DNA of 64,000 nucleotides, from the NCBI GenBank assembly GCA_013349285.1, contig DUZU01000005.1, positions 19,772 to 83,771 on the forward strand, in the 5' to 3' direction. The stretch is from Deltaproteobacteria bacterium. Lineage in GTDB: Bacteria > Desulfobacterota > Desulfobulbia > Desulfobulbales > Desulfurivibrionaceae. Made by a program: the position numbers and the translations under genes. Under the pieces are notes generated by a model. That model worked only from the letters and a program-made list of their open reading frames with translations. It did no database searches and had not been told where the DNA came from. Shown piece after piece: positions 1 to 64,000 of this stretch (within the stretch, counting starts at the first letter, position 1; every line of letters starts with the position of its first letter).

Positions 1-84
1 CCTGACGGCGTGGCGTTATTGAAGAACTTTATTGATCCCGCCTATCCCGAGATTCTGGCCGGGCAGCGCAAGGAGATGAAATGA
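1..84 (+). CDS. trpG: 3' end of a glutamine amidotransferase (anthranilate synthase component II / PabA type), partial
   Basis: Frame 1 reads [27 protein letters not shown]. The G-x-x-LLKNF tail is typical of TrpG/PabA C-termini. Its TGA (82-84) overlaps the trpD ATG (81-83) as ATGA, and trpD-trpC-trpF follow. Confidence 0.5.
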
Positions 85-1103
85 TGATCAAAGAGGCGAT
101 CGGCAAGGTTGTTTTGGGCATTGACCTGAGTGAAGCCGAGATGATCGGTGTTATGAATATGATCATGGGCGGCGAGGCCACTCCGGCCCAGATCGGTGCC
201 TTTATTACCGCCTTGCGGATCAAGGGCGAGACCGTTGATGAGATCACCGGCGCGGCTCGGGTCATGCGGGAAAAGGCGACCAGGGTCGATGCGGGCCAGG
301 CGGGCGGAATCCTGGTTGATACCTGCGGCACCGGCGGCGATGCCTCCGGCACCTTTAACGTGTCCACCACCGCCTCCTTCGTGGTTGCCGGCGCCGGTCT
401 GCCGGTGGCCAAACACGGCAATCGATCCATTACCAGCAAATGCGGCAGCGCCGATGTGCTGGAAGCCCTTGGGGTTGATCTTAATCTCAGCGCCGAGCGG
501 ATCGGTCAATGTATCCGCGAGGTCGGCATCGGTTTCATGTTTGCCCCGGCTCTGCATGGGGCGATGAAGCATGCGATCGGCCCCCGGCGGGAGATCGGGA
601 TCAGGACCATCTTCAATATCCTGGGACCGCTCACCAACCCGGCCGGCGCCAATGTTCAGGTCATGGGCGTTTTTGCACCCGAACTTACCGAAACCCTGGC
701 CCTGGTGCTTGGTAAACTCGGGGCGCAACGGGCGATGGTGGTTTGCGGGCAAGGCAATCTTGACGAGATTACGGTTACCGGCTCGACCAGGGTGTCCGAC
801 TGGGCAAACGGGGCGGTGCGCAACTACACCATTCAGCCGGCAGATTTCGGCATCAAGCAGGCCACCCTTGCCGATATCAAGGGCAGCGATACCGCGGCCG
901 GCGCCGCCGAGCAGCTGCGTGCCGTTTTGCAGGGCAGCCAGGGACCTTGCCTGGATATGGTTTTGCTTAATGCCGGCGCCGCGTTGATGGCGGCCGGCAA
1001 GACCGCTGATTTGCAAGGCGGGGTTGATCTGGCCCGCGAGGTCGTAACAAGCGGGGCCGCCCTGCAAAAGCTCGAGGCCTTGGTCTCGTTTTGTAAACGT
1101 TAG
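81..1103 (+). CDS. trpD: anthranilate phosphoribosyltransferase
   Basis: 340-aa ORF with the TrpD hallmarks [16 protein letters not shown] and GPLTNPA. Lies in trp operon context. Confidence 0.95.
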
Positions 1104-1110
1104 AGATAAA

Positions 1111-1878
1111 ATGATACTTGATAAAATAGTCGCCCATAAAAAAGAGGAAGTTGCAGCGCTAAAGGTCCGGGGCATTGAGGTGCCGGAGATGGAGATTGCT
1201 CCCCCCCGGGGCTTTATCAAGGCGCTTTGTGATTTTGCCGGGGTTGCCGTCATTGCCGAGGCGAAAAAGGCCTCACCCTCCAAGGGCATTATCCGGCCCG
1301 ATTTTGATCCGGTGGCCATTGCCCGATTTTATAAAGAGGGGGGCGCCCAGGCCATGTCGGTGCTCACCGATGAGAATTTTTTTCAGGGCTCCCTCTCGTA
1401 TATTCCGGCGGTCCGCCAGGCCGTCGACCTGCCGGTGCTCAGAAAAGAATTCATCATCGACGAGATCCAGATCCGCGAAGCCCGGGTCTATGGCGCGGAT
1501 GCCATCCTCTTGATTGCCGCCATCCTTGATCAGGTTCAGATCAAGGATTACCTGGCCTTGGCGCACGAATTGGGGATGGACGTGCTGGTCGAGATCCATG
1601 ACGAGGCGGAAGCGGAAAAGGCGGTTGCCGCCGGCAGCCGTTTGATCGGGGTTAACAACCGCGATCTCCGTGATTTTTCCATGGATCTCAACACCACCTT
1701 TCGGCTGCAGAAGCTGGTGCCGCGGGAGATCCCCCTGGTTAGCGAATCAGGGATCCGTGATTTTGCCGATATGAGCCGACTGGCTGAACATGGGGTCGCC
1801 GCCGCTTTGGTGGGGGAGACCTTGATGCGGGCTGCTGATCCGGCCCAGGCCTTGCGAGAATTAACCGGGCGGCTGTAG
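1111..1878 (+). CDS. trpC: indole-3-glycerol phosphate synthase
   Basis: 255-aa ORF with IAEAKKASPSKG, LRKEFIID, IGVNNRDL and ESGI motifs typical of TrpC. Starts 8 nt after trpD. Confidence 0.95.
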   Translation: MILDKIVAHKKEEVAALKVRGIEVPEMEIAPPRGFIKALCDFAGVAVIAEAKKASPSKGIIRPDFDPVAIARFYKEGGAQAMSVLTDENFFQGSLSYIPAVRQAVDLPVLRKEFIIDEIQIREARVYGADAILLIAAILDQVQIKDYLALAHELGMDVLVEIHDEAEAEKAVAAGSRLIGVNNRDLRDFSMDLNTTFRLQKLVPREIPLVSESGIRDFADMSRLAEHGVAAALVGETLMRAADPAQALRELTGRL

Positions 1879-1924
1879 AGGTTGGTGGCCGTTTAAGCTG
1901 ATGAACTTAATGAAGGAGAACTGA

Positions 1925-2578
1925 ATGGGCGCCCGAACGCGTATCAAGGTATGCGGCATGAGGGAAATGGCAGAGGTTGCCGAGGTGGTGGCGGCCGGAG
2001 TGGATGCGGTGGGATTTATCTTTGCCGAGCAGAGCCCCCGCAATATTGATCCTGAACAGGCAAGGGAGATCGTGAAATCCTTGCCGCCGTTTGTCGATGC
2101 GGTTGGTGTCTTTGTTGATGAACAGGCCGAGGTGGTTGAAGAACTTGTTCAATACTGCGGCCTGACCATGGTTCAGCTCCATGGGACTGAAAGTCCCGAG
2201 TACTGTTCTGATATAAGCTGTCGGGTGATGAAGGCCATGCGGGTGGGGCCGGCGACCATGGCCGATGAGCTGGCCGTTTATGCCGGGCATGTCAACGCCT
2301 TTCTCCTGGATACCTTTCATGAAAAAATGGCTGGCGGAACCGGGCAGGTATTTGATTGGCGTCTTATTGAAAAAATCAATCCCCAGGCGCCCATTGTCCT
2401 GGCCGGCGGTTTAACCCCTGCCAATGTCGGTGCGGCCATCGCCCAGGTGCGCCCCTTTGCCGTGGATTTTAATTCCGGGGTCGAGGTGGGGCCGGGCAGT
2501 AAAGACCTCGGCAAGGTCCGGGAGGCCATTGCCCAAGTTGCGGCCGCCGATGCCTTAGGTGGGCAAGCCTTGGCCTAA
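1925..2578 (+). CDS. trpF: phosphoribosylanthranilate isomerase
   Basis: 217-aa ORF. RIKVCGM start, VQLHG, LLD and LAGGL motifs are typical of TrpF. Follows trpC. Confidence 0.9.
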   Translation: MGARTRIKVCGMREMAEVAEVVAAGVDAVGFIFAEQSPRNIDPEQAREIVKSLPPFVDAVGVFVDEQAEVVEELVQYCGLTMVQLHGTESPEYCSDISCRVMKAMRVGPATMADELAVYAGHVNAFLLDTFHEKMAGGTGQVFDWRLIEKINPQAPIVLAGGLTPANVGAAIAQVRPFAVDFNSGVEVGPGSKDLGKVREAIAQVAAADALGGQALA

Positions 2579-2595
2579 CCCTTGGTTTGGCGTAG

Positions 2596-2625
2596 TGCCG
2601 GTCGGCTTTGGGTTAGTGACCGGCA
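2596..2625. terminator. hairpin in the convergent trpF/lipoprotein gap
   Basis: Perfect 8-bp arms tgccggtc (2596-2603) and gaccggca (2618-2625) with a 14-nt loop. No clear U-tract on either strand. Confidence 0.3.
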
Positions 2626-2631
2626 ACAATT

Positions 2632-3402
2632 TCAGAAAGAGATTTTCACCACCTGAGCTTTTTGGCCCAGGGTTAATGAGAGGCGCAGTTCCTTGGCGCC
2701 GTCAGCTTCTTCGCCTTTGATTCCCGGAAAAAACAGCACGCCATAGGCCAGTTGCTGGGGCATGATTGCTTCGTTTTGCAGGGTTTTGCCGGCCAGATCA
2801 TCCCTGATTTTCTGTTTGCTGCCGGTGTAGCCTGACGCGCCGCCGATGATGGCCCCCGAGGCCGCGCCGATTACCGCCCCGGTGCCCATGGCTTCGCCCA
2901 CATTCTGGCCGGTGGCGATCCCCACGGCCAGACCGGCCACCGCCCCGGCCGCACCCATGAGCAGGGACGGTTTGCCCGCACCCTTGGCGGTCTCACCGAT
3001 GTCAACCAGTCCGGAAGTCCGCTGGTAGGTCTTTTCCAGCGAAAGAATCGGCCAGGCGTTATTGCTGTGGTCAATCAGGAAGGTCTGGGTCGGGTTGACC
3101 ATCACCGTCTCCGGGCTGTCATTTAAGAAAGTCAACTGGATCGGCAGCAACCCGGCCTTGTCCACATCGAAACCGAATGATTGTCTGGCCTGTTCCGGGT
3201 CGGTAAAGGCCTTGGCGGAAATCTTAAGACCTCCCCCCACCACGATAGCGTTTTGGGCGTCCGGCAGCTGCAGCGGCGCGACCCGGTCTTTGTAGGTGCA
3301 ACCGGCAAGGGTGGTCATGCTCAGTAAAAGCACCAGAACGGGTAAAGTCCTTAATAGTTTTGCTTTCATTGTTTCGGCCTGTTTTGTGGGTTGTTCAGCC
3401 AT
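2632..3402 (-). CDS. lipoprotein with C-terminal glycine-zipper segment
   Basis: Signal peptide plus lipobox (LLLSMTTLAGC). Gly-zipper stretch GAAGAVAGLAVGIATGQNVGEAMGTGAVIGAASGAIIGGASG. Its ATG overlaps the degP stop as TGATG, suggesting translational coupling. Confidence 0.65.
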   Translation of the reverse strand: MAEQPTKQAETMKAKLLRTLPVLVLLLSMTTLAGCTYKDRVAPLQLPDAQNAIVVGGGLKISAKAFTDPEQARQSFGFDVDKAGLLPIQLTFLNDSPETVMVNPTQTFLIDHSNNAWPILSLEKTYQRTSGLVDIGETAKGAGKPSLLMGAAGAVAGLAVGIATGQNVGEAMGTGAVIGAASGAIIGGASGYTGSKQKIRDDLAGKTLQNEAIMPQQLAYGVLFFPGIKGEEADGAKELRLSLTLGQKAQVVKISF

Positions 3403-4859
3403 CAGTTAATTTTTAAAGCCACAAAGCTGGTATGCCCTTCTCTTTTGATAAAGAAAGAAATTATGTTTTGTTGTTGGGCTTTTTTCAATACCGAATTGTA
3501 TTCGGTAACGTTTTTGACCGGTTCCTGGTTCACTTCCAGAATCAGGTCGCCTTTGCGCATTCTGGCCTCTGCCGCCGGGGAGCCCGGTTCAACACTGGCG
3601 ATCAGAACTCCGTGTTCAGCCTTAATTCCCAGGGACTGGGCCAGTTCCGGAGTCAGGTTCTGAACGGTTAATCCTATTTTTTCGTTAAATTCGCTGGTCG
3701 GGGATTGCATGGCCACCTGTTCTTCATCGAGCTTGGCAATGATAACCGTAAGATCTTTGTTTTTGCCTTTACGGGAAATGACCATCTTGGCCTTGCTGCC
3801 GACCGGCATCTGGGCGACAATATTCGGGAGCATGCTCATCTGGGTGATTTCTTTGCCGTTAAATTCGATAATTACATCCCCTGGTTTGATGCCTGCCTTT
3901 TCCGCCGGGCTGTTAGGGGAAACCTCCCCGACCAGGGCGCCGATCGGCCGGTCGAGTTTAAACTGGGCGGCCAGTTCCGGGGTAACCTGCTGGATCATCA
4001 CCCCGAGCCAGCCCCTCACCACGGTGCCGTGCTCTTTGAGTTGGGCGATGACGTTTTTGGCCATGTTAATCGGGATGGCGAAGCCGATGCCGATGTTGCC
4101 GCCGCTACGGCTGTAGATGGCGGTGTTGATGCCGACCATCTGGCCCGCCATGTTAAAAAGCGGGCCGCCGGAGTTGCCGGGGTTGATGGAGGCGTCGGTC
4201 TGGATGAAGTTTTCATAGGGGCCGCTGCCCAGGGAGCGGCCTTTGCCGCTGACGATACCGGCGGTAACGGTCTGCTCGAAGCCGAAGGGATTGCCGATGG
4301 CCATAACCCAATCACCCACCCGCAGCTCTTCCGAGTTGCCGAATTCAACAACCGGCAGGCCGTTTTTAGGTTCGATTTTGATAAGGGCCAGATCGGTTTT
4401 GGGATCACGGCCGATTATTTTGGCCTCGTATTCATCATGGCTGGTAAGCCGGACACTGATGGTATCGGCGTTTTCCACCACATGGTTGTTGGTAATGATG
4501 TAACCATCCTTGGAGGTGATCACCCCTGAGCCCAGACTGGTTCGTTTCATCTCCCGCGGCGGCTGTTGCTGATTGTTATGAAACGGGACCTGGTCCTTGA
4601 AGAATTTGCGGAACATCTCCGGCATTTCCTGATCGTCAAAGAAGAAATTCTGGGGGGAGCGGGGGGCCTTGACTACCTGGGTCGTGTAGATGTTTACCAC
4701 GGTCGGGCCGAATTTTTCCGCCAGGTCGGCAAAGGTGTTGGGCGGGGTTGCCGCGCCTGCAAGAGCGGTCAGCATGACAAAGGTCAGCCCGGTCAGGATA
4801 AGGGTGAGCAATAATGGTCGGTGCAAGAAGTGGGGTTTGCCGGTTATCGAGGGATTCAT
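3402..4859 (-). CDS. degP: periplasmic serine endoprotease, DegP/HtrA family, two PDZ domains
   Basis: 485 aa with an N-terminal signal/anchor. Catalytic triad contexts TNNHVV, DLALIK and GNSGGPL, followed by two PDZ-like segments. Confidence 0.95.
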   Translation of the reverse strand: MNPSITGKPHFLHRPLLLTLILTGLTFVMLTALAGAATPPNTFADLAEKFGPTVVNIYTTQVVKAPRSPQNFFFDDQEMPEMFRKFFKDQVPFHNNQQQPPREMKRTSLGSGVITSKDGYIITNNHVVENADTISVRLTSHDEYEAKIIGRDPKTDLALIKIEPKNGLPVVEFGNSEELRVGDWVMAIGNPFGFEQTVTAGIVSGKGRSLGSGPYENFIQTDASINPGNSGGPLFNMAGQMVGINTAIYSRSGGNIGIGFAIPINMAKNVIAQLKEHGTVVRGWLGVMIQQVTPELAAQFKLDRPIGALVGEVSPNSPAEKAGIKPGDVIIEFNGKEITQMSMLPNIVAQMPVGSKAKMVISRKGKNKDLTVIIAKLDEEQVAMQSPTSEFNEKIGLTVQNLTPELAQSLGIKAEHGVLIASVEPGSPAAEARMRKGDLILEVNQEPVKNVTEYNSVLKKAQQQNIISFFIKREGHTSFVALKIN

Positions 4860-5030
4860 GTAACTAACTCCTAGTTCTAAATAAAATTTATAGCTTTAAT
4901 TTGCACTTTGTTGGGGAGGGCAACGGTGTAGGTTATTCGATTAATGGTTGTGCGTGTAGTGGTATAGTTATTCTGGCTACAATTATCAGTAATTGTCAAG
5001 CTTCCTTCCTTGGCCAGGTTGACCGAAATT

Positions 5031-5073
5031 GAAAAAACAGGGGACCGCGCAGAGGGGCATCTGCGCGGTCCCC
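5031..5073 (-). terminator. intrinsic terminator after the anti-sigma gene
   Basis: Perfect 14-bp stem ggggaccgcgcaga (5040-5053) / tctgcgcggtcccc (5060-5073) with a 6-nt loop. On the minus strand it is followed by TGTTTTTTC. Confidence 0.8.
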
Positions 5074-5179
5074 GGGGCCCCCTTCCATGAGAAGAAGGGT
5101 CGGAGGGAAGATACGATGCATTGGCAATGCACTTAAACTTAAGACAAAGGCTCTGTTTGAAAAGTTCCAATAAAACAAA

Positions 5180-6001
5180 TTATTTTTTTTGCAGGCGGAT
5201 AGCCACCGTCAATATTTTTTTGGGGTTGCCGTAAGTTGTCGAAGCCGATTCCGGTGGAAGCAGGGTGCAGGGTTTTTGGGAAATCAGGTTGTGGAAATCG
5301 GCAAGCTGCGACTGGGGAACATGGATGAGCAGCAAACCGTTGCTCATGAAGTGGGTTTGCCAGTTCCGTTTACTAAGATCATTGAGAAAAGCCCTTTGGG
5401 TTGCCTGGTCGGGCATGGTAACGGTCGCGACCAGATCCGGAGATAAAAGATGTCGGGCCGCCGCATATTTTGATTGGTGCATCGGTAGGGTGTATTGGTC
5501 GAGATCAAGCCGGGGCGCAGGGGAAGGGGTGCCCCACTCCGAGTGTTTTGCGGTGGAGGTTGCGGCAAACATGGCATCCGGGATATAGGTATGTGGTTGC
5601 CGGGTCGCTATCTGTTCGGAATTTTGTCGGGTCGGCTGGAGGGGGTCGACGGGTTTGTTTAGGGGGGTGTTTTTAACGATAAAGGCGGCCAGCATGGCCA
5701 AGGTAAAGGTGGTGGCTGCCGCCGGGATCGACATGGGAAAATTATGCTGCCCCAACAGTTCAAAAAAGCGTGACCAAAATCCTTTTTTGGCAAGTTTTTG
5801 GTGGATCCCCATGAGAAGGTCGGCGGGCGGGCGAACTGGCTCCAGTCCCTGTACCAGCTGTATGGTCAGGGAAAACTCCCTCCATTCCCGGCTGCAGTGA
5901 GCGCAGTTATCCAGGTGGCCCTTGAATTTCTTCAAGGTGGGCGCATCAAGACTGTTGTCGGCATAATCGGTAAACAGGCTGGATATTTCGTGACATTTCA
6001 T
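5180..6001 (-). CDS. anti-sigma factor, zf-HC2 type, single-pass membrane protein
   Basis: N-terminal H-x3-C-x2-C zinc motif (GHLDNCAHCSREW). One TM helix (IPAAATTFTLAMLAAFIV). Lies 11 nt downstream of the ECF sigma gene. Confidence 0.8.
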   Translation of the reverse strand: MKCHEISSLFTDYADNSLDAPTLKKFKGHLDNCAHCSREWREFSLTIQLVQGLEPVRPPADLLMGIHQKLAKKGFWSRFFELLGQHNFPMSIPAAATTFTLAMLAAFIVKNTPLNKPVDPLQPTRQNSEQIATRQPHTYIPDAMFAATSTAKHSEWGTPSPAPRLDLDQYTLPMHQSKYAAARHLLSPDLVATVTMPDQATQRAFLNDLSKRNWQTHFMSNGLLLIHVPQSQLADFHNLISQKPCTLLPPESASTTYGNPKKILTVAIRLQKK

Positions 6002-6012
6002 GGGCAGACCAT

Positions 6013-6573
6013 CTACATAAGTTTTGTGAGCCGTTTTTTTAATGACATGCGGGCTCGGTTGAGTTTTGACTTGACTGTTCCGATGGGAATGTCAAGGATG
6101 GCGCTGACTTCGTCGTAGGAAAGATCCTGGATGTCGCGCAATAGAATAATTTCCTTTTCCGCCGGTGGTAAAGCGGTGATTGCTTGCCGTACCATATGGT
6201 TTGTTCGTTGGCGCTCCAGATCGATTTCCGGGTTTGAATCAGAGGTAAGGGTGAAGCCGGATTCCGGATCGTCAACGGGCTGGCTTTTAAAAAAACCTCT
6301 TCTGCTGAGTTTTTTGTATCTGTTCCTGCAATGGTTAAGGGCAATCTGATAGAGCCAGGCCGCAAAACTGCTATCATCCCTAAGTTTGTCTAACTGTCTG
6401 AACACCGTGATGAATATATCTTGGGCGAGATCCTTGGCCTCGTCCTCTTGTTTGACGTACCCCAGGGCAAGATTGTAAATCTTCTCCTGATAGAGCATTA
6501 CCAGTCGGTTGAACGCCTGCTGGTCTCCTTGGCGCAGTGCACGGACAAGTTCCGTTGTTTCGGTGTAAGGCAT
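6013..6573 (-). CDS. ECF (RpoE-like) RNA polymerase sigma-70 family factor
   Basis: 186 aa. Region 2 (DLAQDIFITVFR, AWLYQIALNHCRN) and region 4 HTH (LSYDEVSAILDIPIGTVKSKLNRAR). Confidence 0.95.
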   Translation of the reverse strand: MPYTETTELVRALRQGDQQAFNRLVMLYQEKIYNLALGYVKQEDEAKDLAQDIFITVFRQLDKLRDDSSFAAWLYQIALNHCRNRYKKLSRRGFFKSQPVDDPESGFTLTSDSNPEIDLERQRTNHMVRQAITALPPAEKEIILLRDIQDLSYDEVSAILDIPIGTVKSKLNRARMSLKKRLTKLM

Positions 6574-6624
6574 TGTTATCTTATGTTGCGCCCGGAGGAT
6601 CCGGAAACACGTTCCTTTGCTTAT

Positions 6625-6653
6625 AATGACAAGCCGTGGATAAAAAAAGTTCC
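6625..6653 (-). promoter_or_regulatory. candidate ECF-type (autoregulatory) promoter
   Basis: Minus strand reads GGAACTT (6653-6647), a 16-nt spacer, then GTCATT (6630-6625), about 50 nt upstream of the sigma ATG. Resembles the sigmaE-type GGAACTT-N16-(G)TC consensus. Confidence 0.35.
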
Positions 6654-6918
6654 ATGCTAAGTGATTTTTCTTACTAATAAAGATTGTAACAGTTTGCCGC
6701 CGTCGGTTGAATTAAACAAAAAATGGTTAAAAAGGACAACAGCAAAGGGGCCCGGCCTGGTTGTTCTCTTGGTAAAAGCCTTAAGTTAGAGAGCAGGTGA
6801 AATTTTTGTGTTGAAGCCGGCTTTTATTGAAAGCGGCCTCTGCTCTGTGTTAGTTTGCCCATAATAGTTAATAATGCACCTTTTTTATTAAAAAACAAGG
6901 ATCTTATCCCCTGAGACT

Positions 6919-7290
6919 ATGATTGAAAAAATTATCAGTGATTTGAAGAAGGTATTTCATTTTAAGGAAACAACAGAAGAAGGTGATGTTGTTTTGATCG
7001 TAGCCGACCAGCTCGTCTATGCCATTATTACCGATTTTACCCGTGATGATACAAGGCGTGACGAGTGGTGGCATGTCGGGATGCAATTGTTGACCTTTCC
7101 CCCGCAGAAAGTGACTTGGACCTTGCGTGAACAACAGTTTACCGGCCAGGAAATTTTTACGATGGGAGGGGAGAAGCGTTTTTTTAAGGCGATTGATTTT
7201 TCCGAGGGGAAAGTGGATGGCTCCCCTGGTGAGCGTGGGCCGCAAGAGGGAAAAGAGAAAAAGGCGTCGTTTCTCAAGGTGGTTAAGTAA
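6919..7290 (+). CDS. hypothetical protein
   Basis: 123-aa ORF with balanced composition and no family recognised by eye. Upstream of ptsH. Confidence 0.45.
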   Translation: MIEKIISDLKKVFHFKETTEEGDVVLIVADQLVYAIITDFTRDDTRRDEWWHVGMQLLTFPPQKVTWTLREQQFTGQEIFTMGGEKRFFKAIDFSEGKVDGSPGERGPQEGKEKKASFLKVVK

Positions 7291-7307
7291 CCGGATGCTA
7301 CGGGAAG

Positions 7308-7481
7308 TTATGGGTTATCGTGGTACTTGGATTGGGCTTCCAGGTTGTGGAGTTTGTTTATGATCAGTTCGTAGCAGTGGGGGCAATATCCATGGGAAAG
7401 TACCTTGCCGTGGATGATCGCCTGTTTTTGCCAGCGATTCTTATTTTTTGTTTTTTTGCAAACGCAGCAGACGGTAACCAT
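7308..7481 (-). CDS. small Cys-rich (zinc-ribbon-like) protein, 57 aa, not in the ORF track
   Basis: Manual translation gives MVTVCCVCKKTKNKNRWQKQAIIHGKVLSHGYCPHCYELIINKLHNLEAQSKYHDNP. CxC-K-K N-terminus and a CPHC pair. AGGA lies 11 nt upstream of the ATG. Confidence 0.35.
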   Translation of the reverse strand: MVTVCCVCKKTKNKNRWQKQAIIHGKVLSHGYCPHCYELIINKLHNLEAQSKYHDNP

Positions 7482-7628
7482 GGGTTATTTTTCCTGTATT
7501 ATTTTCTCTTTTACCTAACATCGGATGATTTTCGGGAAAACTTAACTGGAAAATAACGGACGGTAAGGTTGTTTTTTAGGTAATGGTTTTGGCCTCAGTC
7601 GGTTTTTATATTGTGGTACAGATAAGAT

Positions 7629-7901
7629 ATGGTTGTTTTTGAACAGGAAATAGTGGTTGGCAATCTTTGTGGTTTGCATGGGCGGCCATCGGTTAAGCTG
7701 GTCGAGACGGCCCGTTGTTTTAGGGCGGATATCAAGCTGGTTCGGGATGATGTCGAGGTTGATTGCAAGTACATTCTCGATGTGATGAGTCTGGCCTGTC
7801 CCAAGGGGACGAAGGTCAAGATCAAGGCCTGCGGCGAAGATGCCGAGGCGGCTATTGCCGCGCTGTCCGAGTTGGTTCGGGATAATTTCGGCGAAGAATA
7901 A
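7629..7901 (+). CDS. ptsH: phosphocarrier protein HPr
   Basis: 90 aa. Active-site His context GLHGRPS and regulatory Ser context DVMSLACPKG. Confidence 0.9.
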   Translation: MVVFEQEIVVGNLCGLHGRPSVKLVETARCFRADIKLVRDDVEVDCKYILDVMSLACPKGTKVKIKACGEDAEAAIAALSELVRDNFGEE

Positions 7902-7919
7902 GAAAGGTTGAGTGGGTTA

Positions 7920-9761
7920 ATGAGCAGTCGCGAATCCATCAGTATATTCGGTGTCAGCGCCTCGCCGGGAATCGTTATCGGTCCAGTGCTTTTTCTGGGG
8001 CGGCGACGCTTTCGGCGGCCTGACCACCGCTGTCTCGACGTCTCTGAGGTCGGTGTCGAGGTGGAGCGTTTTCAAGGGGTGGTCGACAGGGTAGAGGAGC
8101 AGCTGCGCGAGATTCGGCAACAGTTTATCTCCAGCCTTGACGGTTATGCCTCGATCATCGACAGTCATCTCCTGATGCTTAGGGACCGGATGCTTTATGA
8201 TCGGACCATTGCCATCATTGAGCAGGAAAAAAAGGATGCGGAGTGGGCTCTTGATATCGCCCTGAATGAGGCGCGCGAAATTTTTTCACAAATAGATGAT
8301 CCTTATCTGCGGGAGCGGGTCCATGATGTGGAGCAGGTTGCCGAGCGGGTGTTTCGCCTGCTTGCCGGCCGGACTGAAGATAAATTTGCCGCAATCGATA
8401 AAAAGGTGATTATCGCCGCCCGTGATTTTGCCCCCGAGGATATTCTCAGGATGCGAAATGATCAGGTGCTCGGTTTTTTTACGGAAAAGGGCGGCGAGAC
8501 CTCCCATACCGCCATTGTTGCCCGAACCCTGGGGATCCCTGCCGTGGTCGGGGCCGAAGAGGCTGTGCGCCAGGTCGTCGACGGGGAGACTGTGGTCCTT
8601 GACGGTATCAGCGGCAGGATAATCCTTTCGCCCTCCCGGGAACAGCTTGACCAGTATTATGAGCATCAGCGCCAGTATCGACAGTACAGCGAACAGGTTG
8701 CGCTTTATGCCCATTTGTCGCCGGAAACCCCTGATGGGCTAAAGGTTCGGGTTGAGGCGAACATCGAGATGGTCGAGGAGGCGATTCAGGCCATCTCCTA
8801 CGGGGCGGGTGGCATTGGCCTTTTTCGGAGCGAGTATCATTATCTCGGCCGCAGTAAGTTGCCTGATGAAGGGCTGCTTTTTGAGGTTTATAGGAATATT
8901 CTTACCGCCATTTCCCCTTTTGCCGTAACGATCAGGACCTTGGATATCGGCGGCGATAAGCTGCCGGCCGGCGATAAAGGCGGCGAGGCCAACCCGGCCT
9001 TGGGCTTACGGGCCATCCGGTTGTCGCTGCGCGATCCGCTGATGTTCAAGACCCAGCTCAGGGCCTTGCTCAGGGCGAGTGTATACGGCAATCTGCGGAT
9101 CATGTTTCCGATGATTGCATCCATGGGGGAGGTGCTGGCGGTCAAGGGCTATCTGGCCGAGGTTATGGCCGAACTTGCCGGGCAGAAGATTCCTTTTAAC
9201 GAGCAGGTTCCCATCGGGATCATGATTGAGGTGCCCGGCGCCGTATCCATTGCCGATGTTCTGGCAAAAGAGGTCGATTTTTTCAGTATCGGCACCAATG
9301 ATCTTATTCAGTATGCCCTGGCCATCGATCGGGGCAACGAGAATGTGGCCCATATGTACGAACCGTTTCATCCCGCCGTGCTGCGGATGATCAGGCAGGT
9401 GGTCGAGGCCGGCCACGAAGCCGGGATCGAGGTCGGCATGTGCGGCGAGATGGCCGGAGATATGAGTTGCCTGCCGGTTTTGCTGGGCCTGGGCCTTGAT
9501 CAGCTCAGCATGAACTCAATGGCTATTCCTTATGTGAAGCGGATGATCCGCCACAGCATCGCGGAAGAGGCGGAGCAATTGGCGGCGTCGATTTTTCGAT
9601 GTGCGTCATCCCGGGAGGTCTATGACCTTCTGGGCGAGTATTTGCCCCGTCATTATCCTGATGAATTCGGGCCGGGCGGCATCAGAACCCTGCGTAAGTC
9701 CGGTGGGCTAAGGACGGTTGCCGATAATAAACAAGGTATGGACCGAGCGAGAATACTATGA
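7920..9761 (+). CDS. ptsI: phosphoenolpyruvate-protein phosphotransferase (PTS enzyme I)
   Basis: ORF 7908-9761. The ATG at 7920 gives the canonical MSS...IFGVSASPGIVIG start. Phospho-His context GGETSHTAIVAR and PEP-binding C-domain motifs (FRSEY, GTNDLIQY, CGEMAG). Confidence 0.95.
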   Translation: MSSRESISIFGVSASPGIVIGPVLFLGRRRFRRPDHRCLDVSEVGVEVERFQGVVDRVEEQLREIRQQFISSLDGYASIIDSHLLMLRDRMLYDRTIAIIEQEKKDAEWALDIALNEAREIFSQIDDPYLRERVHDVEQVAERVFRLLAGRTEDKFAAIDKKVIIAARDFAPEDILRMRNDQVLGFFTEKGGETSHTAIVARTLGIPAVVGAEEAVRQVVDGETVVLDGISGRIILSPSREQLDQYYEHQRQYRQYSEQVALYAHLSPETPDGLKVRVEANIEMVEEAIQAISYGAGGIGLFRSEYHYLGRSKLPDEGLLFEVYRNILTAISPFAVTIRTLDIGGDKLPAGDKGGEANPALGLRAIRLSLRDPLMFKTQLRALLRASVYGNLRIMFPMIASMGEVLAVKGYLAEVMAELAGQKIPFNEQVPIGIMIEVPGAVSIADVLAKEVDFFSIGTNDLIQYALAIDRGNENVAHMYEPFHPAVLRMIRQVVEAGHEAGIEVGMCGEMAGDMSCLPVLLGLGLDQLSMNSMAIPYVKRMIRHSIAEEAEQLAASIFRCASSREVYDLLGEYLPRHYPDEFGPGGIRTLRKSGGLRTVADNKQGMDRARIL

Positions 9762-10759
9762 GTAAAACAGGGGGCGAACGGGCAATCATATCTCGGATCA
9801 GGGGGCTGATTCCGGGAGGGAGCGGTGATCTCGTCAAGGGAATCGGTGACGATTGCGCCATTCTTAAAGCCGGCCCGGGTCGACTCAATCTTGTCACCCT
9901 CGATACCCTGGTGCAGGGGGTGCATTTTGATCCGGCCTGGCATCCGGCCCATGAGTTGGGGCGCAAGTCCGCTTCGGTTAATATCAGCGACATTGCCGCC
10001 ATGGGCGCCTCACCCCGTTTTGCGCTGCTCTCGCTGGCCCTGCCCCGGGCGGTGTCAAAGGAGTGGGTCGAGTCATTCATGGCCGGTTTTCTTGAGGTGT
10101 TAACCGAGTTCGGCGCGGTGTTGATCGGCGGTGATACCGTGGCCAGCGGCCATGAGATTGTGTTGTCGATCACCATGTTCGGCGAGGTGGCCGAGACCGA
10201 GGTGTTGACCAGGGATACCGCCAAGGTGGATGATCTGGTGCTGGTGGGCGGTTTTTTGGGTGAGGCGGCTGCCGGTCTTGATCTTTGTCGGATGGGGCAG
10301 GGCGGGGCTGCGCAATGGCAACCGTTGGTCAAGGCTCATCTTGACCCCACTCCCCAGGTCGAACTGGGCCGGGTTCTGGCCCGGAGCGGACTGGTACATG
10401 CCATGCTGGATCTCTCCGACGGCCTGGCCACCGACCTTGCCCATGTCTGCGCGGAAAGCAAGGTGGGGGCCGAAGTGGTGGCCGAGGAGGTGCCCCTGAG
10501 CGATCTGCTCAGAAAGGCGGCGAGTTTTTGTGGCCGCTCTCCCCTTGAGTGGGCGCTTGCCGGCGGCGAGGATTATCAACTGTTGTTTACCGTTGCCCCT
10601 GATAATGAGCAGCGGCTGCGGACTCTTGTCGCGGAGCAACTGGGGGGCGTCCTGTATTGCGTGGGCAGGATTGTCGAGGGGGCCGGGGTAACCATGATTT
10701 CGGCGGACGGCAGTCGCCGGGAGATCAGTTATCAGGGCTTTGAGCATTTTGCCGGGTGA
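9758..10759 (+). CDS. thiL: thiamine-monophosphate kinase
   Basis: 333 aa with GIGDDCAIL, SDIAAMGA, GGD and DLSDGL motifs of the ThiL/PurM superfamily. ATGA overlap with the ptsI stop. Confidence 0.9.
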   Translation: MSKTGGERAIISRIRGLIPGGSGDLVKGIGDDCAILKAGPGRLNLVTLDTLVQGVHFDPAWHPAHELGRKSASVNISDIAAMGASPRFALLSLALPRAVSKEWVESFMAGFLEVLTEFGAVLIGGDTVASGHEIVLSITMFGEVAETEVLTRDTAKVDDLVLVGGFLGEAAAGLDLCRMGQGGAAQWQPLVKAHLDPTPQVELGRVLARSGLVHAMLDLSDGLATDLAHVCAESKVGAEVVAEEVPLSDLLRKAASFCGRSPLEWALAGGEDYQLLFTVAPDNEQRLRTLVAEQLGGVLYCVGRIVEGAGVTMISADGSRREISYQGFEHFAG

Positions 10760-10868
10760 GTTGTTTTATCCTTAAAAGAATGGTGTTTGGCAAAAGCAAA
10801 AAGATAACTCATTGGCGCCGTGAAAGTCTGGCGGGATGAGGCTGCTGCTCATCGGATAAGCTGGTTTA

Positions 10869-11915
10869 TTATTGATCCATGGTTTCGGCGTTTATTGATT
10901 TGTCCAGCAGCTGGTAGGCCTTTTCATAGGCTGCCGCCGCGTCCTGGAATTTATCGTTTTTTTGCAGCATATTGCCCAGCATGGCCATCGTTTGATGATT
11001 GTTGATGTGGGTTTTGCTCAAAATTTGCGCGGCGGCCAGGGCTTCGGTCAATTGGCCCTGGTCGGCCAGCAGTTGAGTTTGGCAGAGTTTGCCGCGTAAT
11101 GATTCGGGGTTAATCGCCATTGCTTTTTCTATATACTCTTTGGCCTTGGCATGCTGGTTGATTTCAAGATGAAGGCAACCCAGTTCGATGTTGACCACCG
11201 GTGAATCAGGGGTAAACTGCAGGGCGGTTATGAATTGCCGGATGGCAGCTTCGGTATCCCTTCTTTTTTCCATAATAAAGCCAGCTTCCATATGGTACTT
11301 TGCTTTTTTTTCTTCAGGCGTCAGCTCCGTCATTTTCAGGGCTTCTTCCTCTTCCGCCAATTGACTGCGGGTTTTTTCTCCCAAAAGAATTTCCACCTCT
11401 TCTTTTAGTTTGGAAACGGTATTGCGGCTGTATCCCATCCCGAATATCGCTTTGCCGGTTCGGTCAATAAGTAATACCGTGGGCATGACATAAACGCCGA
11501 GGCTGTTGTAGGCCTCCCTGTTGTCGTCGAGATAGATAGGGATTAAGTCATCGATAGCCAGGGAAACGGCCATGATTTTTTCAGGCTGATCACCCTGGAT
11601 ATTGATCGCAATAACCCTGGTTTGGTGTTGTTTGAAAAAATCGAGTTGTTCCTTGACTTCTTTTAGGATTGCGGTGGAACGTTGCTCTTTAAGCGGCAGA
11701 TCAGCGCCCCAGAAGATGATAGCCATCGGGTTGCCTTTTAGTTGGCCTGACGAAAGCGATTCCCCGGTTTTGAACTCTTGCAGTTTAAATGACGGCATGG
11801 TTTCGCCCGGCTGTAGATCCCTGAACGGGAAAGCGAGGCAGGGCGAGGCAAAAAGGGCCATAAGTAAAAAAGAACATATGGCCCAAACAAAAGGTTTGGG
11901 ATGGGGATAAGTCAT
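10869..11915 (-). CDS. secreted thioredoxin-fold (redoxin-like) domain fused to TPR repeats; no CxxC
   Basis: Signal peptide present. Redoxin-like N-half in which the expected FW-x-x-WC-x-PC site reads IIFWGADLPLKEQ. C-terminal TPR-like helical repeats. Confidence 0.7.
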   Translation of the reverse strand: MTYPHPKPFVWAICSFLLMALFASPCLAFPFRDLQPGETMPSFKLQEFKTGESLSSGQLKGNPMAIIFWGADLPLKEQRSTAILKEVKEQLDFFKQHQTRVIAINIQGDQPEKIMAVSLAIDDLIPIYLDDNREAYNSLGVYVMPTVLLIDRTGKAIFGMGYSRNTVSKLKEEVEILLGEKTRSQLAEEEEALKMTELTPEEKKAKYHMEAGFIMEKRRDTEAAIRQFITALQFTPDSPVVNIELGCLHLEINQHAKAKEYIEKAMAINPESLRGKLCQTQLLADQGQLTEALAAAQILSKTHINNHQTMAMLGNMLQKNDKFQDAAAAYEKAYQLLDKSINAETMDQ

Positions 11916-11933
11916 GGTTTTTGTTTAGAACAA

Positions 11934-13748
11934 TTATGAGCTGGTTTCGGTGGCGGGCGACTGTTTTTGCCAGCGACTTAAAGCGAGTGAGCCCAGGGCC
12001 GCGGCCGCTCCGAAGGAAAAAACGCTCAAGACGAGCGGGACGCCGCTTATCTCAAAAAGGTCGTACCCGAATACCTTAGCCGCGCCCACGATAAAAACCG
12101 CAAGGGCGGTGCCGAGCAGGTCTTTATTCTTATTTTTGATTCCCATCAGTATCAACAAGAACGCGCCGCCGTTGATAAAGATCGAGCGCAACCCGGTTAT
12201 TATATTGTTGAAATCAGCAGGGTCGGGAGTGATGATCAACATCGCGACCTGCTGCAACATATAGAAGCCATAAGTCAAGGAGGCAATCAACATGGCAATG
12301 GCCGAGTAATCTTTTTTATCGATGATGCCAAAGAAACCGTTGCCGGCCACCAGGAATTTTTTTCGGCTCATATAATAATGGAAACCGCTCAGCAGCATCA
12401 TGGCGGTGGTGACAGTTAGGGTAAAAGGAGAGATGTCAGCGTGTTGGATGGCGAACGCCCCCGATAACACCCCGGTTGCACAAGCGATAATCTGGAGAAG
12501 ATAAGAGCTCAGGCGAATGCCGCCGATTTTGCTATGCCAGGAAAGTTTGAGCAGGAGTAACGCCCCGATTGACCAAAGGGAAATGGCGATGAGCAGGTTT
12601 TGGGTGATCGTCGGGGCGGCGGCAAGAAAAACCGCGACGCTTGCCACCGTGAAGGTGTTGGCGCTGACAGCGTCAACCGGTGTTTTTCTGGTGGCGAAAA
12701 ATGCGGTGGTGAACAGGATTGCGGCCCAGATAATGCCTCCAGCTCCAACCGTTGTTTCGATATGCAGCCAGGGGATTAATACGGTCTGGGTCATCATGTA
12801 AAAGGTTAAACCGGTGACCGTGGGAATAAGGGTGTCGAGGATGGTGAGTTGTTTCAGGCGAAATCCCCGGTGCACCGTCATTAAGAAAAAGGCAAGGGTG
12901 TATGCGGCAATCAAGGGCACAAACCAGTTCGGGTTGGCCAAGGTCGGAACGGCAAGTTTTTTGTCAAAGGTGTTGTAAAGTACGATCAGCCAATGGGTCC
13001 AGAAAACCCCGGTTGTAAAAAGCATGGTCCAGCGGGTCAGTTCTTTGCGGTCTGGCTTATTGGCAACGAGAAAGGCGGCAAGGTTGGCTATTAAAAGGAA
13101 GCAGGCCTGGACCAGGAAATTTGGTGTTTGAAAATCCAGGATAAAGGTGCAGCAGGAGGCGCCGATAATGCCGACAGAGGCCAATAATGGAAATTCGTAA
13201 TTGTGGCCGATGGCCACCATCGCGGCCATCGTTGCCAATAAAATCGAGTATGCCACCGGGGATGAGATGGCGGCAAAGCGGGCATGGGTTTCTAAGATAA
13301 TGATAAACATCAGAATGCCGCCGGACATTGGGAATACCGGTCCTATTCTATTTTTCCCGGCAATAAGGCGCCAACCTAAAAAGATCAGGCCAATCGCATA
13401 AGCCACGCCGATAACGGAGCCGGTATGGCGGGCAATAATCTCGCTGTTGGTAAGGGTGCGCAGGAGCAGGGCGATGACCAGGGTAAATGATACGGATGCA
13501 ATTCTTGGCAGTAATGATGCTTTGCCGAGCCAGGTCCAAAAGTCATCCCCGGCCGGCGCTGCTGGTTCACTATTTTCTGGCGGCGAAGCGGTATCTTCAA
13601 GGGCGGTTGCCGTGTAGGTTGCGGCAAGGCCTGATGCCAATTGTTCTTCGATTATGGTGATTCTGGTTTTTAGTTTTTCGATTTCAGCCGTTTGTTTTTC
13701 CAGCAGGTTTTCCAGAGAATTGTCAGCCATGGGGAATAAGTGCTCCAA
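11934..13748 (-). CDS. large polytopic membrane protein (DUF2339-like architecture)
   Basis: 604 aa. N-terminal coiled-coil (LEKQTAEIEKLKTRITIIEEQL) followed by more than 15 hydrophobic helices. Confidence 0.7.
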   Translation of the reverse strand: MEHLFPMADNSLENLLEKQTAEIEKLKTRITIIEEQLASGLAATYTATALEDTASPPENSEPAAPAGDDFWTWLGKASLLPRIASVSFTLVIALLLRTLTNSEIIARHTGSVIGVAYAIGLIFLGWRLIAGKNRIGPVFPMSGGILMFIIILETHARFAAISSPVAYSILLATMAAMVAIGHNYEFPLLASVGIIGASCCTFILDFQTPNFLVQACFLLIANLAAFLVANKPDRKELTRWTMLFTTGVFWTHWLIVLYNTFDKKLAVPTLANPNWFVPLIAAYTLAFFLMTVHRGFRLKQLTILDTLIPTVTGLTFYMMTQTVLIPWLHIETTVGAGGIIWAAILFTTAFFATRKTPVDAVSANTFTVASVAVFLAAAPTITQNLLIAISLWSIGALLLLKLSWHSKIGGIRLSSYLLQIIACATGVLSGAFAIQHADISPFTLTVTTAMMLLSGFHYYMSRKKFLVAGNGFFGIIDKKDYSAIAMLIASLTYGFYMLQQVAMLIITPDPADFNNIITGLRSIFINGGAFLLILMGIKNKNKDLLGTALAVFIVGAAKVFGYDLFEISGVPLVLSVFSFGAAAALGSLALSRWQKQSPATETSS

Positions 13749-13809
13749 CTACTAGAATTTTATTGGTTTTAGCTTTTTTAAGTTGTATATGCACCCGTCG
13801 GCATATCAC

Positions 13810-13849
13810 TTAAATTGATTCAAATTGATTCAAATTGATCCAAGATGAT
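13810..13849. repeat. four phased 10-bp tandem repeats (TCAAATTGAT-like)
   Basis: The four units are ttaaattgat, tcaaattgat, tcaaattgat and ccaagatgat. Each core TCAA-A-TTGA is itself palindromic. Lies 62-101 bp upstream of the 13748 start codon. Confidence 0.8.
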
Positions 13850-13991
13850 CACTTTCATAAAAAAAACAGACACTGATACTTGCCTCTATACCACGATGTA
13901 GTATCGACGCAAGTATTTTTTTTAACGGAAAGATAGGTGGGTTACCGCATTTGTCCGGTTTCTTTTTTTGTGATTTTTTGTAAAAAAAATC

Positions 13992-14019
13992 TTGCTAAGA
14001 TGACACATTGTGGTAATAG
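13992..14019 (+). promoter_or_regulatory. candidate sigma70 promoter for the cytochrome operon
   Basis: TTGCTA (13992-13997), a 16-nt spacer, then TAATAG (14014-14019) preceded by TGG (extended -10-like). Confidence 0.3.
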
Positions 14020-14192
14020 ACAAGGCTATATTTTGGGGAAGATATAGTTCAAAATATCATTTTCTTATTTTGTTCGTTGTATTTACAAAAAATCCATAGT
14101 GGGAGGTGTGTTGTGCCAGAAAAAAATTGCTTTCATGCTCAACGGCTTACAGCGATGAGTAAAGCGCTTAAAAGCCGGCAAAGGGGGGTTCA

Positions 14193-14663
14193 GTGAAAAA
14201 TCATGCATTGCGGCCACTTTGGTTAGCATTGGCCTTGGTGGGTACTATTTTAATTGTACGGCATTTCTTGGTGCCGAAAGATTTCGGGGTCCATGGACGT
14301 AATTTCACCTATGGCTTCCATCGCTTGAGCAGTATTGATGAGTGGAAGGCATTCACCGTCAAATATAAGGGCAAGGAATATTGTGCCGATTGTCATGAGG
14401 AAAAGGTTCAGGAAAACTTGAAGTCAAAGCATCGGGATATCCAGTGTGAGAACTGTCATGGCCCTGCTCTTGAGCATCCTGATAATCCTGAAAAATTGGT
14501 TGTGGAGCGCAGTCGCGAACTGTGTCTTCGTTGCCATGCCAAACTTGAATATCCTAACAGTAATCGTGGTTCCTTAAAGGGTGTTGATCCTGCAAGTCAT
14601 AATCCGGAAGCGGTATGTAGCGAGTGTCACAATCCCCACAAGCCTGATAGGGAGGGATTATAA
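14193..14663 (+). CDS. membrane-anchored tetrahaem cytochrome c
   Basis: GTG start with an AAGGGGGG SD. N-terminal TM helix (LWLALALVGTILIV). Four CxxCH motifs: CADCH, CENCH, CLRCH and CSECH. Confidence 0.85.
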   Translation: MKNHALRPLWLALALVGTILIVRHFLVPKDFGVHGRNFTYGFHRLSSIDEWKAFTVKYKGKEYCADCHEEKVQENLKSKHRDIQCENCHGPALEHPDNPEKLVVERSRELCLRCHAKLEYPNSNRGSLKGVDPASHNPEAVCSECHNPHKPDREGL

Positions 14664-15433
14664 TGAGTTGTTCCAGAAGAAAATTTTTAAAGACGACTAT
14701 CGCGGGAGCCGCAGCGGCCTCCGTGCCTTTGAGCGCCCTTAAGTTTATCAGCCCGGACGAAGTCAGGGCCAGTGTCGGTGATGAAAAAACCCGGTGGGTT
14801 TTCTTGGTTGATACCCAAAAATGCGTAGGCTGCGGTTTTTGCGTTAAGGCCTGCAAGCTGGAAAACGAAGTTCCCTATGATGTACCCGTCACCAGAACCT
14901 GGGTTGAGCGTTATGTCGTTACCCGGGATGGCCAGACCCATATCGATTCACCCGATGGTGGCCGGGAAGGCTATCCCACCGCCAAAATGAATGACGAGGT
15001 TATCGATCCCAAAGAGATCAGCAAGGCATTTTTTGTGCCCAAGCTTTGTAATCAGTGCCAAAACCCGGCCTGTGTTCAGGTGTGCCCGGTTGGCGCGACC
15101 TATCAGACCCTTGATGGGGTGGTGCTGATTGATCGTAAATGGTGTATCGGTTGCGGTTACTGTGTAATGGCCTGTCCTTATGGGGTCCGTTTCTTTCATC
15201 CCGTACACAAGGTGGCTGAAAAATGTACCTTCTGTTACCACCGGATCAGTCAAGGGTTGAAGACCGCCTGTGTCGATGCCTGTTCTTTCGGCGCCCGTCA
15301 GATCGGCAACCTGAAAGATCCCAACGATCCGGTTACCAGGGTGATCATGAATGAGCGAGTGGCTGTGTTGAAGGACGAATATGGAACAAAGCCGCAAGTA
15401 TTTTATATCGGTTTAGATAAGGAAGTGAGGTAA
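14663..15433 (+). CDS. Tat-exported 4x[4Fe-4S] ferredoxin subunit (NrfC/PsrB/DsrO-like)
   Basis: Twin-arginine signal SRRKFLK. Four Cys clusters: CVGCGFCVKAC, CNQCQNPACVQVCP, CIGCGYCVMACP and CTFC...CVDAC. TAATG overlap with the upstream cytochrome gene. Confidence 0.9.
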   Translation: MSCSRRKFLKTTIAGAAAASVPLSALKFISPDEVRASVGDEKTRWVFLVDTQKCVGCGFCVKACKLENEVPYDVPVTRTWVERYVVTRDGQTHIDSPDGGREGYPTAKMNDEVIDPKEISKAFFVPKLCNQCQNPACVQVCPVGATYQTLDGVVLIDRKWCIGCGYCVMACPYGVRFFHPVHKVAEKCTFCYHRISQGLKTACVDACSFGARQIGNLKDPNDPVTRVIMNERVAVLKDEYGTKPQVFYIGLDKEVR

Positions 15434-15436
15434 CCA

Positions 15437-16690
15437 ATGGAAGAATTATTCGTACATGGTTTAGAGTGGACGACAAAAGATCTTTTTTGTTATCCCAACG
15501 AGTTTATTTATTGGAGTATTCAGATCGTCATGTATCCGTATATGACTGGTCTGGTTGCCGGTGCCTTTGTTCTGTCCTCTCTGTATCATGTTTTCGGTCA
15601 AGAGGATCTCAAGGATATCGCCCGCTTTTCTCTGGTTTTTTCATTGGCGCTCTTGCCGGTTGCCGCCATGCCGTTGCTTATGCATCTGCAGCAGACCCTG
15701 CGTGCTATTGAGCCTCTGCTGACTCCGCATTTCACTTCGGCGATCGCGGCCTTCGGGATTGTTTTTTCATCCTATGCCCTGATTGTTATCAGTGAAATCT
15801 GGTTTGTCTACCGGGAGTTCATCGTCGCCCAGGTTGAAGCGTTGAAAGATAAGCCGGGTGCCGGCAACGCTGTCATGCGTTTCCTCTATCGGGGGATGAC
15901 CATGGGTGCTTATGACGTGAGTGAAAAAGCCATTGCCACCGATCATCGGGCCGTGAAAATTCTTGCTGCCATCGGTATCCCGGTGGCCTGTTTTCTCCAT
16001 GGTTATGCCGGTTTCATCTTTGGCTCGGTCAAGGCCAACGCCCTGTGGATGTCACCGCTGATGCCGGTTATTTTCATTATGTCCGCGGTTGTTTCCGGTA
16101 TTGCTCTTTGTATGCTTACTTATATCGTGATTATGGAGTGGAAGAAGTTTTCCACTACCTTGGCCCGGGGCCGTGGGGATCAGGCCGTGAAAGTGCTCGG
16201 CGGAGTGGAGCTTGATGTTATCAAAAAGACCTCCCGCTACCTGCTCGGTTTCTTGATCGCCGCTATTTCTCTTGAGCTTCTTGACTTGATCTTCCGCGGT
16301 TATACCGCCATGAAGTCTTGGGATATCCTGCGCTCGGTAATGTACGGCAAAGATTTCATTAATATTTTTGTGCTGCAGTACGGTCTTGGCAACCTGGTGC
16401 CTTTCACCCTGTTGTTGTTGCCGAAGATGACGATCAGGCGGATGGTTGTTGCCCTCTGTCTCGTTCTGTACGGCGTATTCATGATGCGTTGGAACGTAGT
16501 TATCGGCGGTCAGGCCTTCTCTCTCTCTTTTGCCGGTTATATGCATTATCACCTGCCTATCATCCCGCATAACCTTGAGACATTTAAAGAAGGACTTTTC
16601 GGCGCCCTTACTGTTGCCGTTACCCCGTTTCTGTTGTTCTGGGGAATCAACAAGATCATTCCTTGTCTGAATGTGCCGAAAATTGATTAG
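15437..16690 (+). CDS. NrfD/PsrC/DsrP-family integral membrane quinone-interacting subunit
   Basis: 417 aa with about 10 predicted TM helices. Immediately follows the NrfC-like gene, the canonical NrfCD pairing. Confidence 0.85.
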   Translation: MEELFVHGLEWTTKDLFCYPNEFIYWSIQIVMYPYMTGLVAGAFVLSSLYHVFGQEDLKDIARFSLVFSLALLPVAAMPLLMHLQQTLRAIEPLLTPHFTSAIAAFGIVFSSYALIVISEIWFVYREFIVAQVEALKDKPGAGNAVMRFLYRGMTMGAYDVSEKAIATDHRAVKILAAIGIPVACFLHGYAGFIFGSVKANALWMSPLMPVIFIMSAVVSGIALCMLTYIVIMEWKKFSTTLARGRGDQAVKVLGGVELDVIKKTSRYLLGFLIAAISLELLDLIFRGYTAMKSWDILRSVMYGKDFINIFVLQYGLGNLVPFTLLLLPKMTIRRMVVALCLVLYGVFMMRWNVVIGGQAFSLSFAGYMHYHLPIIPHNLETFKEGLFGALTVAVTPFLLFWGINKIIPCLNVPKID

Positions 16691-16746
16691 ACTTATCGTA
16701 TTATGACAAGCGGGTGGTGAGGCACCTTTGTTTGTTGGCAAGAAAA

Positions 16747-16778
16747 GGCTGTCCCTGAAAAGGGGCAGCCTTTTTTTT
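16747..16778 (+). terminator. intrinsic terminator of the cytochrome/NrfCD operon
   Basis: Stem ggctgtccc / ggggcagcc (one G-U pair), loop tgaaaa, then a T8 run. Confidence 0.8.
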
Positions 16779-16791
16779 GTGTTGTCTCGTT

Positions 16792-16826
16792 CTAAAATAA
16801 GTTTACTTCTAGAAGACTTATTTTAG
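16792..16826. repeat. 35-bp nested palindrome
   Basis: Perfect 11-bp arms ctaaaataagt / acttattttag enclose a second palindrome, cttctagaag. Confidence 0.7.
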
Positions 16827-17332
16827 GTTTAGGACACCGCAGACAGGAAGCGTGAAAAATAGACGCAACGTGATTAATACCATGGGCTTTAATTTGCAAG
16901 GGCGCCGGCGGCGAAAAAGGCGAGATGTCCGGCTGGCTACCATTCGGCAGGGGCGCTCAACTATTTTCTCTCGCAAGGAACATTCTCTCCCATAAAAAAT
17001 ACAGTCAAAATTAAACCAAAATTCAGCCAGTTTATTTGGGGTGGGAATCAGATGTTACTCAGATTATTTTTGCCTGGATGTGCAGGCCGTTGAGCGATCA
17101 AGTTCTGTAAACACTTTTTGTCGAAACTTGTGTCGGTTGTGGCCGGGGGAGAGTTGTCTGTTGTCCGTGGATATTAGAGAATTGATCCTTGTTTATTCGT
17201 GCGCAGAGAATCGAGCTTGGCGGAGTAACTTTGCCAAAGGCCACATACATCGGTCCGGCAAGTTTGTCTGGAAATGTTGAGGTAAGTGAAAGTTTTTTAT
17301 GATCCCGGTCAGCGATTGAGGATGCCCCTTTT

Positions 17333-18634
17333 TTAAAAGGTTTTCATTGCACTCCCACCGCCGCCTACGGATAGACCATGGCCGTGACAACCAAAACAGC
17401 CGCCGATTTTGCCGGATTGATGCTCATAGGTTGCATGACATTTTTCGCAGACCCCGCGCTCGCACCAGTCGTTTCCGTTATCAATCACTCCGATATTACA
17501 ATTTTCAACGAGACTGTTATACCAGCCATTGATCTCTTTGCGGATAAGGTTGATGCCTATTTTTTGTGCGAGAACTGTGGCGTGTGGTTCATGGCAGTTG
17601 ACGCATGAAAGTACGTAGTTGGCCGGAGTATCCGGATTACTCACGCCGTCCCAGTATGGGGGTTTTACATAGCCGAAGTCTTGGGGGGAGCCGGCCAGAT
17701 TATTGTATCTCACCCCCTTGCCGTGTATGTCTGAATCCCAGTTGATTGCCTTGAGGTTTCCGCCCAGAGCGGTTGAATAGACCTGGTTTTGATGACAATC
17801 AAGGCAAAAGGTGACGTAGTCCGGCGTTTGTTCGGCGGTTGGCTCGAAGGTTGTGGTTGATTGATAACGATAGGGTGGTTGATAGGTATAAGCAGAGCTT
17901 GAGACGAAAGCGCTCATTCGTTCGTTATCGTCATCGCCCCAAAGGTTTTCGTGATCGGTCGGTCTTGATATCGAGGTAAGGGTTGGGTTGGTTGGGTCTG
18001 AGTTGTTTCTTTTTGCCAAATGCGGATTGTGACAGGCGACACATGGATTGGAGCTTTCTTTGAACCAGGTGAAGTTGTTTTTCGCATATACCCAGATGTC
18101 ATAGAGGTTATGGTAGGAAGGATCTGCTGGCGTTTGGTTGAACATGGCCAGTATGCTGTTCGCGCTCGGACCGGTATAGTCGCCAAAGGTTGTGGCGTAA
18201 TCGTTGTTGGTCACCGTTTGTATGGAGGCCGGAGAGTTGTGACAGGTAAAACAGATATTGGTGGCTTCGTCATATGGATTACCGGTGTAGGCGATGTCGA
18301 AATTGGTGGTGAACAGGGTGAAGGGCGAAGGGGTTGCCGGTTCGACGCCTTCGATCGAGGCATGCAGTTCATGGCAATTGGCGCAGTTGCCCTTGGCATA
18401 ATCGCCGTTGGGTGTGGCGGCGGTGCAGATATCCGGACGGCAGACCCCGATATCTAAGCTGCCATGGGCCGAATCACTGTATTTGGTGTCTGCGGCCCGG
18501 CTTGCAGTGATGGGCAATGCCAAGATAAGGGCGAGGATGGTCAGCGACAAAAAGATCAGGCGTTTATTGTGAAAAAGATAGGGTAAGGTAAACATGTATG
18601 ACCTTAATCTTGAAGAGATTATATGCATAATCAA
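17333..18634 (-). CDS. secreted or anchored heptahaem cytochrome c
   Basis: 433 aa with an N-terminal hydrophobic signal/anchor (LIFLSLTILALILALPITASRA). Seven CxxCH motifs: CANCH, CFTCH, CVACH, CLDCH, CVNCH, CEKCH and CFGCH. The true start may be the internal Met (MFTLPY...). Confidence 0.85.
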   Translation of the reverse strand: MIMHIISSRLRSYMFTLPYLFHNKRLIFLSLTILALILALPITASRAADTKYSDSAHGSLDIGVCRPDICTAATPNGDYAKGNCANCHELHASIEGVEPATPSPFTLFTTNFDIAYTGNPYDEATNICFTCHNSPASIQTVTNNDYATTFGDYTGPSANSILAMFNQTPADPSYHNLYDIWVYAKNNFTWFKESSNPCVACHNPHLAKRNNSDPTNPTLTSISRPTDHENLWGDDDNERMSAFVSSSAYTYQPPYRYQSTTTFEPTAEQTPDYVTFCLDCHQNQVYSTALGGNLKAINWDSDIHGKGVRYNNLAGSPQDFGYVKPPYWDGVSNPDTPANYVLSCVNCHEPHATVLAQKIGINLIRKEINGWYNSLVENCNIGVIDNGNDWCERGVCEKCHATYEHQSGKIGGCFGCHGHGLSVGGGGSAMKTF

Positions 18635-18825
18635 AAATGATTTTTTGATATTTAATAAAAAACTATTGTTTCATAATAATGTCATTTGGGTTTAGGGCAA
18701 GTATTTTTTATGATAGGCCTGGTGGTTTGGGGCATGTTATTTTCAAAGGACAAAGCTTGCCGGGGTGTGGTATGTTGATGTCGCGTGCTTTTTTCTCTTA
18801 ACATATTGAAATACAAGGATAAAAA

Positions 18826-20817
18826 TTGTTCGAGATCGAAACTTCCTTTGCCCCCTCCGGCGACCAGCCCAAAGCAATCGAGCAGTTGAGCCGCGGCATT
18901 GAGTCCGGCCTGCGGGAGCAGGTGCTCCTCGGGGTTACCGGTTCCGGGAAAACTTTTACCGTGGCCCAGGTCATTGCCGCCACCGGCCGGCCGGCCCTGG
19001 TAATGGCCCCGAACAAGACCCTGGCGGCCCAGCTTTATTCCGAATTTAAGGAGCTTTTTCCCCATAACGCGGTGGAGTACTTTGTAAGCTACTATGATTA
19101 TTATCAGCCCGAGGCCTATATCCCCCAGTCGGATACTTATATCGAAAAGGATTCGGCGATCAATGACACCATCGACAAGATGCGTCATTCCGCCACCCGC
19201 TCCCTGCTGACCCGCCGCGATGTGATCATCGTCGCCTCGGTTTCCTGTATCTATGGTTTGGGCTCGCCTGATGAGTACAAGAACATGCATCTCTTCCTGA
19301 AAAGGGATGAGGATTTTCCCTTGGAGGAGATGACCCGGCGGCTGGTCTATATGCTCTATGAACGTAACGATCTGTCCTTTCATCGGGGGACCTTTCGGGT
19401 GCGGGGGGATGTTCTGGAGATTTTTCCGGTCTACGAGGAGGATCGGGCGGTTCGGGTCGAGCTGTTCGGCGATAACATCGAAGCGATCAGTATTATCGAT
19501 CCGTTGCGGGGCAAGGTGCTTGAGCGCCTGGACGAGCTTACCCTTTTCCCGGGCAGCCATTTTGTTACCTCCAAAGATAGATTGCAAAAGGCCTGCGCCA
19601 CCATCAAAGAAGAACTTGCCGATCGGCTTGACTATTTCGCCGCCAACAACCGGTTGCTTGAGGCCCAGCGCCTTGAGCAACGGACCATGTTCGACCTGGA
19701 GATGATGCAGGAGTTGGGTTATTGCAACGGGATCGAAAATTACAGCCGCCATTTTACCGGGCTGGCTCCCGGAGAGCCGCCCCCGACCCTGCTAGATTAT
19801 TTCCCCCCTGATTTTGTTCTGTTCGCCGACGAGAGTCATGTGACCATTCCCCAGGTGCGGGGGATGTATCGCGGGGATCGGTCCCGCAAGCAGACCCTGA
19901 CCGAATTCGGGTTTCGCCTGCCTTCGGCCCTGGATAACCGGCCTTTGATGTTTGAGGAATTTGATACCCGGATTAATCAGGCCGTATATGTTTCCGCCAC
20001 CCCCGGGGATTTTGAAATGGAACGGGCCCAAGGCCGGGTGGTGGAGCAGATTATCCGGCCCACCGGGTTGATGGACCCGGCCATCGAGGTGCGGCCCGCC
20101 ACCAATCAGGTGGATGATCTGCTGGAAGAGATTCGGTTGCGGGCCGAGGTCGGCGAGGCGGTGTTGGTCACCACCCTGACCAAGCGGATGGCCGAGGATC
20201 TTACCGAGTATTATGAAAAGCTCGGGGTGCAGGTGCGTTATCTTCATTCCGATATCAAGACCCTGCAAAGGATGGAGTTGATCCGGGATCTCAGGAGGGG
20301 TGATTATCAGGTGCTGGTGGGGATCAACCTCTTGCGCGAGGGGCTGGATATCCCGGAGGTCTCATTGGTGGCGGTGCTGGATGCCGACAAGGAGGGTTTT
20401 TTGCGCAGTGAGCGCTCCTTGATTCAGACCTGTGGCCGGGCGGCCCGCAATGTCCAGGGCAAGGTCATCCTCTATGGTGATGTGATCACCGGCTCCATGC
20501 GGCAGACCATCGAGGTGACGGCCAGGCGACGGCAGATCCAGGCGGCCTATAATGAAGAGCACGGCATTACTCCCCGGACCATCAAGTCGAGTATTAAGGA
20601 TATTATGGAGACCGTCTATGAGCAGGATTATGTGACGGTCGAGTTGGCGGCGGCGGAATCCGCCCCGGTGTTTAAAAATCTTGGTGAACTGCGCTCGGAA
20701 ATGAAAGAGTTGGAAAAAGAGATGCTGGCTGCGGCCAGGGAACTGGCCTTTGAAGATGCGGCCCGGTTGCGGGATCAACTGAAAAAATTAAAGGAAATGG
20801 AACTGCAATGGCTATAA
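18826..20817 (+). CDS. uvrB: excinuclease ABC subunit B
   Basis: 663 aa with PSGDQPKAI, Walker [13 protein letters not shown], helicase motifs and a C-terminal UVR domain ([11 protein letters not shown]). Confidence 0.95.
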
Positions 20818-21497
20818 AAGATGGGTGGCGGTATCGGCTGACTCTGGCCATCGCGCCATATATTTATAGAATCGTGTCCCGGCTGCTTTTCGCCACCTGC
20901 AGGGTGGAGGACCATGGCGGGGCGAATATGGCCGGGCTTGAGAAGGGCGGCCGACCCTTTATCGCCGCCTTCTGGCATTACTCCATTTTTTATGTGGTGC
21001 ACCGCTCCCGGGGCAAGCGCTGGGTGGCCATGGTCAGTGCCAGCAAGGACGGCGAGTATATCTCGCGGATATTACAGGGCATGGGCTATGAAACGGTGCG
21101 GGGGTCAAAGGGCAAGGGCGGTCTTGGCGCTCTGCGGGGAATGGTCGCCGCGGTACGCAACAAAGGGCTGAATGCGGCCATTGTCGCCGATGGTTCCCAG
21201 GGGCCGGCCCGCGAGGTGCAGGCCGGGGTAATTCTGTTGGCCGCCAAGACCGGAGCGCCGATTCTGCCGGTGGCCTGGGCCGCCGACCGCTATCTTGTTT
21301 TTCGCAGCTGGGATCGGACGGTGCTGCCCAAGCCCTTTGCCAAGATTAAGATGTATTATGGCGCACCGCTACGGGTGCCGGAAAAGTTGAGCGCGGAAGA
21401 GCTTGAGGCGCAACGGTTGCTGCTGGAGCAGCGGCTTAATGAGTTATATGCAAAAGCCTGGCAGGGGTTTGGTTCGGCCGGCCATGCCTGCGATTAG
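20808..21497 (+). CDS. DUF374-domain protein (lysophospholipid acyltransferase-related)
   Basis: 229 aa. FWHYSIFY...[30 protein letters not shown] is characteristic of DUF374. Overlaps the uvrB end by 10 nt. Confidence 0.75.
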
Positions 21498-21524
21498 GTT
21501 GTTCGTTGCCCGGGAAAGCGCAAC

Positions 21525-21563
21525 GGCGCCGGAGTGATTGGTCTCCGGCGCCGTTTGTGTTTT
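21525..21563 (+). terminator. intrinsic terminator after the DUF374 gene
   Basis: Perfect 10-bp stem ggcgccggag / ctccggcgcc with an 8-nt loop, followed by GTTTGTGTTTT. Confidence 0.65.
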
Positions 21564-21599
21564 CATGCGAAGCTCCCACCTGGGAGCGGATGATTAATA

Positions 21600-22001
21600 T
21601 CAGGCGCTGTCATTTTTATCCTGACTATAGGCCGCAAATCGATAGAGGTAGTCGTTAAGTTTGAGTTGCTGGTCAAGGGTCATGCTCTCCCATTGACCAT
21701 CTTTGGCGCATTTTACTTTATGCTGGGCAAAGACTCGGTTCCATCCTTTTGATGTTTTTGATTCCACATGGAGAAATTTCGCGCCTTCACTGTTGTCACG
21801 GGAATGACACTTCTTGCATACCTCTCTGAAGAGCTTGCCGCCCTCGCCCCATGGTCGGCTGGCCCATTCAAGTTGCGGATTTGTTAAATCCCGGCATGAT
21901 TTGCTCGTGTAATCGTAGCGATGTTTGGGGCTTGCCGTTGCCAGGGAAACAAAGGTTAACGAAGTTAATAGTAGCAGAACGGCCATAACTTTTATTTTCA
22001 T
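21600..22001 (-). CDS. small periplasmic monohaem cytochrome c-like protein
   Basis: 133 aa with a signal peptide (MKIKVMAVLLLLTSLTFVSLATA) and a single CKKCH motif. Confidence 0.6.
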   Translation of the reverse strand: MKIKVMAVLLLLTSLTFVSLATASPKHRYDYTSKSCRDLTNPQLEWASRPWGEGGKLFREVCKKCHSRDNSEGAKFLHVESKTSKGWNRVFAQHKVKCAKDGQWESMTLDQQLKLNDYLYRFAAYSQDKNDSA

Positions 22002-22151
22002 GGGATCTCCTTTAGTAAACCCTGTTCTTAATGGTTACATCGTTGCACCTCTTGATTATTTACTGTATCTATCAATAGGATTGAGCGGAAGAGTCAGATA
22101 CGACACAATTGGGTGGTGATTGCGTCAGATAAAAACAAAGGAGAGGTTTGG

Positions 22152-23144
22152 ATGCGACGAGTTACAATTTTGGCCCTTGATGATGCGGCGGCGACCACCA
22201 TTACCGGCCCCTATGATACCTTTTGCCTGACAGGTGTCCTGTGGAATCTCGGGCAAGGCCAGGATATTGTTCCGGAATTCAAGGTGGAGATTGTTACTCC
22301 CACCGGCGCCCCGGCCCGCTGCATGAACAATCTGACGATTATGGCGCACCGGGCCATGACTGAAGTGCGGGAAACGGATTTGATTTTGGTTTCTGCGGTA
22401 CTCGACATTCATCAAACACTGGCTCGGCAGGGAGAAATTATTGAGTGGCTAAAAGAGCGCTACCGGGCCGGGGCAATGCTGGCTTCGGTTTGTACCGGTT
22501 CGTTTGCCCTGGCGGAAACAGGTTTGTTGGATGGCAAGATCGCTACCACCCATTGGCGAGCCGCCGATGAATTCAAGGCCCTCTACCCCAAGGTCCAATT
22601 AAAGCCGGAGCGGTTGATCACCGATGCCGGTGATATCTTTTGCTCCGGAGGCTTTAATTCGTCGATAGATCTTGCCAATTATTTGGTTGAGAAGATGTGT
22701 GGCCGAGAAACGGCTATTCAATGTGCAAAATCACTGGTTGTCGATCGGGGCAGGGTTTCCCAGACGCCATATTCGGTGTTTAATTTCCAGCGAGAGCACC
22801 ATGATGAACAAATTCTCAAGATTCAGAATCGTCTGGAAACGGACTTTAATAAAGATATCGATCTTGAACAGTTGGCGCAAAGGTACGGGATGGGACGGCG
22901 AACGATGGAACGCAGGTTTAAGGCCTCTACCGGCGACACCCCGCTCATGTATCTGCAAAGGGTCAGGGTGGAAGCGGCAAAGCAAAAACTGGAGTCGAAC
23001 AAGATGACCTTTGACGAGATCAGCTATCAAGTCGGTTATGAAGACACCTCTTTTTTCCGTAAAATTTTTATTAAACATACGACCATGCGGCCCATTGAAT
23101 ATCGGGCCAAATTTATGAAGATGGTTGATTTCGGCGCGCAGTAA
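22152..23144 (+). CDS. GlxA-family transcriptional regulator (DJ-1/PfpI-like domain + AraC HTH)
   Basis: ATG at 22152 is preceded by AAAGGAGAGG. N-terminal class-I amidotransferase-like fold (SVCTGSFALA). C-terminal AraC-type double HTH (YLQRVRVEAAKQKL, VGYEDTSFFRKIF). Confidence 0.85.
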   Translation: MRRVTILALDDAAATTITGPYDTFCLTGVLWNLGQGQDIVPEFKVEIVTPTGAPARCMNNLTIMAHRAMTEVRETDLILVSAVLDIHQTLARQGEIIEWLKERYRAGAMLASVCTGSFALAETGLLDGKIATTHWRAADEFKALYPKVQLKPERLITDAGDIFCSGGFNSSIDLANYLVEKMCGRETAIQCAKSLVVDRGRVSQTPYSVFNFQREHHDEQILKIQNRLETDFNKDIDLEQLAQRYGMGRRTMERRFKASTGDTPLMYLQRVRVEAAKQKLESNKMTFDEISYQVGYEDTSFFRKIFIKHTTMRPIEYRAKFMKMVDFGAQ

Positions 23145-23243
23145 TAGGGGGGCTTGCTTGTTTTTTGAGTTTTGCGCAATCGCAAAAGGCAAGGGGCCGG
23201 CAGGAGTAAGTGTCGGGTGAGGGTTGTCCGATTTGCAAAGAAA

Positions 23244-23285
23244 TAAAAAAAAGGATGGAAGGCAATTGCCCCCATCCTTTTTTTA
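23244..23285. terminator. bidirectional intrinsic terminator (araC-like / adk)
   Basis: Stem aaggatgg...ccatcctt with the inner palindrome ggcaattgcc. Flanked by an A-run (23244-23252) and a T-run (23278-23285). Confidence 0.75.
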
Positions 23286-23312
23286 TTGGTAAGACTTAAA
23301 AAAAACTGCAGC

Positions 23313-23993
23313 TTATTTGATTTCTTTCATGATCGCATCGCTTACTTCGGAAATGGAAGAACGACCATCGACGGAGATAACCTTGGTGCTGCCGCCCAGG
23401 CCTTTGAAGAAATTCACGGCCGCCATGGTGCCGGTGTTGTCGTCGTAGTAGATGTCGTGGCGCTTGTCGATGGCAACGTCATCCTGATCATCGGCGCGGG
23501 TGTTGAGGTCGCCGCCGCAAACCCGGCACACCAGTTTGCCGTCTTTTTCAACGGGCTTGATGGCATCAAAGGCGATGTGGTTGGGGTGGTTGTTGTCGTT
23601 AACGCAGAGGCGGCGGCCGGTGATCCGGATTTTGGCAATGTCGCGGGGCAGGACGATTTCGACAACATAGTCGAGGTTCATGCCTTCGTCTGTTAAGGCT
23701 TTGGCCAGGGTTTCGCCCTGTACCTTGTTGCGCGGGAAGCCGTCCAGGATCCAGCCGTTCTTGCAGTCATCCTCTTTCAGGCGATTGAGGATCATCGGGA
23801 TGGTGATGTTGTCCGGCACCAGATCACCACGGTCGATGTATTCCTTGGCCTGCTTGCCAAGTTCGGTGCCGCCGCCGATGTTCACCCGGAAGATGGCGCC
23901 TGATTCAATGTGGGGGCAGTTATTTTTTTTCTGGATAATGGCACCCTGGGTGCCTTTGCCGCTACCGTTCGGACCGAAAACCAAGATATTCAT
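23313..23993 (-). CDS. adk: adenylate kinase
   Basis: 226 aa. P-loop MNILVFGPNGSGKGTQG, the LDGFPR motif and a LID segment containing CRVCGG. Confidence 0.95.
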   Translation of the reverse strand: MNILVFGPNGSGKGTQGAIIQKKNNCPHIESGAIFRVNIGGGTELGKQAKEYIDRGDLVPDNITIPMILNRLKEDDCKNGWILDGFPRNKVQGETLAKALTDEGMNLDYVVEIVLPRDIAKIRITGRRLCVNDNNHPNHIAFDAIKPVEKDGKLVCRVCGGDLNTRADDQDDVAIDKRHDIYYDDNTGTMAAVNFFKGLGGSTKVISVDGRSSISEVSDAIMKEIK

Positions 23994-24255
23994 AACGCTA
24001 CTCCTTTTATAAAAGTTTCATTCCATTTAGGCGGAATAATGTGTTGGCGAGTAGGGGGGTGTCCTGGTGCGGGCGTGATTGAATCCGGTTGGCACTAAGA
24101 CAAGTCGACTATAATCCAATTGGTGGGCAATGCCAATAAAATATCTGTGAAAATGGCGTGGGGCGGGCTGGGTGTTGCTTGGCGCGGATCTAACGCAAGA
24201 AATGAGGGGCTTAGTTTGGTAAAGGCGAATAGTAAACGTTATTGCCGTCTCCGGC

Positions 24256-24372
24256 CTAAGCCGCATTATGGGTTACGCAGAATTCTTTTACCAGAAGGTT
24301 GCGGGCAACAAGTTCCAGGCGAAAATAAAAAGGACTTTGCATCAGGATGCGGATGGCTTTTCTAGGGGTCAT
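24256..24372 (-). CDS. possible 38-aa small ORF, not in the ORF track
   Basis: Manual translation gives MTPRKAIRILMQSPFYFRLELVARNLLVKEFCVTHNAA*. Strong SD GAGGTG 6 nt upstream of the ATG. No family recognised. Confidence 0.3.
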   Translation of the reverse strand: MTPRKAIRILMQSPFYFRLELVARNLLVKEFCVTHNAA

Positions 24373-24467
24373 AACATTCACCTCTTAGGGTTAATGTTTA
24401 TCGCTGCTTTTTCTTGCCATTTGCTAATCTCATCGGGATTTATCTCGCAAAACTTGATTCTTAATTG

Positions 24468-24485
24468 GCCTTGGCCGGCCAAGGC
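24468..24485. repeat. 18-bp perfect palindrome
   Basis: gccttggcc|ggccaaggc, located in the 600-bp gene-poor gap between adk and the K+ channel gene. Confidence 0.7.
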
Positions 24486-24619
24486 ATGTTCAGAGAAGAT
24501 TTTTGACTGTTCATTGCCCTTGACCTTTGATAATATTGGAAAAATACCAACAAGTATGGTTTAAGTAATAAATTCGGAATAATTTTTTTTTTATCAGTTT
24601 CATCAGGCAATGTGGCGGT

Positions 24620-25618
24620 ATGACCTCTTCCAGAAATAAAGTTTTTTTTAGTTTCCTGATGCTGGCTCTCATTCTCGTGGTCGGCACCGGAGGGTACATG
24701 TTGATTGAGGGGGCTTCCTTTTTGGACAGCCTTTTCATGGCGGTTATTACCATTACCACCGTGGGCTACGAAGAGGTTTTTAAGCTCAGTGCCGGGGGTA
24801 AGTATTTTACGATTTTTTTGATTCTGATCGGGGTCGGCTATGTTTTGTACATGATCGGGGAAGTGACCGAGACCATGGTGGAAGGCGGGATGAGGAGAAT
24901 TCTGGGGAGAAATAATATGCAGAAAAAGGTGGCGGAATTAAAAGATCACTATATCGTTTGCGGATTCGGCCGCATCGGCAAGGTGATCTGTAAAAATTTA
25001 AAGGACCATCGACTCCCCTTTGTGGTCATTGAAAACTCGCCGGATGAGATTCAGAAGATTGATGAGCTCGGTTATCTCTCTTTGGCCGGCAATGCATCGA
25101 CGGATGACATGTTGATCAAGGCCGGGATTAAAGAAGCCCGCGGCCTGATCGCCGTGGTCTCCTCGGATGCGGAAAACGTTTATATAATCTTGTCGGCCAA
25201 AGGCATAAATCCCAACCTTTTTGTCATGGCCCGTTCCAGCGGCGACGACGGTTCCGAGACCAAACTGCTCCGGGCCGGGGCCGACAAGGTGATCTCGCCC
25301 TATTATATCGGCGCCTGTCGCATGGCTCAGCTGGTGGTCCGCCCCACGGTGGTTGATTTTCTCGACCTGGCGGTGCATGGCGGGGAGTTGGGGCTCAGGA
25401 TGGAAGAGCTGCGGGTTTCCGGCCAATCCTCCCTGGCCAATGTCAGGCTCATGGATTCCGGACTTCGCAAGCAGTATGATCTTATTGTGGTGGCCATCAA
25501 GCGGGAGCATGGCGAAATGTTGTTCAACCCCAACCCGCAGGCGCTTATTCTGCCGGGCGATATCTTGATCGTCCTTGGTGATCATCAACATATTATCGAA
25601 CTTGAAAAACATTTGTAA
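24620..25618 (+). CDS. two-TM cation channel with RCK (TrkA-N/TrkA-C) gating domain, non-canonical filter TVGYE
   Basis: TM1, a pore helix plus filter (ITITTVGYEEV), then TM2. Followed by a Rossmann GFGRIGK RCK domain and a TrkA-C-like tail. Confidence 0.85.
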   Translation: MTSSRNKVFFSFLMLALILVVGTGGYMLIEGASFLDSLFMAVITITTVGYEEVFKLSAGGKYFTIFLILIGVGYVLYMIGEVTETMVEGGMRRILGRNNMQKKVAELKDHYIVCGFGRIGKVICKNLKDHRLPFVVIENSPDEIQKIDELGYLSLAGNASTDDMLIKAGIKEARGLIAVVSSDAENVYIILSAKGINPNLFVMARSSGDDGSETKLLRAGADKVISPYYIGACRMAQLVVRPTVVDFLDLAVHGGELGLRMEELRVSGQSSLANVRLMDSGLRKQYDLIVVAIKREHGEMLFNPNPQALILPGDILIVLGDHQHIIELEKHL

Positions 25619-25732
25619 GTTGAGGTAACATAAAAAAAGAGCACAACTTACAGATTTATTTAAAAAAACCGATATGCCGATAATCAATGTTTATGATGGT
25701 TGATTTTTAGTTGATCTGTTCCCGGGCGGTGG

Positions 25733-27187
25733 ATGATGGCGGTTAATGAAAAACTTCTAAAAGGCGGGGTGGAAATTCAGGATGGTGCCTATCTCTTAAG
25801 GGTATCCAGGGACCGTTTGCAAGCGGTTGTCACCCTGAAGGACATCAAGGAAGCCGTCCAGCTCGATTTTGCAAAACTTAAAAATGATCTTAAAGAAAAC
25901 GGGATTGAGTTTGGGGTGCTTCCCGAGCCCGAAGCCGGCGGGAGCTCTTCTTTTCTGGTCGCCAAGGGTAAGGCGCCCGTGCCCGGTGAAAATTCCAAAG
26001 TTAAACTCCACGTAAAACCTTCCGTCGTCCATGTGCCCAAAAGGAAAAATCCTGATAAGGATGAGGTTGATTTCCGCGAACTGGGTAATATCGTCAATGT
26101 TGCCAAAGACACCTTACTCGTCGAAAAGATTGCCCCCACCCTGGGCAAGGCCGGGATGGATGTCTTTGGGGTGGGGCTTCCGGCAAAGCCCGGCAAGGAT
26201 CGAAATCTGAAATCCGGGAAAGGGGTCAGGCTTTCAGAAGATTCCATGAAGATATATGCCGATCTGGACGGTAAATTTGTCATGGCCGAAGGCAAGCCGT
26301 CGGTTTTTGGTGAGCATGCCGTGTCCGGCGATGTGGATATGTCGGTGGGCAATATCGTTTTCGGCGGCAGCAAGCTGATTATTGCCGGAGAAGTGCTTTC
26401 CGGCTTCAGCGTTAAATGCCGTGGTGACATCGTGATCCAGCAGGGAGTCAATAACGCCTTTGTTATGGCCGGCGGCGATTTGTATGTTGCCTCCGGTACG
26501 GTGGGTGAGGATGCCGTGTTGCGGGCCAAGGGTAATGTCACCGTCGATTTTGTTGAAAACGGACCGCATATCGAAACCGCCGGCAAGTTGATTGTTAATG
26601 ATTTTTTGGTGCAGATTGACGCCAAGGTGGGCAAGGATGTTATTGCCACCAAGGGCAAGGGGACGATCATCGGCGGCAAATTCATAGTTGCCGGCTCTAT
26701 TCATGTTGTCGATCTCGGCTCCGATGCCGAGATCATGACGGATATCAGCGTCGGGATGATCCCCTCGCTGCAGGCCAAAAAGATTAAATTGGATGAGGAG
26801 TTCGTCACCTGGTCGGACCGCTTGAACGAGGTCTTGAAAAATATCAGCGCCCTGGACAAGATGAAAAAGGACATGGGGGCGGGCTTTCCCGAAGATAAGG
26901 CGGTTTTACTCAAGAAGTGCCAGGGGTTCATGCCCAAGGCCATGGATAAGGTTAATGATCTGACCGAGGCCAACAACCAGCTGGCGGAAGAGCTGGGGCA
27001 GATGATCAATGAGCGGATTTACGTGTACGGCACCCTTTTTCCCGGGGTGGTGGTCAAGATCGGTAGTCTGGCCCGAACCATTACTCTGGAAGAGCAAGAG
27101 GTGGTGGTCTTTTTCGATAAGGAGGTCCACCAGATTCTGGTCCGGAAGATGACCCGCGAAGAGCGGGCGGCCAGGCCGGAAATATAG
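25733..27187 (+). CDS. FapA/DUF342-family protein
   Basis: 484 aa. Repetitive beta-helix-like G-x-V/I repeats in the central part and a C-terminal coiled coil, the typical DUF342 layout. Confidence 0.75.
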   Translation: MMAVNEKLLKGGVEIQDGAYLLRVSRDRLQAVVTLKDIKEAVQLDFAKLKNDLKENGIEFGVLPEPEAGGSSSFLVAKGKAPVPGENSKVKLHVKPSVVHVPKRKNPDKDEVDFRELGNIVNVAKDTLLVEKIAPTLGKAGMDVFGVGLPAKPGKDRNLKSGKGVRLSEDSMKIYADLDGKFVMAEGKPSVFGEHAVSGDVDMSVGNIVFGGSKLIIAGEVLSGFSVKCRGDIVIQQGVNNAFVMAGGDLYVASGTVGEDAVLRAKGNVTVDFVENGPHIETAGKLIVNDFLVQIDAKVGKDVIATKGKGTIIGGKFIVAGSIHVVDLGSDAEIMTDISVGMIPSLQAKKIKLDEEFVTWSDRLNEVLKNISALDKMKKDMGAGFPEDKAVLLKKCQGFMPKAMDKVNDLTEANNQLAEELGQMINERIYVYGTLFPGVVVKIGSLARTITLEEQEVVVFFDKEVHQILVRKMTREERAARPEI

Positions 27188-27411
27188 TAAGTTTCTCTTT
27201 TGCCCTGTTGTGCTTCCCCTTTTATTGTTCCGGTTACTGGCTGCCCCGCCGTCTTCAGGGGGCCTGCTTTCGGCAGGCGGCATCCTCCTTAACAGGTGGT
27301 CCCCCCGGCTTTCGCGATAGTTTTTTGAAATCCCACCCCATAAAGAAGGTGGCTCTTTACCGCCTGATCATCAATAACAGGGGCGACCACCCCTTCAGCT
27401 GTGGGGGATGT

Positions 27412-28128
27412 TTATTTGGGCAACAACGCAACCATTTCCCGTACCGCTTGATCAAGGCCCACCATGATGGCCCGGGCCATGACCGCGTGGCCGATGCTCA
27501 ACTCTTCGATGGTGCCTAACGCCGCTACCCGCTGGGTGGTGAGGTAGTTGAGGCCGTGGCCGGCGTTAACCCGCAGGCCCAATTCGTAAGCTTCTTCGGC
27601 GGCGGTGGCAATGAGATCGAATTCATGGTCCCGTTCTTGTTCCGAGGCGGCATCGCAGTAGCGGCCGGTGTGGATCTCGACAAAGGTGGCGCCGATCTCC
27701 TTGGCCGCCACGATCTGCCTGGAGTCCGGGTCGATAAACAGGCTGACCGGGATGCCAGCCTTGCTCATTTGCGCAATTACTCCTTTGAGGCTTTTTTTCT
27801 GGCCGGCCACGTTTAGTCCGCCTTCGGTGGTCAGTTCCTTGCGTTTTTCCGGCACCAGGGTGACCATATCGGGCTTGATCTCCAGGGCGATATCAATGAT
27901 TTCCCTGGCCGCGCCCATCTCAAGGTTGAGCTTGGTTTTAACGGTCTGGCGCAGGATGCGCACATCCCGGTCCTGGATATGGCGGCGGTCTTCCCTGAGA
28001 TGGACGACGATGCCCTGGGCCCCGGCCAGTTCGCAGATGCCCGCCGCCAGCACCGGATCCGGCTCATTGATGCCGCGAGCCTGTCTGAGGGTTGCCACAT
28101 GATCAACATTGATGGCGAGACTAACCAT
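27412..28128 (-). CDS. pdxJ: pyridoxine 5'-phosphate synthase from an internal start
   Basis: ATG at 28128-28126 is preceded by AGGAGAGG (28140-28133). The 238-aa product matches normal PdxJ length and N-terminus. Confidence 0.5.
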
Positions 28129-28581
28129 TTGTCCTCTCCTTTCTTTTTTTAAGAGTTGTGCGAGAATTTCTTGTTCCTTGGCCGCCATTAGCTCCGCTTC
28201 CGCATCGGACCGTTCATGGTCATAGCCTAAAAGGTGCAGCAGGCCGTGGATGAGCAGGATCGTCACCCGGCGATGCAGGCTGACCTCGTCTTTGGCGGCC
28301 TCTTTGGCCGCGGTGTCAATGGAGATGATGACATCGCCCAGGATCTCCGGGGCCAGATCGCCTCCTTCCCCCTCCTGCATGGCAAAGGCCAGCACGTTGG
28401 TAGGTCCTTTTTTGTTGCGGTACTGCTCATTGATAACCGCCATCTGCCGGTCGTCAACCAGGGCGATGCTGAGTTCGCTTGCCGGGCAATTGCAGATTTG
28501 CAACAGGGTTTCTCCCCGCCGCTTAAGCTGGGCAAGGCTGATTGGCAATCCCTTTAGGTCGTGGTTGAGTAGAACCGGCAT
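27412..28581 (-). CDS. in-frame fusion ORF: YbeY endoribonuclease (aa 1-151) + pyridoxine 5'-phosphate synthase PdxJ (aa 152-389)
   Basis: N-terminal part has the YbeY zinc motif [12 protein letters not shown]-terminal part begins [19 protein letters not shown] (the PdxJ N-terminus). There is no stop codon between them. Confidence 0.8.
28144..28150. repeat. A7/T7 homopolymer 16 nt upstream of the pdxJ ATG
   Basis: An extra A on the coding strand would end YbeY as ...[11 protein letters not shown] with a TAG overlapping the pdxJ start region. Confidence 0.9.
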
Positions 28582-28602
28582 AAACTTCCTTGCTGTGGGC
28601 GA

Positions 28603-29604
28603 TTATTTTTTTGCTCGTTTCGCCGAGGTGGCGGAGCCTGTGGGGGGTGGTCGGTGTTGCCCCTTTTTTTCGTAGGCTTTGATAATGTCTCGAACCAATC
28701 GGTGGCGGACCACGTCAACCTCTGAAAAATAGTTAAAGGCAATGCCGTTGATGTTTTTCAGGACCTTGGCGGCGTGAATCAGGCCGGACTGGCGAGCATC
28801 GGGCAAATCGATCTGGGTGATGTCGCCGGTGATCACCGCCTGGGAGTTAAGACCTAGGCGGGTGAGAAACATCTTCATCTGCTCGTGGGTGGTGTTTTGC
28901 GCCTCGTCCAGGATGACAAAGGCATTGTTCAAGGTCCGGCCCCGCATAAAGGCCAGCGGGGCAATCTCGATGATGCCCTGTTCAATCAGATCGGCGGCCT
29001 TTTCCCGGCCCAGCATATCGTTCAAGGCGTCATACAGGGGGCGCAGGTAGGGGTTGACCTTCTGGGCCATGTCGCCGGGCAGAAAGCCGAGCCTTTCGCC
29101 GGCCTCAACCGCGGGGCGGGCCAGGATAATGGCGCGCACCTGCTTATTGGCATAGGCTGAAACCGCCATGGCCACCGCCAGGTAGGTTTTGCCGGTGCCG
29201 GCCGGCCCGATCCCGAAAACAATATCCTGGTGCCGGATGCTGTCGATGTAGTGTTTCTGGTTGATGCTTTTGGGCGAGATAATCTTATGCTCGGCCGTGA
29301 TGTAAACCTGGTCCAGGAAAATATTTTTCAGGTTGGCTTTCGGCGCCGCTTCGAGAATCCTCAGTGCATATGCCACATCGGCCTGGTAGATCGGGTAGCC
29401 GGACTTGACCAATTCGTAAAGCTTGCCGAGGGTGGCGGCGGCCAGCTCGGTTTCGTGTTTGAGCCCGGAGATACTCAGTTTATTGCCCCTGGTTTTGATG
29501 GAAACCCCGGTGCCCTCTTCAATGGTGAAGAGATTTTTGTTGAGGTCTCCGCAAACCTGTCTGGCAATATCGTTTTCCGGAAAAGATATTTCGGTTGTGA
29601 TCAC
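28603..29604 (-). CDS. PhoH-family ATPase (YbeZ-like)
   Basis: 333 aa. Walker A GPAGTGKT, DEAQN, and the PhoH-type C-terminus. Directly upstream of ybeY, as in the ybeZ-ybeY pairing. Confidence 0.9.
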   Translation of the reverse strand: MITTEISFPENDIARQVCGDLNKNLFTIEEGTGVSIKTRGNKLSISGLKHETELAAATLGKLYELVKSGYPIYQADVAYALRILEAAPKANLKNIFLDQVYITAEHKIISPKSINQKHYIDSIRHQDIVFGIGPAGTGKTYLAVAMAVSAYANKQVRAIILARPAVEAGERLGFLPGDMAQKVNPYLRPLYDALNDMLGREKAADLIEQGIIEIAPLAFMRGRTLNNAFVILDEAQNTTHEQMKMFLTRLGLNSQAVITGDITQIDLPDARQSGLIHAAKVLKNINGIAFNYFSEVDVVRHRLVRDIIKAYEKKGQHRPPPTGSATSAKRAKK

Positions 29605-29622
29605 AATAATCCCCCAAAAAGG

Positions 29623-30528
29623 TTAGTTGGAGCCCTTTTTGAGTTTGGCCAGTTCCTGTTCCACCATCCGTTGTAATTCCTGAAGGTTGCGGTTCTGTAA
29701 CTTGCGGCCGTTGATAAAGATGGCAGGGGTGCCGCGGACTCCTATCTTGCGGCCGTCGATGATGTCGTTGTCCATGACCTTTTTGGTGATGGGGTCCTTG
29801 CGGTCTTTATTGAACTTATCCACGTCAAGCTCCAATGATTGGGCAAGTTCGATGAAGATCGGCTCCGTGTCCTTAATGGTCTTTGCGGCAGCGAAGCGTT
29901 TTTGATTTGCAAAGAGCAGGTCGTGGTATTGCCAGAATTTTCCCTGCCGGTGGGCGGCAAGTGAGGCCAGGGCCGCCGGTTGGGCTTTTTTGTGGAAAGA
30001 AAGCGGAAATTGTTTGAAAACAATCCTGATTTTATCCGGGTACTGGGTGACGACTTCATCAAACAAGGCGCCGACCTGGCTGCAGTAAGGGCATTCGAAA
30101 TCACTGAAGGCCACGAGCTCCACCGGGGCATCTTCCGGGCCGATAAAGGGGGCGCCTTTGGTGTTGATCTCCACGGTAAAGGAGATGGCGATCACCTGAA
30201 TTTTATTGGTTTTGCTGTTGGCCAAGATAACCTTGGGCGGGATGCCGGCCGGTTGCAGGCCGGAGACCGCTATCTTGTCCATGCCGGGGTCGACATCCAT
30301 GGTTTCCTGCAGGGAGCCGTTTTCGTCAAAGATGCTGAGTTTGCCGCCGGTGGTCAGGACATAGGTCAATTGGCCGTCGATGGAGACGGCAATGTCGAGG
30401 GGCGCGGCCTCGGTCTGAAAGTTAGCGGTGGTCGTCCAATCCATCCCGGCGTGCGCCGGCGAGGCAAGTAATGCCAGGAAAAACAGCATGGTGATTAAAG
30501 GTGATGAAAGATCTCTGACTTTATACAT
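29623..30528 (-). CDS. secreted DsbA-family thiol:disulfide oxidoreductase with an N-terminal extra domain
   Basis: Signal peptide present. An N-terminal beta-rich domain of about 130 aa, then a thioredoxin fold with an active-site CPYC. Confidence 0.8.
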   Translation of the reverse strand: MYKVRDLSSPLITMLFFLALLASPAHAGMDWTTTANFQTEAAPLDIAVSIDGQLTYVLTTGGKLSIFDENGSLQETMDVDPGMDKIAVSGLQPAGIPPKVILANSKTNKIQVIAISFTVEINTKGAPFIGPEDAPVELVAFSDFECPYCSQVGALFDEVVTQYPDKIRIVFKQFPLSFHKKAQPAALASLAAHRQGKFWQYHDLLFANQKRFAAAKTIKDTEPIFIELAQSLELDVDKFNKDRKDPITKKVMDNDIIDGRKIGVRGTPAIFINGRKLQNRNLQELQRMVEQELAKLKKGSN

Positions 30529-30656
30529 GTCTTAATAACCTCCTGATTGAAGCATCGGTGAATCACCTGAATGATTATGTGAAGTAAGAAGAATTGCTTA
30601 TTATAGCGTTAGCTAAGGATAAAGCAATAACGGGAAGTGTTAATTGTTAATAAATT

Positions 30657-31913
30657 TCAGGTTAGGTTTTCAGCCAGCAACACGGCAAGATGTTTAACGG
30701 CCACCGGATAATTGTTTCTTGGCGCCTCTCGGCTGAGTTGAAGCAGGCATCCGGTGCAGGTGGTGGTGACCACGCTGGCGTTGGTGTGCTGGATGCCGGT
30801 GATAAGTTTGTCGGAAATGGTTGCGCTCAGTTCAGGCTGCGCCAGATGAAATAAGCCGCCCTGGCCGCAGCATGTTGCGCCATGTTCCGGCTCGACCGGG
30901 ATGAAGCCCGGCAGACGGCGCAATAGTTGCCGGGGCGGCTCGGTGATTTTGTGTTGAAAACGTAAGTGGCAAGGGTCGTGATAATAAATTTTGTTATCGG
31001 CGCCATCTGATCCCGGCGGCCGGAAAAACAGCGAATCTTTTTTTTGTTGAAAAAAAGAGGAGAATTCGAGCAGGCGCCCGGTAAAATCCTGGGCCTTTTT
31101 TTGCCAGCGGGGGTCATCTGCCAGCAGGTGCGGGTAGCTCAGCAGGTGGCTGTAGCAGGAGGCGCAGGAGGTGAGGATCGGGTTGGGGTTGAATGCAAAG
31201 GCGGCGATGTTTTTTTTAGCCAGAGCCCGGGCGGTTGTGAGGTCTCCTGCGCTGTGGGCCGGAAGACCGCAACAGCATTGGGCGGCGGATATTGCCGGCG
31301 CCGAAGCGGTGGCCTTTTGGGCAAGTAGTTTCGTGGCCTTTGCTATGTCGAGATTAAGGTGGCCGGCGTAACAGCCGGTGAAATAGTTCAGCGGGGAATC
31401 GGTTGCGGCTTGGGCGCCGGCCCCAACCTCAATGGAAGCGGCAAGTCCGGTGCCGGGGCCGAGGCCAAACCGCAGCCGCAGGCCGCTGGCCTCGGGCAGG
31501 GCGTCAAGAGCCCGGCGATTGATGCCGGCGATTTTTTGCAGCATTTTCTCGTTGCCGAGAATCTCGCAGGTGAGGCTCCGCAGGAAGCGGTGTTCACCAG
31601 CCTTGCGGTTGAGGTGGTGGCGGGCGGCGGCAAAGATGGCCGGCGGGTCGAGCTGGCGGGAGCAGACCGCGCTGCAGGCGCCGCATAACAGGCATTTGGA
31701 TAATATTTCCGCGTAAAGCCTTGAGGCCCGGCCCGGATCAAGGCGGCTGATCAGGTGCAATTTGCCCCGGGCCGTCATGCTCTCCCGGCCGCTCGCTTGA
31801 TAAACCGGGCAGACCACCGAGCAGGCCCCGCACTTTGCGCATTTGTTTTCGTTGGTCATGCTCATCAGGGTATAAAAAAAGAGTTTCGGCTTTAAGGGGT
31901 TGCTCGGTTGCAA
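30657..31913 (-). CDS. (Fe-S)-binding CCG-domain oxidoreductase (GlcF/HdrD-like)
   Basis: Two ferredoxin motifs (CAKCGACSVVCP, CLLCGACSAVC) and C-terminal Cys-rich CCG motifs (CCCG, CCGQGG). The true start may be the internal MSMTNE. Confidence 0.8.
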   Translation of the reverse strand: MQPSNPLKPKLFFYTLMSMTNENKCAKCGACSVVCPVYQASGRESMTARGKLHLISRLDPGRASRLYAEILSKCLLCGACSAVCSRQLDPPAIFAAARHHLNRKAGEHRFLRSLTCEILGNEKMLQKIAGINRRALDALPEASGLRLRFGLGPGTGLAASIEVGAGAQAATDSPLNYFTGCYAGHLNLDIAKATKLLAQKATASAPAISAAQCCCGLPAHSAGDLTTARALAKKNIAAFAFNPNPILTSCASCYSHLLSYPHLLADDPRWQKKAQDFTGRLLEFSSFFQQKKDSLFFRPPGSDGADNKIYYHDPCHLRFQHKITEPPRQLLRRLPGFIPVEPEHGATCCGQGGLFHLAQPELSATISDKLITGIQHTNASVVTTTCTGCLLQLSREAPRNNYPVAVKHLAVLLAENLT

Positions 31914-31946
31914 CGGCGGCGCAACCCCTTAAAGCACGTTACCCTG

Positions 31947-33042
31947 TTATCGCAGCCATAGCAGATAGGCCTTGATGAAGGGGTCAAGGTTGCCGTCGAG
32001 CACGCTTTCCACATTGCCGGTTTCATGGTTGGTCCGGTGGTCCTTGATCATGCGATAGGGCTGCATGACATAGGAACGGATCTGGCTGCCCCAGGCGATT
32101 TCCTTTTTCTCGCCGGTAATTTCCTGGTGCTGCTCCTGTTGCGCCTCTTTTTCCTTTTCGTAGAGACGGGCCTTGAGCATCTTCATCGCCGTGTCCTTGT
32201 TGCGGTGCTGGGAGCGTTCGTTCTGGCACTGGACCACGATATTGGTCGGCAGGTGGGTGATGCGGATGGCCGAGCTGGTTTTGTTGATGTGCTGGCCGCC
32301 GGCGCCGCTGGCCCGGTAGGTGTCGATGCGCAGATCCTTTTCATTGATCTCCACCTCGATGTCGTCGGCAAGCTCCGGAAAAATAAACACCGAGGCAAAG
32401 GAGGTGTGGCGGCGGCCTCCGGTATCAAAGGGCGAAATCCGCACCAGACGATGGATGCCCATCTCCGAGCGCAACAGCCCGTAAGCATGCAGGCCGGTAA
32501 CCATGATGGTCACGCTTTTGACCCCGGCCTCATCGCCGGGCAGCATGTCGAGGATATCGGTGGCAAACCCTTTTTCTTCGGCCCAGCGCAGATACATGCG
32601 CAGCAGGATGTCGGTCCAGTCCTGGGCCTCGGTGCCGCCGGCGCCGGCGTGGATGGTGATCATGGCATTGCTGGCATCGTGTTCGCCGGAGAACATGCAC
32701 TCAAGTTCCATGGACGAAATGCGGTCGATAAGAGGGGTCAGCAGCTCGTCAACCTCGCCTGCCGTGTCGCTGTCGCCTTCGGAGACGGCGAGTTCGAGCA
32801 GGACCTCGGCCTCTTCCAGGTCCGCCCGGCATTGCTCCCATCGGTCGATGTAGTTCTGCAGAGCGCCCTGTTCTTTTTGCACTGTTTGCGCCTTGTCGGT
32901 GTTGTTCCAGAAATCAGGGGCCAGGGTCAGGGATTCAAGCTCGCTGATTCTTTCGCGTTTGTTGTCTAATTCAAAGATGCTCCTGGAGGGTGAGCAGGCG
33001 GGTCTTGAGATCTTGGATTTTTTGTTTGAGTTCTGCGGACAT
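31947..33042 (-). CDS. prfB: peptide chain release factor 2, programmed +1 frameshift
   Basis: ORF0 (33042-32971) is MSAELKQKIQDLKTRLLTLQEHL followed by TGA. The +1 frame continues ELDNKRERISELE... into the 311-aa ORF carrying SPF and GGQ motifs. Confidence 0.9.
32971..32984 (-). other. RF2 recoding site
   Basis: Minus strand reads AGGAG-CAT-CTT-TGA. This is an internal SD 3 nt before the slippery CTT and in-frame UGA, the same geometry as the classical prfB site. Confidence 0.85.
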
Positions 33043-33059
33043 GTTGTTCTCCTGATTAT

Positions 33060-34658
33060 CTAAACATTATTTTTTGGTTCGGGTTTACCGGTTAATATCC
33101 GCCACAAGAGGCAGCTTGCGGTCAACAGGAGGCATAGATACGGAAATAGATAGCCTTTGTCGACGTAAAAGGTTGTGAGGCCCAGTAGCGGCATCTTGCG
33201 GCCGGCTGTATATGGCTTGAAAAGCGGAGACGCCGCCTGGAGCTGGCCGCTCGGCTCAATAAACCCGCTGATGCCGGTATTGGCGGCCCGCGCCACACTT
33301 CGCCGGTTCTCCACCGCCCGGAATACCGCCATGGCCAGATGCTGGTATGGGGCGCTGGTCCGGCCGAACCAGGCATCGTTGGTGATGATGACCAGCAGGT
33401 TGGCGCCTTTGCTTACCTGCTCACGGCTCAGCTCCGGGAAGATGCTTTCAAAGCAGATTAATACCCCAATTCGGCTGTTCTGGCAAGATAGCGGCTTATG
33501 GAAAGCGCCGGGGGAGAAGTCCCCCATGGTTTCCACCACCGGCGAGGCAAAGGCCAGTAATTGGCGAAACGGAATATATTCGCCGAAGGGCACCAGGTGC
33601 TGTTTGTCGTATCGTTCCCCCATCCGGCCATCCGGGCTGACGAGAAAGGCGCTGTTGTAATATCTGATCGGGGCGGTGGCGGCGGCGCGTTCCCGGTGCG
33701 GGGCGCCGGTTAGGATTGCAACCTGGTGGGGATGGGCCAGGCCGGTTTGCAGAAGCAGGGAAAGGGCGTGCTCCTGCGGGTAAAAGGGCAGGGCTGTTTC
33801 CGGCCAGACGATCAGATCGGTGGCGCCGTTTTGTGCGAGGGCCAGCCGGGAGAGCTCAAGGTAGCTTTCCACGGTTTGTTTCTGGGAGGCGGCCAGCCAT
33901 TTCTGGTCCTGGGGAATGTTGGCCTGGACCACCGCCACCCTGAATTTTTCGGCCTGGGCCAGCAAAGAGGGGATTGTCCGCAGTTGATGCAGGTTGTAGC
34001 CGGCGGCCGCGATGAGAAGCAACAGGGCTGCGCCCATGGTCCTTGGTTGGGCTATTTTTTTTTGATAGACGGCGGCAGCCCCCAGCATGAGCAAGACATT
34101 GGCCGTCACGATCAGGAAGCTGACCCCGTGATGCCCGACCAGGTCGGCCACCTGAATCAGGCCGGGCGCGTCGTACTGGCTGTAGCCCAGATCAAGCCAG
34201 GGGAAACCGGTGAACAGTTTGCTGCGGACAAAGTCGAGGGCCACCCAGAAGAAGGGGGCGCTGCAAAGTAATGGGATTTTCGGGGCAACCAGTCGGCAGA
34301 GTCCGGTAAAAAGGGCCAGGTAGCAGCTCATATAGGCGGCCAGCAGAATCAGGGCCAGAATGGCCAGGGGCAGCGGCACCTGGCCGAAGGTGGCAAGCAC
34401 GGTGATGATCCAGTGCAGCAGGGGCAGGTAATAGAGCAGGCCGCTGAGCAGGCCGAGCAAGGCGGCTTTTTTGACCGAGCAGTTGTTGACGGCCCAGAGC
34501 AGGGGGATCAGCGCCACCCAGGCCAGCGGCGAAAATGAAAAAGTGCCGGGTGAGGCCAAGAAAAGCAACAGGCTGGTCGTTAATGCCGCCGCCCAAGAGG
34601 ATGGCCACTCCCTCATGCCCGGAGGCCGGGCGGCTAAGCTGTGTGAGTCAGCCGCCAT
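33060..34658 (-). CDS. lnt: apolipoprotein N-acyltransferase
   Basis: 532 aa. Multi-TM N-terminal half plus a CN-hydrolase domain (ICFESIFPE with the catalytic Cys). Follows corC, as in the enterobacterial ybeX-lnt arrangement. Confidence 0.9.
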   Translation of the reverse strand: MAADSHSLAARPPGMREWPSSWAAALTTSLLLFLASPGTFSFSPLAWVALIPLLWAVNNCSVKKAALLGLLSGLLYYLPLLHWIITVLATFGQVPLPLAILALILLAAYMSCYLALFTGLCRLVAPKIPLLCSAPFFWVALDFVRSKLFTGFPWLDLGYSQYDAPGLIQVADLVGHHGVSFLIVTANVLLMLGAAAVYQKKIAQPRTMGAALLLLIAAAGYNLHQLRTIPSLLAQAEKFRVAVVQANIPQDQKWLAASQKQTVESYLELSRLALAQNGATDLIVWPETALPFYPQEHALSLLLQTGLAHPHQVAILTGAPHRERAAATAPIRYYNSAFLVSPDGRMGERYDKQHLVPFGEYIPFRQLLAFASPVVETMGDFSPGAFHKPLSCQNSRIGVLICFESIFPELSREQVSKGANLLVIITNDAWFGRTSAPYQHLAMAVFRAVENRRSVARAANTGISGFIEPSGQLQAASPLFKPYTAGRKMPLLGLTTFYVDKGYLFPYLCLLLTASCLLWRILTGKPEPKNNV

Positions 34659-35509
34659 TATTTGGGCTTACGCTGGATTTTTACGGTGGAGATCCGGCGC
34701 TGATCGGCGGATACCACTTCAAAGACCAGGGAGTTGATCAGCATGGTGGTGCCGGGGGTGGGCACCCGGTCGAGGTAATTGATGATCAGGCCGCCCACTG
34801 ACTCGTAGGGGCCTTCCGGCATATCGATCTTGAAGAAATCCTCGACCTCTTCGATATCGATCTTGGCATCGGCCAGCAGGATGTTTTCGCTGATCACCTT
34901 CCAGTTTTTTTCCGGTTTGTCGTACTCGTCCCTGATTTCGCCGACAATTTCTTCCAGGACATCTTCAAGGGTTATCAGGCCGCGGACGCTGCCGAATTCA
35001 TCGGTGACAATGGCCATGTGGATTTTTTGCGTCTGAAAATCCTTGAGCAGGTTGACGATCTTCCTGGTGTCCAAGGCGAAAAAGGCCGGTTTGACCAGTT
35101 CCGAGGCGGCGGGCATGGCTGACGCATTGAGGCAGAACGGCAGCAGATCCTTGGCGTGGAGGATGCCGATAATATTATCCGGACTATCTTTATAGATGGG
35201 GATGCGGGTAAACCCTTCATCGGTGATGAGCTGGATCAGGGCCGCCGCCGAAACCTCGGCTTCGGCGGTAACCATCTCGCTGCGCGGGGTCATGACTTCG
35301 CGGATCAGGGTGTCACGGAATTCCATGATGCTGCTGATCATCTGCCCCTCGGCCGGGCCGATTAATCCTTGCTCTTCACCTTCATCCAGGATTTCCTGGA
35401 TTTCCTGTTCGATGTCTTCAGCGGTATCAGGGGGGCTGGTTATTTTTAGGAATTCAAGTAAGCGTTTTAGCGGGGAGTTGCCCGAATCGGAAGGTGAAGA
35501 TGATTCCAT
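34658..35509 (-). CDS. corC: CorC/HlyC-family protein (tandem CBS + CorC_HlyC domain)
   Basis: The ORF runs to 35635, but the Met at 35509 (MESSSPSD...) gives the usual length of about 283 aa. CBS pair and a C-terminal transporter-associated domain. Confidence 0.8.
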   Translation of the reverse strand: MESSSPSDSGNSPLKRLLEFLKITSPPDTAEDIEQEIQEILDEGEEQGLIGPAEGQMISSIMEFRDTLIREVMTPRSEMVTAEAEVSAAALIQLITDEGFTRIPIYKDSPDNIIGILHAKDLLPFCLNASAMPAASELVKPAFFALDTRKIVNLLKDFQTQKIHMAIVTDEFGSVRGLITLEDVLEEIVGEIRDEYDKPEKNWKVISENILLADAKIDIEEVEDFFKIDMPEGPYESVGGLIINYLDRVPTPGTTMLINSLVFEVVSADQRRISTVKIQRKPK

Positions 35510-35654
35510 ATTATGGTGAAGCGATCCTGTGTAAAAAAAAGAGTTAATGTTAAGCCGGATGGCAAACCCGCTGTTCGGGTGATTGGCTATTGTTAGATCG
35601 TAATATAAGTTCGCATTGGCTAAAGTAAATGCCAAGAGGTGTCAAGAAAAAAAA

Positions 35655-35683
35655 TTGACCTTTTTGTTCAAAATCGTTATAAG
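35655..35683 (+). promoter_or_regulatory. strong sigma70-like promoter
   Basis: TTGACC (35655-35660), a 17-nt spacer, then TATAAG (35678-35683). An A-tract lies immediately upstream. About 290 nt upstream of the biotin carboxylase start. Confidence 0.5.
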
Positions 35684-35979
35684 GGCCACACTTTGAGTTT
35701 GGTACGATGTATTTTATACGATAAATAACTCAGCGAGACTATTCACTATACCATACCCCATAAAATAATATCAACTCGATGTATGGTGTTGATTTGGGTA
35801 TGTGTTTTCCATTGTAAGGTGATTTCTTCCTTTTAATTTAAACTGAAAATTAGTAAAAGCATTAGTAAAGGAAAAAGTGCAGGGATGGCGAGCTTACTCA
35901 CCATTTGCTTTTTTCCTTTTGTTTTATGGGGAGATTGTGCCTGGAGCACGCCACCCGCAACATAATTCCGAGGTTTAGT

Positions 35980-37386
35980 TTGAAAGATAAGGTTCTGATT
36001 GCAAATCGGGGTGAGATCGCCCTGCGGATCATGGAAGCCTGTAAAGACTTGGGTCTTGACTATGTTGTCGTTTATACCGATGCCGATGTGGAATCGGAGC
36101 ATGTTCAGCGTAATCTGGACAGCGGCAGCAACACCCGACGGGCCTGGCGTATTTCCAGTTATACCGATCCAAATGATATTCTTGCCGTAGCCGATCATAC
36201 CAAATGTACGGCTATACATCCCGGCTATGGTTTCTTTTCCGAGGATTTCCGTTTTGCTCGCCGGGTAACGGTCCGCAACCGCCCTTTGACCTTTATCGGG
36301 CCGAAGTGGGAGGTTGTTAAGGATCTCGGCGACAAGATCAATACCAAGCGGGTTGCCAACCGACTCGGCATCCCGACCATTCCCGGCACCGACGGCCCCA
36401 TTTATAATGAGATGGAGGCCGAAGACGTAGCCAATCATCTTTTGGGCGATCAGCTGGAAAGAAACATCAAAAAGCCTTCCATCCTGGTCAAGGCCGCCGC
36501 CGGTGGCGGTGGTATGGGAATTGAGGAGGTTTTTCAGATCGAGCATTTCCGGCGGGTTTACCGCCAGGTGCAGAACTATGCCAAGCGGCAGTTCGGCGAC
36601 GGGGGGGTGCTCATTGAACAATGTATCCGCGATTTCAATCATCTCGAGGTGCAGCTGGTTTGCAGCCGTCACGGTGAGCGGGTTCATTTCGGCACCAGGA
36701 ACTGCACCATCCAGAGTACCGGCCGCCAGAAGCGGCTGGAAGCGGCGCCCGGCTTTGACGACTCCTGCTTTGTCTATGATTTCAACGGCAAGGAAGTGCT
36801 TGATAAGGTGGTCGAGTACTCGTTGAAGCTTGCCTCCCACGTGCGGTACGATAACGTGGGGACCTGGGAGTGGATTGTCACCCGCGAGGGCCAGCCCTAT
36901 CTGCTTGAGGTCAACACCCGAATTCAGGTTGAAAATGACGTGTCGGCCCGGGTGAGTTATCTTAACAATAAACATCCCAATCTGATCCGGGAGCAGATCC
37001 GTCTGGCCCTTGGCGACCACATGGGCTACAGTCAGGAAGACGTTGATTCCCGCGGGGCGAGCATTGAGTTCCGGATCGTGGCCGAGGATACCCATCGCGG
37101 TTTTGCCCCGTGGATCGGCACCATTTCTAAATTTTCATTTCCGCAGCATGATTGGTCCACGGTTTACAGTCATGTGCCCACTGATCGCCCCTATGTCATT
37201 CCCAGTGATTTCGACCCTAATCTCGCTCTGGCGTTGGTCTGGGGAGATACCATGGCCGAGGCCAAGGAGCGCGGCCGTAAATTTCTGGCCGAAGTGGCCA
37301 TTGAGGGCAGCAATGCGGCGGGTGAGCCGATTATGACCAACTTGCCCTATTTGAACGAGAATATTGATCGACTTCTCACCTTTTGA
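35980..37386 (+). CDS. biotin carboxylase (divergent AccC-like ATP-grasp enzyme)
   Basis: TTG at 35980 with GAGG 6 nt upstream gives M-KDKVLIANRGEIALRI. HPGYGF, KAAAGGGGMGI and EVNTRIQVE motifs present. An alternative ATG lies at 35926. Confidence 0.85.
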   Translation: MKDKVLIANRGEIALRIMEACKDLGLDYVVVYTDADVESEHVQRNLDSGSNTRRAWRISSYTDPNDILAVADHTKCTAIHPGYGFFSEDFRFARRVTVRNRPLTFIGPKWEVVKDLGDKINTKRVANRLGIPTIPGTDGPIYNEMEAEDVANHLLGDQLERNIKKPSILVKAAAGGGGMGIEEVFQIEHFRRVYRQVQNYAKRQFGDGGVLIEQCIRDFNHLEVQLVCSRHGERVHFGTRNCTIQSTGRQKRLEAAPGFDDSCFVYDFNGKEVLDKVVEYSLKLASHVRYDNVGTWEWIVTREGQPYLLEVNTRIQVENDVSARVSYLNNKHPNLIREQIRLALGDHMGYSQEDVDSRGASIEFRIVAEDTHRGFAPWIGTISKFSFPQHDWSTVYSHVPTDRPYVIPSDFDPNLALALVWGDTMAEAKERGRKFLAEVAIEGSNAAGEPIMTNLPYLNENIDRLLTF

Positions 37387-37407
37387 TGATTCAAAGGTAA
37401 AAAATAC

Positions 37408-39663
37408 ATGGAAGATTTAAGAAAGCGTCTATTAAAAACCGAAGAACGACTCAGCTATCTCATTCACCTCAAAGATGGTGACGAATGGGGTAATCTGGTT
37501 GGCCTGCGCGAGAAATTCAATCTTCTGCGGGATAAATTCTATGATTTCAGCGAAGATGAACTGGGCGAAGAGATTCGCGCCCTTGAGGATTCGCTGTCTT
37601 TTCTTGAAGCGCGGAGCGAGGAGTCATTAAGCTCCATGGAGCGGGTGCGCATTGTCCGCAGTCCCCATCGTTTTTCGCTCAAGGACATTCTTGAAAATGT
37701 CTATGAGGATTATACCGAGCTAGGCGGCGAGGAAGATGCCAGTATCGATCCTTCCATGGTTGCGGCCCGGGCCAGTATCTCCCGCCGGGTCAAAAACAAG
37801 AACGTCTTGCAACAGGTCATGGTCATCGGCCACGAGAAGGGGCATGGCGAGGAATACCGCAACGGCGGGTGCAGCAAGCCCTGGGGTAATGAAAAGGCCC
37901 TGCGCTATATGCGGGTTGCCGAAACCGAGGGTATTCCCATTCATTTTTATATCTTCACCCCCGGCTCTTTTCCGGTGGAAGATTACCCCGGCGCCGGCCA
38001 GCAGATTGCCAGAAACATTTACGCCATGGCCAAATTGCGGGTGCCCATGGTTTCGTTGATCTCCGAAGGTGGTTCCGGCGGCGCCGAGGCCCTGGGCCTG
38101 AGCGACGTTCGCCTCATGTGCTCCCACGGTTATTATTCGGTGATCTCCCCGGAGGGCGCCGCCGCCATCGAGGGCAAGATTCGCGAAGGCGAGAAGATGC
38201 CCAAGGAGCTGGTTGAGGCCTGTGCCGAACGGTTGCATATTACGGCCGAGGAAAATCTGGCCCGCGGCACCATCGATCGAATTATCCAGGAGCCGCCGCT
38301 TGGGGCCAAACGTGACGATTTCGGCTTTTTCCGGGACATCAAATGCGAGGTGATCCGGGCCACCGATGAGGTGGTGCTTAAGACCAAGAGTCTCCGTGCT
38401 TTTAGGGCCTATGAGCTCAAGATGAAGAAGGCGGTCGGCAACGCCGCCGAAGAGCCGCACATCGACATCACCTGGGATCTGAACCGGGATGAGGTCAGCC
38501 GTTTGCTGGCTTTGCGTTCCAGAAAATATCGGAATATGGCGATCAGCGGATTTCTTGATCAGTCCACCAACTATTCGGCTTTTTATCAAAATACCAAGAA
38601 AAAGTTTTCAAAATTTTATTATACCTTCCGCTACGATATCCTGAAAACCCAGCAGAAGCAGGTGCAGAAGGTGATCAAGGATGTTTCCGGGGAAGGGTCG
38701 GTCCTGTTGCGTCAGGTTTCGGCGCCCTTTGCCGCCGCCTATGATTTTATTACCTCCAGGCCCGGGATCAAGGGGGGCAAGGTATCTCTGCCCGGTAACG
38801 GCGGTGGGGAGGATCCCATCGAATTCGGGGATATCTATACCAGCCCTCTGGCCAATGAAGATCGCACCGTTACCTGCCCCAATGCGGAAAAACATGGTTG
38901 CAAGGATCTCTGGGTCCGGGATCTCTATGGTGAGTTCGGCGGGGTCTGTGAGAATTGCGGTCATCATTTCCCCTTGGAGTATCAATGGTATCTCAAGCAT
39001 CTTTTTGATCCGGATTCCATTCGGGAATTCAATAACAATATTTGCTCCGGCAACCCCCTTGATTACCCCGGTTTTGAAAAGCGCTTGAAAGGCGCGATTG
39101 CTAAAACCGGGCGGCGCAGCGGGATTATAACCTTCGATGCCAGGGTGATGGGGGTTGATCTGGTGGTGGCCATGCTTTACAGCGATTTTCGTAACGGCAC
39201 CGTGGGTTCGGCCGAGGGTGAAAAGTTTGTGCGGGCCTGTGAGGCGGCTAAGCTCAAGAAGCGGCCGCTGCTTGCCTACATCCACACCACCGGTGGAATC
39301 AGGATCCATGAGGGAACCCTCGGCGTGGTGCAGATGCCCAAGTGCACCATGGCCGTTCGTGAGTACGTTGATGCCGGCGGCCTCTATATCGTTGTTTACG
39401 ACAACAATTCCTATGCCGGGCCGGTGGCAAGCTTTCTGGGATGTTCTCCTTACCAGTTCGCCATTCGTTCGAGCCGGGTCGGCTTTGCCGGGCCGCGGGT
39501 TATTCGCGATACCACCGGCGAGGATGTGCCGCCCGATTATCATAACGCCAGAAACGCCCTGAGGCGCGGCCATATTCAGGGAATCTGGGATCGACGCGAG
39601 TTCAGGCGGAATTTGCATAAGTCGCTGTTGACCATGGGCGGCAGCAATCTTTATTACCGATAA
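37408..39663 (+). CDS. fused carboxyltransferase, AccA-like N-half + AccD-like C-half
   Basis: 751 aa. AccA motifs IGHEKG, FIFTPG(S), SEGGSGGAEALG and SVISPEG. Then the AccD zinc ribbon CPNAEKHGC...CENCGHH and the crotonase-fold CT-beta region. Confidence 0.85.
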   Translation: MEDLRKRLLKTEERLSYLIHLKDGDEWGNLVGLREKFNLLRDKFYDFSEDELGEEIRALEDSLSFLEARSEESLSSMERVRIVRSPHRFSLKDILENVYEDYTELGGEEDASIDPSMVAARASISRRVKNKNVLQQVMVIGHEKGHGEEYRNGGCSKPWGNEKALRYMRVAETEGIPIHFYIFTPGSFPVEDYPGAGQQIARNIYAMAKLRVPMVSLISEGGSGGAEALGLSDVRLMCSHGYYSVISPEGAAAIEGKIREGEKMPKELVEACAERLHITAEENLARGTIDRIIQEPPLGAKRDDFGFFRDIKCEVIRATDEVVLKTKSLRAFRAYELKMKKAVGNAAEEPHIDITWDLNRDEVSRLLALRSRKYRNMAISGFLDQSTNYSAFYQNTKKKFSKFYYTFRYDILKTQQKQVQKVIKDVSGEGSVLLRQVSAPFAAAYDFITSRPGIKGGKVSLPGNGGGEDPIEFGDIYTSPLANEDRTVTCPNAEKHGCKDLWVRDLYGEFGGVCENCGHHFPLEYQWYLKHLFDPDSIREFNNNICSGNPLDYPGFEKRLKGAIAKTGRRSGIITFDARVMGVDLVVAMLYSDFRNGTVGSAEGEKFVRACEAAKLKKRPLLAYIHTTGGIRIHEGTLGVVQMPKCTMAVREYVDAGGLYIVVYDNNSYAGPVASFLGCSPYQFAIRSSRVGFAGPRVIRDTTGEDVPPDYHNARNALRRGHIQGIWDRREFRRNLHKSLLTMGGSNLYYR

Positions 39664-39678
39664 TCCAAAGCAAAACGG

Positions 39679-40332
39679 TTGACGATGACTCAAGATATTA
39701 ATTTTGAAGCAGTTATAAGCAAGTATCGTTCTGATCCCTACGAATACGTCGATGTCCGGACCAAGCATACCGGGCAGATTCGTTTCAAGGTCAGGGAGGG
39801 TTCCGAGGTTGAAGGCGCAACCGGGGAATGGCACCATATTCCCGGGACGCTGCTCTATGAATTGCTTCGCGAGGGCAACCAGAAGAAATTGCATTCGACG
39901 ACCAATGGCGTTGTCTCTTCTATCAGAAGTGAACTTGAAGGGAAGTTTGTCGAGGCCGGGGAAAAGGTCCTCACTATCCGCCATCCGTTGACCAAGCGAG
40001 AGATTATCGAAAATATCCTGCGTCAGGTTCTTGAGCCGTTTAATGCTCCGGAGCGGGCCAAGTATTTTTTCTCCCTTGACCTGCAGTCCAAAATCGACAA
40101 GTACGGCCAGCGCGGCGTCTCGATTAAGCCCGGCGATGAGATCCTGACCATGTCGTTGATGAAGCGGGATACGCCGGTCTATTATGCCGGTGAGCCCGGC
40201 ATCATCCATTCCGTTTATTTTCAGCCCGGGGTCAGCGTGGACCATGGTGAGCCGCTGATCGGCATCTGTTCCGAGGAAAAGCTGCCGTTGATCCAGAAGG
40301 TTATCACCAGGGTAAAGGCGGAGTGGGAGTAA
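39679..40332 (+). CDS. biotinyl-domain (BCCP-like) protein with atypical SLMKR site
   Basis: The C-terminal 70 aa align by eye to BCCP: GDEILTMSLMKRDTPVYYAGEPGIIHSVYFQPGVSVDHGEPLIGI versus [44 protein letters not shown]. Confidence 0.6.
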   Translation: MTMTQDINFEAVISKYRSDPYEYVDVRTKHTGQIRFKVREGSEVEGATGEWHHIPGTLLYELLREGNQKKLHSTTNGVVSSIRSELEGKFVEAGEKVLTIRHPLTKREIIENILRQVLEPFNAPERAKYFFSLDLQSKIDKYGQRGVSIKPGDEILTMSLMKRDTPVYYAGEPGIIHSVYFQPGVSVDHGEPLIGICSEEKLPLIQKVITRVKAEWE

Positions 40333-40389
40333 TTTCCGCTATTTTTCCCCTGTCATCTCTGTGGCTGATAGCGCCTGAGGCAAACATCA

Positions 40390-41313
40390 GTGGAGCGTCT
40401 TAGCCATAGCCTGATTCGTCAGATTATTACCGACGAGGATCGGCCCCGCCGCCTTGAAAAGTATTCAGCCGAGGTGGTGGCGGCGGTTTATCGTTACGGT
40501 GATTTTGTCGGCAGCTCCATCGAATCATATCCCCTTGAGGGTCGGCTCATGGAGCGGGCCCGGCAGCTGGTTGCCGATTGTGACCGGTGTGAACGATCAT
40601 TCCCCAGCGGCATGGTGCTGTTGGCCCATGAACTCACCGAAAGTCGCGGCCGTTTTCGGCGGGTGTGGCATGCGCCCCCCGGCGGTCTGTGGATGACCCT
40701 GGTGATCGCCAATACCTTGTTGCCGGCAAGCACCGCCCTTTATCCCCTTGCCGCCGGTCTGGCCTGCTGTGAGGCGGTGCGGCAATATGAGATCGATGCC
40801 AAGGTCAAGTGGGTTAATGATGTGCAGGTTTCCGGCCGCAAGATCTGCGGCATTCTCGCGGAAACCTTTACCAGTCCCAAATATAATGAAGAGTATATCC
40901 TGATCGGGGTGGGGGTTAATGTTAATAACCAGTCATTCCCGCCGGAGCTGGGCAGCTTGGCTGTTTCGATGCGGGATGTGCTGGGCCGGGAAATCGACCT
41001 TGAGCTTTTTGCCGCCCGCCTCCTTGCCAAGTTTGTTTGGAGTATCGGCCTGCTCCATCATGAAGAGCAGCAACGCCTTGATCGCGGTAACGATGATGAT
41101 CAGGCTGATCATCTGCATCCAGTCCTCGAGGGCTGGCGCGAGTTAACCGACTGTATCGGCCGGCAGGTCTGGTTCGGCTACGATGTTCAGGAAAAACCAC
41201 AGTACCGCGCCAAGGTGATGGGTCTTGATCCCAGCGGCGGCCTGATCTTGAAGCATCAGCAGGACGGGGTGGTCGTGGTCGAGCATGCCGGTGAAATCAT
41301 GTATATCGATTAA
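40390..41313 (+). CDS. birA: biotin-[acetyl-CoA-carboxylase] ligase
   Basis: GTG start. GRGRFRRVWHAPPGGLWMT matches the BPL signature GRGRxGRxWxSPxG. KWVNDV motif and a C-terminal SH3-like tail. Confidence 0.85.
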   Translation: MERLSHSLIRQIITDEDRPRRLEKYSAEVVAAVYRYGDFVGSSIESYPLEGRLMERARQLVADCDRCERSFPSGMVLLAHELTESRGRFRRVWHAPPGGLWMTLVIANTLLPASTALYPLAAGLACCEAVRQYEIDAKVKWVNDVQVSGRKICGILAETFTSPKYNEEYILIGVGVNVNNQSFPPELGSLAVSMRDVLGREIDLELFAARLLAKFVWSIGLLHHEEQQRLDRGNDDDQADHLHPVLEGWRELTDCIGRQVWFGYDVQEKPQYRAKVMGLDPSGGLILKHQQDGVVVVEHAGEIMYID

Positions 41314-41360
41314 GGATATTTGCGCAGCATGGTTGCCTAAATGGTGGCTGATCAGCTACA

Positions 41361-42218
41361 TTGTTTTGCATGTCTCCTTCTCCTTTCGTCAGCGTAATCA
41401 TCCCCACTTACAATCGGGCCGCCTGGCTGCCCGGCGCCGTTGAGTCGGTGTTGGCCCAGACCCATCGTAACTTCGAACTGATCATCGTTGATGACGGTTC
41501 CAGCGATGCCACCGCCCGCTTTGTGGCCTCCCTTGTTCACCCCATCGTCTATCTCCGGCAGGATAATAAGGGGCCGGCCGCCGCCAGGAATCTCGGCATT
41601 AAAAATGCCCGGTATGATCTGCTGGCCTTTCTCGATGTTGATGACCGCTTTGTTGCAACCAAGCTCGCCCGGCAGGTGGCCGCCATGGCGCAAAGGCCTG
41701 ATGCGCTGATCTCTCACACGCAGGAGATCTGGTATCGGGATGGACAACAGCTTAATCAAAAAAAAAATCACCGGAAAAACTCCGGCAACATCTTTGCGCA
41801 AAGCCTCAAGCTTTGCACGGTCGGCATGTCAACGATGATGGCGCGGCGGGCGCTTTTTGACGGGATTGGCCTGTTGGATGAGGATCTGCCCTGTTGCGAG
41901 GATTACGATTTCTGGCTGCGGGCCAGTGTCAGCCATGATTTCCTGCTGATCGACGAGCCCCTGACCATTAAAAACGGTGGCCGGCCGGATCAGGTCTCCT
42001 CGCAGTATAGGGTGGGCATGGATCGTTTTCGGATTCGGGCCATTGCCAAGCTTCTTGAGCAACATGAACTGAGCGATGAGCAATACCGGCTGGCCTGCGA
42101 GGAATTGGTGCGAAAGGCGACTGTTTACGGTAAGGGCTGCATCAAGCACGGTAAAGAGGATGAGGGGAAAAGCTATCTTGCCCTTGCTGATAATGTCGGT
42201 AGGCCACCCCTGGGCTAG
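41361..42218 (+). CDS. family 2 glycosyltransferase
   Basis: VSVIIPTYNRA, IIVDDGSSD and the D-x-D context FLDVDD. The ATG at 41370 is a likely alternative start. Confidence 0.85.
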   Translation: MFCMSPSPFVSVIIPTYNRAAWLPGAVESVLAQTHRNFELIIVDDGSSDATARFVASLVHPIVYLRQDNKGPAAARNLGIKNARYDLLAFLDVDDRFVATKLARQVAAMAQRPDALISHTQEIWYRDGQQLNQKKNHRKNSGNIFAQSLKLCTVGMSTMMARRALFDGIGLLDEDLPCCEDYDFWLRASVSHDFLLIDEPLTIKNGGRPDQVSSQYRVGMDRFRIRAIAKLLEQHELSDEQYRLACEELVRKATVYGKGCIKHGKEDEGKSYLALADNVGRPPLG

Positions 42219-42574
42219 CGTTATTGATTTTTTTGTCTAAATTTAGGTCTTGATAAGTTGTTTGATCGGGTGTGCTTAGCTGCCACATTGTGGTGGGGCA
42301 TGCCCTTTTTTTTTGCTCATTTAGTTTTTTCTTTTAAGATAACCCTAACCATGTTTACCGCAATGTCGATGGATTAGCTATGTGATAGGATTGGTTATCA
42401 TTTCTTGTTCAGTTTTAGTGAATTGACATTAGATTATTTTGTTGCGCACTATATTAAAAGCAAACAACTTTTCGATTTCGTAATGGATAGTTGATTCGAG
42501 TTTTGGGGTGGGTTGCAAAAGGGTCGGGGGCTCCTATTGCATTCTTTTTTGATAATACTGTGGAGGGAATTATC

Positions 42575-45214
42575 GTGAAAAGATTGAAGAGCTTTTTTCT
42601 GTATTTATTTTTTCTGGCCGGGCTACCTTTATCCGCGATGGCTGCTGACCATGGCGGGGCTGACTGGGCCTATAGCGGCGCGGCCGGCCCTGCGCATTGG
42701 GGGGATTTGAGCCAGGAGTATGCTCTCTGCAGCACCGGGCTCAATCAATCCCCGATTGATATCGTGCAAACCGTTAGAAAAGATTTAGGTCCCCTTGTCT
42801 TTGCCTATCAAAGCGCCCCCTTGAGTGTGGTTAACAACGGGCATGCCATTCAGGCAAATCATAAGGCAGGCAGTTTCATCAAGGTGCAGGGCAAGCTTTA
42901 CAAGCTTTTGCAGTATCATTTCCATAGTCCCAGTGAAAACACCCATCGCGGTAAACCCTACGACATGGAGTTGCATCTGGTGCACAAGAGTGAGCAAGGG
43001 GAGCTTGCGGTGGTCGGGGTATTTATGCGGCAAGGTGCGGCCAATCAGCTGGTTCAGACCTTGTGGGACAATCTGAATCCCAAGGTTGCGCAATCGCGTA
43101 ACCTTCCCCATCTTCTTGTTAATCCAGTGGATTTGCTGCCATATAACGGCTCATATTATCATTTTAAAGGTTCTCTCACCACGCCGCCATGTTCGCAGGA
43201 TGTGCAGTGGTATCTGCTCAAAGACTCGATCGAGGTCTCGGCCGCCCAGATTGAAAAATTTGTGGGAATTATCGGCCACAATGCCCGTCCGGTTAATCCC
43301 CTCAACGGCAGAGAGATTGTCGAGGTTAGTCAGGGGAAGATTATCAATGCCGGTGTTGTTGTAACTAATGATCATGGCAATAGCGGTCATGGTGGTGTCG
43401 CTCAAGGCCATGTTGTTGCTGTTGCCGCTGCCGGGCACGGCAATAGCAATGTGGCTCATGCCTCGTTTGAGTCCGGCAAGGTAACTATCAAAAAGGAAAA
43501 AAGTCACGCAAAAGCCGAGTCGCGCAAAAGCGTATTCCATGCGGACGAACGTACTTCCGTGCATCAACAAGGAGTTCCGATTTGGTTCGTGTTGGCGGCT
43601 TTGGTGGTTTTAGGTGTTTTGGGGGTAATTTTTTTTAAAGGAGACAATATTATGATGTTCAGCAAAATGAAGGTAGGGGCCAGGATCGGCTTGATCATCT
43701 GTAGTTTGTTGGCATTGCTGATGGTGGTCGCCGGAATAAGTATTTCCAAGATGTCGAATATCGGCAACGAGCTCAAGCAGATCGCCGAAGAGGATATTCC
43801 GCTTACTGATTCGATTTGTAATATCGGTAATCATCAGTTGGAGATCGCTGTTTTGTTTGAACGCGGCTTTCGCCTTGGTGAAAAGGGCGATGTGGCCGGC
43901 ATGCAGCAATTATTAGCCGAGATCGACAAAAACGGTGAATCTGTTGTCGATTTGATTGGCGAAGCCCAAAAGATTGCAGAGGAAGGATTACACGCCGCTA
44001 ATAATGATAATGATCGTCGTGAGTTTGAAGGGGTGCTGACCCAACTTAAGACCATTGTCAAAGAGCATGATCAGGTCGAGGAACATGTCAAGAGCGTATT
44101 CGAGACCATTGCCCAGGGTAATCTGCATGAGGCGGAAGTGCTAGGTGAAAAGGTTGAGGTAGAGGCCGATGATGTGGATAAGGCTATCGCGGTTCTTCTT
44201 GAAGAGATCCAAAAGTTTACCGAAGCTGCGGGGCAAAGGGCTGAAGGTATTGAGGCTTCAGCCTTCAATTTGATTGTTGCGAGCACTATTGCCGCGCTCA
44301 TTATCGGGCTTGGTCTCGGCATAATGGTAAATCGCAGTATTGCCTTTGCCCTTAACAATGTGAAAGTCATCTCCGACAATGTTGCCGCCGCCAGTCTGCA
44401 GTTAAGTTCCACCGCCGAGGAGCTTTCCCAAGGCGCCAGTGAGCAGGCCGCCTCGGTTGAGGAATCTTCCGCCTCGGTGGAGCAGATGGCTGCCACCATT
44501 AAACAAAATACCGATAATGCCTTGCAGACCGAACAGATAGCCATGCACACCGCCGGTGATGCCGAGGAAAGCGGCCAGGCGGTGCAGTCCACCGTGGCGG
44601 CGATGAATAATATCGCCGGTAAGATCTCGATTATTGAAGAGATCGCCCGACAGACCAACCTCCTGGCTTTAAATGCCGCGATCGAGGCGGCCCGGGCCGG
44701 GGAGCACGGCAAGGGCTTTGCCGTGGTTGCTGCCGAGGTGAGAAAGCTGGCCGAAAGAAGCCAGAAGGCGGCGGCGGAGATCAGTGAATTATCCTCTTCA
44801 AGTGTCGATGTAGCTGATAAGGCCGGGAAAATGCTGAGTAAAATAGTGCCGGATATCCAGAAAACAGCCACCTTGGTTCAGGAGATCAGTGCCGCGAGCC
44901 GTGAGCAGACCGCGGGTACCGAACAGATCAACGAAGGGATGCAGCAGCTTGATACGGTTGTTCAGCAAAATTCCAGCGCCTCGGAAGAAATGGCCGCCAC
45001 CGCCGAAGAGCTTTCCGCCCAGGCGGAAGAGTTGCAGTCGGTGATTGCCTCGCTGATCAGCTCCGGGGGGGCAGCCTTTGCCGCGCCCAGAACTCCTAGA
45101 AAAACCGGCGTAATTCATAAGCCGGTGGTAGAGAAAAAAACCGGAGCTAAGTTGCTGTTGGGAAAGGCCAAACCCGTCCATGATAAGCTGGATGATGATT
45201 TCGAGCGTTTTTAA
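42575..45214 (+). CDS. alpha-carbonic anhydrase fused in frame to a methyl-accepting chemotaxis protein (879 aa)
   Basis: GTG at 42575 with a GGAGGG SD, followed by a signal peptide. CA hallmarks: QSPIDI, QYHFHSP, ELHLVH and SLTTPPC. Then a His-rich linker, TM, TM, a helical periplasmic domain, TM, and the MCP hairpin [35 protein letters not shown]. No stop codon until 45214. Confidence 0.8.
43629..43636. repeat. T8 homopolymer at the CA/MCP junction
   Basis: The junction reads gta att ttt ttt aaa gga gac aat att atg. T9 would give ...FFF-TAA. T7 would give ...IFLKETIL-TGA overlapping the MCP ATG. Confidence 0.95.
43652..45214 (+). CDS. methyl-accepting chemotaxis protein from an internal start
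   Basis: ATG at 43652 is preceded by AAAGGAGA (43637-43644). The 520-aa product has the standard TM / periplasmic 4-helix / TM / signalling-domain layout. Confidence 0.5.
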
Positions 45215-45236
45215 GGTCGAAACGCCCGTTTTTTTT
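45205..45236 (+). terminator. weak hairpin + T8 (possible attenuator between receptor and cheW)
   Basis: Stem gcgttt / aaacgc (6 bp, A/T-rich) with a 9-nt loop, then ccg and a T8 run. Confidence 0.4.
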
Positions 45237-45298
45237 AGGGTAAAGGGAGCGGCGGGCACTTCTGCTGGGTATTGGATTATATTTTTAAGGTGAAAATC

Positions 45299-45835
45299 AT
45301 GACAAAGGTCGAAGAAAAAGGCGAGCTTGTTGCGCAGTACTTGAGTTTCATCCTGCGCGAGGAGAATTTTGCCATTGAAATCTCAAAGGTCAGAGAGGTG
45401 CTGGATGTGACGGTGCTCACCAAAATTCCGCGGATGCCAGAATATTTAAGCGGGGTTATTAATTTGCGGGGCAACGTGGTGCCGGTGATGGATCTTGGTT
45501 TGAAGCTTGGGATGACGGGCATAGAGCAAACCCATAATACCTGTATCATGATTGTCGAGCTTGAGGTTGAAGGGGAAACAGTCGATATGGGGTTGTTGAC
45601 CGATTCGGTGCAGATGGTCATAGACCTGCGTAATGACGATATCGAAGCGGTGCCTAAGATGGGAACCGGGATTGATACTGAATTCATCAAGGGCATGGGC
45701 CGCCAGGATGAAAAATTTCTCATTATTCTTGATATTGACAAGGTTCTTGCCAAAGAAGGGCGTGCGGTATTGCAGGATAACAGCGATGAGATAATTGGTG
45801 CAGAGCAGGCTGAAGCGGTTACGGCCACCGCATAG
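45299..45835 (+). CDS. cheW: chemotaxis coupling protein CheW
   Basis: ATG at 45299 with an AAGGTG SD. Single CheW-like domain (FAIEISKVREV, INLRGNVVPVMDL, ILDIDKV). Confidence 0.9.
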   Translation: MTKVEEKGELVAQYLSFILREENFAIEISKVREVLDVTVLTKIPRMPEYLSGVINLRGNVVPVMDLGLKLGMTGIEQTHNTCIMIVELEVEGETVDMGLLTDSVQMVIDLRNDDIEAVPKMGTGIDTEFIKGMGRQDEKFLIILDIDKVLAKEGRAVLQDNSDEIIGAEQAEAVTATA

Positions 45836-45896
45836 ATATCATCGTCTATGTGAGTTGGAGGAAGAGCAAAAGCGTAGATGGTGCCAAGGGTGAAGC

Positions 45897-48062
45897 ATGG
45901 GTAACAAAGAATATGTTGCGATCTTTCGCGAGGAGACCGCAGAGCTTCTGGATGAAATAGAAAGTTCTTTGCTTGAGCTTGAAAAAGACCCGAGCGATCT
46001 GATGATAGTCGGCCGAATTTTTCGGGCAATGCATACGATCAAGGGGTCAGGCGCGATGTTTGGTTTTGACGCCATCGCCGACTTTACTCATCATTTTGAA
46101 ACCATGCTTGATAAGGTGCGGGACGGTAAGGCTTCGGTCACCAGTGATTTGATAGATTTGACCTTGGCGTCCTGTGATTATATCCATGCCATGCTCGATG
46201 CGGATGGGGAGACGGTCGGCGATAACGTTGATCCGGAGGTTGGTGAGAAGTTGATAGCCTCTCTGCAAAAACTTGTTGGTGGGCATGGCGAAGGTGACGC
46301 CGGAGGGGAAAATTCTCCGCTTGATGATTGTGCAAAAAAATCACCTTCAGGTCAAAGAGCTCCGGTCCAAGATGGTGGGGAGAAAGCATCCGCCAAAGAA
46401 ATTAATGTCCATTACCGTATCAGTTTGTTGCCGACCATGGAATTTTTTTCAGGGGGGAACACTGTCGAGCAACTGATTGATGAGTTGAGCCTGCTCGGTG
46501 AATGTACGGTTTTTCAACATCCGGGCAATAAGGTGGATGGTGGAGCCGGAGATAATAATGATGCCTGGGAAATTTTGCTCACCACTGATCGGGGCACGGA
46601 TGCGGTTGAAGACGTGTTTGTCTTTGCCCGGTCCAGTTGCAATATATCAGTCACCGTGTTGGTGACCGAAGATGAGAATCATTTTGCAGAGCACCAAAAG
46701 CTGGGCGAGATTCTCATTGCCAGAGGAGATATCTCCCCGGACGATCTCAGCCGGGTTCTTGCCAAGCAAAAGCGTATCGGAGATCTCCTGGTTGAAGAAC
46801 ATCTGGTTTCCCGCTCCAAGGTTGATGCCGCGTTGGTCGAACAACAAATGTTGCAGCAAGCCTCGGCCAAGGTGGGGCAAACGAAAACCGCGGACAGTAT
46901 CCGGGTTGCGGCGGAAAAACTAGATCAACTTATCAATCTGGTGGGAGAGTTGGTGGTGAATCAAGCTCGATTGACCCAGGTATCTTCCAAGTATGACGAT
47001 CCAGGGCTGGTGGAGCCGGTGGAAGAGGTGGAGCGGCTTACCGCCGAGTTGCGCGACTGTGTTCTTAATATCAGAATGTTGCCCATCGGAACAACCTTTG
47101 CCCGTTTCAAACGGTTGGTCAGAGATTTATCGGCCGAGCTCGGCAAGGAGGTGGTTTTGGTGACTGAAGGCGGTGAAACCGAGCTTGATAAGAACGTTAT
47201 TGATCAACTCGGGGAGCCGATGATTCACCTGATCCGTAACTGTATTGACCATGGCATGGAAACTCCCGCCGACAGAGAGGCCAAAGGTAAGCCGCGCAAG
47301 GGGACGGTTCGCTTGTCGGCTGAACATGCCGGGGCAAATGTGGTAATTTCGGTAACCGATGACGGCAAGGGTCTTGATGTGGAGAAGATTCTTCAGAAAG
47401 GGATTGAGAAAGGCTTGGTCAGGGCCGGCGAAGATCTAAGCCAAAAAGAGATATTCAATTCTATTTTCATGCCGGGCCTGTCAACCGCCGCGACCGTTTC
47501 CAGCGTCTCCGGGCGCGGAGTCGGCATGGATGTGGTCAAGACCACCATCGAGCGGCTCAAGGGTTCTGTTTGTGTGGCGGAAAGCGTTAAAAATAAAGGG
47601 ACAACCATCACCATAACCTTGCCGCTGACCTTGGCCATTATCGACGGGTTGCTGGTTTTGGTTGAAGATACCTACTTGGTTCTGCCCCTGACGCAGGTGG
47701 AGGAGTGTGTCGAGCTTACCAAGGAGGATATAGATCATTTCCATGATCGTCGGATGATTCCGGTGCGGGATCAGTTGGTGCCCTATGTGCGGCTCCGTGA
47801 TTTTTTTGCAATACCCGGAAAACGGCCGGAGATTGAACAAATGGTTATTGTGATGGTTAACGGAGAGCGGTTCGGTCTGGTTCTCGACGATGTTATCGGT
47901 GAACATCAGACGGTGTTGAAGTCCTTGGGCTGGGTTTACCGGAATGCCATAGGGTTGTCAGGATCGACGGTGCTGGGAAATGGTGAAGTTGCCTTGATTA
48001 TCGATGTGCCCGATATTATGAAGGTTGCGCAAAAAGAAGAGAAAGACGTTTTTGCAGACTGA
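45897..48062 (+). CDS. cheA: chemotaxis histidine kinase CheA
   Basis: 721 aa. HPt box FRAMHTIKGSGAMFGF, a dimerisation region, the HATPase domain (HLIRNCIDHG, DDGKGL, GRGVGMD) and a C-terminal CheW-like domain. Confidence 0.95.
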   Translation: MGNKEYVAIFREETAELLDEIESSLLELEKDPSDLMIVGRIFRAMHTIKGSGAMFGFDAIADFTHHFETMLDKVRDGKASVTSDLIDLTLASCDYIHAMLDADGETVGDNVDPEVGEKLIASLQKLVGGHGEGDAGGENSPLDDCAKKSPSGQRAPVQDGGEKASAKEINVHYRISLLPTMEFFSGGNTVEQLIDELSLLGECTVFQHPGNKVDGGAGDNNDAWEILLTTDRGTDAVEDVFVFARSSCNISVTVLVTEDENHFAEHQKLGEILIARGDISPDDLSRVLAKQKRIGDLLVEEHLVSRSKVDAALVEQQMLQQASAKVGQTKTADSIRVAAEKLDQLINLVGELVVNQARLTQVSSKYDDPGLVEPVEEVERLTAELRDCVLNIRMLPIGTTFARFKRLVRDLSAELGKEVVLVTEGGETELDKNVIDQLGEPMIHLIRNCIDHGMETPADREAKGKPRKGTVRLSAEHAGANVVISVTDDGKGLDVEKILQKGIEKGLVRAGEDLSQKEIFNSIFMPGLSTAATVSSVSGRGVGMDVVKTTIERLKGSVCVAESVKNKGTTITITLPLTLAIIDGLLVLVEDTYLVLPLTQVEECVELTKEDIDHFHDRRMIPVRDQLVPYVRLRDFFAIPGKRPEIEQMVIVMVNGERFGLVLDDVIGEHQTVLKSLGWVYRNAIGLSGSTVLGNGEVALIIDVPDIMKVAQKEEKDVFAD

Positions 48063-48131
48063 TCTTGGGTTTTACTTATTGCCCGGGCGTGGAAAAATTT
48101 TCAAACGATACTAACGAGAAGAGTTTTTTCT

Positions 48132-49010
48132 TTGACGAAAAAAGTGGCTGTTCATATGAGTGATGGGTCAATTCAGCCTGTTTTAACAGATCGTGAATTT
48201 AAAAAAATAAGCGCGTTTGTGTATGATGTCTGCGGCATTAAACTCCCTCCCATCAAAAAAACCATGCTTTCCGCACGATTGCAAAAAAGATTGCGACAGT
48301 TGCGAATAACTAGTTTCTCCGATTACTTCTCCTATGTCCTGAGTCCAGAAGGGCGGGCGCATGAGTTGCCCTTGATGATTGATGTGGTCAGTACCAACAA
48401 AACTGATTTTTTCAGGGAGGCTAAACATTTTGATGTGCTCACTACAAGGGTCTTGCCTGATTTTGTAAAAAGATTTGCCCAAGGCAACCGAAAGCTTCTC
48501 AGGGTATGGAGCGCAGGGTGCTCCAGCGGGGAGGAGCCTTACACCTTGGCCATGGTGTTGGATGATTTTTTCTCCAAGGTGGCCGGCATTGATTTTTCTA
48601 TCTTGGCCACCGATATCTGTACGGAAGTTCTGGCCAAGGCTGAGAAGGCGGTCTACCATGACGCCGGTCTGGAGCCAATTCCCACTCGCTTTCGCTATAA
48701 GTATTTGATGCGGGGAAAAGGGCAACAGAAAGGCTATCATCGGGTGGTGCCGGAGTTGCGCCGCAAGGTGAGTTTTCAACGACTTAATTTCATGGATAAA
48801 TGTTTTGCCATTGATCATAAAATGGACATAATTTTTTGTCGTAACGTGATTATCTATTTTGATAAAAAAACCCAGGCTGATCTCTTTGCTAAATTTCGTG
48901 AGCAATTTATGGCTTATGGCTATTTGTTTATCGGTCATTCCGAGTCTCTTGAAGGGCCGGCCGGCCAGATGGAAAGGGTAGCTTCAGCTGTATACAAGTG
49001 TGTTAAATGA
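48132..49010 (+). CDS. cheR: chemotaxis protein methyltransferase CheR
   Basis: N-terminal helical domain plus a SAM-binding fold (RVWSAGCSSGEEPYTLAM, IFCRNVIIYF). The start is ambiguous (TTG 48132 or ATG 48156). Confidence 0.9.
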   Translation: MTKKVAVHMSDGSIQPVLTDREFKKISAFVYDVCGIKLPPIKKTMLSARLQKRLRQLRITSFSDYFSYVLSPEGRAHELPLMIDVVSTNKTDFFREAKHFDVLTTRVLPDFVKRFAQGNRKLLRVWSAGCSSGEEPYTLAMVLDDFFSKVAGIDFSILATDICTEVLAKAEKAVYHDAGLEPIPTRFRYKYLMRGKGQQKGYHRVVPELRRKVSFQRLNFMDKCFAIDHKMDIIFCRNVIIYFDKKTQADLFAKFREQFMAYGYLFIGHSESLEGPAGQMERVASAVYKCVK

Positions 49011-49510
49011 TGCCGATGCCGGAAAAGGAGTTACCCACGGTTATCCTTGGGCCCGGGGAATTGTTTGTTGCCCGTAAGCCCACTATTATAACCACGATTT
49101 TAGGCTCTTGCGTTGCGGTGTGCCTCTATTGCCCCCAGCATCGGATTGGCGCGATGTGTCATGGTGTGTTGCCGAGATTCGGCAAGCAGTTTGAAAATGA
49201 TAGTTTTCGCTTTGTGGTCAGCTCTATTCGGCATATGGTGGAGGTCATGGCCAACGGGAAAAAACATTGTCCTAACAGCGGGTTGGTGGCCAAGGTTTTC
49301 GGTGGGGCGGAGGTGCTGGGTTTTTCTCGTAAGTCGAGCAAGAAAGGCTCCATCGGCGTTCAGAATATTGAGGCGGCTCGAAATTCTTTGAAAGATTTGA
49401 GTGTGTCGATCAAGGTCGAGGAGGTTGGCGGGGTCAATGGTCGGAAGCTGTTTTTTTATTCCCATAGCGGGGAGGTTTACATGAAGCCTATCCCTCGTTC
49501 GATTAAATAA
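49007..49510 (+). CDS. cheD: chemoreceptor glutamine deamidase CheD
   Basis: 167 aa with the active-site Cys context ILGSCVAVCLY. ATGA overlap with the cheR stop. Confidence 0.85.
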   Translation: MMPMPEKELPTVILGPGELFVARKPTIITTILGSCVAVCLYCPQHRIGAMCHGVLPRFGKQFENDSFRFVVSSIRHMVEVMANGKKHCPNSGLVAKVFGGAEVLGFSRKSSKKGSIGVQNIEAARNSLKDLSVSIKVEEVGGVNGRKLFFYSHSGEVYMKPIPRSIK

Positions 49511-49519
49511 AGGGATCCT

Positions 49520-50584
49520 ATGAACCGGAAGATCAGTGTGCTGATTGTTGACGATTCCGCCGTGGTTCGGCAGGTGCTGACCGATACGTTGGAGGCGGAT
49601 CCGCAGATTCGGGTCATGGGCGCTGCCCGGGATCCATTCGTGGCCGCGGATTACATCGAGAAAGAAGTGCCGGACGTTATTGTGCTTGATGTTGAAATGC
49701 CGCGGATGGATGGCCTTACTTTTTTGCACACGATTATGACCCAGCACCCGGTGCCGGTGGTTATGTGTTCGACCTTGACGGAAAAGGGGGCGGAGACGAC
49801 TTTAAAGGCGTTGGAGTACGGGGCCGTCGATATAATCCAAAAACCTAAATTGGGTACCAAGAAGTTTTTGGAGGAATCTCGCATTCGAATCTGTGATGCG
49901 GTTAAGGCGGCGGCCAGGGTCGTGGTCAAGCGGACCGCCGCCGCCCCTGTTCGGCGTGTGGAAAAAAAACTTACCGCCGATGCCGTGCTCGCTCCTCCAT
50001 CGGCTAAGGCAATGGTGCAGACCACGGAACGGGTGGTCGCGGTAGGAGCTTCTACGGGCGGCACAGAAGCTTTGCGGGTTTTTTTGGAGCAATTGCCCCG
50101 GGATTGTTCAGGGGTGGTCATTGTTCAGCATATGCCCGAAGGGTTTACCCGGGCCTTTGCCGCGCGCTTGGACGGCTTGTGTAGTATTAGGGTGAAAGAG
50201 GCCCAGAACGGTGATTCTGTTTTACGCGGGCAAGCGCTCATTGCGCCCGGCAATAAACATATGCTGTTGAAGCGAAGCGGGGCGCGTTATTACGTTGAAA
50301 TAAAAGACGGCCCCTTTGTCTGTCGGCATCGTCCTTCCGTTGATGTCCTTTTTCGATCAACCGCAAGGTACGCCGGCAAGAATGCCATCGGGATCATCAT
50401 GACCGGCATGGGAGATGACGGGGCCAGGGGGATGCTGGAGATGAAGCAGGCAGGGGCCTTTACCATTGCCCAGGATGAGGCGAGCTGCGTGGTGTTCGGT
50501 ATGCCCAAGGAGGCCATTGCCCTTAACGGGGTGGATCAGGTTCTCTCCTTGGAACAGATTGCGCCTAGGATTTCCCGAATGTAA
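49520..50584 (+). CDS. cheB: chemotaxis response regulator protein-glutamate methylesterase CheB
   Basis: REC domain ([17 protein letters not shown]) plus the methylesterase domain (GASTGG, HMP, GMGDDG). Confidence 0.95.
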
Positions 50585-50734
50585 AAAAAATGGTGTCCCT
50601 AAAAAATGAGCCTGTACAAAAGGTGAAGATTATGTACATAATTTTATAAAATATATAATTAATATCAAGACCATCGGTGTATGGCGCTCTTTGCCGCGAG
50701 TGCCCCGCCTTTTTTTTATTCGATAAGGAGAGTT

Positions 50735-52327
50735 ATGGACCTCTTGAAGGACTTTTCTCAGAAGGACATGATCGAGCAGATCATCATCCTTGATGAGATC
50801 AAAGAGACCAAGCAGGTTGAGTTGTTGCCTGAGTTGTTTAATCTGTATGTGAACCCCCTTGGCGACCATGCCGTCAATGAGATGGTTTATCATACCATCT
50901 TTGATTTGCTTGCCGGCCAGGAGCAGAAGATCATTTCAGGTTTTACCAGCAGTTCCAAGGCGGTGCAGATATTATCGGTGCGGCGGGCCGCGGATGGTGG
51001 TTCCGAAACATTAAAAGCCGCTCTGGTCAAACAGCTGGACGGTTCCGAAGATAATGAGCTTATTTCCGAGATCATTCGGGCTCTGGCCCATTTTAAAGAT
51101 CCGGCCCTTATTGATGTCTTTTTGTCATATATCCAGCATGATGACTATGCGGTAGTGGCCTGGGCGCTGAAGGCTTTGGCCAGAATCCATGACCCCAAGG
51201 CCAGGGACGTGGTTATGGGGGTGGTGTCGTCCAGCCGGGAGGCCCAGGAGGTCTCCGGCGGATGCGAGTTGCGCACGGCATTGGCCATTGAGAATGTGGC
51301 TGAATTCGGTGATGAGCAGTCTGTTGATTTTCTGATTAAATATATCCATAATTCTAACCCATCTTTTAGGCGGGTGGTTATTTCCGCGCTCGCCACCATG
51401 GATGAAAAAGTACTGCCTGGCTTGGTGGCGTGTCTTGAGTCCGGCGATAAGGACGAAAAGATCATGGCCGCCAATATTATCGGTTGGTCCGGCCATAAAA
51501 AAGGCGCCGATATTCTCGTTTCCTTTCTCGATGAGGCAGAAGAACTTAATCTGAAATTTGCAATTTATGAGGCCCTGGGTCGGATTAATTCTATGCGTAG
51601 TATCGTGGGGTTGACCGACGGCCTTGATGAAAAGGACGAGTTGGTTTTGATTGCGGTGGTGACCGGTCTTGATCATCTTTGCAATCCAGGGGTGGTTAAG
51701 ATGTTCAACGATGTTCTTGTTCAGGGAGACGACAAGAGCGCCCGCATATTAAAGACCATCGTCACCTCCCATGCCAGGAAACTTTTTGCCGAACTTTACC
51801 AGGCAGGTCAGCATGCGCCAAAAATGATCCAGGCGATCACCGCTTCCGGCGATCCTGAGGCGATGGCCGTCTTCCGGGCCGAACTTGAGGGAATGACCGG
51901 TGAGCAGGCTGCCCAGGATGCGCAAAGGTTGAGCGGGGCTACCGGGGCGGGTTCTACCAAAGAAAAAAGGATTTTGGCCGCCGATGACTCAAAGGCCATG
52001 CTTTTCTTTTACAAAAGCGTGGCCGCCGATCTCGGCATGGAACTGGTCACCGTGGAAGACGGCAAGCAGGCCTTTGACTTTTTGAAGGCAGACGACAAGT
52101 TCGATCTGATCATCAGTGATATGAACATGCCCAATATGGATGGCATTGAATTGACCCGTGAGATTAGGAAGCGTTCCGAATGGGCGGGGTTGCCGATCCT
52201 TATGGCCACCACCGAGTCGGAAAACAGCCAGGCCGAGCTTGCCACCAAGGCCGGAGTCAACGATTTCATTACCAAGCCCTTTTCCAAGGATGATTTCAAG
52301 GCCAAGATTGCCCAGATGTTTGGCTGA
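50735..52327 (+). CDS. HEAT-repeat protein with C-terminal CheY-like receiver domain
   Basis: ATG at 50735 follows AAGGAGAG. About 400 aa of HEAT/PBS-lyase-type repeats. Then a REC domain (ILAADDS, ISDMNMPNMDG, MATTE, ITKPF). Confidence 0.8.
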   Translation: MDLLKDFSQKDMIEQIIILDEIKETKQVELLPELFNLYVNPLGDHAVNEMVYHTIFDLLAGQEQKIISGFTSSSKAVQILSVRRAADGGSETLKAALVKQLDGSEDNELISEIIRALAHFKDPALIDVFLSYIQHDDYAVVAWALKALARIHDPKARDVVMGVVSSSREAQEVSGGCELRTALAIENVAEFGDEQSVDFLIKYIHNSNPSFRRVVISALATMDEKVLPGLVACLESGDKDEKIMAANIIGWSGHKKGADILVSFLDEAEELNLKFAIYEALGRINSMRSIVGLTDGLDEKDELVLIAVVTGLDHLCNPGVVKMFNDVLVQGDDKSARILKTIVTSHARKLFAELYQAGQHAPKMIQAITASGDPEAMAVFRAELEGMTGEQAAQDAQRLSGATGAGSTKEKRILAADDSKAMLFFYKSVAADLGMELVTVEDGKQAFDFLKADDKFDLIISDMNMPNMDGIELTREIRKRSEWAGLPILMATTESENSQAELATKAGVNDFITKPFSKDDFKAKIAQMFG

Positions 52328-52353
52328 GGGACATTTTTGATTATGGAAAGTTT

Positions 52354-52383
52354 AGAGCCTGCTTATTGCAGGCTCTTTTTTTT
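52354..52383 (+). terminator. intrinsic terminator closing the che operon
   Basis: Perfect 9-bp stem agagcctgc / gcaggctct with a 5-nt loop, followed by a T7-8 run. Confidence 0.9.
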
Positions 52384-52577
52384 GATGCTCATGGCGGATA
52401 AATTTGGGGTGGAGCCGGGAGGGTGATATGGCCGATCGGTTCGCATTCGCCTGAAATATTCAGCAAAATCAGCTGATTTTGTTTGACCTCATGCGCTTTC
52501 TTTCGTAATCTTGATCTTGCTTTGATCATAGTTACTATTTGATTTTTAAATGAAAAAGGACTGAACGAGGAGAAACA

Positions 52578-53612
52578 ATGGCCAATTCTTTTGGAATTAC
52601 CGTCAGTCGACATATTATGGACAGCCAGCGGCTCCATCCGGAGGCGACCGGTGAGTTGTCCGGCCTGTTGAGCGAGTTGATCGTTGCTGCAAAAACCATT
52701 TCCGCCGAAGTGAATATGGCCGGGTTGGCCGATATTCTCGGGATGTCCGGTAAAACCAATATTCAGGGCGAAAAGGTAAAGAAGCTGGATGAATTTGCCA
52801 ACAACACCATTAAGCGGCGCATGGCCAGCTGTGGTTATATCTGTGTGATGACCTCGGAGGAAGAGGCGGACATCATCCCGGTGGCCGATGGTTGCGAGGG
52901 CAAGTATACCCTGGCCTTTGATCCTTTGGATGGCTCTTCCAACATCGATGTCAATGTCAGTATCGGCACCATCTTTTCCATCCATCGGCGCAAATCAGCG
53001 GATAAACCCCCGAGTCAGGGTGATGAGGCCGACCTGTTGCAGAAGGGCAGCGCCCAGATTGCGGCGGGTTATATCATCTACGGCTCCTGTACCATGATGG
53101 TTTTTTCTACCGGTGAAGGGGTGCATGGTTTTACCCTGGACCCCAGCGTCGGCGAGTTTTATTTGTCGCACCCGGATATGAAAATTCCGGAGAAGAGCAA
53201 GTATTACAGTGTTAATGAAGGAAACCGCCGTTATTGGGCCGATGGGGTGAGAAGTTATATCGATTATTTGAAAGAGGAAGACAAGGCAACCGGCCGCCCC
53301 TACAGTGCCAGGTATATCGGTTCCCTTGTCTCTGATTTTCACCGCAATCTCATTACCGGCGGGGTTTTTATCTATCCCTGTGACAGTAAGGACCCGACCA
53401 AACCCTATGGCAAGTTGCGCCTGCTCTATGAGGCCGCTCCCCTTGCCTTTATCGTGGAGCAGGCCGGCGGTCGGGCCATCACCGATGACGGGGTGCGGAT
53501 CACCGATATCATCCCCGACTCACTGCACCAGCGGGTGCCCCTGGTTATCGGCAGCAAGCATGACGTGGATATGTTCGAGAAGTTCATGAATGGCAAGAAA
53601 GAGAAGAAATAA
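52578..53612 (+). CDS. fbp: class 1 fructose-1,6-bisphosphatase
   Basis: 344 aa. [11 protein letters not shown] metal site, [13 protein letters not shown] and GGVFIYP motifs. Confidence 0.95.
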
Positions 53613-53636
53613 GCCTGCCGGATAAGATCTAAGGAT

Positions 53637-53681
53637 AAAAAAAGCGCCGAATCCGCTGCTTGCGAGTTCGGCGCTTTTTTT
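53637..53681. terminator. bidirectional intrinsic terminator (fbp / glnS)
   Basis: Stem aagcgccgaa / ttcggcgctt, flanked by an A7 run and a T7 run. The glnS stop abuts the T-run. Confidence 0.85.
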
Positions 53682-55368
53682 ATCTGTTCTGGACCTTGGC
53701 CCAGGTGTCGCGCAGGGTCACGGTCCGGTTAAAGACCAGCGCATTCGGCTTTGAGTCCAGTTGGTCGACGCAGAAGTAGCCCTGGCGCTCAAACTGGAAT
53801 TGGCTGCCCGGGTCGGCCGTGTTCAGGCTATTTTCCACGCAGCAGTCGGTGAGAATGGTGAGACTCTCGGGGTTGACAAAGGATTTGAAGTCGGCCCCTT
53901 CTTTATCCGCCCCCGGGTTTTCTTCGGTAAACAGTCGGTCATAGAGGCGAACTTCGGCCTTGACCGAGTGGTTGGCCGAGACCCAGTGGATGGTGCCCTT
54001 CACCTTACGGCCGTCCGGGGCTGAGCCGCCTAAGGTTTCGGGGTCGTAGGTGCAGCGCAGTTCAATCACCTCGCCGGTTGATTCATCCTTGATCACCTCG
54101 TTGCAGGTGATAAAAAAGGCGTAACGGAACCGCACCTCCCGGCCCGGCCCCAGCCGGAAAAATTTGTTGGGCGGCTCCTCCATGAAGTCGCTTTTCTCGA
54201 TATAGAGCTCGCGGGTAAAATGAAGCGGCCTGGTGCCAAGTTCCGGTTTCTGGGGATGGTTTTGGGCGGAAAGTTCCAGTTCTTTGTTTTCCGGAAAATT
54301 GGTGATCACCACCTTGAGCGGTTCCAGTACACCCATCACGCGGGGAGCCGTTTCGTTCAGCTCTTCCCGGACGCAATGCTCGAGCAGGGCAACATCCACC
54401 GTACTTTCGTTTTTGGCAATGCCGATCTTGTCGCAAAAGCTGCGGATGGCGGCCGCCGGGTAGCCTCGGCGGCGGATGCCGGAGATGGTCGGCATCCGCG
54501 GATCGTTCCAGCCCGAAACAAATCCATCGTTCACCAGCTGCAGGAGCTTGCGCTTGCTGACCACCGTGTAGTTGAGGTTCAGCCGGGCGAACTCGATCTG
54601 GCGGGGATGGCAGGGGGCCGGCAGGTTGTCCAGGGTCCAGTCGTAGAGCGGCCGGTGATCGGCAAATTCCAGGGTGCACAGGGAGTGGGTGATCCCCTCC
54701 TGGGCATCGGAGATCGGGTGGGTAAAATCATACATCGGATAGATGCACCATTTGTCGCCGGTCCGGTGGTGGCTGGCCCTTAAAATCCGGTAGAGGACCG
54801 GATCGCGCATGTTGATATTGCCGGAGCTCATGTCGATCTTGGCCCGTAATACCCGGCTGCCGTCGGCAAATTCTCCGTCCCGCATCCTCCGGAACAGGTC
54901 GAGGTTTTCTTCGGGGCTCCGCTCACGGAACGGGCTGTTTTTGCCAGCTTCGGTGAGGGTTCCGCGGTATTCCCGCATCTCGGCCGCGGAAAGATCGCAG
55001 ACAAAGGCCTTGCCTTGCTGGATCAGATGCTCGGCATACTCATAAATCCGATCGAAATAGTCCGAGGCGTAATAAAGGTGCTCGCCCCAGTCAAAGCCCA
55101 GCCAGCGCACATCTTCCTGAATGGCGTTTACATATTCCTGCTCTTCCTTCGAGGGGTTGGTGTCGTCGAAGCGCAGATGGCAGCGGGCGTCGGCATGTTC
55201 CTTGCTGATTCCGAAGTTGAGGCAGATGGACTTGGCATGGCCGATATGGAGATAGCCGTTGGGCTCAGGGGGAAACCTGGTCACGATTTTATCATGTTTG
55301 CCTGATTTCAGATCCTCATCGATAATGGTCCGGATGAAGTCTTGGTGCAGAATCTCTTCGCTGCTCAT
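53680..55368 (-). CDS. glnS: glutamine-tRNA ligase
   Basis: 562 aa. [17 protein letters not shown] (HIGH), VVSKRKL (KMSKS-like), and a C-terminal beta-barrel anticodon domain. Confidence 0.95.
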
Positions 55369-55497
55369 AAGTTAACACCTTTTTTTGCCGCGAAACCCAC
55401 GAAAAGACACGAAAGTTTAGTTTTTATTATTTCGTATCAATCATCGGCACAGCTGCCGATGATTGATATGTGGGGTGCGTGGCGAATTTTTTATCTA

Positions 55498-56973
55498 TTA
55501 AAAATATTTTGTCACATTTTTAAGGCGGGAGACAACCACCTCTTGGCCCATCAGCTCGAATAATTCGAACATGCTCGGGCCCTTGACTTGGCCGGTGATC
55601 AGGGCGCGGGAGGCGTTGACCGGGATCCCCACCTTGAGCCCATTTTCCTCGGCAAAATCACGGGCGGCCTGCTCGGCGCTTTGTTGGTCGAAGGGGTCCA
55701 GCGCGGCAAAGCGGTCGGCCAGAATGGGCAACAGCTCTTTGAGTTCCGGGTGTTTGAGCACGTTTTTATTGAGGGCCTGTTCGTCCATGGCAAAGTCATC
55801 GGCAAAGTAGGCGCGGCCAAGGGTGGCAAAATCCTTCAAGGTGTGGAAGCGTTCCCGGCTCAGCTCGAGTACTTTGCAAAACCACTCTTTTTTCTCGTGC
55901 TCATAGGCGTCATCCCAGATGCCCGCTTCGACCAGTTCCTTTTTAACAAAAACGGCCAGCTCTGCAACCGGCATGGCCCGCAGATAATGGGCATTGATGT
56001 TGATCGCCTTGGGATCGGTGAAAAACTTGGGATCATCTTTTTTATGGTTGAAGATCGAGCTTGATTTGTTGATCCGCTCCAGGGTAAAGGCCTCGATCAA
56101 CTCTTCCTTGGAAAAGATCTCCCGGTCGTCGCCGGGGTTCCAACCGAGCAGGACCAGAAAGTTTACCAGGGCCCAGGGCAAAAAGCCGTTTTTCTTGTAG
56201 AATTGCACGGCGACGATCTCGCCATGGCTGCGTTTGGAGATTTTCGCCCCTTTGATATCCATGGTCAGCGGCATGTGGGCAAAGACCGGAATCGGGGCGC
56301 CAAGCGCCTCATAGAGCAGGATCTGGCGGTTGGTGTTATCTTTATGATCCTGGCCGCGGATGATATGGCTGATCCGGTCGCGGATATCATCCACCACGTT
56401 GCAGAGCAGATAGAGGGGTTTGCCGTTGGAGCGGACAATGACAAAGTCAGATATCTCGCTGTAGGCCTGTTCGATCCGGCCCAGCACCTTATCGTTGTAG
56501 CCGACCTTGCCTTGCCGGTCCGGCACCTTGAAGCGAACCACGGCCGGGATGCCGGCCGCTTCTTTTTCGGCCACCTGCTCCGGGGTAAGGTTGCGGCAGG
56601 CGCCGTCATATTTCACCTCTTGTTTGGCGGCCAGGGCCGCCTCTCGTTTGGCGTCGAGTTCTTCCTTGGTGCAGAAACATTTGTAGGCGTGGCCTTCGGC
56701 GATAAGCCGGTTGGCGGCGGCCACATGCTCGCCGGCAAATTCGGTCTGGAAATAAGGGCCTTCATCCCAGTCGATTCCCAGCCATTCCAACCCTTCGATG
56801 ATTCCATCAATGGATCCCTGGGTTGAGCGTTCGACATCGGTGTCTTCAATGCGCAGGATAAGTTTGCCGCCGTGCTTGCGGGCATAGAGCCAGTTATAAA
56901 TGGCGGTGCGGGCTCCACCGATATGGAGGTAGCCGGTGGGGCTGGGCGGGAAACGTAATCTGACCTCTGACAT
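55498..56973 (-). CDS. gltX: glutamate-tRNA ligase
   Basis: 491 aa. RFPPSPTGYLHIGGARTA (HIGH) and KISKRS (KMSKS). Confidence 0.95.
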   Translation of the reverse strand: MSEVRLRFPPSPTGYLHIGGARTAIYNWLYARKHGGKLILRIEDTDVERSTQGSIDGIIEGLEWLGIDWDEGPYFQTEFAGEHVAAANRLIAEGHAYKCFCTKEELDAKREAALAAKQEVKYDGACRNLTPEQVAEKEAAGIPAVVRFKVPDRQGKVGYNDKVLGRIEQAYSEISDFVIVRSNGKPLYLLCNVVDDIRDRISHIIRGQDHKDNTNRQILLYEALGAPIPVFAHMPLTMDIKGAKISKRSHGEIVAVQFYKKNGFLPWALVNFLVLLGWNPGDDREIFSKEELIEAFTLERINKSSSIFNHKKDDPKFFTDPKAININAHYLRAMPVAELAVFVKKELVEAGIWDDAYEHEKKEWFCKVLELSRERFHTLKDFATLGRAYFADDFAMDEQALNKNVLKHPELKELLPILADRFAALDPFDQQSAEQAARDFAEENGLKVGIPVNASRALITGQVKGPSMFELFELMGQEVVVSRLKNVTKYF

Positions 56974-57279
56974 TGTTTTCTCCTTAAAATATGCAGAACG
57001 CAGATGATGTTTGCTGAATTGGCAAATTCCGCGTTTTAAATTTTTTGTTAATATTAATTATAGAATCTGACTTTATATATCGTTTTACCTTGATATTCAA
57101 TAGGATCTTCTTGGAAAATCATGGTTTATTGCCGCCACCGGGCAGGCAAGGACGAAACATTTTGGTGTTTATTTCTGCGTGTATTGATTTATGGCTGAGG
57201 GATATATATAATAAGTTATATAAGATTTTGAAGTTTGATCTTTATTTAGTAGTTGACCCATGACGTCGGAGGTGAAGAC

Positions 57280-57612
57280 ATGATCTTAGATCCTACCGCA
57301 ACCGGTGCTCAAAACAATATCCGTACCGATCGCCCTGAGCCCTATTCCGGCTCGGAACAAGCCAACCGCACTCGAACCCGGCGCCAAGAGTCGAACCAGA
57401 CCAGTGAAGTGTCGCCCGACGTGGTAAACGAGATATCCGCCGCCGCCCTTGAGGCTTCCCGGGCGTTGAGTCAGGCCTCGCAGACCGCTGATCAGAATCC
57501 TCCGGAAGATATGGTGCGCGCTTCTGAGCGGAGGGAGGAGCCGCCGCCCGCCCCACGGGAACAACCGCCGCCGGCCCAAGAGCAACGCAGAAGCATTGAT
57601 CTGGTTGCCTGA
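57280..57612 (+). CDS. hypothetical low-complexity (Pro/Glu/Gln/Arg-rich) protein
   Basis: ATG at 57280 with a GGAGGTG SD 6 nt upstream. 110 aa, predicted disordered. Followed by a good terminator. Confidence 0.4.
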   Translation: MILDPTATGAQNNIRTDRPEPYSGSEQANRTRTRRQESNQTSEVSPDVVNEISAAALEASRALSQASQTADQNPPEDMVRASERREEPPPAPREQPPPAQEQRRSIDLVA

Positions 57613-57632
57613 TAAAAAACGTTGCCGCGCCC

Positions 57633-57672
57633 AGAGGAGGTTGGCTGTAGAGCCGGCCTCCTCTTTTTTTTT
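57633..57672 (+). terminator. intrinsic terminator
   Basis: Stem agaggagg...cctcctct with the inner stem ggct/agcc, followed by a T9 run. Abuts the era stop on the other strand. Confidence 0.75.
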
Positions 57673-57675
57673 GTC

Positions 57676-58575
57676 CTAAAAGCCCAGCTCCCTTAAGAAA
57701 CGGGGGTTGCTGGTCCAGTCTTTTTGCACCTTGACCCAGAGTTTGAGCAGCACCTGCTGATCGAGAAGCGTTTCGATCTCCTGCCGGGCCGCGGTGCCTA
57801 TCTGCTGCAGTTTCTTGCCGCCTTTGCCGATGATGATTCCCTTTTGGGAGCTTCGTTCCACATGAATGGTGGCGTGGATGGTGACAATCTGCTTATTCGG
57901 GTTTTCTTTGAAACTTTCAATGGTTACCGCGGTTGAATAGGGAATCTCCTGGCCGGTCAGGAGGAAGATCTTTTCCCGGATCATTTCCGCCACGATAAAC
58001 CTTTCGGTCACATCGGTGGGGATATCGTCCGGGTAAAGGCGGGGACCGGTAGGCAGCAGTGCGCAAAGTTCTTCGATCAGCAGGTCGGTGCCATCGCCCT
58101 CCATAGCCGAAACCGGCAGAATGGTCTTGAAGTCAAAGAGCTTCTGGTACGCCTCAATGATGGGCAGCAGGTTTTCCTTGTCAACCATGTCGACCTTGTT
58201 GATCAGCAGCACGGTCGGGGTTTTGCAGCCTTCAAGATGTTTGATTGTCGAGGTTTTTGGGTCGGGCAGCGGCATGGTGACATCCACCATGAACACAATA
58301 ACATCGACATCGGCCAGGGAATCAAGGGCGATCTTGACCATTTCCAGGTTCAAGGGATTATGGGCTTTATGGATGCCCGGGGTGTCGAGCATGACGATCT
58401 GATAATCATCGCCGTTGACGACCCCGAGGATACGGTTGCGGGTGGTTTGCGGTTTTGGGGAGACAATGGATATTTTCATGCCCAAAAGGGTGTTGAGGAG
58501 GGTGGACTTGCCAACGTTGGGAGGGCCGACCAAGGCCACCATGCCTGATTTAACTTGTTCTATTGTGTTTTCCAT
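57676..58575 (-). CDS. era: GTPase Era
   Basis: 299 aa. G1 GPPNVGKST, G3 DTPG, G4 NKVD, and a C-terminal KH domain (IIGKGG). Confidence 0.95.
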   Translation of the reverse strand: MENTIEQVKSGMVALVGPPNVGKSTLLNTLLGMKISIVSPKPQTTRNRILGVVNGDDYQIVMLDTPGIHKAHNPLNLEMVKIALDSLADVDVIVFMVDVTMPLPDPKTSTIKHLEGCKTPTVLLINKVDMVDKENLLPIIEAYQKLFDFKTILPVSAMEGDGTDLLIEELCALLPTGPRLYPDDIPTDVTERFIVAEMIREKIFLLTGQEIPYSTAVTIESFKENPNKQIVTIHATIHVERSSQKGIIIGKGGKKLQQIGTAARQEIETLLDQQVLLKLWVKVQKDWTSNPRFLRELGF

Positions 58576-58932
58576 GAGTTCTTTAATTTAAGGTTCAACT
58601 GGATGACGGAAAATATTTCGGTCATCAAAATTAAGGGTGGTTTTACGTAACTCTTGAGGGTGATTCATTTTTCAATGGATTGCTAAATAACAGTTTTTTA
58701 GTGATTTTTCACTTATTATTAGTCCATAATAAAATATATTATATACTAATGGTAACGGTAATTCTTGTTGATATAAGTCAATGGCTGGCGGGATGATGGA
58801 TGATATAGTCAGAGTAATGATACAGTTGTGAAGTTATCTGGAAAAATGGTTGAGTATCAGTGTATCATGTAAGAGTCTATTTGTAGTATTAGCGTACTTT
58901 TTAGTGATGCAAAAAAGGACATTGAGGTTGAT

Positions 58933-60429
58933 ATGAAGATCTTGGTCGTTGATGACAGTCGTTCCATTCGAAAGGGTTTGCGTCAACAGTTGGAAACAAA
59001 CGGCTTTGAGATTCAAGAAGCAGTTGATGGGCTTGATGCGCTAGGCAAGATCAAAGAGTTTAAGCCGGATTTGGTTACCATGGATATCGATATGCCGGTG
59101 ATGGACGGCTTTAAGGCCACCGCGGCTATACGGGAAACCGAGTTCGGCAAGGAACTGCCCATTATTTTTTTAACCAGTCATGACAGCCTTAAAGAGCGTG
59201 AACATGGGTTTTATCTGGGGGCGGTGGAATTTATTTCCAAGTCATCTCCTGCGCCGTGGCAGGAGGTTGTCATGGCTGTTAATCGCATGTTGCGCTGTCA
59301 GGCCTTGCCGGAAAATTTTACGGTATTAGTGGTGGAGGATAATGACGTCACCCGCAGAATACTGGTCAATATCTTTAGTCAGAACGGGTTGCAGGTGCTG
59401 GAAGCCATCAATGGAAGAGAGGGATTGGCTCTTGCGGAAAAAAATCGGGCTGATATTGATCTGGTTATCACCGATTATATGATGCCGGAGATGAACGGCG
59501 GGGAACTTTGCTTAAAACTGCGTAATAATTTGGGCTTTAGGCATACGCCGATTATTTTTCTGAGCGGGGTTAATGAAAAAAGCTGGATTTTGGAGATGTT
59601 TCGCACCGGGGCAACTGATTACATCATGAAGCCTTTTGTCAAGGAGGAGCTGCTCGCCAGGATAAAGGTTCATATGGAGCAGTGGCAATTGGTCAAGGAG
59701 CTGAACTCCACCGTTGCCGAGTTGGAAAAGATGAACAAGCTCAGGGATGAGTTTGTGGGCATGGCCACCCATGATCTGAAAAATCCACTGAACGGGATTA
59801 TGGGTTTTTCCCACCTGATGAAGCAGGATGGTTCTTTGCCTCAAAAACATCATAAAATGTTAGAGACCATCCATACTTCTTCCGTGCTCATGCTCGATAT
59901 TGTTAACGACATTCTTGCCTTAAGCAAATTGGATGCCCATGATGACGACCCGGTAAGCGAGCCTCTTCAGCTGCTGTCCGTTATCAATACAGCGGTTGCC
60001 GGAATCCAGCAGACTGCTTTTAAGAAAGGCGTTGTTCTTGAGGTTGAGAATCTCTGTTCCTGTGATGCCGTTATTGACGGTAATCGTCATGCCTTTCTTC
60101 GTATTTTGAATAATCTTTTATCAAATGCCATCAAGTTTACCCCGGCCAACGGTAAGGTGAGACTTGTGCTGGGAATGGTTGCGGGGAAGGAAGTCTATGT
60201 CTCGGTCGCCGATACCGGGATCGGTATCCCTGAAAGTATGGTGGATAAACTTTTCGACAGGTTTACCAAGAGCGCCAGGAATGGCACCGACGGTGAGGCG
60301 GGAACCGGGCTGGGACTTGCTATTACCAAGCGGCTGGTTGAGAAACTGGCCGGCTCTATTGAGGTAATAAGTAAGGAGGGGGAGGGAAGCAGTTTTCGTC
60401 TGACTTTCCCGTTTTCGTCAAAGGCGTAA
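58933..60429 (+). CDS. cytoplasmic hybrid histidine kinase, REC-REC-HisKA-HATPase
   Basis: Two receiver domains (ILVVDDS...MDIDMP and VLVVEDN...ITDYMMPEMNG). H-box MATHDLKNPL. N, G1 and G2 boxes (LSNAIKF, DTGIGI, GTGLGL). No TM or sensor domain. Confidence 0.9.
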   Translation: MKILVVDDSRSIRKGLRQQLETNGFEIQEAVDGLDALGKIKEFKPDLVTMDIDMPVMDGFKATAAIRETEFGKELPIIFLTSHDSLKEREHGFYLGAVEFISKSSPAPWQEVVMAVNRMLRCQALPENFTVLVVEDNDVTRRILVNIFSQNGLQVLEAINGREGLALAEKNRADIDLVITDYMMPEMNGGELCLKLRNNLGFRHTPIIFLSGVNEKSWILEMFRTGATDYIMKPFVKEELLARIKVHMEQWQLVKELNSTVAELEKMNKLRDEFVGMATHDLKNPLNGIMGFSHLMKQDGSLPQKHHKMLETIHTSSVLMLDIVNDILALSKLDAHDDDPVSEPLQLLSVINTAVAGIQQTAFKKGVVLEVENLCSCDAVIDGNRHAFLRILNNLLSNAIKFTPANGKVRLVLGMVAGKEVYVSVADTGIGIPESMVDKLFDRFTKSARNGTDGEAGTGLGLAITKRLVEKLAGSIEVISKEGEGSSFRLTFPFSSKA

Positions 60430-60781
60430 CAACTTAGTTACGATTTGAAATATTATTTTCTGTTATTGTCGGCAGTTATTCCTCTGTTTTATTGTAGCCC
60501 CGGCCTTGTTTTTTTATCTCTATCATTCCGATACCGAGCTTTCTTGCTCTGCTGCGCGCAAAGAGTATGCCCCGTTTTTTATGGAAATTTGCGATATGTT
60601 ATTAGGGTGTTCTTTTTCCTGTTGATGTCGGCGCGTTGAAAATACGGGATAAGTTAGGTCTTGTTTAAGGTGCTGCAGCTCCTTGATTTTGGGCATTGAC
60701 GAGTTGGGAAAATGATGACAAAGGCATCAATAGCTGGTACACCTTGGCCAAACTTTCCTATTTTTCCCCAAGGCAGCTTAG

Positions 60782-60811
60782 GTTGCTGCCCTCTGTTTTT
60801 TAGCAAATTCA
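60782..60811 (+). terminator. terminator-like hairpin 17 nt upstream of the exoribonuclease start
   Basis: Stem ggcagc / gctgcc with a 7-nt loop, then CTCTGTTTTTT. Confidence 0.4.
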
Positions 60812-60827
60812 ACATAAGAGTATCGGC

Positions 60828-62816
60828 ATGTCGTTGCAGGGTAAGATCATTGAGTATATCGAACAGGGCCGATTTATCTGCGCCATGGTGGTTGAAGACG
60901 GGGCAAAACGGTTACGCCTGGTCAATCAGAATGACCGGGAGGTCAATCTGCCCGTGGCCCGCTTGGTTCATCAAACCAAAGTCTCTTACCCTGCAAAGCT
61001 TGGCCGGAATGAAATGATAAAGTTGCTCAAGGAGACAGACCAGAGGCGGACCTTGATGATGCAGGAGATCTCCCTTGAAGAGATCTGGCAGGTGGTGGTT
61101 GAGGAGCAAGGGCAGAGCTTTACCCCGCAGTTTCTTGCCGGGCTTTCTTTTGGGGATGATGCCGAAGACGATCAGGTTGCCGCTTTTTTACGGATTATTT
61201 TTGTCGATCGCCTTTATTTTAAATATAAAGAGGGCTTGGTTGTCGCTCATTCCGCCGAGGTTGTGGAACAGCTTAAGGCAAAGCAGCAAAAGGAAAAACA
61301 GCATCAAGCCCTGCTCGATCAAGGTGTTGAGAATTTGCGCCGGATGCAGGACGGCAAGGAGCCGGGTGATTGGCCGGAGCGGGAACTCTGTCTGGCCATG
61401 ATCCGCGATTATTATCTGTTCGGCAATGAGGCCGAAGAAAGTGGCCTTGGCCGGGAATTATTGAAAAAGGCCGGTCTGCATCGGCCCCATGATGTTTATC
61501 ATCTTCTGGTTAAGGCCGGCATCTGGCACAAGGATGAAAATGTTGCCCTGCTGCGCTATGACCTTCCGGTGGAGTTTGGCGAGGCGCTTTGTCAAGAGGC
61601 GGCGGTGGCTGAGCCTTCGGCCGCCGAGTTGCTGGCCGCCAAGCGCAAGGATTTTCGCGCCTTACCGCTGCTGACCATTGATGGCTCCGCCACCCGGGAT
61701 TTTGACGATGCCCTGCATATCGAAAAAAGAGGGGACAATTTTCTGGTGGGCATCCACATCTCCGATGTGGCCTATTATGTAAAGCCCGATAGCGCTCTTT
61801 ATCTGGAGGCGTCGAAGCGGATGACCTCCATTTATTTCCCCGAGCGGCAGATCCCCATGCTGCCGCCCCAGCTTTCCGAAGGGGTTTGCAGTCTGATCGC
61901 CGGCAAGGCCAGGCCGGCGATGAGTTTCATGGTCTTGCTCTCGCCGCGGGGCGAGGTGTTGGAGTATGAGATAGTCTCAAGCGTGGTTGAGGTGAAACGG
62001 CAGCTAAGCTATGACGAGTCGGACCAGATGGCTGGTGATGATCCCGAGTTACGGGATCTGGCCAAGCTGGCTGACCAGCTTCTTCGGCGGCGGCTGGAGG
62101 CCGGGGCTCTGATTCTGCCGATTCCGGATGTCAATGTCCGACTCGGTCAAGATAATGCGGTCTCGTTAGTGCTGGCGCCGGTTGACACCCTTTCCCGCAG
62201 CCTGGTGCAAGAATTCATGGTGTTGGCCAACACCCTGGCCGCCGAGTATGTGGCCGACCGGCAGGCCCCCGGCCTTTTCCGGGCCCAGGCCGCTCCGCAT
62301 CAGCGTTTTATCCAAGGCATCGACAAGGATCTTTTTACGATATTCAGGCAGCGTAAGCAACTCAAGCCCGGGGAGCTTCTCACCTACCCCAAGCCCCATA
62401 GCGGGGTCGGCGCCACGCAGTACACTACGGTTACTTCCCCCATCCGTCGTTTTTGGGATCTGGTCATGCAGCATCAGATCGGGACGCTCCTGCTCTGTCG
62501 GGGGCCGTTGTTCAATGAGGATGCGATGCAGGGGGTCATCGGTTTGATGTCAACGGTGATGCCCAAGGTTAATCAGGTCAGGCGCTGGCGGCAGCGATAT
62601 TGGCTGCTGAAATACCTTGAGCCGAAACTGGGAAATCGTTTGCGGGCCCTGATGGTTAATAAGGGGCCGCGGCGGGTCAATCTGGTTTTAGAGGATTGTC
62701 TGCTTGATGTGGATATGCCGCCCAGCCAGGGGATCAATGCCCGGCCGGGCGATATGGTGAGCATTAAACTGGCCAAGGTTGATGCCCTGGACAATGTTTT
62801 GAACTTTGAGTGGTGA
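60828..62816 (+). CDS. RNB-domain 3'-5' exoribonuclease (RNase II/R family)
   Basis: 662 aa. RNB catalytic motifs (IDGSATRDFDDALHIE, YFPERQIPMLP, TSPIRRFWDL) and a C-terminal S1-like segment. Confidence 0.9.
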   Translation: MSLQGKIIEYIEQGRFICAMVVEDGAKRLRLVNQNDREVNLPVARLVHQTKVSYPAKLGRNEMIKLLKETDQRRTLMMQEISLEEIWQVVVEEQGQSFTPQFLAGLSFGDDAEDDQVAAFLRIIFVDRLYFKYKEGLVVAHSAEVVEQLKAKQQKEKQHQALLDQGVENLRRMQDGKEPGDWPERELCLAMIRDYYLFGNEAEESGLGRELLKKAGLHRPHDVYHLLVKAGIWHKDENVALLRYDLPVEFGEALCQEAAVAEPSAAELLAAKRKDFRALPLLTIDGSATRDFDDALHIEKRGDNFLVGIHISDVAYYVKPDSALYLEASKRMTSIYFPERQIPMLPPQLSEGVCSLIAGKARPAMSFMVLLSPRGEVLEYEIVSSVVEVKRQLSYDESDQMAGDDPELRDLAKLADQLLRRRLEAGALILPIPDVNVRLGQDNAVSLVLAPVDTLSRSLVQEFMVLANTLAAEYVADRQAPGLFRAQAAPHQRFIQGIDKDLFTIFRQRKQLKPGELLTYPKPHSGVGATQYTTVTSPIRRFWDLVMQHQIGTLLLCRGPLFNEDAMQGVIGLMSTVMPKVNQVRRWRQRYWLLKYLEPKLGNRLRALMVNKGPRRVNLVLEDCLLDVDMPPSQGINARPGDMVSIKLAKVDALDNVLNFEW

Positions 62817-62818
62817 GT

Positions 62819-62851
62819 AAAAAAAAGGCTGGTCCGCCTTGCGGGCCAGCC
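62819..62851 (-). terminator. intrinsic terminator of the pyrE / zinc-ribbon transcript
   Basis: Stem ggctggtccgc / gcgggccagcc (one G-U pair), followed on the minus strand by a T8 run. Confidence 0.8.
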
Positions 62852-62861
62852 GATAACGGTC

Positions 62862-63032
62862 TCAATCGTAGATGATGCAGTTCCAGCGTGAGAGGAGTTC
62901 CTCGGTTTCTTCATCGAGCTTATGGGCCACTTCGTGGATCTGGTATTCGTGGCCGCATTTATTGCATTTCATGCGGATGCGCCAGCATGATCTGGCAACC
63001 TCGAGCTTTCCCTTGCATTTATCACATTCCAT
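62862..63032 (-). CDS. 56-aa dual-CxxC zinc-ribbon protein, not in the ORF track
   Basis: Manual translation gives MECDKCKGKLEVARSCWRIRMKCNKCGHEYQIHEVAHKLDEETEELLSRWNCIIYD*. Lies 18 nt downstream of pyrE on the same strand, and the terminator follows. Confidence 0.5.
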   Translation of the reverse strand: MECDKCKGKLEVARSCWRIRMKCNKCGHEYQIHEVAHKLDEETEELLSRWNCIIYD

Positions 63033-63050
63033 AATCCTGTCCCAATGTTA

Positions 63051-63602
63051 TTACTTGAGAAGGCTTTCTCTGGTGAAAATGGCTTCCAGGGGGTAACCTT
63101 TTTCCGCCAGGGCCTCGGCGCCGCCTTCCTGGCGATCGACAACCGTAATCACCTGGCCCACCTTAAAGCCCTGGGCTTCAACCCGCTCGATAACCTGGAG
63201 CAGGGTGCCGCCGGTGGTGACCACGTCCTCAAGCAGGGCGACGGTGCAGCCGGCCGGCATGTTTTTCAGCCCTTCGATGTATTGGCCGGTGCCGTGGCCT
63301 TTTGATTCTTTGCGGACAATAAAGGCCGGGATCGGGGCATTTTCAAGAAAACTGGCGATGGACGCCGCTGTAACCAGCGGGTCGGCGCCAAGGGTCATCC
63401 CGCCTACCGCATCGATTTTTTTCGGGCTTTTTTGGATAGTCTCAAAGATAAGTTTGCCGCAAAGATAGGCGCCTTCCGCGGAAAGGGTGGTCTGTTTGCC
63501 GTCGATGTAGAAATCAGACTCCTTGCCGGAAGAAAGGGTGAAGGTGCCTTCGCGATATGATTTTTCAAGAAGAAGTTTTTTAAGTTTTTCTTTGTCGCTC
63601 AC
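63051..63602 (-). CDS. pyrE: orotate phosphoribosyltransferase
   Basis: 183 aa with the PRPP-binding loop VALLEDVVTTGGT. Confidence 0.95.
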   Translation of the reverse strand: MSDKEKLKKLLLEKSYREGTFTLSSGKESDFYIDGKQTTLSAEGAYLCGKLIFETIQKSPKKIDAVGGMTLGADPLVTAASIASFLENAPIPAFIVRKESKGHGTGQYIEGLKNMPAGCTVALLEDVVTTGGTLLQVIERVEAQGFKVGQVITVVDRQEGGAEALAEKGYPLEAIFTRESLLK

Positions 63603-63676
63603 TGAAACATCCTTTTTGCAAATAGTTATTAAGGAGGTAGTTGAACTACCATCTTATAATAATGGGCTGAATTGTG

Positions 63677-64000
63677 CTACTTCATCTTTTTGAAGTAGGT
63701 GGCCAGGTTTGCCTTGCTGCTGATTGTCGGTTCGATCAGCCCTTCTTTTGACGACATGGCGATCATTACCCCCGGGCCGTGCCCGGCCAGCACGCAGCTT
63801 GCATGTACCACAATTCCGATCACCACGCTACCGGTTTTGTAGATCCGGCCGTAGGTGGCATCGGCGTCGATGATGGCGACAAAATCCCCCAGGCGCAGGT
63901 CCTCCAGGCCATACTCTTCGACGGTCGGCGCATCAAACAGCTGAATATCGTAATCGCCGGTATGGCTATGGCTGGAACCGATGCCCGATCCCATGATCTT
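63677..64000 (-). CDS. hypothetical protein, C-terminal part (ORF open to the window edge)
   Basis: The reading frame stays open past 63994 to position 64000. Balanced composition and no family recognised with confidence. Confidence 0.45.
   Translation of the reverse strand, partial: KIMGSGIGSSHSHTGDYDIQLFDAPTVEEYGLEDLRLGDFVAIIDADATYGRIYKTGSVVIGIVVHASCVLAGHGPGVMIAMSSKEGLIEPTISSKANLATYFKKMK

Follow-up and report, generated by a model that had tools for sequence, protein, structure and literature searches.

The window, a stretch of 64,000 nucleotides, carries on its forward strand a single uninterrupted open reading frame (ORF) of 879 aa from the GTG at 42575 to the stop codon at 45214, in which an alpha-carbonic anhydrase (CA) precedes a chemoreceptor (MCP) and which heads a cheW-A-R-D-B operon. 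Start codon, GGAGGG Shine-Dalgarno (SD) motif and stop codon were all verified as read in the original prediction, and Pfam matched the three domains expected from it, CA, 4HB_MCP_1 and MCPsignal, within the one ORF. The features of the gene are listed with the basis of their assignment.

42562..42567, + strand: SD motif GGAGGG, with a spacer of 7 nt before the GTG at 42575 (equivalent start position in the homologs of alignment A1)
42575..45214, + strand: CA-MCP fusion gene, 879 aa plus stop (ORF list, Pfam, homologs)
42575..42643, + strand: Sec-type signal peptide, residues 1-23 (hydropathy, homologs)
42656..43330, + strand: alpha-CA domain, residues ~28-252 (Pfam, PDB matches, conservation, AF2)
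43340..43576, + strand: disordered His-rich low-complexity tether, residues 256-334 (AF2 pLDDT, composition)
43577..43636, + strand: transmembrane helix TM1, residues 335-354, periplasm to cytoplasm (hydropathy, AF2)
43637..43684, + strand: cytoplasmic loop, residues 355-370, with five positive charges (hydropathy, alignment)
43637..43643, + strand: internal SD motif AAAGGAG, codons Lys355-Gly356-Asp357 (SD-like motif here in 8/10 fusion genes)
43652..43657, + strand: in-frame ATG ATG, codons 360-361, candidate internal start (8 nt past the SD motif; stand-alone homologs start here)
43685..43744, + strand: TM2, residues 371-390 (hydropathy, AF2)
43745..44269, + strand: periplasmic four-helix-bundle sensor, residues 391-565 (weak Pfam match, AF2, Foldseek)
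44270..44329, + strand: TM3, residues 566-585, running on into the cytoplasmic helix without a HAMP domain (Pfam, Tsr alignment, AF2)
44330..45058, + strand: MCP signalling domain, residues 586-828, with hairpin 689-719, class 34H (Pfam, Tsr alignment)
45059..45211, + strand: C-terminal tail, disordered, with the pentapeptide DFERF at its end, residues 875-879 at 45197-45211 (AF2, homologs)
45205..45225, + strand: terminator-like hairpin followed by a T run, over the stop codon (consensus match only; such sites are no more numerous than in shuffled sequence)

The carbonic anhydrase domain

The N-terminal signal peptide, previously described as cleavable-looking, is supported by a hydropathy peak at residues 6-24 and by its presence in nearly all homologs; the cleavage site predicted by the AxA rule is preceded by A-M-A, and such a peptide is consistent with an alpha-CA domain that is exported into the periplasm via Sec. 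The domain itself is matched by Pfam Carb_anhydrase (PF00194) over residues 38-249 (E 4e-39, 135 bits vs a cutoff of 27), has 6eki (E 1.5e-65) and then 6im0 and 4c3t as best PDB matches in phmmer, and is modelled by AF2 with a pLDDT of mostly 80-95 over residues 50-255. All previously quoted motifs were located, QSPIDI at 58-63, QYHFHSPSE at 113-121, ELHLVH at 132-137 and SLTTPPC at 200-206. The zinc ligands His115, His117 and His134 fall at the ligand positions of 6eki, 6im0 and 4c3t (hCAII His94, His96 and His119), Thr202-Thr203, Glu121 and His90 are the counterparts of hCAII Thr199-Thr200, Glu106 and His64, and Cys52 and Cys206 are the disulfide cysteines of the domain. Residue conservation was taken from the 30 fusions of alignment A1, in which His117, His134, Glu121, Thr202, Thr203, Cys52 and Cys206 are invariant and His115 and the proton-shuttle His90 (in NNGHA) nearly invariant (at least 90%); homolog P0014 has Gln at zinc-ligand position 115 and Arg at shuttle position 90. 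Judged by these residues, the CA domain is apparently catalytically active. It resembles bacterial periplasmic alpha-CAs (6eki, 6im0, 4c3t; 1kop/1koq; phmmer E 1e-51 to 1e-65) in its zinc triad, gate, disulfide, shuttle His and Sec signal peptide, but while the solved bacterial chains of 217-248 residues have no membrane segment or signalling domain, the CA of the fusion is predicted to be membrane-tethered and is joined to a signalling protein.

Tether and receptor module

The linker described as His-rich in the original prediction maps to residues 256-334 and is predicted to be disordered, with an AF2 pLDDT below 50 (about 30 per block) over 260-334. Its His content is 10.3% here and 7.6% as the family mean vs 2.5% elsewhere, its length ranges from 37 to 102 aa among homologs and its sequence is not conserved. 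As the tether is disordered, the enzyme would act through its products and not by pushing on the receptor. The proposed topology of three transmembrane helices with a cytoplasmic turn of about 16 residues between the first two holds with the boundaries listed above and is shared by the homologs.

The helical periplasmic domain of about 180 aa, likewise anticipated, is the sensor, which forms a four-helix bundle in the AF2 model (pLDDT 89 when modelled alone). Its Pfam match to 4HB_MCP_1 (residues 364-546, E 8e-7) is weak at 29.3 bits vs a cutoff of 27, with TarH at E 2e-6. In Foldseek its best natural matches are the ligand-binding domains of 4HB chemoreceptors, with a TMt of 0.76-0.77 for Vc1313 and about 0.55-0.68 for PcaY_PP and MCP2201; the ligands of these structural neighbours are amino acids, aromatic acids or carboxylates. 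A profile of the bundle run against PDB sequences gave no close solved relative, designed helical bundles, sigma factors and cytochrome b562 appearing at chance-level scores. A faint hemerythrin match in Pfam (E 0.007) was recorded for the bundle of one member among 27. The conserved bundle residues Glu429, Arg430, Arg481, Glu483, His498, Phe548, Thr549 and Glu560 are common to the fusions and to stand-alone MCPs, of which P0031 and P0035, at 56-60% identity, have no CA gene nearby. Since the same bundle occurs in such receptors, its ligand need not be a product of the CA.

The signalling domain is matched by Pfam MCPsignal (PF00015) over residues 655-807 (E 4e-32, 111.8 bits vs a cutoff of 34.6), aligns with Tsr (1qu7/3zx6) at E 1e-36 to 6e-39 and is modelled as a long antiparallel coiled coil of helices 517-707 and 709-828. 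MCP classes are defined by heptad number (PMC8235581), and the alignment with Tsr, a 36H receptor, shows a single 7-residue gap in either arm, which points to class 34H for the window protein; the extra heptads are present in two distant members of the family. The absence of a HAMP domain, another element of the original prediction, was confirmed in the window protein, for which Pfam gives no HAMP match, the Tsr alignment begins about 18 residues past TM3 and the AF2 helix 517-707 extends without a break from the periplasm as far as the hairpin. In 9/30 aligned homologs, about 57 residues are inserted at the HAMP position, and Pfam HAMP matches were recorded in other fusions, e.g. P0030, P0040 and P0063. 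The C-terminal tail has a pLDDT below 50 over 829-857 and ends in DFERF, which with aromatic residues at positions 2 and 5 at the extreme C-terminus fits the pattern of CheR/CheB-docking pentapeptides and is putatively one; endings of the type [DE]F[EK][KR][YF] are found in most homologs, and among 49 motif-positive fusion sequences, a set with four entries that are duplicates or cluster members, 36 end in a similar way.

Residues 360-879 make up a whole receptor of the canonical 4HB type (E. coli Tar/Tsr; Vc1313, PcaY_PP, MCP2201), having an N-terminal transmembrane helix, an antiparallel four-helix bundle, a further transmembrane helix, the signalling hairpin, a tail with an aromatic pentapeptide and cheW/A/R/B neighbours. 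Unlike these receptors, the fusion adds a signal peptide, a predicted active alpha-CA, the tether and an extra helix, which would give a mature protein with three transmembrane helices, and it differs from Tsr (36H) in its 34H class and in lacking HAMP. The predicted architecture, in which one polypeptide joins a periplasmic alpha-CA covalently to an entire transmembrane chemoreceptor, is fully supported by sequence, alignments and models.

A conserved family of fusions

At least 45 distinct fusions with 30-61% identity have the same fusion and topology, in the common order signal peptide, CA, TM, loop, TM, sensor, TM, MCP, with Desulfobulbaceae, Desulfobacteraceae, Desulfobacterales, Thermodesulfobacteriota, Candidatus Magnetoovum and Leptospiraceae as named hosts. 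In ten fusion genes sampled for gene-level tests, the DNA of the homologs having been obtained by exact-protein look-ups, the junction is open in all ten, and the arrangement is, on this comparison of sequences, a conserved family and not a one-off, as a search of other genomes had been expected to decide. CA domains among the matches are also fused to many other partners. Two further scans yielded no additional fusion: a metagenome scan with alignment A1, which captured generic CA and MCP motifs, found the fusion in 0/80 new loci, and a genome-collection scan with a single protein, whose patterns were over-specific, returned two loci, both CA-only.

The last codons of TM1 form a T8 tract at 43629-43636, and the original prediction had named a miscount of this tract as a possible refutation. 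The worry is legitimate because the loss of one T creates a TGA overlapping the ATG and the gain of one T a TAA; moreover, a good SD motif and an ATG directly follow the tract, and stand-alone MCP homologs begin at the same Met, as would be the case if a gene for a membrane-anchored CA and an MCP gene had been merged. It was not borne out: the identical 879-aa protein is found in separate public records (an 89,969-bp JGI contig; a 249,870-bp contig with NCBI MDH5522782.1; the Logan assembly of SRR7132271), and the fusion is kept in distant homologs without the tract, which is present at this position in none of the other nine sampled genes. Programmed -1 frameshifting or phase variation at T8, where a -1 slip leads to an immediate TAA, was considered and rejected owing to the same absence.

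An internal start in the TM1-TM2 loop

The original prediction had not noticed that a ribosome-binding site and a start codon lie within the ORF at the junction. In 8/10 fusion genes sampled, the loop carries the SD motif AAR GGA GG followed after 5-8 nt by an in-frame ATG or TTG. The first Gly codon of the loop is GGA in all eight, while GGA makes up only 8-45% of Gly codons in the same genes; as controls, a single codon was kept in all eight genes at 0/23 invariant Gly columns and at 4/183 invariant degenerate columns. The loop motif with its start is the strongest or second-strongest internal SD-plus-start combination in 7/8 genes and the third in the window gene. The 60-nt segment around the internal start is among the least structured 1.5% of the window gene, and in 6/8 genes the region falls within about the 10% least structured segments, with a dip in GC content. 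The N-termini of the stand-alone homologs (MNFLNNMKVG...) coincide with the internal Met.

The conserved internal SD motif and start codon suggest that a receptor without CA, of 520 aa and with two transmembrane helices, is probably also produced from codon 360. Two of the ten sampled fusion genes, L093 and L094, have neither internal SD motif nor start, so the short isoform would not be universal, and a promoter scan upstream of codon 360 gave nothing convincing. In principle, the motif could also be left over from an ancestral gene boundary and be decaying slowly; the DNA upstream of the stand-alone P0031 (locus L004) is silent on relic versus function, as its SD region and the internal one cannot be aligned. 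A known parallel is E. coli cheA, in which an in-frame internal start gives a long and a short form. Both are chemotaxis genes with an in-frame SD motif and start inside the ORF leading to a shorter product, but the internal start of the fusion is predicted from conservation only, and its products would differ by an exported enzyme domain and one transmembrane helix.

Genomic neighbourhood

Downstream of the fusion gene, the operon continues on the same strand.

45299..52327, + strand: rest of the che operon, cheW to the HEAT-repeat/receiver gene
45299-45835, + strand: cheW
45897-48062, + strand: cheA
48132-49010, + strand: cheR
49007-49510, + strand: cheD
49520-50584, + strand: cheB
50681-52327, + strand: HEAT-repeat (HEAT_2)/receiver protein, last operon gene

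The gene cheW lies directly 3′ of the fusion in 6/10 loci sampled (window, L088, L090, L091, L092 and L093), and cheA, cheR and cheB are neighbours of the fusion gene in four loci, the window, L087, L088 and L091. The window operon encodes no single-domain CheY and ends with the HEAT-repeat/receiver gene, which suggests that its output may not be flagellar; a gene of this type adjoins the fusion also in L087 and L092, and STAS-domain proteins and hybrid kinases are encoded in the related clusters L088, L091, L092 and L093. On the other hand, receiver (CheY-like) genes of 121-122 aa are located next to cheA in L088, L091 and L093, and a FapA flagellar assembly gene is present inside the window. 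Just upstream of the fusion gene lies an operon for a bicarbonate-consuming biotin carboxylase, and in L089 a separate CA gene stands beside the fusion.

Discussion

CO2 offers little to bind, the half-time of its uncatalysed hydration is tens of seconds at ambient temperature, and chemotactic comparisons take about seconds. By sequence, alignments and models, the CA is anchored through the His-rich tether of about 80 residues and the extra helix TM1 to the N-terminus of what is otherwise a normal two-TM chemoreceptor. In the proposed mechanism, the enzyme would hold CO2, HCO3- and H+ in balance within the periplasm at the receptor array. What the four-helix bundle would detect is bicarbonate or protons, which stand in rapidly for CO2 or inorganic carbon outside the cell, and the signal would pass via TM3 straight into the kinase-control helices. 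Ribosomes would also start at codon 360 and give the 520-aa receptor from the same mRNA, and arrays would then be mixed, with some subunits bearing CA and others without it. Kinetics alone does not explain the tethering, as a soluble CA, free in the periplasm, would bring about the same equilibrium.

From these features we infer sensing of CO2, HCO3- and H+ by the fusion, which is a strong candidate for a bacterial CO2/bicarbonate/pH sensor on the strength of its sequence and models. Product-coupled sensing of inorganic carbon or pH fits the intact and conserved active site, the flexible tether, the che operon and the lack of a competing description; none of a CA-MCP fusion or of a dedicated bacterial CO2 chemoreceptor was found in the literature searched, which left out most subscription journals, so that this absence is not proof. 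The gene encodes a genuine, conserved single-polypeptide receptor, and the chances appear evenly balanced for the full reading, in which the tethered CA feeds such sensing and a short isoform arises from the internal start. More tentatively, it is possible that the built-in active CA makes this an enzyme-coupled chemoreceptor for CO2 or inorganic-carbon taxis (or pH taxis via CO2) in seconds, with the internal start setting the ratio of enzyme-bearing to plain subunits.

Alternatively, CA and receptor may share a location without sensory coupling, the bundle sensing an unrelated molecule and the CA being a passenger, anchored by the receptor to membrane and pole or only sharing its expression, for inorganic-carbon/pH homeostasis in the periplasm. 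The stand-alone MCPs with the same bundle and conserved residues but no CA, the disordered tether, which speaks against a mechanical link, the biotin carboxylase operon and the second CA gene in L089 are all consistent with this. A simple lipid or transmembrane anchor would, however, be enough for localisation alone, whereas the fusion has long been kept (to about 30% identity), specifically with MCPs, among them MCPs of different signalling classes (34H without HAMP, 36H-like with HAMP); the fusion genes sit in che operons, and among the CA-domain matches a dedicated extra transmembrane helix leading to a signalling protein occurs only in the CA-MCP fusions. A mere passenger role is considered rather unlikely, if still to be reckoned with.

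Similarly unlikely, and carrying comparable weight, is a chemosensory pathway that does not serve motility and in which the HEAT-repeat/receiver protein would direct gene expression, surface behaviour or development. While the composition of the window operon and the STAS-domain proteins and hybrid kinases of related clusters point in this direction, the CheY-like genes next to cheA, the FapA gene and the combination of CheR, CheB and CheD with a C-terminal pentapeptide, which indicates a full adaptation system as in taxis, argue for the opposite. This alternative concerns the output and not the input, and is compatible with sensing of CO2/HCO3-/pH.

Vertebrate RPTPgamma and RPTPzeta carry extracellular CA-like domains which are implicated in CO2/HCO3- sensing (PMC11215419, PMC7541084). 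They resemble the fusion in placing an extracellular CA fold on a single-polypeptide transmembrane signalling receptor, but there is no homology beyond the CA fold, and the output is a phosphatase instead of a histidine-kinase array. The CA-like domains of RPTPgamma/zeta are without zinc ligands and inactive. The active-site residues of the fusion CA are all present and conserved, and RPTPgamma/zeta is an analogue in design and not in family. By analogy, the CA itself could be the ligand-binding sensor. CO2/HCO3-, or inhibitory anions of which HS- is an example, would then occupy its zinc site, and this state would be relayed to the receptor via TM1, which adjoins TM2 and TM3 in the membrane at a conserved position; P0014, which has lost catalytic residues, still keeps the fusion. 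Alpha-CAs are rigid, however, and change little on ligand binding, a disordered, non-conserved linker of 37-102 residues between CA and TM1 cannot carry a conformational signal, and the whole catalytic apparatus is nearly invariant, including the shuttle His that is needed only for turnover, which makes direct sensing by the CA quite improbable. An artefact of assembly or sequencing at T8 is very improbable and already effectively refuted by the identical product in separate records, the junction open in 10/10 sampled genes and the at least 45 distinct fusions from different sequencing projects.

To return to product-coupled sensing, CA-assisted perception of CO2 has precedents in mouse GC-D olfactory neurons with CAII, in Car4 of sour-taste cells and in fungal Nce103 with adenylyl cyclase. 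As proposed here for the fusion, CO2, which is hard to bind, is converted by the CA of these systems into HCO3-/H+ quickly enough to serve a sensor acting after it; unlike these systems, in which enzyme and sensor are separate, the fusion would be one polypeptide in the bacterial periplasm.

The sensing of CO2 or bicarbonate as a chemotactic cue by bacteria is poorly understood, and the fusion family is a concrete candidate with a mechanistic handle, since its enzyme is a classical one for which there are specific inhibitors and well-defined point mutants. The family also offers a clear example in which a conserved internal start may give two receptors from one gene. The hosts belong to anaerobic sediment lineages (Desulfobulbaceae, other Thermodesulfobacteriota, magnetotactic Nitrospirota, Leptospiraceae), in whose habitat gradients of inorganic carbon and pH vary with depth. 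If the proposed reading is true, a catalytic domain would join the passive binding domains among the input modules of chemoreceptors, and the fusion would be the first bacterial chemoreceptor known to make its own ligand enzymatically, a bacterial counterpart of the CA-dependent CO2 sensing of animals.

Architecture of the fusion protein

The gene CA-MCP (42575-45214, + strand) encodes an alpha-carbonic anhydrase (CA) and a complete chemoreceptor (MCP) as one polypeptide of 879 residues, read without a break from GTG 42575 to the stop codon 45212-45214. A mechanical ORF list holds a farther upstream start, TTG 42491, but GTG 42575 is preferred, because all homologs begin at the equivalent position and only this codon would place the hydrophobic signal sequence at the N-terminus.

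Sequence features of the CA-MCP gene
42562-42567, + strand: Shine-Dalgarno sequence (SD) GGAGGG, 7 nt 5' of GTG 42575
43340-43576, + strand: His-rich tether, residues 256-334
43637-43643, + strand: internal SD AAAGGAG, 8 nt before ATG ATG
43652-43657, + strand: ATG ATG, codons 360-361, candidate internal start
45205-45225, + strand: terminator-like hairpin and T run (consensus match only), overlapping the CA-MCP stop and preceding the cheW ATG 45299

Pfam matched Carb_anhydrase (residues 38-249, E 4e-39), 4HB_MCP_1 (364-546, E 8e-7, barely over the curated cutoff), TarH and MCPsignal (655-807, E 4e-32), and in NCBIfam the C-terminal third resembles named transducers with sub-threshold matches only. 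A hydropathy scan locates four hydrophobic segments, the signal peptide (6-24), 336-354, 371-389 and 559-577, the last three of which are contained in or adjoined by the membrane helices TM1 (335-354), TM2 (371-390) and TM3 (566-585), while the TM1-TM2 loop of 16 residues carries five positive charges. The original prediction, made from the sequence alone, is borne out in these respects: the reading frame is uninterrupted, the quoted motifs are each found where they had been placed, the domains are recovered by HMM search, and a topology with CA and sensor domain outside and the loop and signalling domain inside fits the hydropathy peaks and the charged loop.

The carbonic anhydrase and its tether

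In an alignment of 30 fusions, the zinc ligands His117 and His134, Glu121, Thr202-Thr203 and Cys52/Cys206, the bacterial alpha-CA disulfide, are invariant, and the zinc ligand His115 and the proton-shuttle His90 are retained in at least 90%. As the shuttle histidine is relevant to turnover only, its retention favours an active enzyme over a dead binding module; the closest solved relatives are 6eki, 6im0 and 4c3t (E 1e-62 to 1e-65). Since the CA carries a Sec-type signal peptide and its conserved active site is intact, it should be exported and active. One exception is the homologous protein P0014, with Gln for His115 and Arg for His90, whose CA is probably inactive; it keeps the full fusion architecture despite both substitutions.

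The tether is modelled with low confidence (residues 260-334, pLDDT below 50 and about 30 per block in the full-length AlphaFold2 model), and across the family it is 37-102 residues long, not alignable and rich in Ser, Ala, Gly and His. Histidine makes up 7.6% of family tethers versus 2.5% elsewhere, an about three-fold enrichment that is missing in three of 30 linkers, and the tether could act as a proton buffer or relay, a metal binder or a pH-dependent spacer. A segment so disordered and variable cannot convey a conformational signal, and any contribution of the CA would come via chemistry or position.

The receptor part

The signalling domain aligns to Tsr (E about 1e-38) with one 7-residue gap per arm, symmetric about the hairpin, and is therefore one heptad pair below the 36H class, that is 34H, MCP classes being defined by heptad number (PMC8235581). 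The predicted lack of a HAMP domain is likewise upheld, as Pfam gives no HAMP match in the window protein, the Tsr alignment starts about 18 residues past TM3, and in an AlphaFold2 model built on the alignment of 30 fusions (mean pLDDT 72.7) a single helix runs from residue 517 in the periplasm to 707 at the hairpin. Nine of the 30 aligned homologs have an insert of about 57 residues directly after TM3, two of these nine with two extra heptads, and other fusions carry recorded Pfam HAMP matches; the CA module has therefore been combined with receptors of more than one build.

Modelled alone, the periplasmic domain (residues 391-565) folds into four antiparallel helices (pLDDT 89). No solved relative was found by sequence; the best natural structural matches are Vc1313 (TMt 0.76-0.77), then PcaY_PP and MCP2201, all 4HB chemoreceptor ligand-binding domains with 9-19% identity to this bundle, so that the domain is a canonical 4HB sensor.

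A family of fusions

The original prediction had proposed searching other genomes for the same fusion and had cautioned that another T-tract length might restore a stop codon. This concern was justified, since TM1 ends in a T8 run (43629-43636), where loss of one T would create a TGA that overlaps the next ATG, and gain of one T a TAA. A word-indexed search returned 41 clusters in which PF00194 and PF00015 occur together, 30-60% identical to the query, and an exhaustive search added further fusions; a motif count over all sequences retrieved found the CA motif followed by the MCP hairpin in 49 sequences, including four duplicates or cluster members, hence at least 45 distinct fusions. The identical 879-aa protein is present on a JGI contig of 89,969 bp, in a Desulfobulbaceae MAG (NCBI MDH5522782.1, on a contig of 249,870 bp) and in the Logan assembly of SRR7132271, and a TPA record has the same sequence with the start called later. 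The junction is open in all nine homologous genes for which DNA was retrieved, and the T8 tract is absent at the junction in each of the nine. These records, the homologous fusions and the T8-free junctions dispose of the possibility that a different T count restores a stop, and leave it extremely improbable that an assembly or sequencing error joined two genes; the fusion is therefore genuine and is kept by selection.

By the alignment and hydropathy scan, the plan is constant: a signal peptide is followed by the CA (about 225 aa), a linker of low complexity (37-102 aa) and TM1; a short basic loop then leads to TM2, a helical domain in the periplasm (about 180 aa, or about 290 aa in some distant members), TM3, the MCP signalling domain and a variable tail, with a C-terminal [DE]-F-[EK]-[KR]-[YF] motif in most fusions. 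Source names comprise Desulfobulbaceae, Desulfobacteraceae, Desulfobacterales, Thermodesulfobacteriota, Candidatus Magnetoovum and Leptospiraceae, and the database names are only 'carbonic anhydrase family protein', 'methyl-accepting chemotaxis protein' or 'hypothetical'.

Among related proteins, P0065 (818 aa) combines a signal peptide and a short periplasmic stretch at its N-terminus with a TM pair, HAMP, MCPsignal and the family's C-terminal motif as EFEEY; it has no Pfam CA match and could have arisen by loss of the enzyme. The query matched P0127 (1841 aa), P0129 (2170 aa) and P0142 (2340 aa) in 6, 11 and 13 separate stretches, and likewise P0028 and P0029 in many; in these proteins, all very large, the best-matching stretch is the alpha-CA domain and no MCP part is evident, and they look like tandem CA-repeat proteins.

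Origin of the fusion and a candidate internal start

Stand-alone MCPs (P0031, P0035) share 56-60% identity with residues 360-879, and no CA gene adjoins them on their contigs. A dozen stand-alone homologs from the exhaustive search start exactly at query residues 360-365, with N-termini (MNFLNNMKVG...) corresponding to the sequence after the internal Met of the fusions, and Glu429, Arg430, Arg481, Glu483, His498, Phe548, Thr549 and Glu560 of the bundle are conserved in both groups. As the stand-alone proteins begin at this Met and share these positions, the fusion seems to have arisen when a membrane-anchored CA was linked in frame to the beginning of a receptor gene that already existed.

The former boundary still resembles a site of translation initiation. 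In eight of ten fusion genes the loop is encoded as AAR GGA GGN (Lys-Gly-Gly) or GGAGGTGA, followed after 5-8 nt by an in-frame start (ATG in six genes, TTG in two), and by anti-SD duplex energy this pair is the top-ranked internal one in five genes and the runner-up in two, and in the window it comes third. The Gly codon forming GGAGG is GGA in 8/8 genes (43-65% protein identity), where GGA represents 8-45% of Gly codons; as a baseline, the same codon is used in all eight genes for 0/23 invariant Gly columns and 4/183 invariant degenerate-codon columns. The 60-nt window around the internal start lies within about the 10% least structured in 6/8 genes, and GC content there is 25-42% versus 45-55% gene-wide; the junction of the window gene folds no better than shuffles (z = +1.3). 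Two more distant genes (at loci L093 and L094) have neither loop SD nor internal Met. Alternatively, the loop SD might be a remnant, now decaying, of the boundary between two original genes; this leaves the codon choice at this divergence unexplained. We infer from these features of the loop that selection at the nucleotide level probably maintains a ribosome-binding site within the gene across a large sub-clade; its use would yield a 520-aa two-TM receptor without CA beside the full-length protein.

Genomic context

Genes neighbouring CA-MCP in the window
35905-37386, + strand: biotin carboxylase
37408-39663, + strand: fused AccA/carboxyltransferase, 751 aa
39679-40332, + strand: BCCP-like protein
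40390-41313, + strand: biotin-protein ligase
41361-42218: glycosyltransferase gene, between carboxylase operon and CA-MCP
45299-45835, + strand: cheW, downstream of CA-MCP
45897-48062, + strand: cheA
48132-49010, + strand: cheR
49007-49510, + strand: cheD
49520-50584, + strand: cheB
50681-52327, + strand: HEAT-repeat/receiver protein, 548 aa, last gene of the che operon

At homologous loci, cheW lies directly 3' of the fusion in L088, L090, L091, L092 and L093, and the fusion also has cheA, cheR and cheB as neighbours in L087, L088 and L091; L085 and L094 are exceptions. The terminator-like hairpin could lower che expression relative to the receptor. The che operon of the window contains no single-domain CheY, and such a gene adjoins cheA in L088, L091 and L093. 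The pathway may have an output other than the flagellar motor; a FapA gene in the window suggests that the host is flagellate. Genes similar to the HEAT/receiver gene each stand beside a CA-MCP gene in L087 (11566-12257) and L092 (9226-10905).

About 1.3 kb separate the end of the biotin-dependent, bicarbonate-consuming carboxylase operon (35905-41313) from CA-MCP, which lies downstream of it in the same orientation, and this inorganic-carbon link may be coincidence. In L089 (5208-6023) a separate 271-aa alpha-CA gene, called as overlapping, is directly upstream of the CA-MCP gene P0020, a tandem of CA and CA-MCP. Elsewhere in the window, one 389-aa ORF (27412-28581, - strand) combines YbeY endoribonuclease (31-143) with PdxJ pyridoxine-phosphate synthase (155-386), and two adjacent genes (53680-55368 and 55498-56973, - strand) encode class I Glu/Gln-type aminoacyl-tRNA synthetases, one with GlnRS-type anticodon-binding domains, the other GluRS-type.

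Possible function in inorganic carbon sensing

Without catalysis, CO2 hydrates with a half-time of tens of seconds at ambient temperature, whereas the comparisons made in chemotaxis take about seconds; CO2 itself offers little to bind. With a CA kept at the receptor array, periplasmic HCO3-/H+ would follow external CO2 without delay, and one of these products would be what the bundle reads. A complete receptor within a chemosensory operon, bearing a flexibly tethered CA, is well supported; for the sensing role, put forward in the original prediction, we see the chances as about even; against it, the same bundle occurs without CA, and a soluble CA would equilibrate the periplasm equally well. 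That CA and receptor are only co-localised is a less probable but serious alternative. The CA itself as the sensor is quite improbable, because the linker is disordered.

Animals and fungi get round the slow hydration and poor binding of CO2 by pairing a CA with a bicarbonate or proton sensor. The CA-like domain of vertebrate RPTPgamma/zeta is inactive, and outside the CA fold these proteins are unrelated to CA-MCP. They are its closest design analogue, with a CA-like domain outside the cell on a receptor, and in PMC11215419 and PMC7541084 they are implicated in CO2/HCO3- sensing. Neither a description of the CA-MCP architecture nor a dedicated bacterial CO2 chemoreceptor was found in the searchable literature, outside which most subscription journals lie. 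The CA and MCP families are each textbook; what is new, as far as this literature goes, is their combination, together with the extra TM tether and the conserved candidate internal start.

Follow-up and report, generated by a model that had tools for sequence, protein, structure and literature searches.

A chemosensory operon of Desulfobulbales that ends in a CheY-type receiver fused to a HEAT-repeat solenoid

Seven genes on the + strand of the window, by which we mean the whole stretch of 64,000 nucleotides analysed here from a sulfur bacterium of the Desulfurivibrionaceae, make up a chemosensory operon (Table 1). Each of them has Pfam support, and for the core proteins (MCP, CheW, CheA, CheR and CheB) and CheD all matches lie above the curated cut-offs; the gene order given in the initial annotation, namely CA-MCP, cheW, cheA, cheR, cheD, cheB and a HEAT-repeat protein with a receiver (HEAT-REC), is thus borne out. 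The arrangement is not a product of chance, since some 40 related loci show the identical order. The real start of cheW is possibly the ATG at 45299. The upstream flank contains a GT2 glycosyltransferase and a biotin-carboxylase cluster, and the downstream flank contains FBPase, GlnRS and GluRS; inspection of these flanking genes found no flagellar gene adjoining the che cluster, and the strong terminator was recognized as well, both as had been claimed. A six-frame scan of the whole genome with PF00072 detected no stand-alone receiver in the cluster, whose only receivers are those of CheB and HEAT-REC, and CheA has no fused receiver among its Pfam domains, so that the initial annotation was right on these two points also. 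In addition, the Pfam search detected neither CheZ, CheC or CheX nor any transcription-factor or enzymatic output domain in the cluster.

Table 1. Features of the chemosensory operon at window positions 42575-52383
Feature	Position	Strand	Evidence
CA-MCP, alpha-carbonic-anhydrase::class 34H MCP, 879 aa, periplasmic CA domain	42575..45214	+	Pfam Carb_anhydrase 4.6e-39, 4HB_MCP, MCPsignal 3.8e-32
CheW coupling protein	45272..45835	+	Pfam CheW 2.8e-34; 60-77% identity across related clusters
CheA histidine kinase, 721 aa	45897..48062	+	Pfam Hpt, H-kinase_dim, HATPase_c, CheW
CheR methyltransferase	48132..49010	+	Pfam CheR 1.5e-59, CheR_N
CheD receptor deamidase, start overlapping the cheR stop	49007..49510	+	Pfam CheD 1.2e-19
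CheB methylesterase with N-terminal receiver	49520..50584	+	Pfam CheB_methylest 1.8e-68, Response_reg 6.6e-23; 72-85% identity across related clusters
AT-rich spacer between cheB and HEAT-REC, 150 nt	50585..50734	+	
HEAT-REC, 530 aa, ATG behind AGGAG	50735-52327	+	Pfam HEAT_2 3.7e-31, HEAT_PBS 1.8e-07, C-terminal Response_reg 7e-27
HEAT/PBS-type alpha-solenoid of HEAT-REC, residues 1-405, 26 helices	50735..51949	+	Pfam HEAT_2 3.7e-31, HEAT_PBS; AF2 model
CheY-type receiver of HEAT-REC, residues 411-530	51965..52327	+	Pfam Response_reg 7e-27
Intrinsic terminator at the operon end (stem region 52354-52376)	52354..52383	+	9-bp stem, 6 GC pairs, T-run

The last gene encodes the protein that had been described as HEAT/PBS-type repeats with a C-terminal receiver, and Pfam recovered both parts. 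Its AF2 model has a pLDDT of 91.3 and a pTM of 0.84, and with tandem HEAT_PBS repeats forming an alpha-solenoid the protein belongs to the PBS-lyase HEAT-like family. The top Foldseek matches of the HEAT part are the alphaRep proteins, which are designs based on the PBS-type HEAT repeat. When this part was searched alone, about 90 representative clusters were matched at E<=1e-30, and most of the matches listed are 520-545 aa long and colinear across positions 1-400; an exhaustive search returned mostly fused proteins of ~530 aa, followed by giant generic HEAT proteins. No CheW-like domain was found in HEAT-REC by Pfam.

For a CheY-type receiver we required the acidic pocket D12/D13, the phospho-acceptor D57, T87, K109 and the (beta-alpha)5 fold. 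The receiver of HEAT-REC shares 34% identity with E. coli CheY along the full length, with the motif DMNMPNMDG for DWNMPNMDG of CheY, and superposes on CheY structures in Foldseek with TM 0.88-0.93 and rmsd 1.2-2 A. Among 38 aligned sequences D417, D418, D462, N464, E494 and K514 are invariant, position 492 is T or S, and position 511 is F. It is therefore a CheY-type domain with every catalytic residue and the fold of CheY; it is not a stand-alone CheY, that is, a single domain of about 120-130 aa, as it forms the C-terminal 120 aa of a protein of 530. The N/E pair at D+2/T+2, which E. coli CheY also has, is known from CheY kinetics to go with fast turnover, and fast turnover is likewise predicted for this receiver. 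In the receiver tree those of HEAT-REC group in a single clade (98/94), whose closest neighbours, weakly supported (83-90), include CheYs of che clusters (the Leptospira 34H cluster, locus L046 and the cluster on contig C1 of the genome studied here) and not the group of flagellar-operon CheYs. This genome holds about 20 single-domain receivers, among them a canonical CheY, 56% identical to that of E. coli, in the flagellar operon among flhA, flhB and fliM (contig C1, 56467-56847).

The CheA has P1 and, at the P2 position, an alpha/beta domain that is conserved; a helical insert, in which the family alignment shows two RLGxxLLxxG..Q-like motifs, and P3-P5 complete it. Residues 168-336 are modelled by AF2 as beta-alpha-beta-beta-alpha-beta and then helices; PDB matches are confined to P1 and P3-P5, and no match was found between the domain at the P2 position and solved P2 domains. 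The best match of this kinase is the CheA of the Leptospira 34H cluster (380 bits vs 303 bits for the F7 CheA of E. coli).

The receptor CA-MCP starts with GTG at 42575, preceded by a GGAGGG Shine-Dalgarno sequence and followed by a signal-peptide-like N-terminus. Its translation contains the Zn-ligand motifs HFH and ELHLVH, plus LTTPP, and the CA domain appears catalytically intact. Each arm of the coiled-coil is 7 residues shorter than in E. coli Tar (36H), with symmetric deletions, which places the receptor in class 34H, and the C-terminus is the pentapeptide DFERF. Since it is the only receptor of this length class among the 19 of the assembly, it is plausible that the pathway is fed by a single receptor; however, the assembly is 89% complete and contig C28 carries a second, truncated paralogous cheW-R-B-D set, so that further 34H receptors or a CheY may have gone unseen. 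The initial annotation had proposed a single inorganic-carbon-linked receptor: its first half stays plausible, but the carbon link is not intrinsic to the pathway, as only 4 species have the lineage-specific CA domain and the other related clusters have 1-3 different 34H receptors instead. All four CA-MCPs found lie in this type of HEAT-REC che cluster, the other three likewise as single-ORF fusions, of about 900 aa, in the related loci L023, L035 and L051. The receptors of the related clusters are all of class 34H (F8-like), with the tail xFERY/F and the same 7-residue symmetric deletions relative to Tar.

Orthologues of HEAT-REC are 33-79% identical to it, and in the majority of some 50 Desulfobulbales loci they immediately follow cheB, behind one or more 34H MCPs, CheA, CheW, CheR, usually CheD (cheD is missing in L032, L035, L037 and L051) and CheB, and no stand-alone receiver was detected in these HEAT-REC che clusters. 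The layout of a CheY-like receiver fused to a HEAT scaffold in a che operon is conserved in about fifty related species and has apparently not been described so far. Among the carriers of HEAT-REC are two cultured species, Thiovibrio frasassiensis and Hydrosulfovibrio ferrireducens. The adjacency to cheB persists down to 40-46% identity, and in L046 the gene lies between two cheA genes. Some orthologues (L034, L036, L039, L050 and L053) have no che genes nearby; that of L039 adjoins a PilZ gene and a gene with a CheZ-like domain, and that of L036 a small receiver gene. There are also distant paralogues outside che clusters, of which one has a HisKA kinase two genes away, and hence the HEAT-REC architecture alone does not imply a CheA partner. 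In genus g4, the three sampled genomes without HEAT-REC have 0-1 CheA vs 2-5 in those with it, which is consistent with loss of the entire cluster. Every genome with an orthologue has at least two CheAs, and the HEAT-REC pathway is the sole che system in none of 47, which fits an accessory role and does not discriminate an alternative cellular function (ACF). FliM is present in 46 of 47 sampled orthologue-bearing genomes, but this association is weak because 155 of the 201 sampled genomes overall have FliM and the non-flagellate ones belong to a few clades. In most relatives the synteny also extends to the class I FBPase gene downstream, without obvious functional link.

The spacer before HEAT-REC contains a motif at 50598-50619, CCTAAAAAATGAGCCTGTACAA, that is common to relatives, whose spacers of 100-290 nt carry AAAAAAAGATTCTAAAAtGGgAaCCTGTgTAATAGTAT; promoter-like matches occur at 50613-50642. 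The motif may be an internal promoter or operator, and with a 150-nt spacer containing it HEAT-REC may have its own promoter and be expressed separately. In L041, L043, L044 and L047 the spacer is only 18-19 nt long.

Regarding the class of the pathway, ACF systems are typically marked by a CheA-REC fusion and a non-motility output, and the CheA here, unlike typical ACF CheAs, has no receiver. The data do not establish the ACF-style pathway proposed earlier: 34H receptors are linked to F8, a flagellar class (bioRxiv 10.1101/2022.05.07.491037; PMC8429497), FliM is found in nearly all orthologue-bearing genomes, a canonical CheY is encoded in the flagellar operon, and one orthologue lies beside a CheZ-like gene. 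CA-MCP and all cluster MCPs of the relatives are 34H as in F8, whereas the cluster does not encode a CheY of its own; we regard it as F8-like by receptor class, an assignment made from the receptors only, while formal placement in an F class would rest on CheA, CheB and CheR falling in the F8 clades by MiST models or phylogeny.

The explanation that we favour, with a confidence only a little above even, is an accessory 34H pathway with two cognate phospho-acceptors, CheB and the fused CheY-HEAT protein, resembling CheY7 and Cpc7 of Myxococcus in one polypeptide. The operon supplies a receptor, CheW, CheA, the adaptation proteins CheR, CheD and CheB, and a CheY-type receiver, with the complete CheY active site including the N/E pair, on a PBS-HEAT solenoid. 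Arrays do not combine receptors that differ in length class, and the 34H receptor, here the CA fusion, would form its own array with CheW and CheA of the operon. Its DFERF tail would tether CheR and CheB, and phosphate from CheA-P would pass to CheB for adaptation and to the HEAT-REC receiver as substitute for the missing CheY. Phosphorylation would then alter the binding of the solenoid to a partner protein, as CheY7-P reportedly does for the separate Cpc7, and the final target may be the flagellar motor or something else. HEAT-REC is thus a candidate phospho-acceptor of CheA as judged from its sequence and context; it is the sole receiver of the cluster other than CheB, its position is conserved in Desulfobulbales, and its receiver is catalytically complete. 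The CheA counts in g4, the receiver tree, the ordinary CheY of the Leptospira 34H clusters, the detached orthologues beside a CheZ-like and a small receiver gene, and the status of CA-MCP as sole 34H receptor of the assembly also speak for this explanation. Against it stand the spacer with its conserved motif, the distant paralogues and the orthologues without che neighbours, the canonical CheY encoded elsewhere in the genome, and the unmatched domain at the P2 position of CheA.

It is rather unlikely, in our estimate, that the operon is an ordinary accessory input to flagellar chemotaxis, in which CheA phosphorylates a CheY encoded elsewhere, e.g. in the flagellar operon, and HEAT-REC is auxiliary, either serving as a phosphate sink or modulating or scaffolding the array depending on its phosphorylation, in a role like that of extra CheYs or CheV. 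The F8-type receptors, the canonical CheY on C1, the frequency of FliM and the orthologue beside PilZ and CheZ-like genes speak for such an input, and a sink would be useful in a cluster that has no CheZ, CheC or CheX. Nevertheless, other 34H clusters retain CheY (Leptospira; Shewanella che2 and Rhizobium Che2, PMC9855816, PMC8429497) where this lineage is consistently without it, the conserved 400-residue solenoid is much structure for a mere sink, and the FliM association is weak. The persistence of the gene beside cheB at low identity, the short spacers of four loci, the place between two cheA genes in L046 and the lower CheA count of the g4 genomes without HEAT-REC all weigh against a further explanation, to us an improbable one, that HEAT-REC is merely a conserved neighbour with its own promoter and another histidine kinase, independent of the che genes, and that the che cluster works via remote receivers; the receiver is also CheY-like, unlike those of classical regulators. 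What this explanation has in its favour is the long spacer with a conserved promoter-like motif in close relatives, the paralogues and several orthologues without che genes, one of them near a HisKA kinase, and the equally syntenic FBPase.

A more specific version, which we find quite doubtful, is that the operon is a dedicated pathway for sensing CO2/bicarbonate (or periplasmic pH), the fused CheY-HEAT output acting on a non-flagellar partner, e.g. a carbon-metabolic or envelope target; it derives from CA-MCP being the only 34H receptor of the organism. If true, this would be the first case of a Che pathway that senses inorganic carbon via an enzyme-derived sensor domain, and the fusion would serve as a Rosetta stone, making CheY-to-HEAT-scaffold signalling a general output mode of chemosensory systems. 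Independently of this version, the apparently single receptor with its intact-looking CA domain makes the operon of this species a candidate system for studying how sediment bacteria of the sulfur cycle sense CO2/bicarbonate or show taxis towards it. What chemosensory pathways control where their output is more than a CheY delivered to the flagellar switch is a long-standing gap. HEAT-REC also offers a handle for experiments, since phosphorylation site and effector surface are in one protein and D-to-A or D-to-E variants could be used as baits.

Known 34H (F8-like) clusters are Che2 of Rhizobium leguminosarum and che3 of Bradyrhizobium (PMC8429497), che2 of Shewanella oneidensis (PMC9855816), the 'E. 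coli-like type 2' clusters of Geobacter, which are of the 34H-receptor type (PMC2577667), and the Leptospira cluster (loci L076/L078/L080). They share with this operon 34H receptors whose C-terminus is an xF/YxxF/Y pentapeptide, as well as CheA, CheW, CheR and CheB, and those of Shewanella and Leptospira also CheD; the Leptospira cluster has 61-67% identity in the MCP signalling domain and 65% in CheB. However, they encode a stand-alone CheY where HEAT-REC stands here, and the STAS antagonist of the Shewanella and Leptospira clusters is absent from this cluster. In Halobacterium salinarum the HEAT_PBS protein OE2401F interacts with CheD and CheF and is needed for motor switching by CheY-P (PMC2666748). 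Like HEAT-REC it is a PBS-HEAT repeat protein whose gene accompanies che genes, and it sets a precedent for a HEAT scaffold placed between CheY and a motility apparatus, but it comes from an archaeon, lacks a fused receiver and works on the archaellum via CheF. As far as we know, bacteria have no CheF. CheV, a CheW-REC fusion, similarly joins a che-encoded protein-binding module to a phosphorylatable receiver, although its module is a CheW domain rather than a HEAT solenoid and its domain order is reversed.

Closest in output is Che7 of Myxococcus xanthus, in which Darnell et al. (2014, J Bacteriol 196:3160) reportedly found that CheY7 acts on the HEAT-repeat protein Cpc7. To our knowledge no other CheY has been studied for a link to a HEAT-repeat protein. 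A summary (PMC11514114) gives the same account, and the receptor Mcp7 is described as soluble and 40H, with a gene for the desaturase Des7 in the cluster (PMC3945109). Both clusters have a CheA without receiver, CheW, CheR and CheB, a CheY-type receiver coupled to a PBS-lyase-like HEAT solenoid of ~26-27 helices (a likeness in repeat type and helix count), and no transcription-factor or enzymatic output domain. In place of the single-domain CheY7, the soluble 40H receptor and Des7, the operon has a transmembrane 34H receptor and CheD without a desaturase gene, and the receiver and HEAT parts, separate polypeptides in Che7, are fused at the end of the cluster. The fusion thus occurs in a different Che class (34H, F8-like) and phylum from Che7, and as a family-wide feature it provides independent genomic support for CheY-HEAT coupling as a reusable output design.

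The chemosensory cluster of the window is a real and conserved feature. It consists of seven co-directional genes on the + strand, spanning 42575-52327, and Pfam bore out all the coordinates and domain calls that the initial annotation had given for it (see the table). The gaps from the MCP gene to cheB are 10-70 nt with cheR and cheD overlapping, while 150 nt lie between cheB and the gene for HEAT-REC, a HEAT-repeat protein with a C-terminal CheY-type receiver. The cluster had also been said to encode no stand-alone CheY, and this holds: when the whole genome was scanned in six frames for receivers, only those of CheB and HEAT-REC fell within the cluster. A GT2 glycosyltransferase and a biotin-carboxylase set are encoded upstream, and FBPase, GlnRS and GluRS downstream. 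On sequence inspection no convincing sigma-28 or sigma-54 promoter was found upstream of the MCP or HEAT-REC genes, and a consensus promoter scan returned weak sigma-70-like matches only. A 498-aa REC-REC-HisKA-HATPase hybrid kinase is encoded 6.5 kb downstream of the cluster, the genes for FBPase, GlnRS, GluRS and an Era-like GTPase lying between them, and no tie to the che operon was seen.

Features of the cluster, of the HEAT-REC receiver (P0003 numbering) and of other loci; plain numbers are window positions, C denotes a contig of the host genome and L a numbered locus
Feature	Position	Strand	Remark
Gene 1, alpha-carbonic-anhydrase::4HB::MCP fusion (CA-MCP)	likely start GTG 42575	+	Pfam; GGAGGG upstream, signal-peptide-like N-terminus
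Periplasmic carbonic anhydrase (CA) domain	42575-43480	+	zinc-ligand motifs HFH, ELHLVH and LTTPP retained
Gene 2, CheW		+	Pfam
Gene 3, CheA		+	Pfam; Hpt, dimerisation, ATPase and CheW-like domains, no receiver
CheA helical insert	46698-46844	+	residues 268-316
Gene 4, CheR		+	Pfam
Gene 5, CheD		+	Pfam
Gene 6, CheB		+	Pfam
Spacer motif, partial copy	50598-50619		diverged
Gene 7, HEAT-REC	likely start ATG 50735	+	Pfam; HEAT_2/HEAT_PBS repeats, C-terminal receiver; AGGAG upstream; 530 aa, as first quoted
Terminator	52354-52376		9-bp GC-rich hairpin and T-run; closes the unit
Hybrid kinase	58933-60429	+	
Receiver D417, D418			CheY D12, D13; invariant
Receiver D462			CheY D57; invariant
Receiver N464			CheY N59 (D+2); invariant
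Receiver position 492			CheY T87; T or S
Receiver E494			CheY E89 (T+2); invariant
Receiver F511			CheY Y106; invariant
Receiver K514-P515			CheY K109-P110; invariant
CheY	C1:56467-56847		
fliM	C1:66418		Pfam-confirmed
Two further che systems	C4:41560-59426		Hpt-like segments 52822-53562
Short CheZ	C7:14851-15486		211 aa
Split-CheZ-domain protein	C14:25937-28062 (with the small ORF before it; protein alone 25937-27574)		
Split-CheZ-domain protein	L039:7897-9892 (with the small ORF before it)		
cheW-cheR-cheB-cheD set	C28:31408-34392 (L101)		contig ends immediately upstream
CA-MCP	L023:3980-4780 (CA domain)		
CA-MCP	L035:2014-2874 (CA domain)		
CA-MCP	L051:2089-2937 (CA domain)		
Distant paralogue locus	L084:9164-14230		
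Distant paralogue locus	L087:9334-12842		

Full-length orthologues of HEAT-REC (33-79% identity) were found in about 50 species-level genomes of Desulfurivibrionaceae and other Desulfobulbales, e.g. Hydrosulfovibrio ferrireducens and Thiovibrio species. Where the flanks were long enough, in about 40 loci, the genes run 34H MCP (1-3 copies), CheA and CheW (either order), CheR, CheD (where present), CheB and HEAT-REC, usually with FBPase downstream. Obligatory dependence on CheD, an idea from the Halobacterium HEAT-CheD interaction, was rejected since loci L032, L035, L037 and L051 keep HEAT-REC without cheD. FBPase is a frequent neighbour, but L041-L047 have lost the adjacency and several loci show it interrupted; it was treated as synteny rather than as a functional link. 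A few orthologues stand apart from che genes: in L036 a small REC gene precedes HEAT-REC, in L050 and L053 the neighbours are unrelated, and in L039 the order is PilZ, a long CheZ-like protein, HEAT-REC and FBPase. This long protein (545-553 aa, with a split CheZ domain) has a counterpart of 53% identity in the host genome, each following a small ORF, which encodes the PilZ-domain protein in L039 and about 130 aa in the host; the host also encodes a short CheZ. An order-wide census of an even sample of 201 genomes gave an orthologue (E<1e-90) in 47, all of which carry at least two CheAs, compared with 0-2, mostly one, in family members without the orthologue; thus, in the sampled genomes, the cluster is an accessory system, always accompanied by another Che system. 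FliM occurs in 46 of these 47 genomes versus 155 of 201 overall, an association which is weak because the non-flagellate genomes fall into a few clades.

The HEAT-REC receiver is 34% identical to E. coli CheY over the full domain, its loop DMNMPNMDG is nearly the CheY loop DWNMPNMDG, and the positions compared in 38 aligned sequences are conserved as tabulated. The N/E pair of CheY at D+2/T+2 reportedly accompanies rapid autodephosphorylation, as Thomas, Brewster and Bourret are said to have described in 2008, and its presence here suggests that HEAT-REC would signal on a chemotaxis-like time scale. In the AlphaFold2 model built with the family alignment (pLDDT 91.3, pTM 0.84), residues 12-404 form 26 helices and 404-407 a short linker of low confidence, followed by a (beta-alpha)5 receiver; by Foldseek the solenoid resembles alphaRep proteins, designed from the PBS-HEAT consensus, and the receiver resembles CheY structures (TM 0.88-0.93). 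In the receiver tree orthologues and distant paralogues form one clade (98/94), which argues for a single HEAT-REC fusion event.

These paralogues (~545 aa, 25-29% identity) occur widely in other Desulfobulbales families, one of the genomes concerned being complete (3,851,869 bp). At E<=1e-30 the HEAT part alone, searched exhaustively, retrieved some 90 representative clusters (50% identity level), and most of the listed matches are 520-545 aa long and colinear over positions 1-400, with giant generic HEAT proteins beyond them. Together with the paralogues, this search indicates that HEAT-REC is a sizeable response-regulator family in its own right, one branch of which is tied to the Che cluster described here. 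Stand-alone 220-aa homologues of the N-terminal HEAT part (family f5) were flanked by a full che cluster in none of five loci examined, only L092 having a 34H-like MCP and a cheW some 5 kb off, and they were given no weight.

In the cluster CheA, only P1 and P3-P5 find matches among PDB sequences. The stretch separating P1 from P3 includes a conserved domain of some 90 residues whose topology is beta-alpha-beta-beta-alpha-beta. When residues 168-336 were modelled with AF2 (pLDDT 72), Foldseek returned only generic ferredoxin/PII-like folds (TM ~0.5) and no CheA P2; as no solved P2 matched, we call this the domain at the P2 position. A helical insert between this domain and P3 contains two tandem 24-residue motifs, KLGEILIARGDISPDDLSRVLAKQ and RIGDLLVEEHLVSRSKVDAALVEQ, and is kept in most orthologous CheAs, being missing from those of L041, L043 and L047 and of Leptospira. 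By eye the motifs are like the c-di-GMP-binding MshEN/T2SSE_N motif RLGxxLLxxG..L..L..Q, a resemblance that no tool bore out: Pfam gave no T2SSE_N match even at E<=10 and only a weak DUF4388 one, and Foldseek gave no MshEN match.

The most economical reading of the cluster is that the 34H receptor or receptors, CheW and CheA would form a separate array, that CheA would pass phosphate to CheB and to the HEAT-REC receiver, and that phosphorylation of HEAT-REC would modulate binding of its solenoid to a partner. We consider it somewhat probable that HEAT-REC is a cognate, output-bearing acceptor of the cluster CheA. Alternatively, the real output might be a remote CheY with HEAT-REC as an auxiliary, which we judge rather unlikely. 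The host genome is very rich in signalling genes, with 145 receiver-domain matches in the six-frame scan, four complete CheAs, 19 MCPs, eight CheWs and four each of CheR, CheD and CheB, and it encodes flagella (FliM and flagellins). Its CheY on contig C1, 56% identical to E. coli CheY, lies in a co-directional run of ORFs with sizes fitting flhA and flhB, about 10 kb from fliM. A reciprocal-best-hit search with the Leptospira CheY did not discriminate among host receivers, many scoring 74-81 bits. The nearest rows to the HEAT-REC clade in the receiver tree (support only 83-90) include CheYs of che clusters (Leptospira, L046 and the host C1 cluster) and not the flagellar-operon CheY group, and none of the roughly 40 orthologous clusters with enough flank contains a small receiver gene. 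The assembly (2.68 Mb in 75 contigs) is 89% complete and a second cheW-cheR-cheB-cheD set stands at the edge of contig C28, so that another CheA, a CheY or 34H receptors may have escaped assembly. The CheB catalytic domain of this set is 75% identical to that of the window, and in five relatives checked, each with one CheB of this type, its best match is the CheB of the HEAT-REC cluster; this pattern suggests a duplication or acquisition confined to this lineage, with its CheA and receptors missing from the assembly. Two more che systems adjoin each other on contig C4: one includes a CheA preceded by extra Hpt-like segments and 36H receptors ending in EFGKY, the other a second CheA and an adjoining CheY in a 148-aa frame.

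It is still less probable, and in our view improbable, that HEAT-REC is a mere neighbour of the operon served by an independent kinase. None of the distant paralogues lies inside a che cluster in eight loci examined. At both annotated loci (~541 aa) a Pyr_redox_2 (pyridine-nucleotide-disulfide) oxidoreductase gene adjoins, which in L084 also encodes a rhodanese domain and has a HisKA histidine kinase gene next to it, and these paralogues may be regulators that receive their signal from classical kinases. The HEAT-REC gene of the window is single-copy in the host genome. The spacer before HEAT-REC, with its conserved motif, bears on both alternatives: in close relatives (L005-L027) it shares a motif of about 38 nt, AAAAAAAGATTCTAAAAtGGgAaCCTGTgTAATAGTAT, with TATAAT in several, and in the window the partial copy is followed by AT-rich palindromes of its own. 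The motif is a candidate internal promoter or operator. The spacer shrinks to only 18-19 nt in L041, L043, L044 and L047, which are more distant.

The receptor of the cluster has exactly seven residues fewer per hairpin arm than E. coli Tar (36H), which places it in class 34H, and a related Leptospira receptor has the same seven-residue deletions. It is the sole 34H receptor among the 19 of the assembly, the others aligning without such gaps. It ends in DFERF, and the cluster-encoded receptors of the relatives are all 34H with xFERY/F tails, matching the 34H-specific CheR-tethering pentapeptide xF/YxxF/Y of Geobacter (PMC2577667). Single-ORF CA-MCPs of about 900 aa (894-905) occur in three other species, which rules out the T8 tract at the CA/MCP junction as a sequencing artefact, and in all four species they sit inside this cluster type, at differing positions. 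These sequences thus show the fusion to be genuine and tied to the HEAT-REC che pathway; the CA domain is an input peculiar to certain lineages and does not define the pathway.

Regarding known systems, databases name the family only 'response regulator' or 'HEAT repeat domain-containing protein', and a literature search for response regulators with HEAT repeats, or for fusions of HEAT and CheY encoded in che clusters, led only to Myxococcus and Halobacterium, where the proteins are separate. In Halobacterium a HEAT_PBS protein can be required for the action of CheY-P on the motility machine (PMC2666748). The proposed working resembles that of CheY7 and the separate HEAT-repeat protein Cpc7 in Myxococcus xanthus (PMC11514114), although the cluster is not a member of Che7, in which the receptor is soluble and 40H, CheY is a separate protein and a desaturase gene is present (PMC3945109). 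34H receptors are the hallmark of F8 systems (bioRxiv 10.1101/2022.05.07.491037; PMC8429497), which normally have their own CheY, as in Rhizobium Che2, Shewanella che2 (with CheD and a STAS antagonist; PMC9855816) and the Leptospira cluster (HK, REC-HATPase, CheY, STAS, CheA, MCP, CheW, CheD and CheB), whereas the Desulfobulbales cluster has HEAT-REC instead. With its 34H receptors, and with the best match of the window CheA being the Leptospira CheA, the Desulfobulbales cluster would be best described as F8-like by receptor class, its CheY slot filled by the HEAT-REC fusion.
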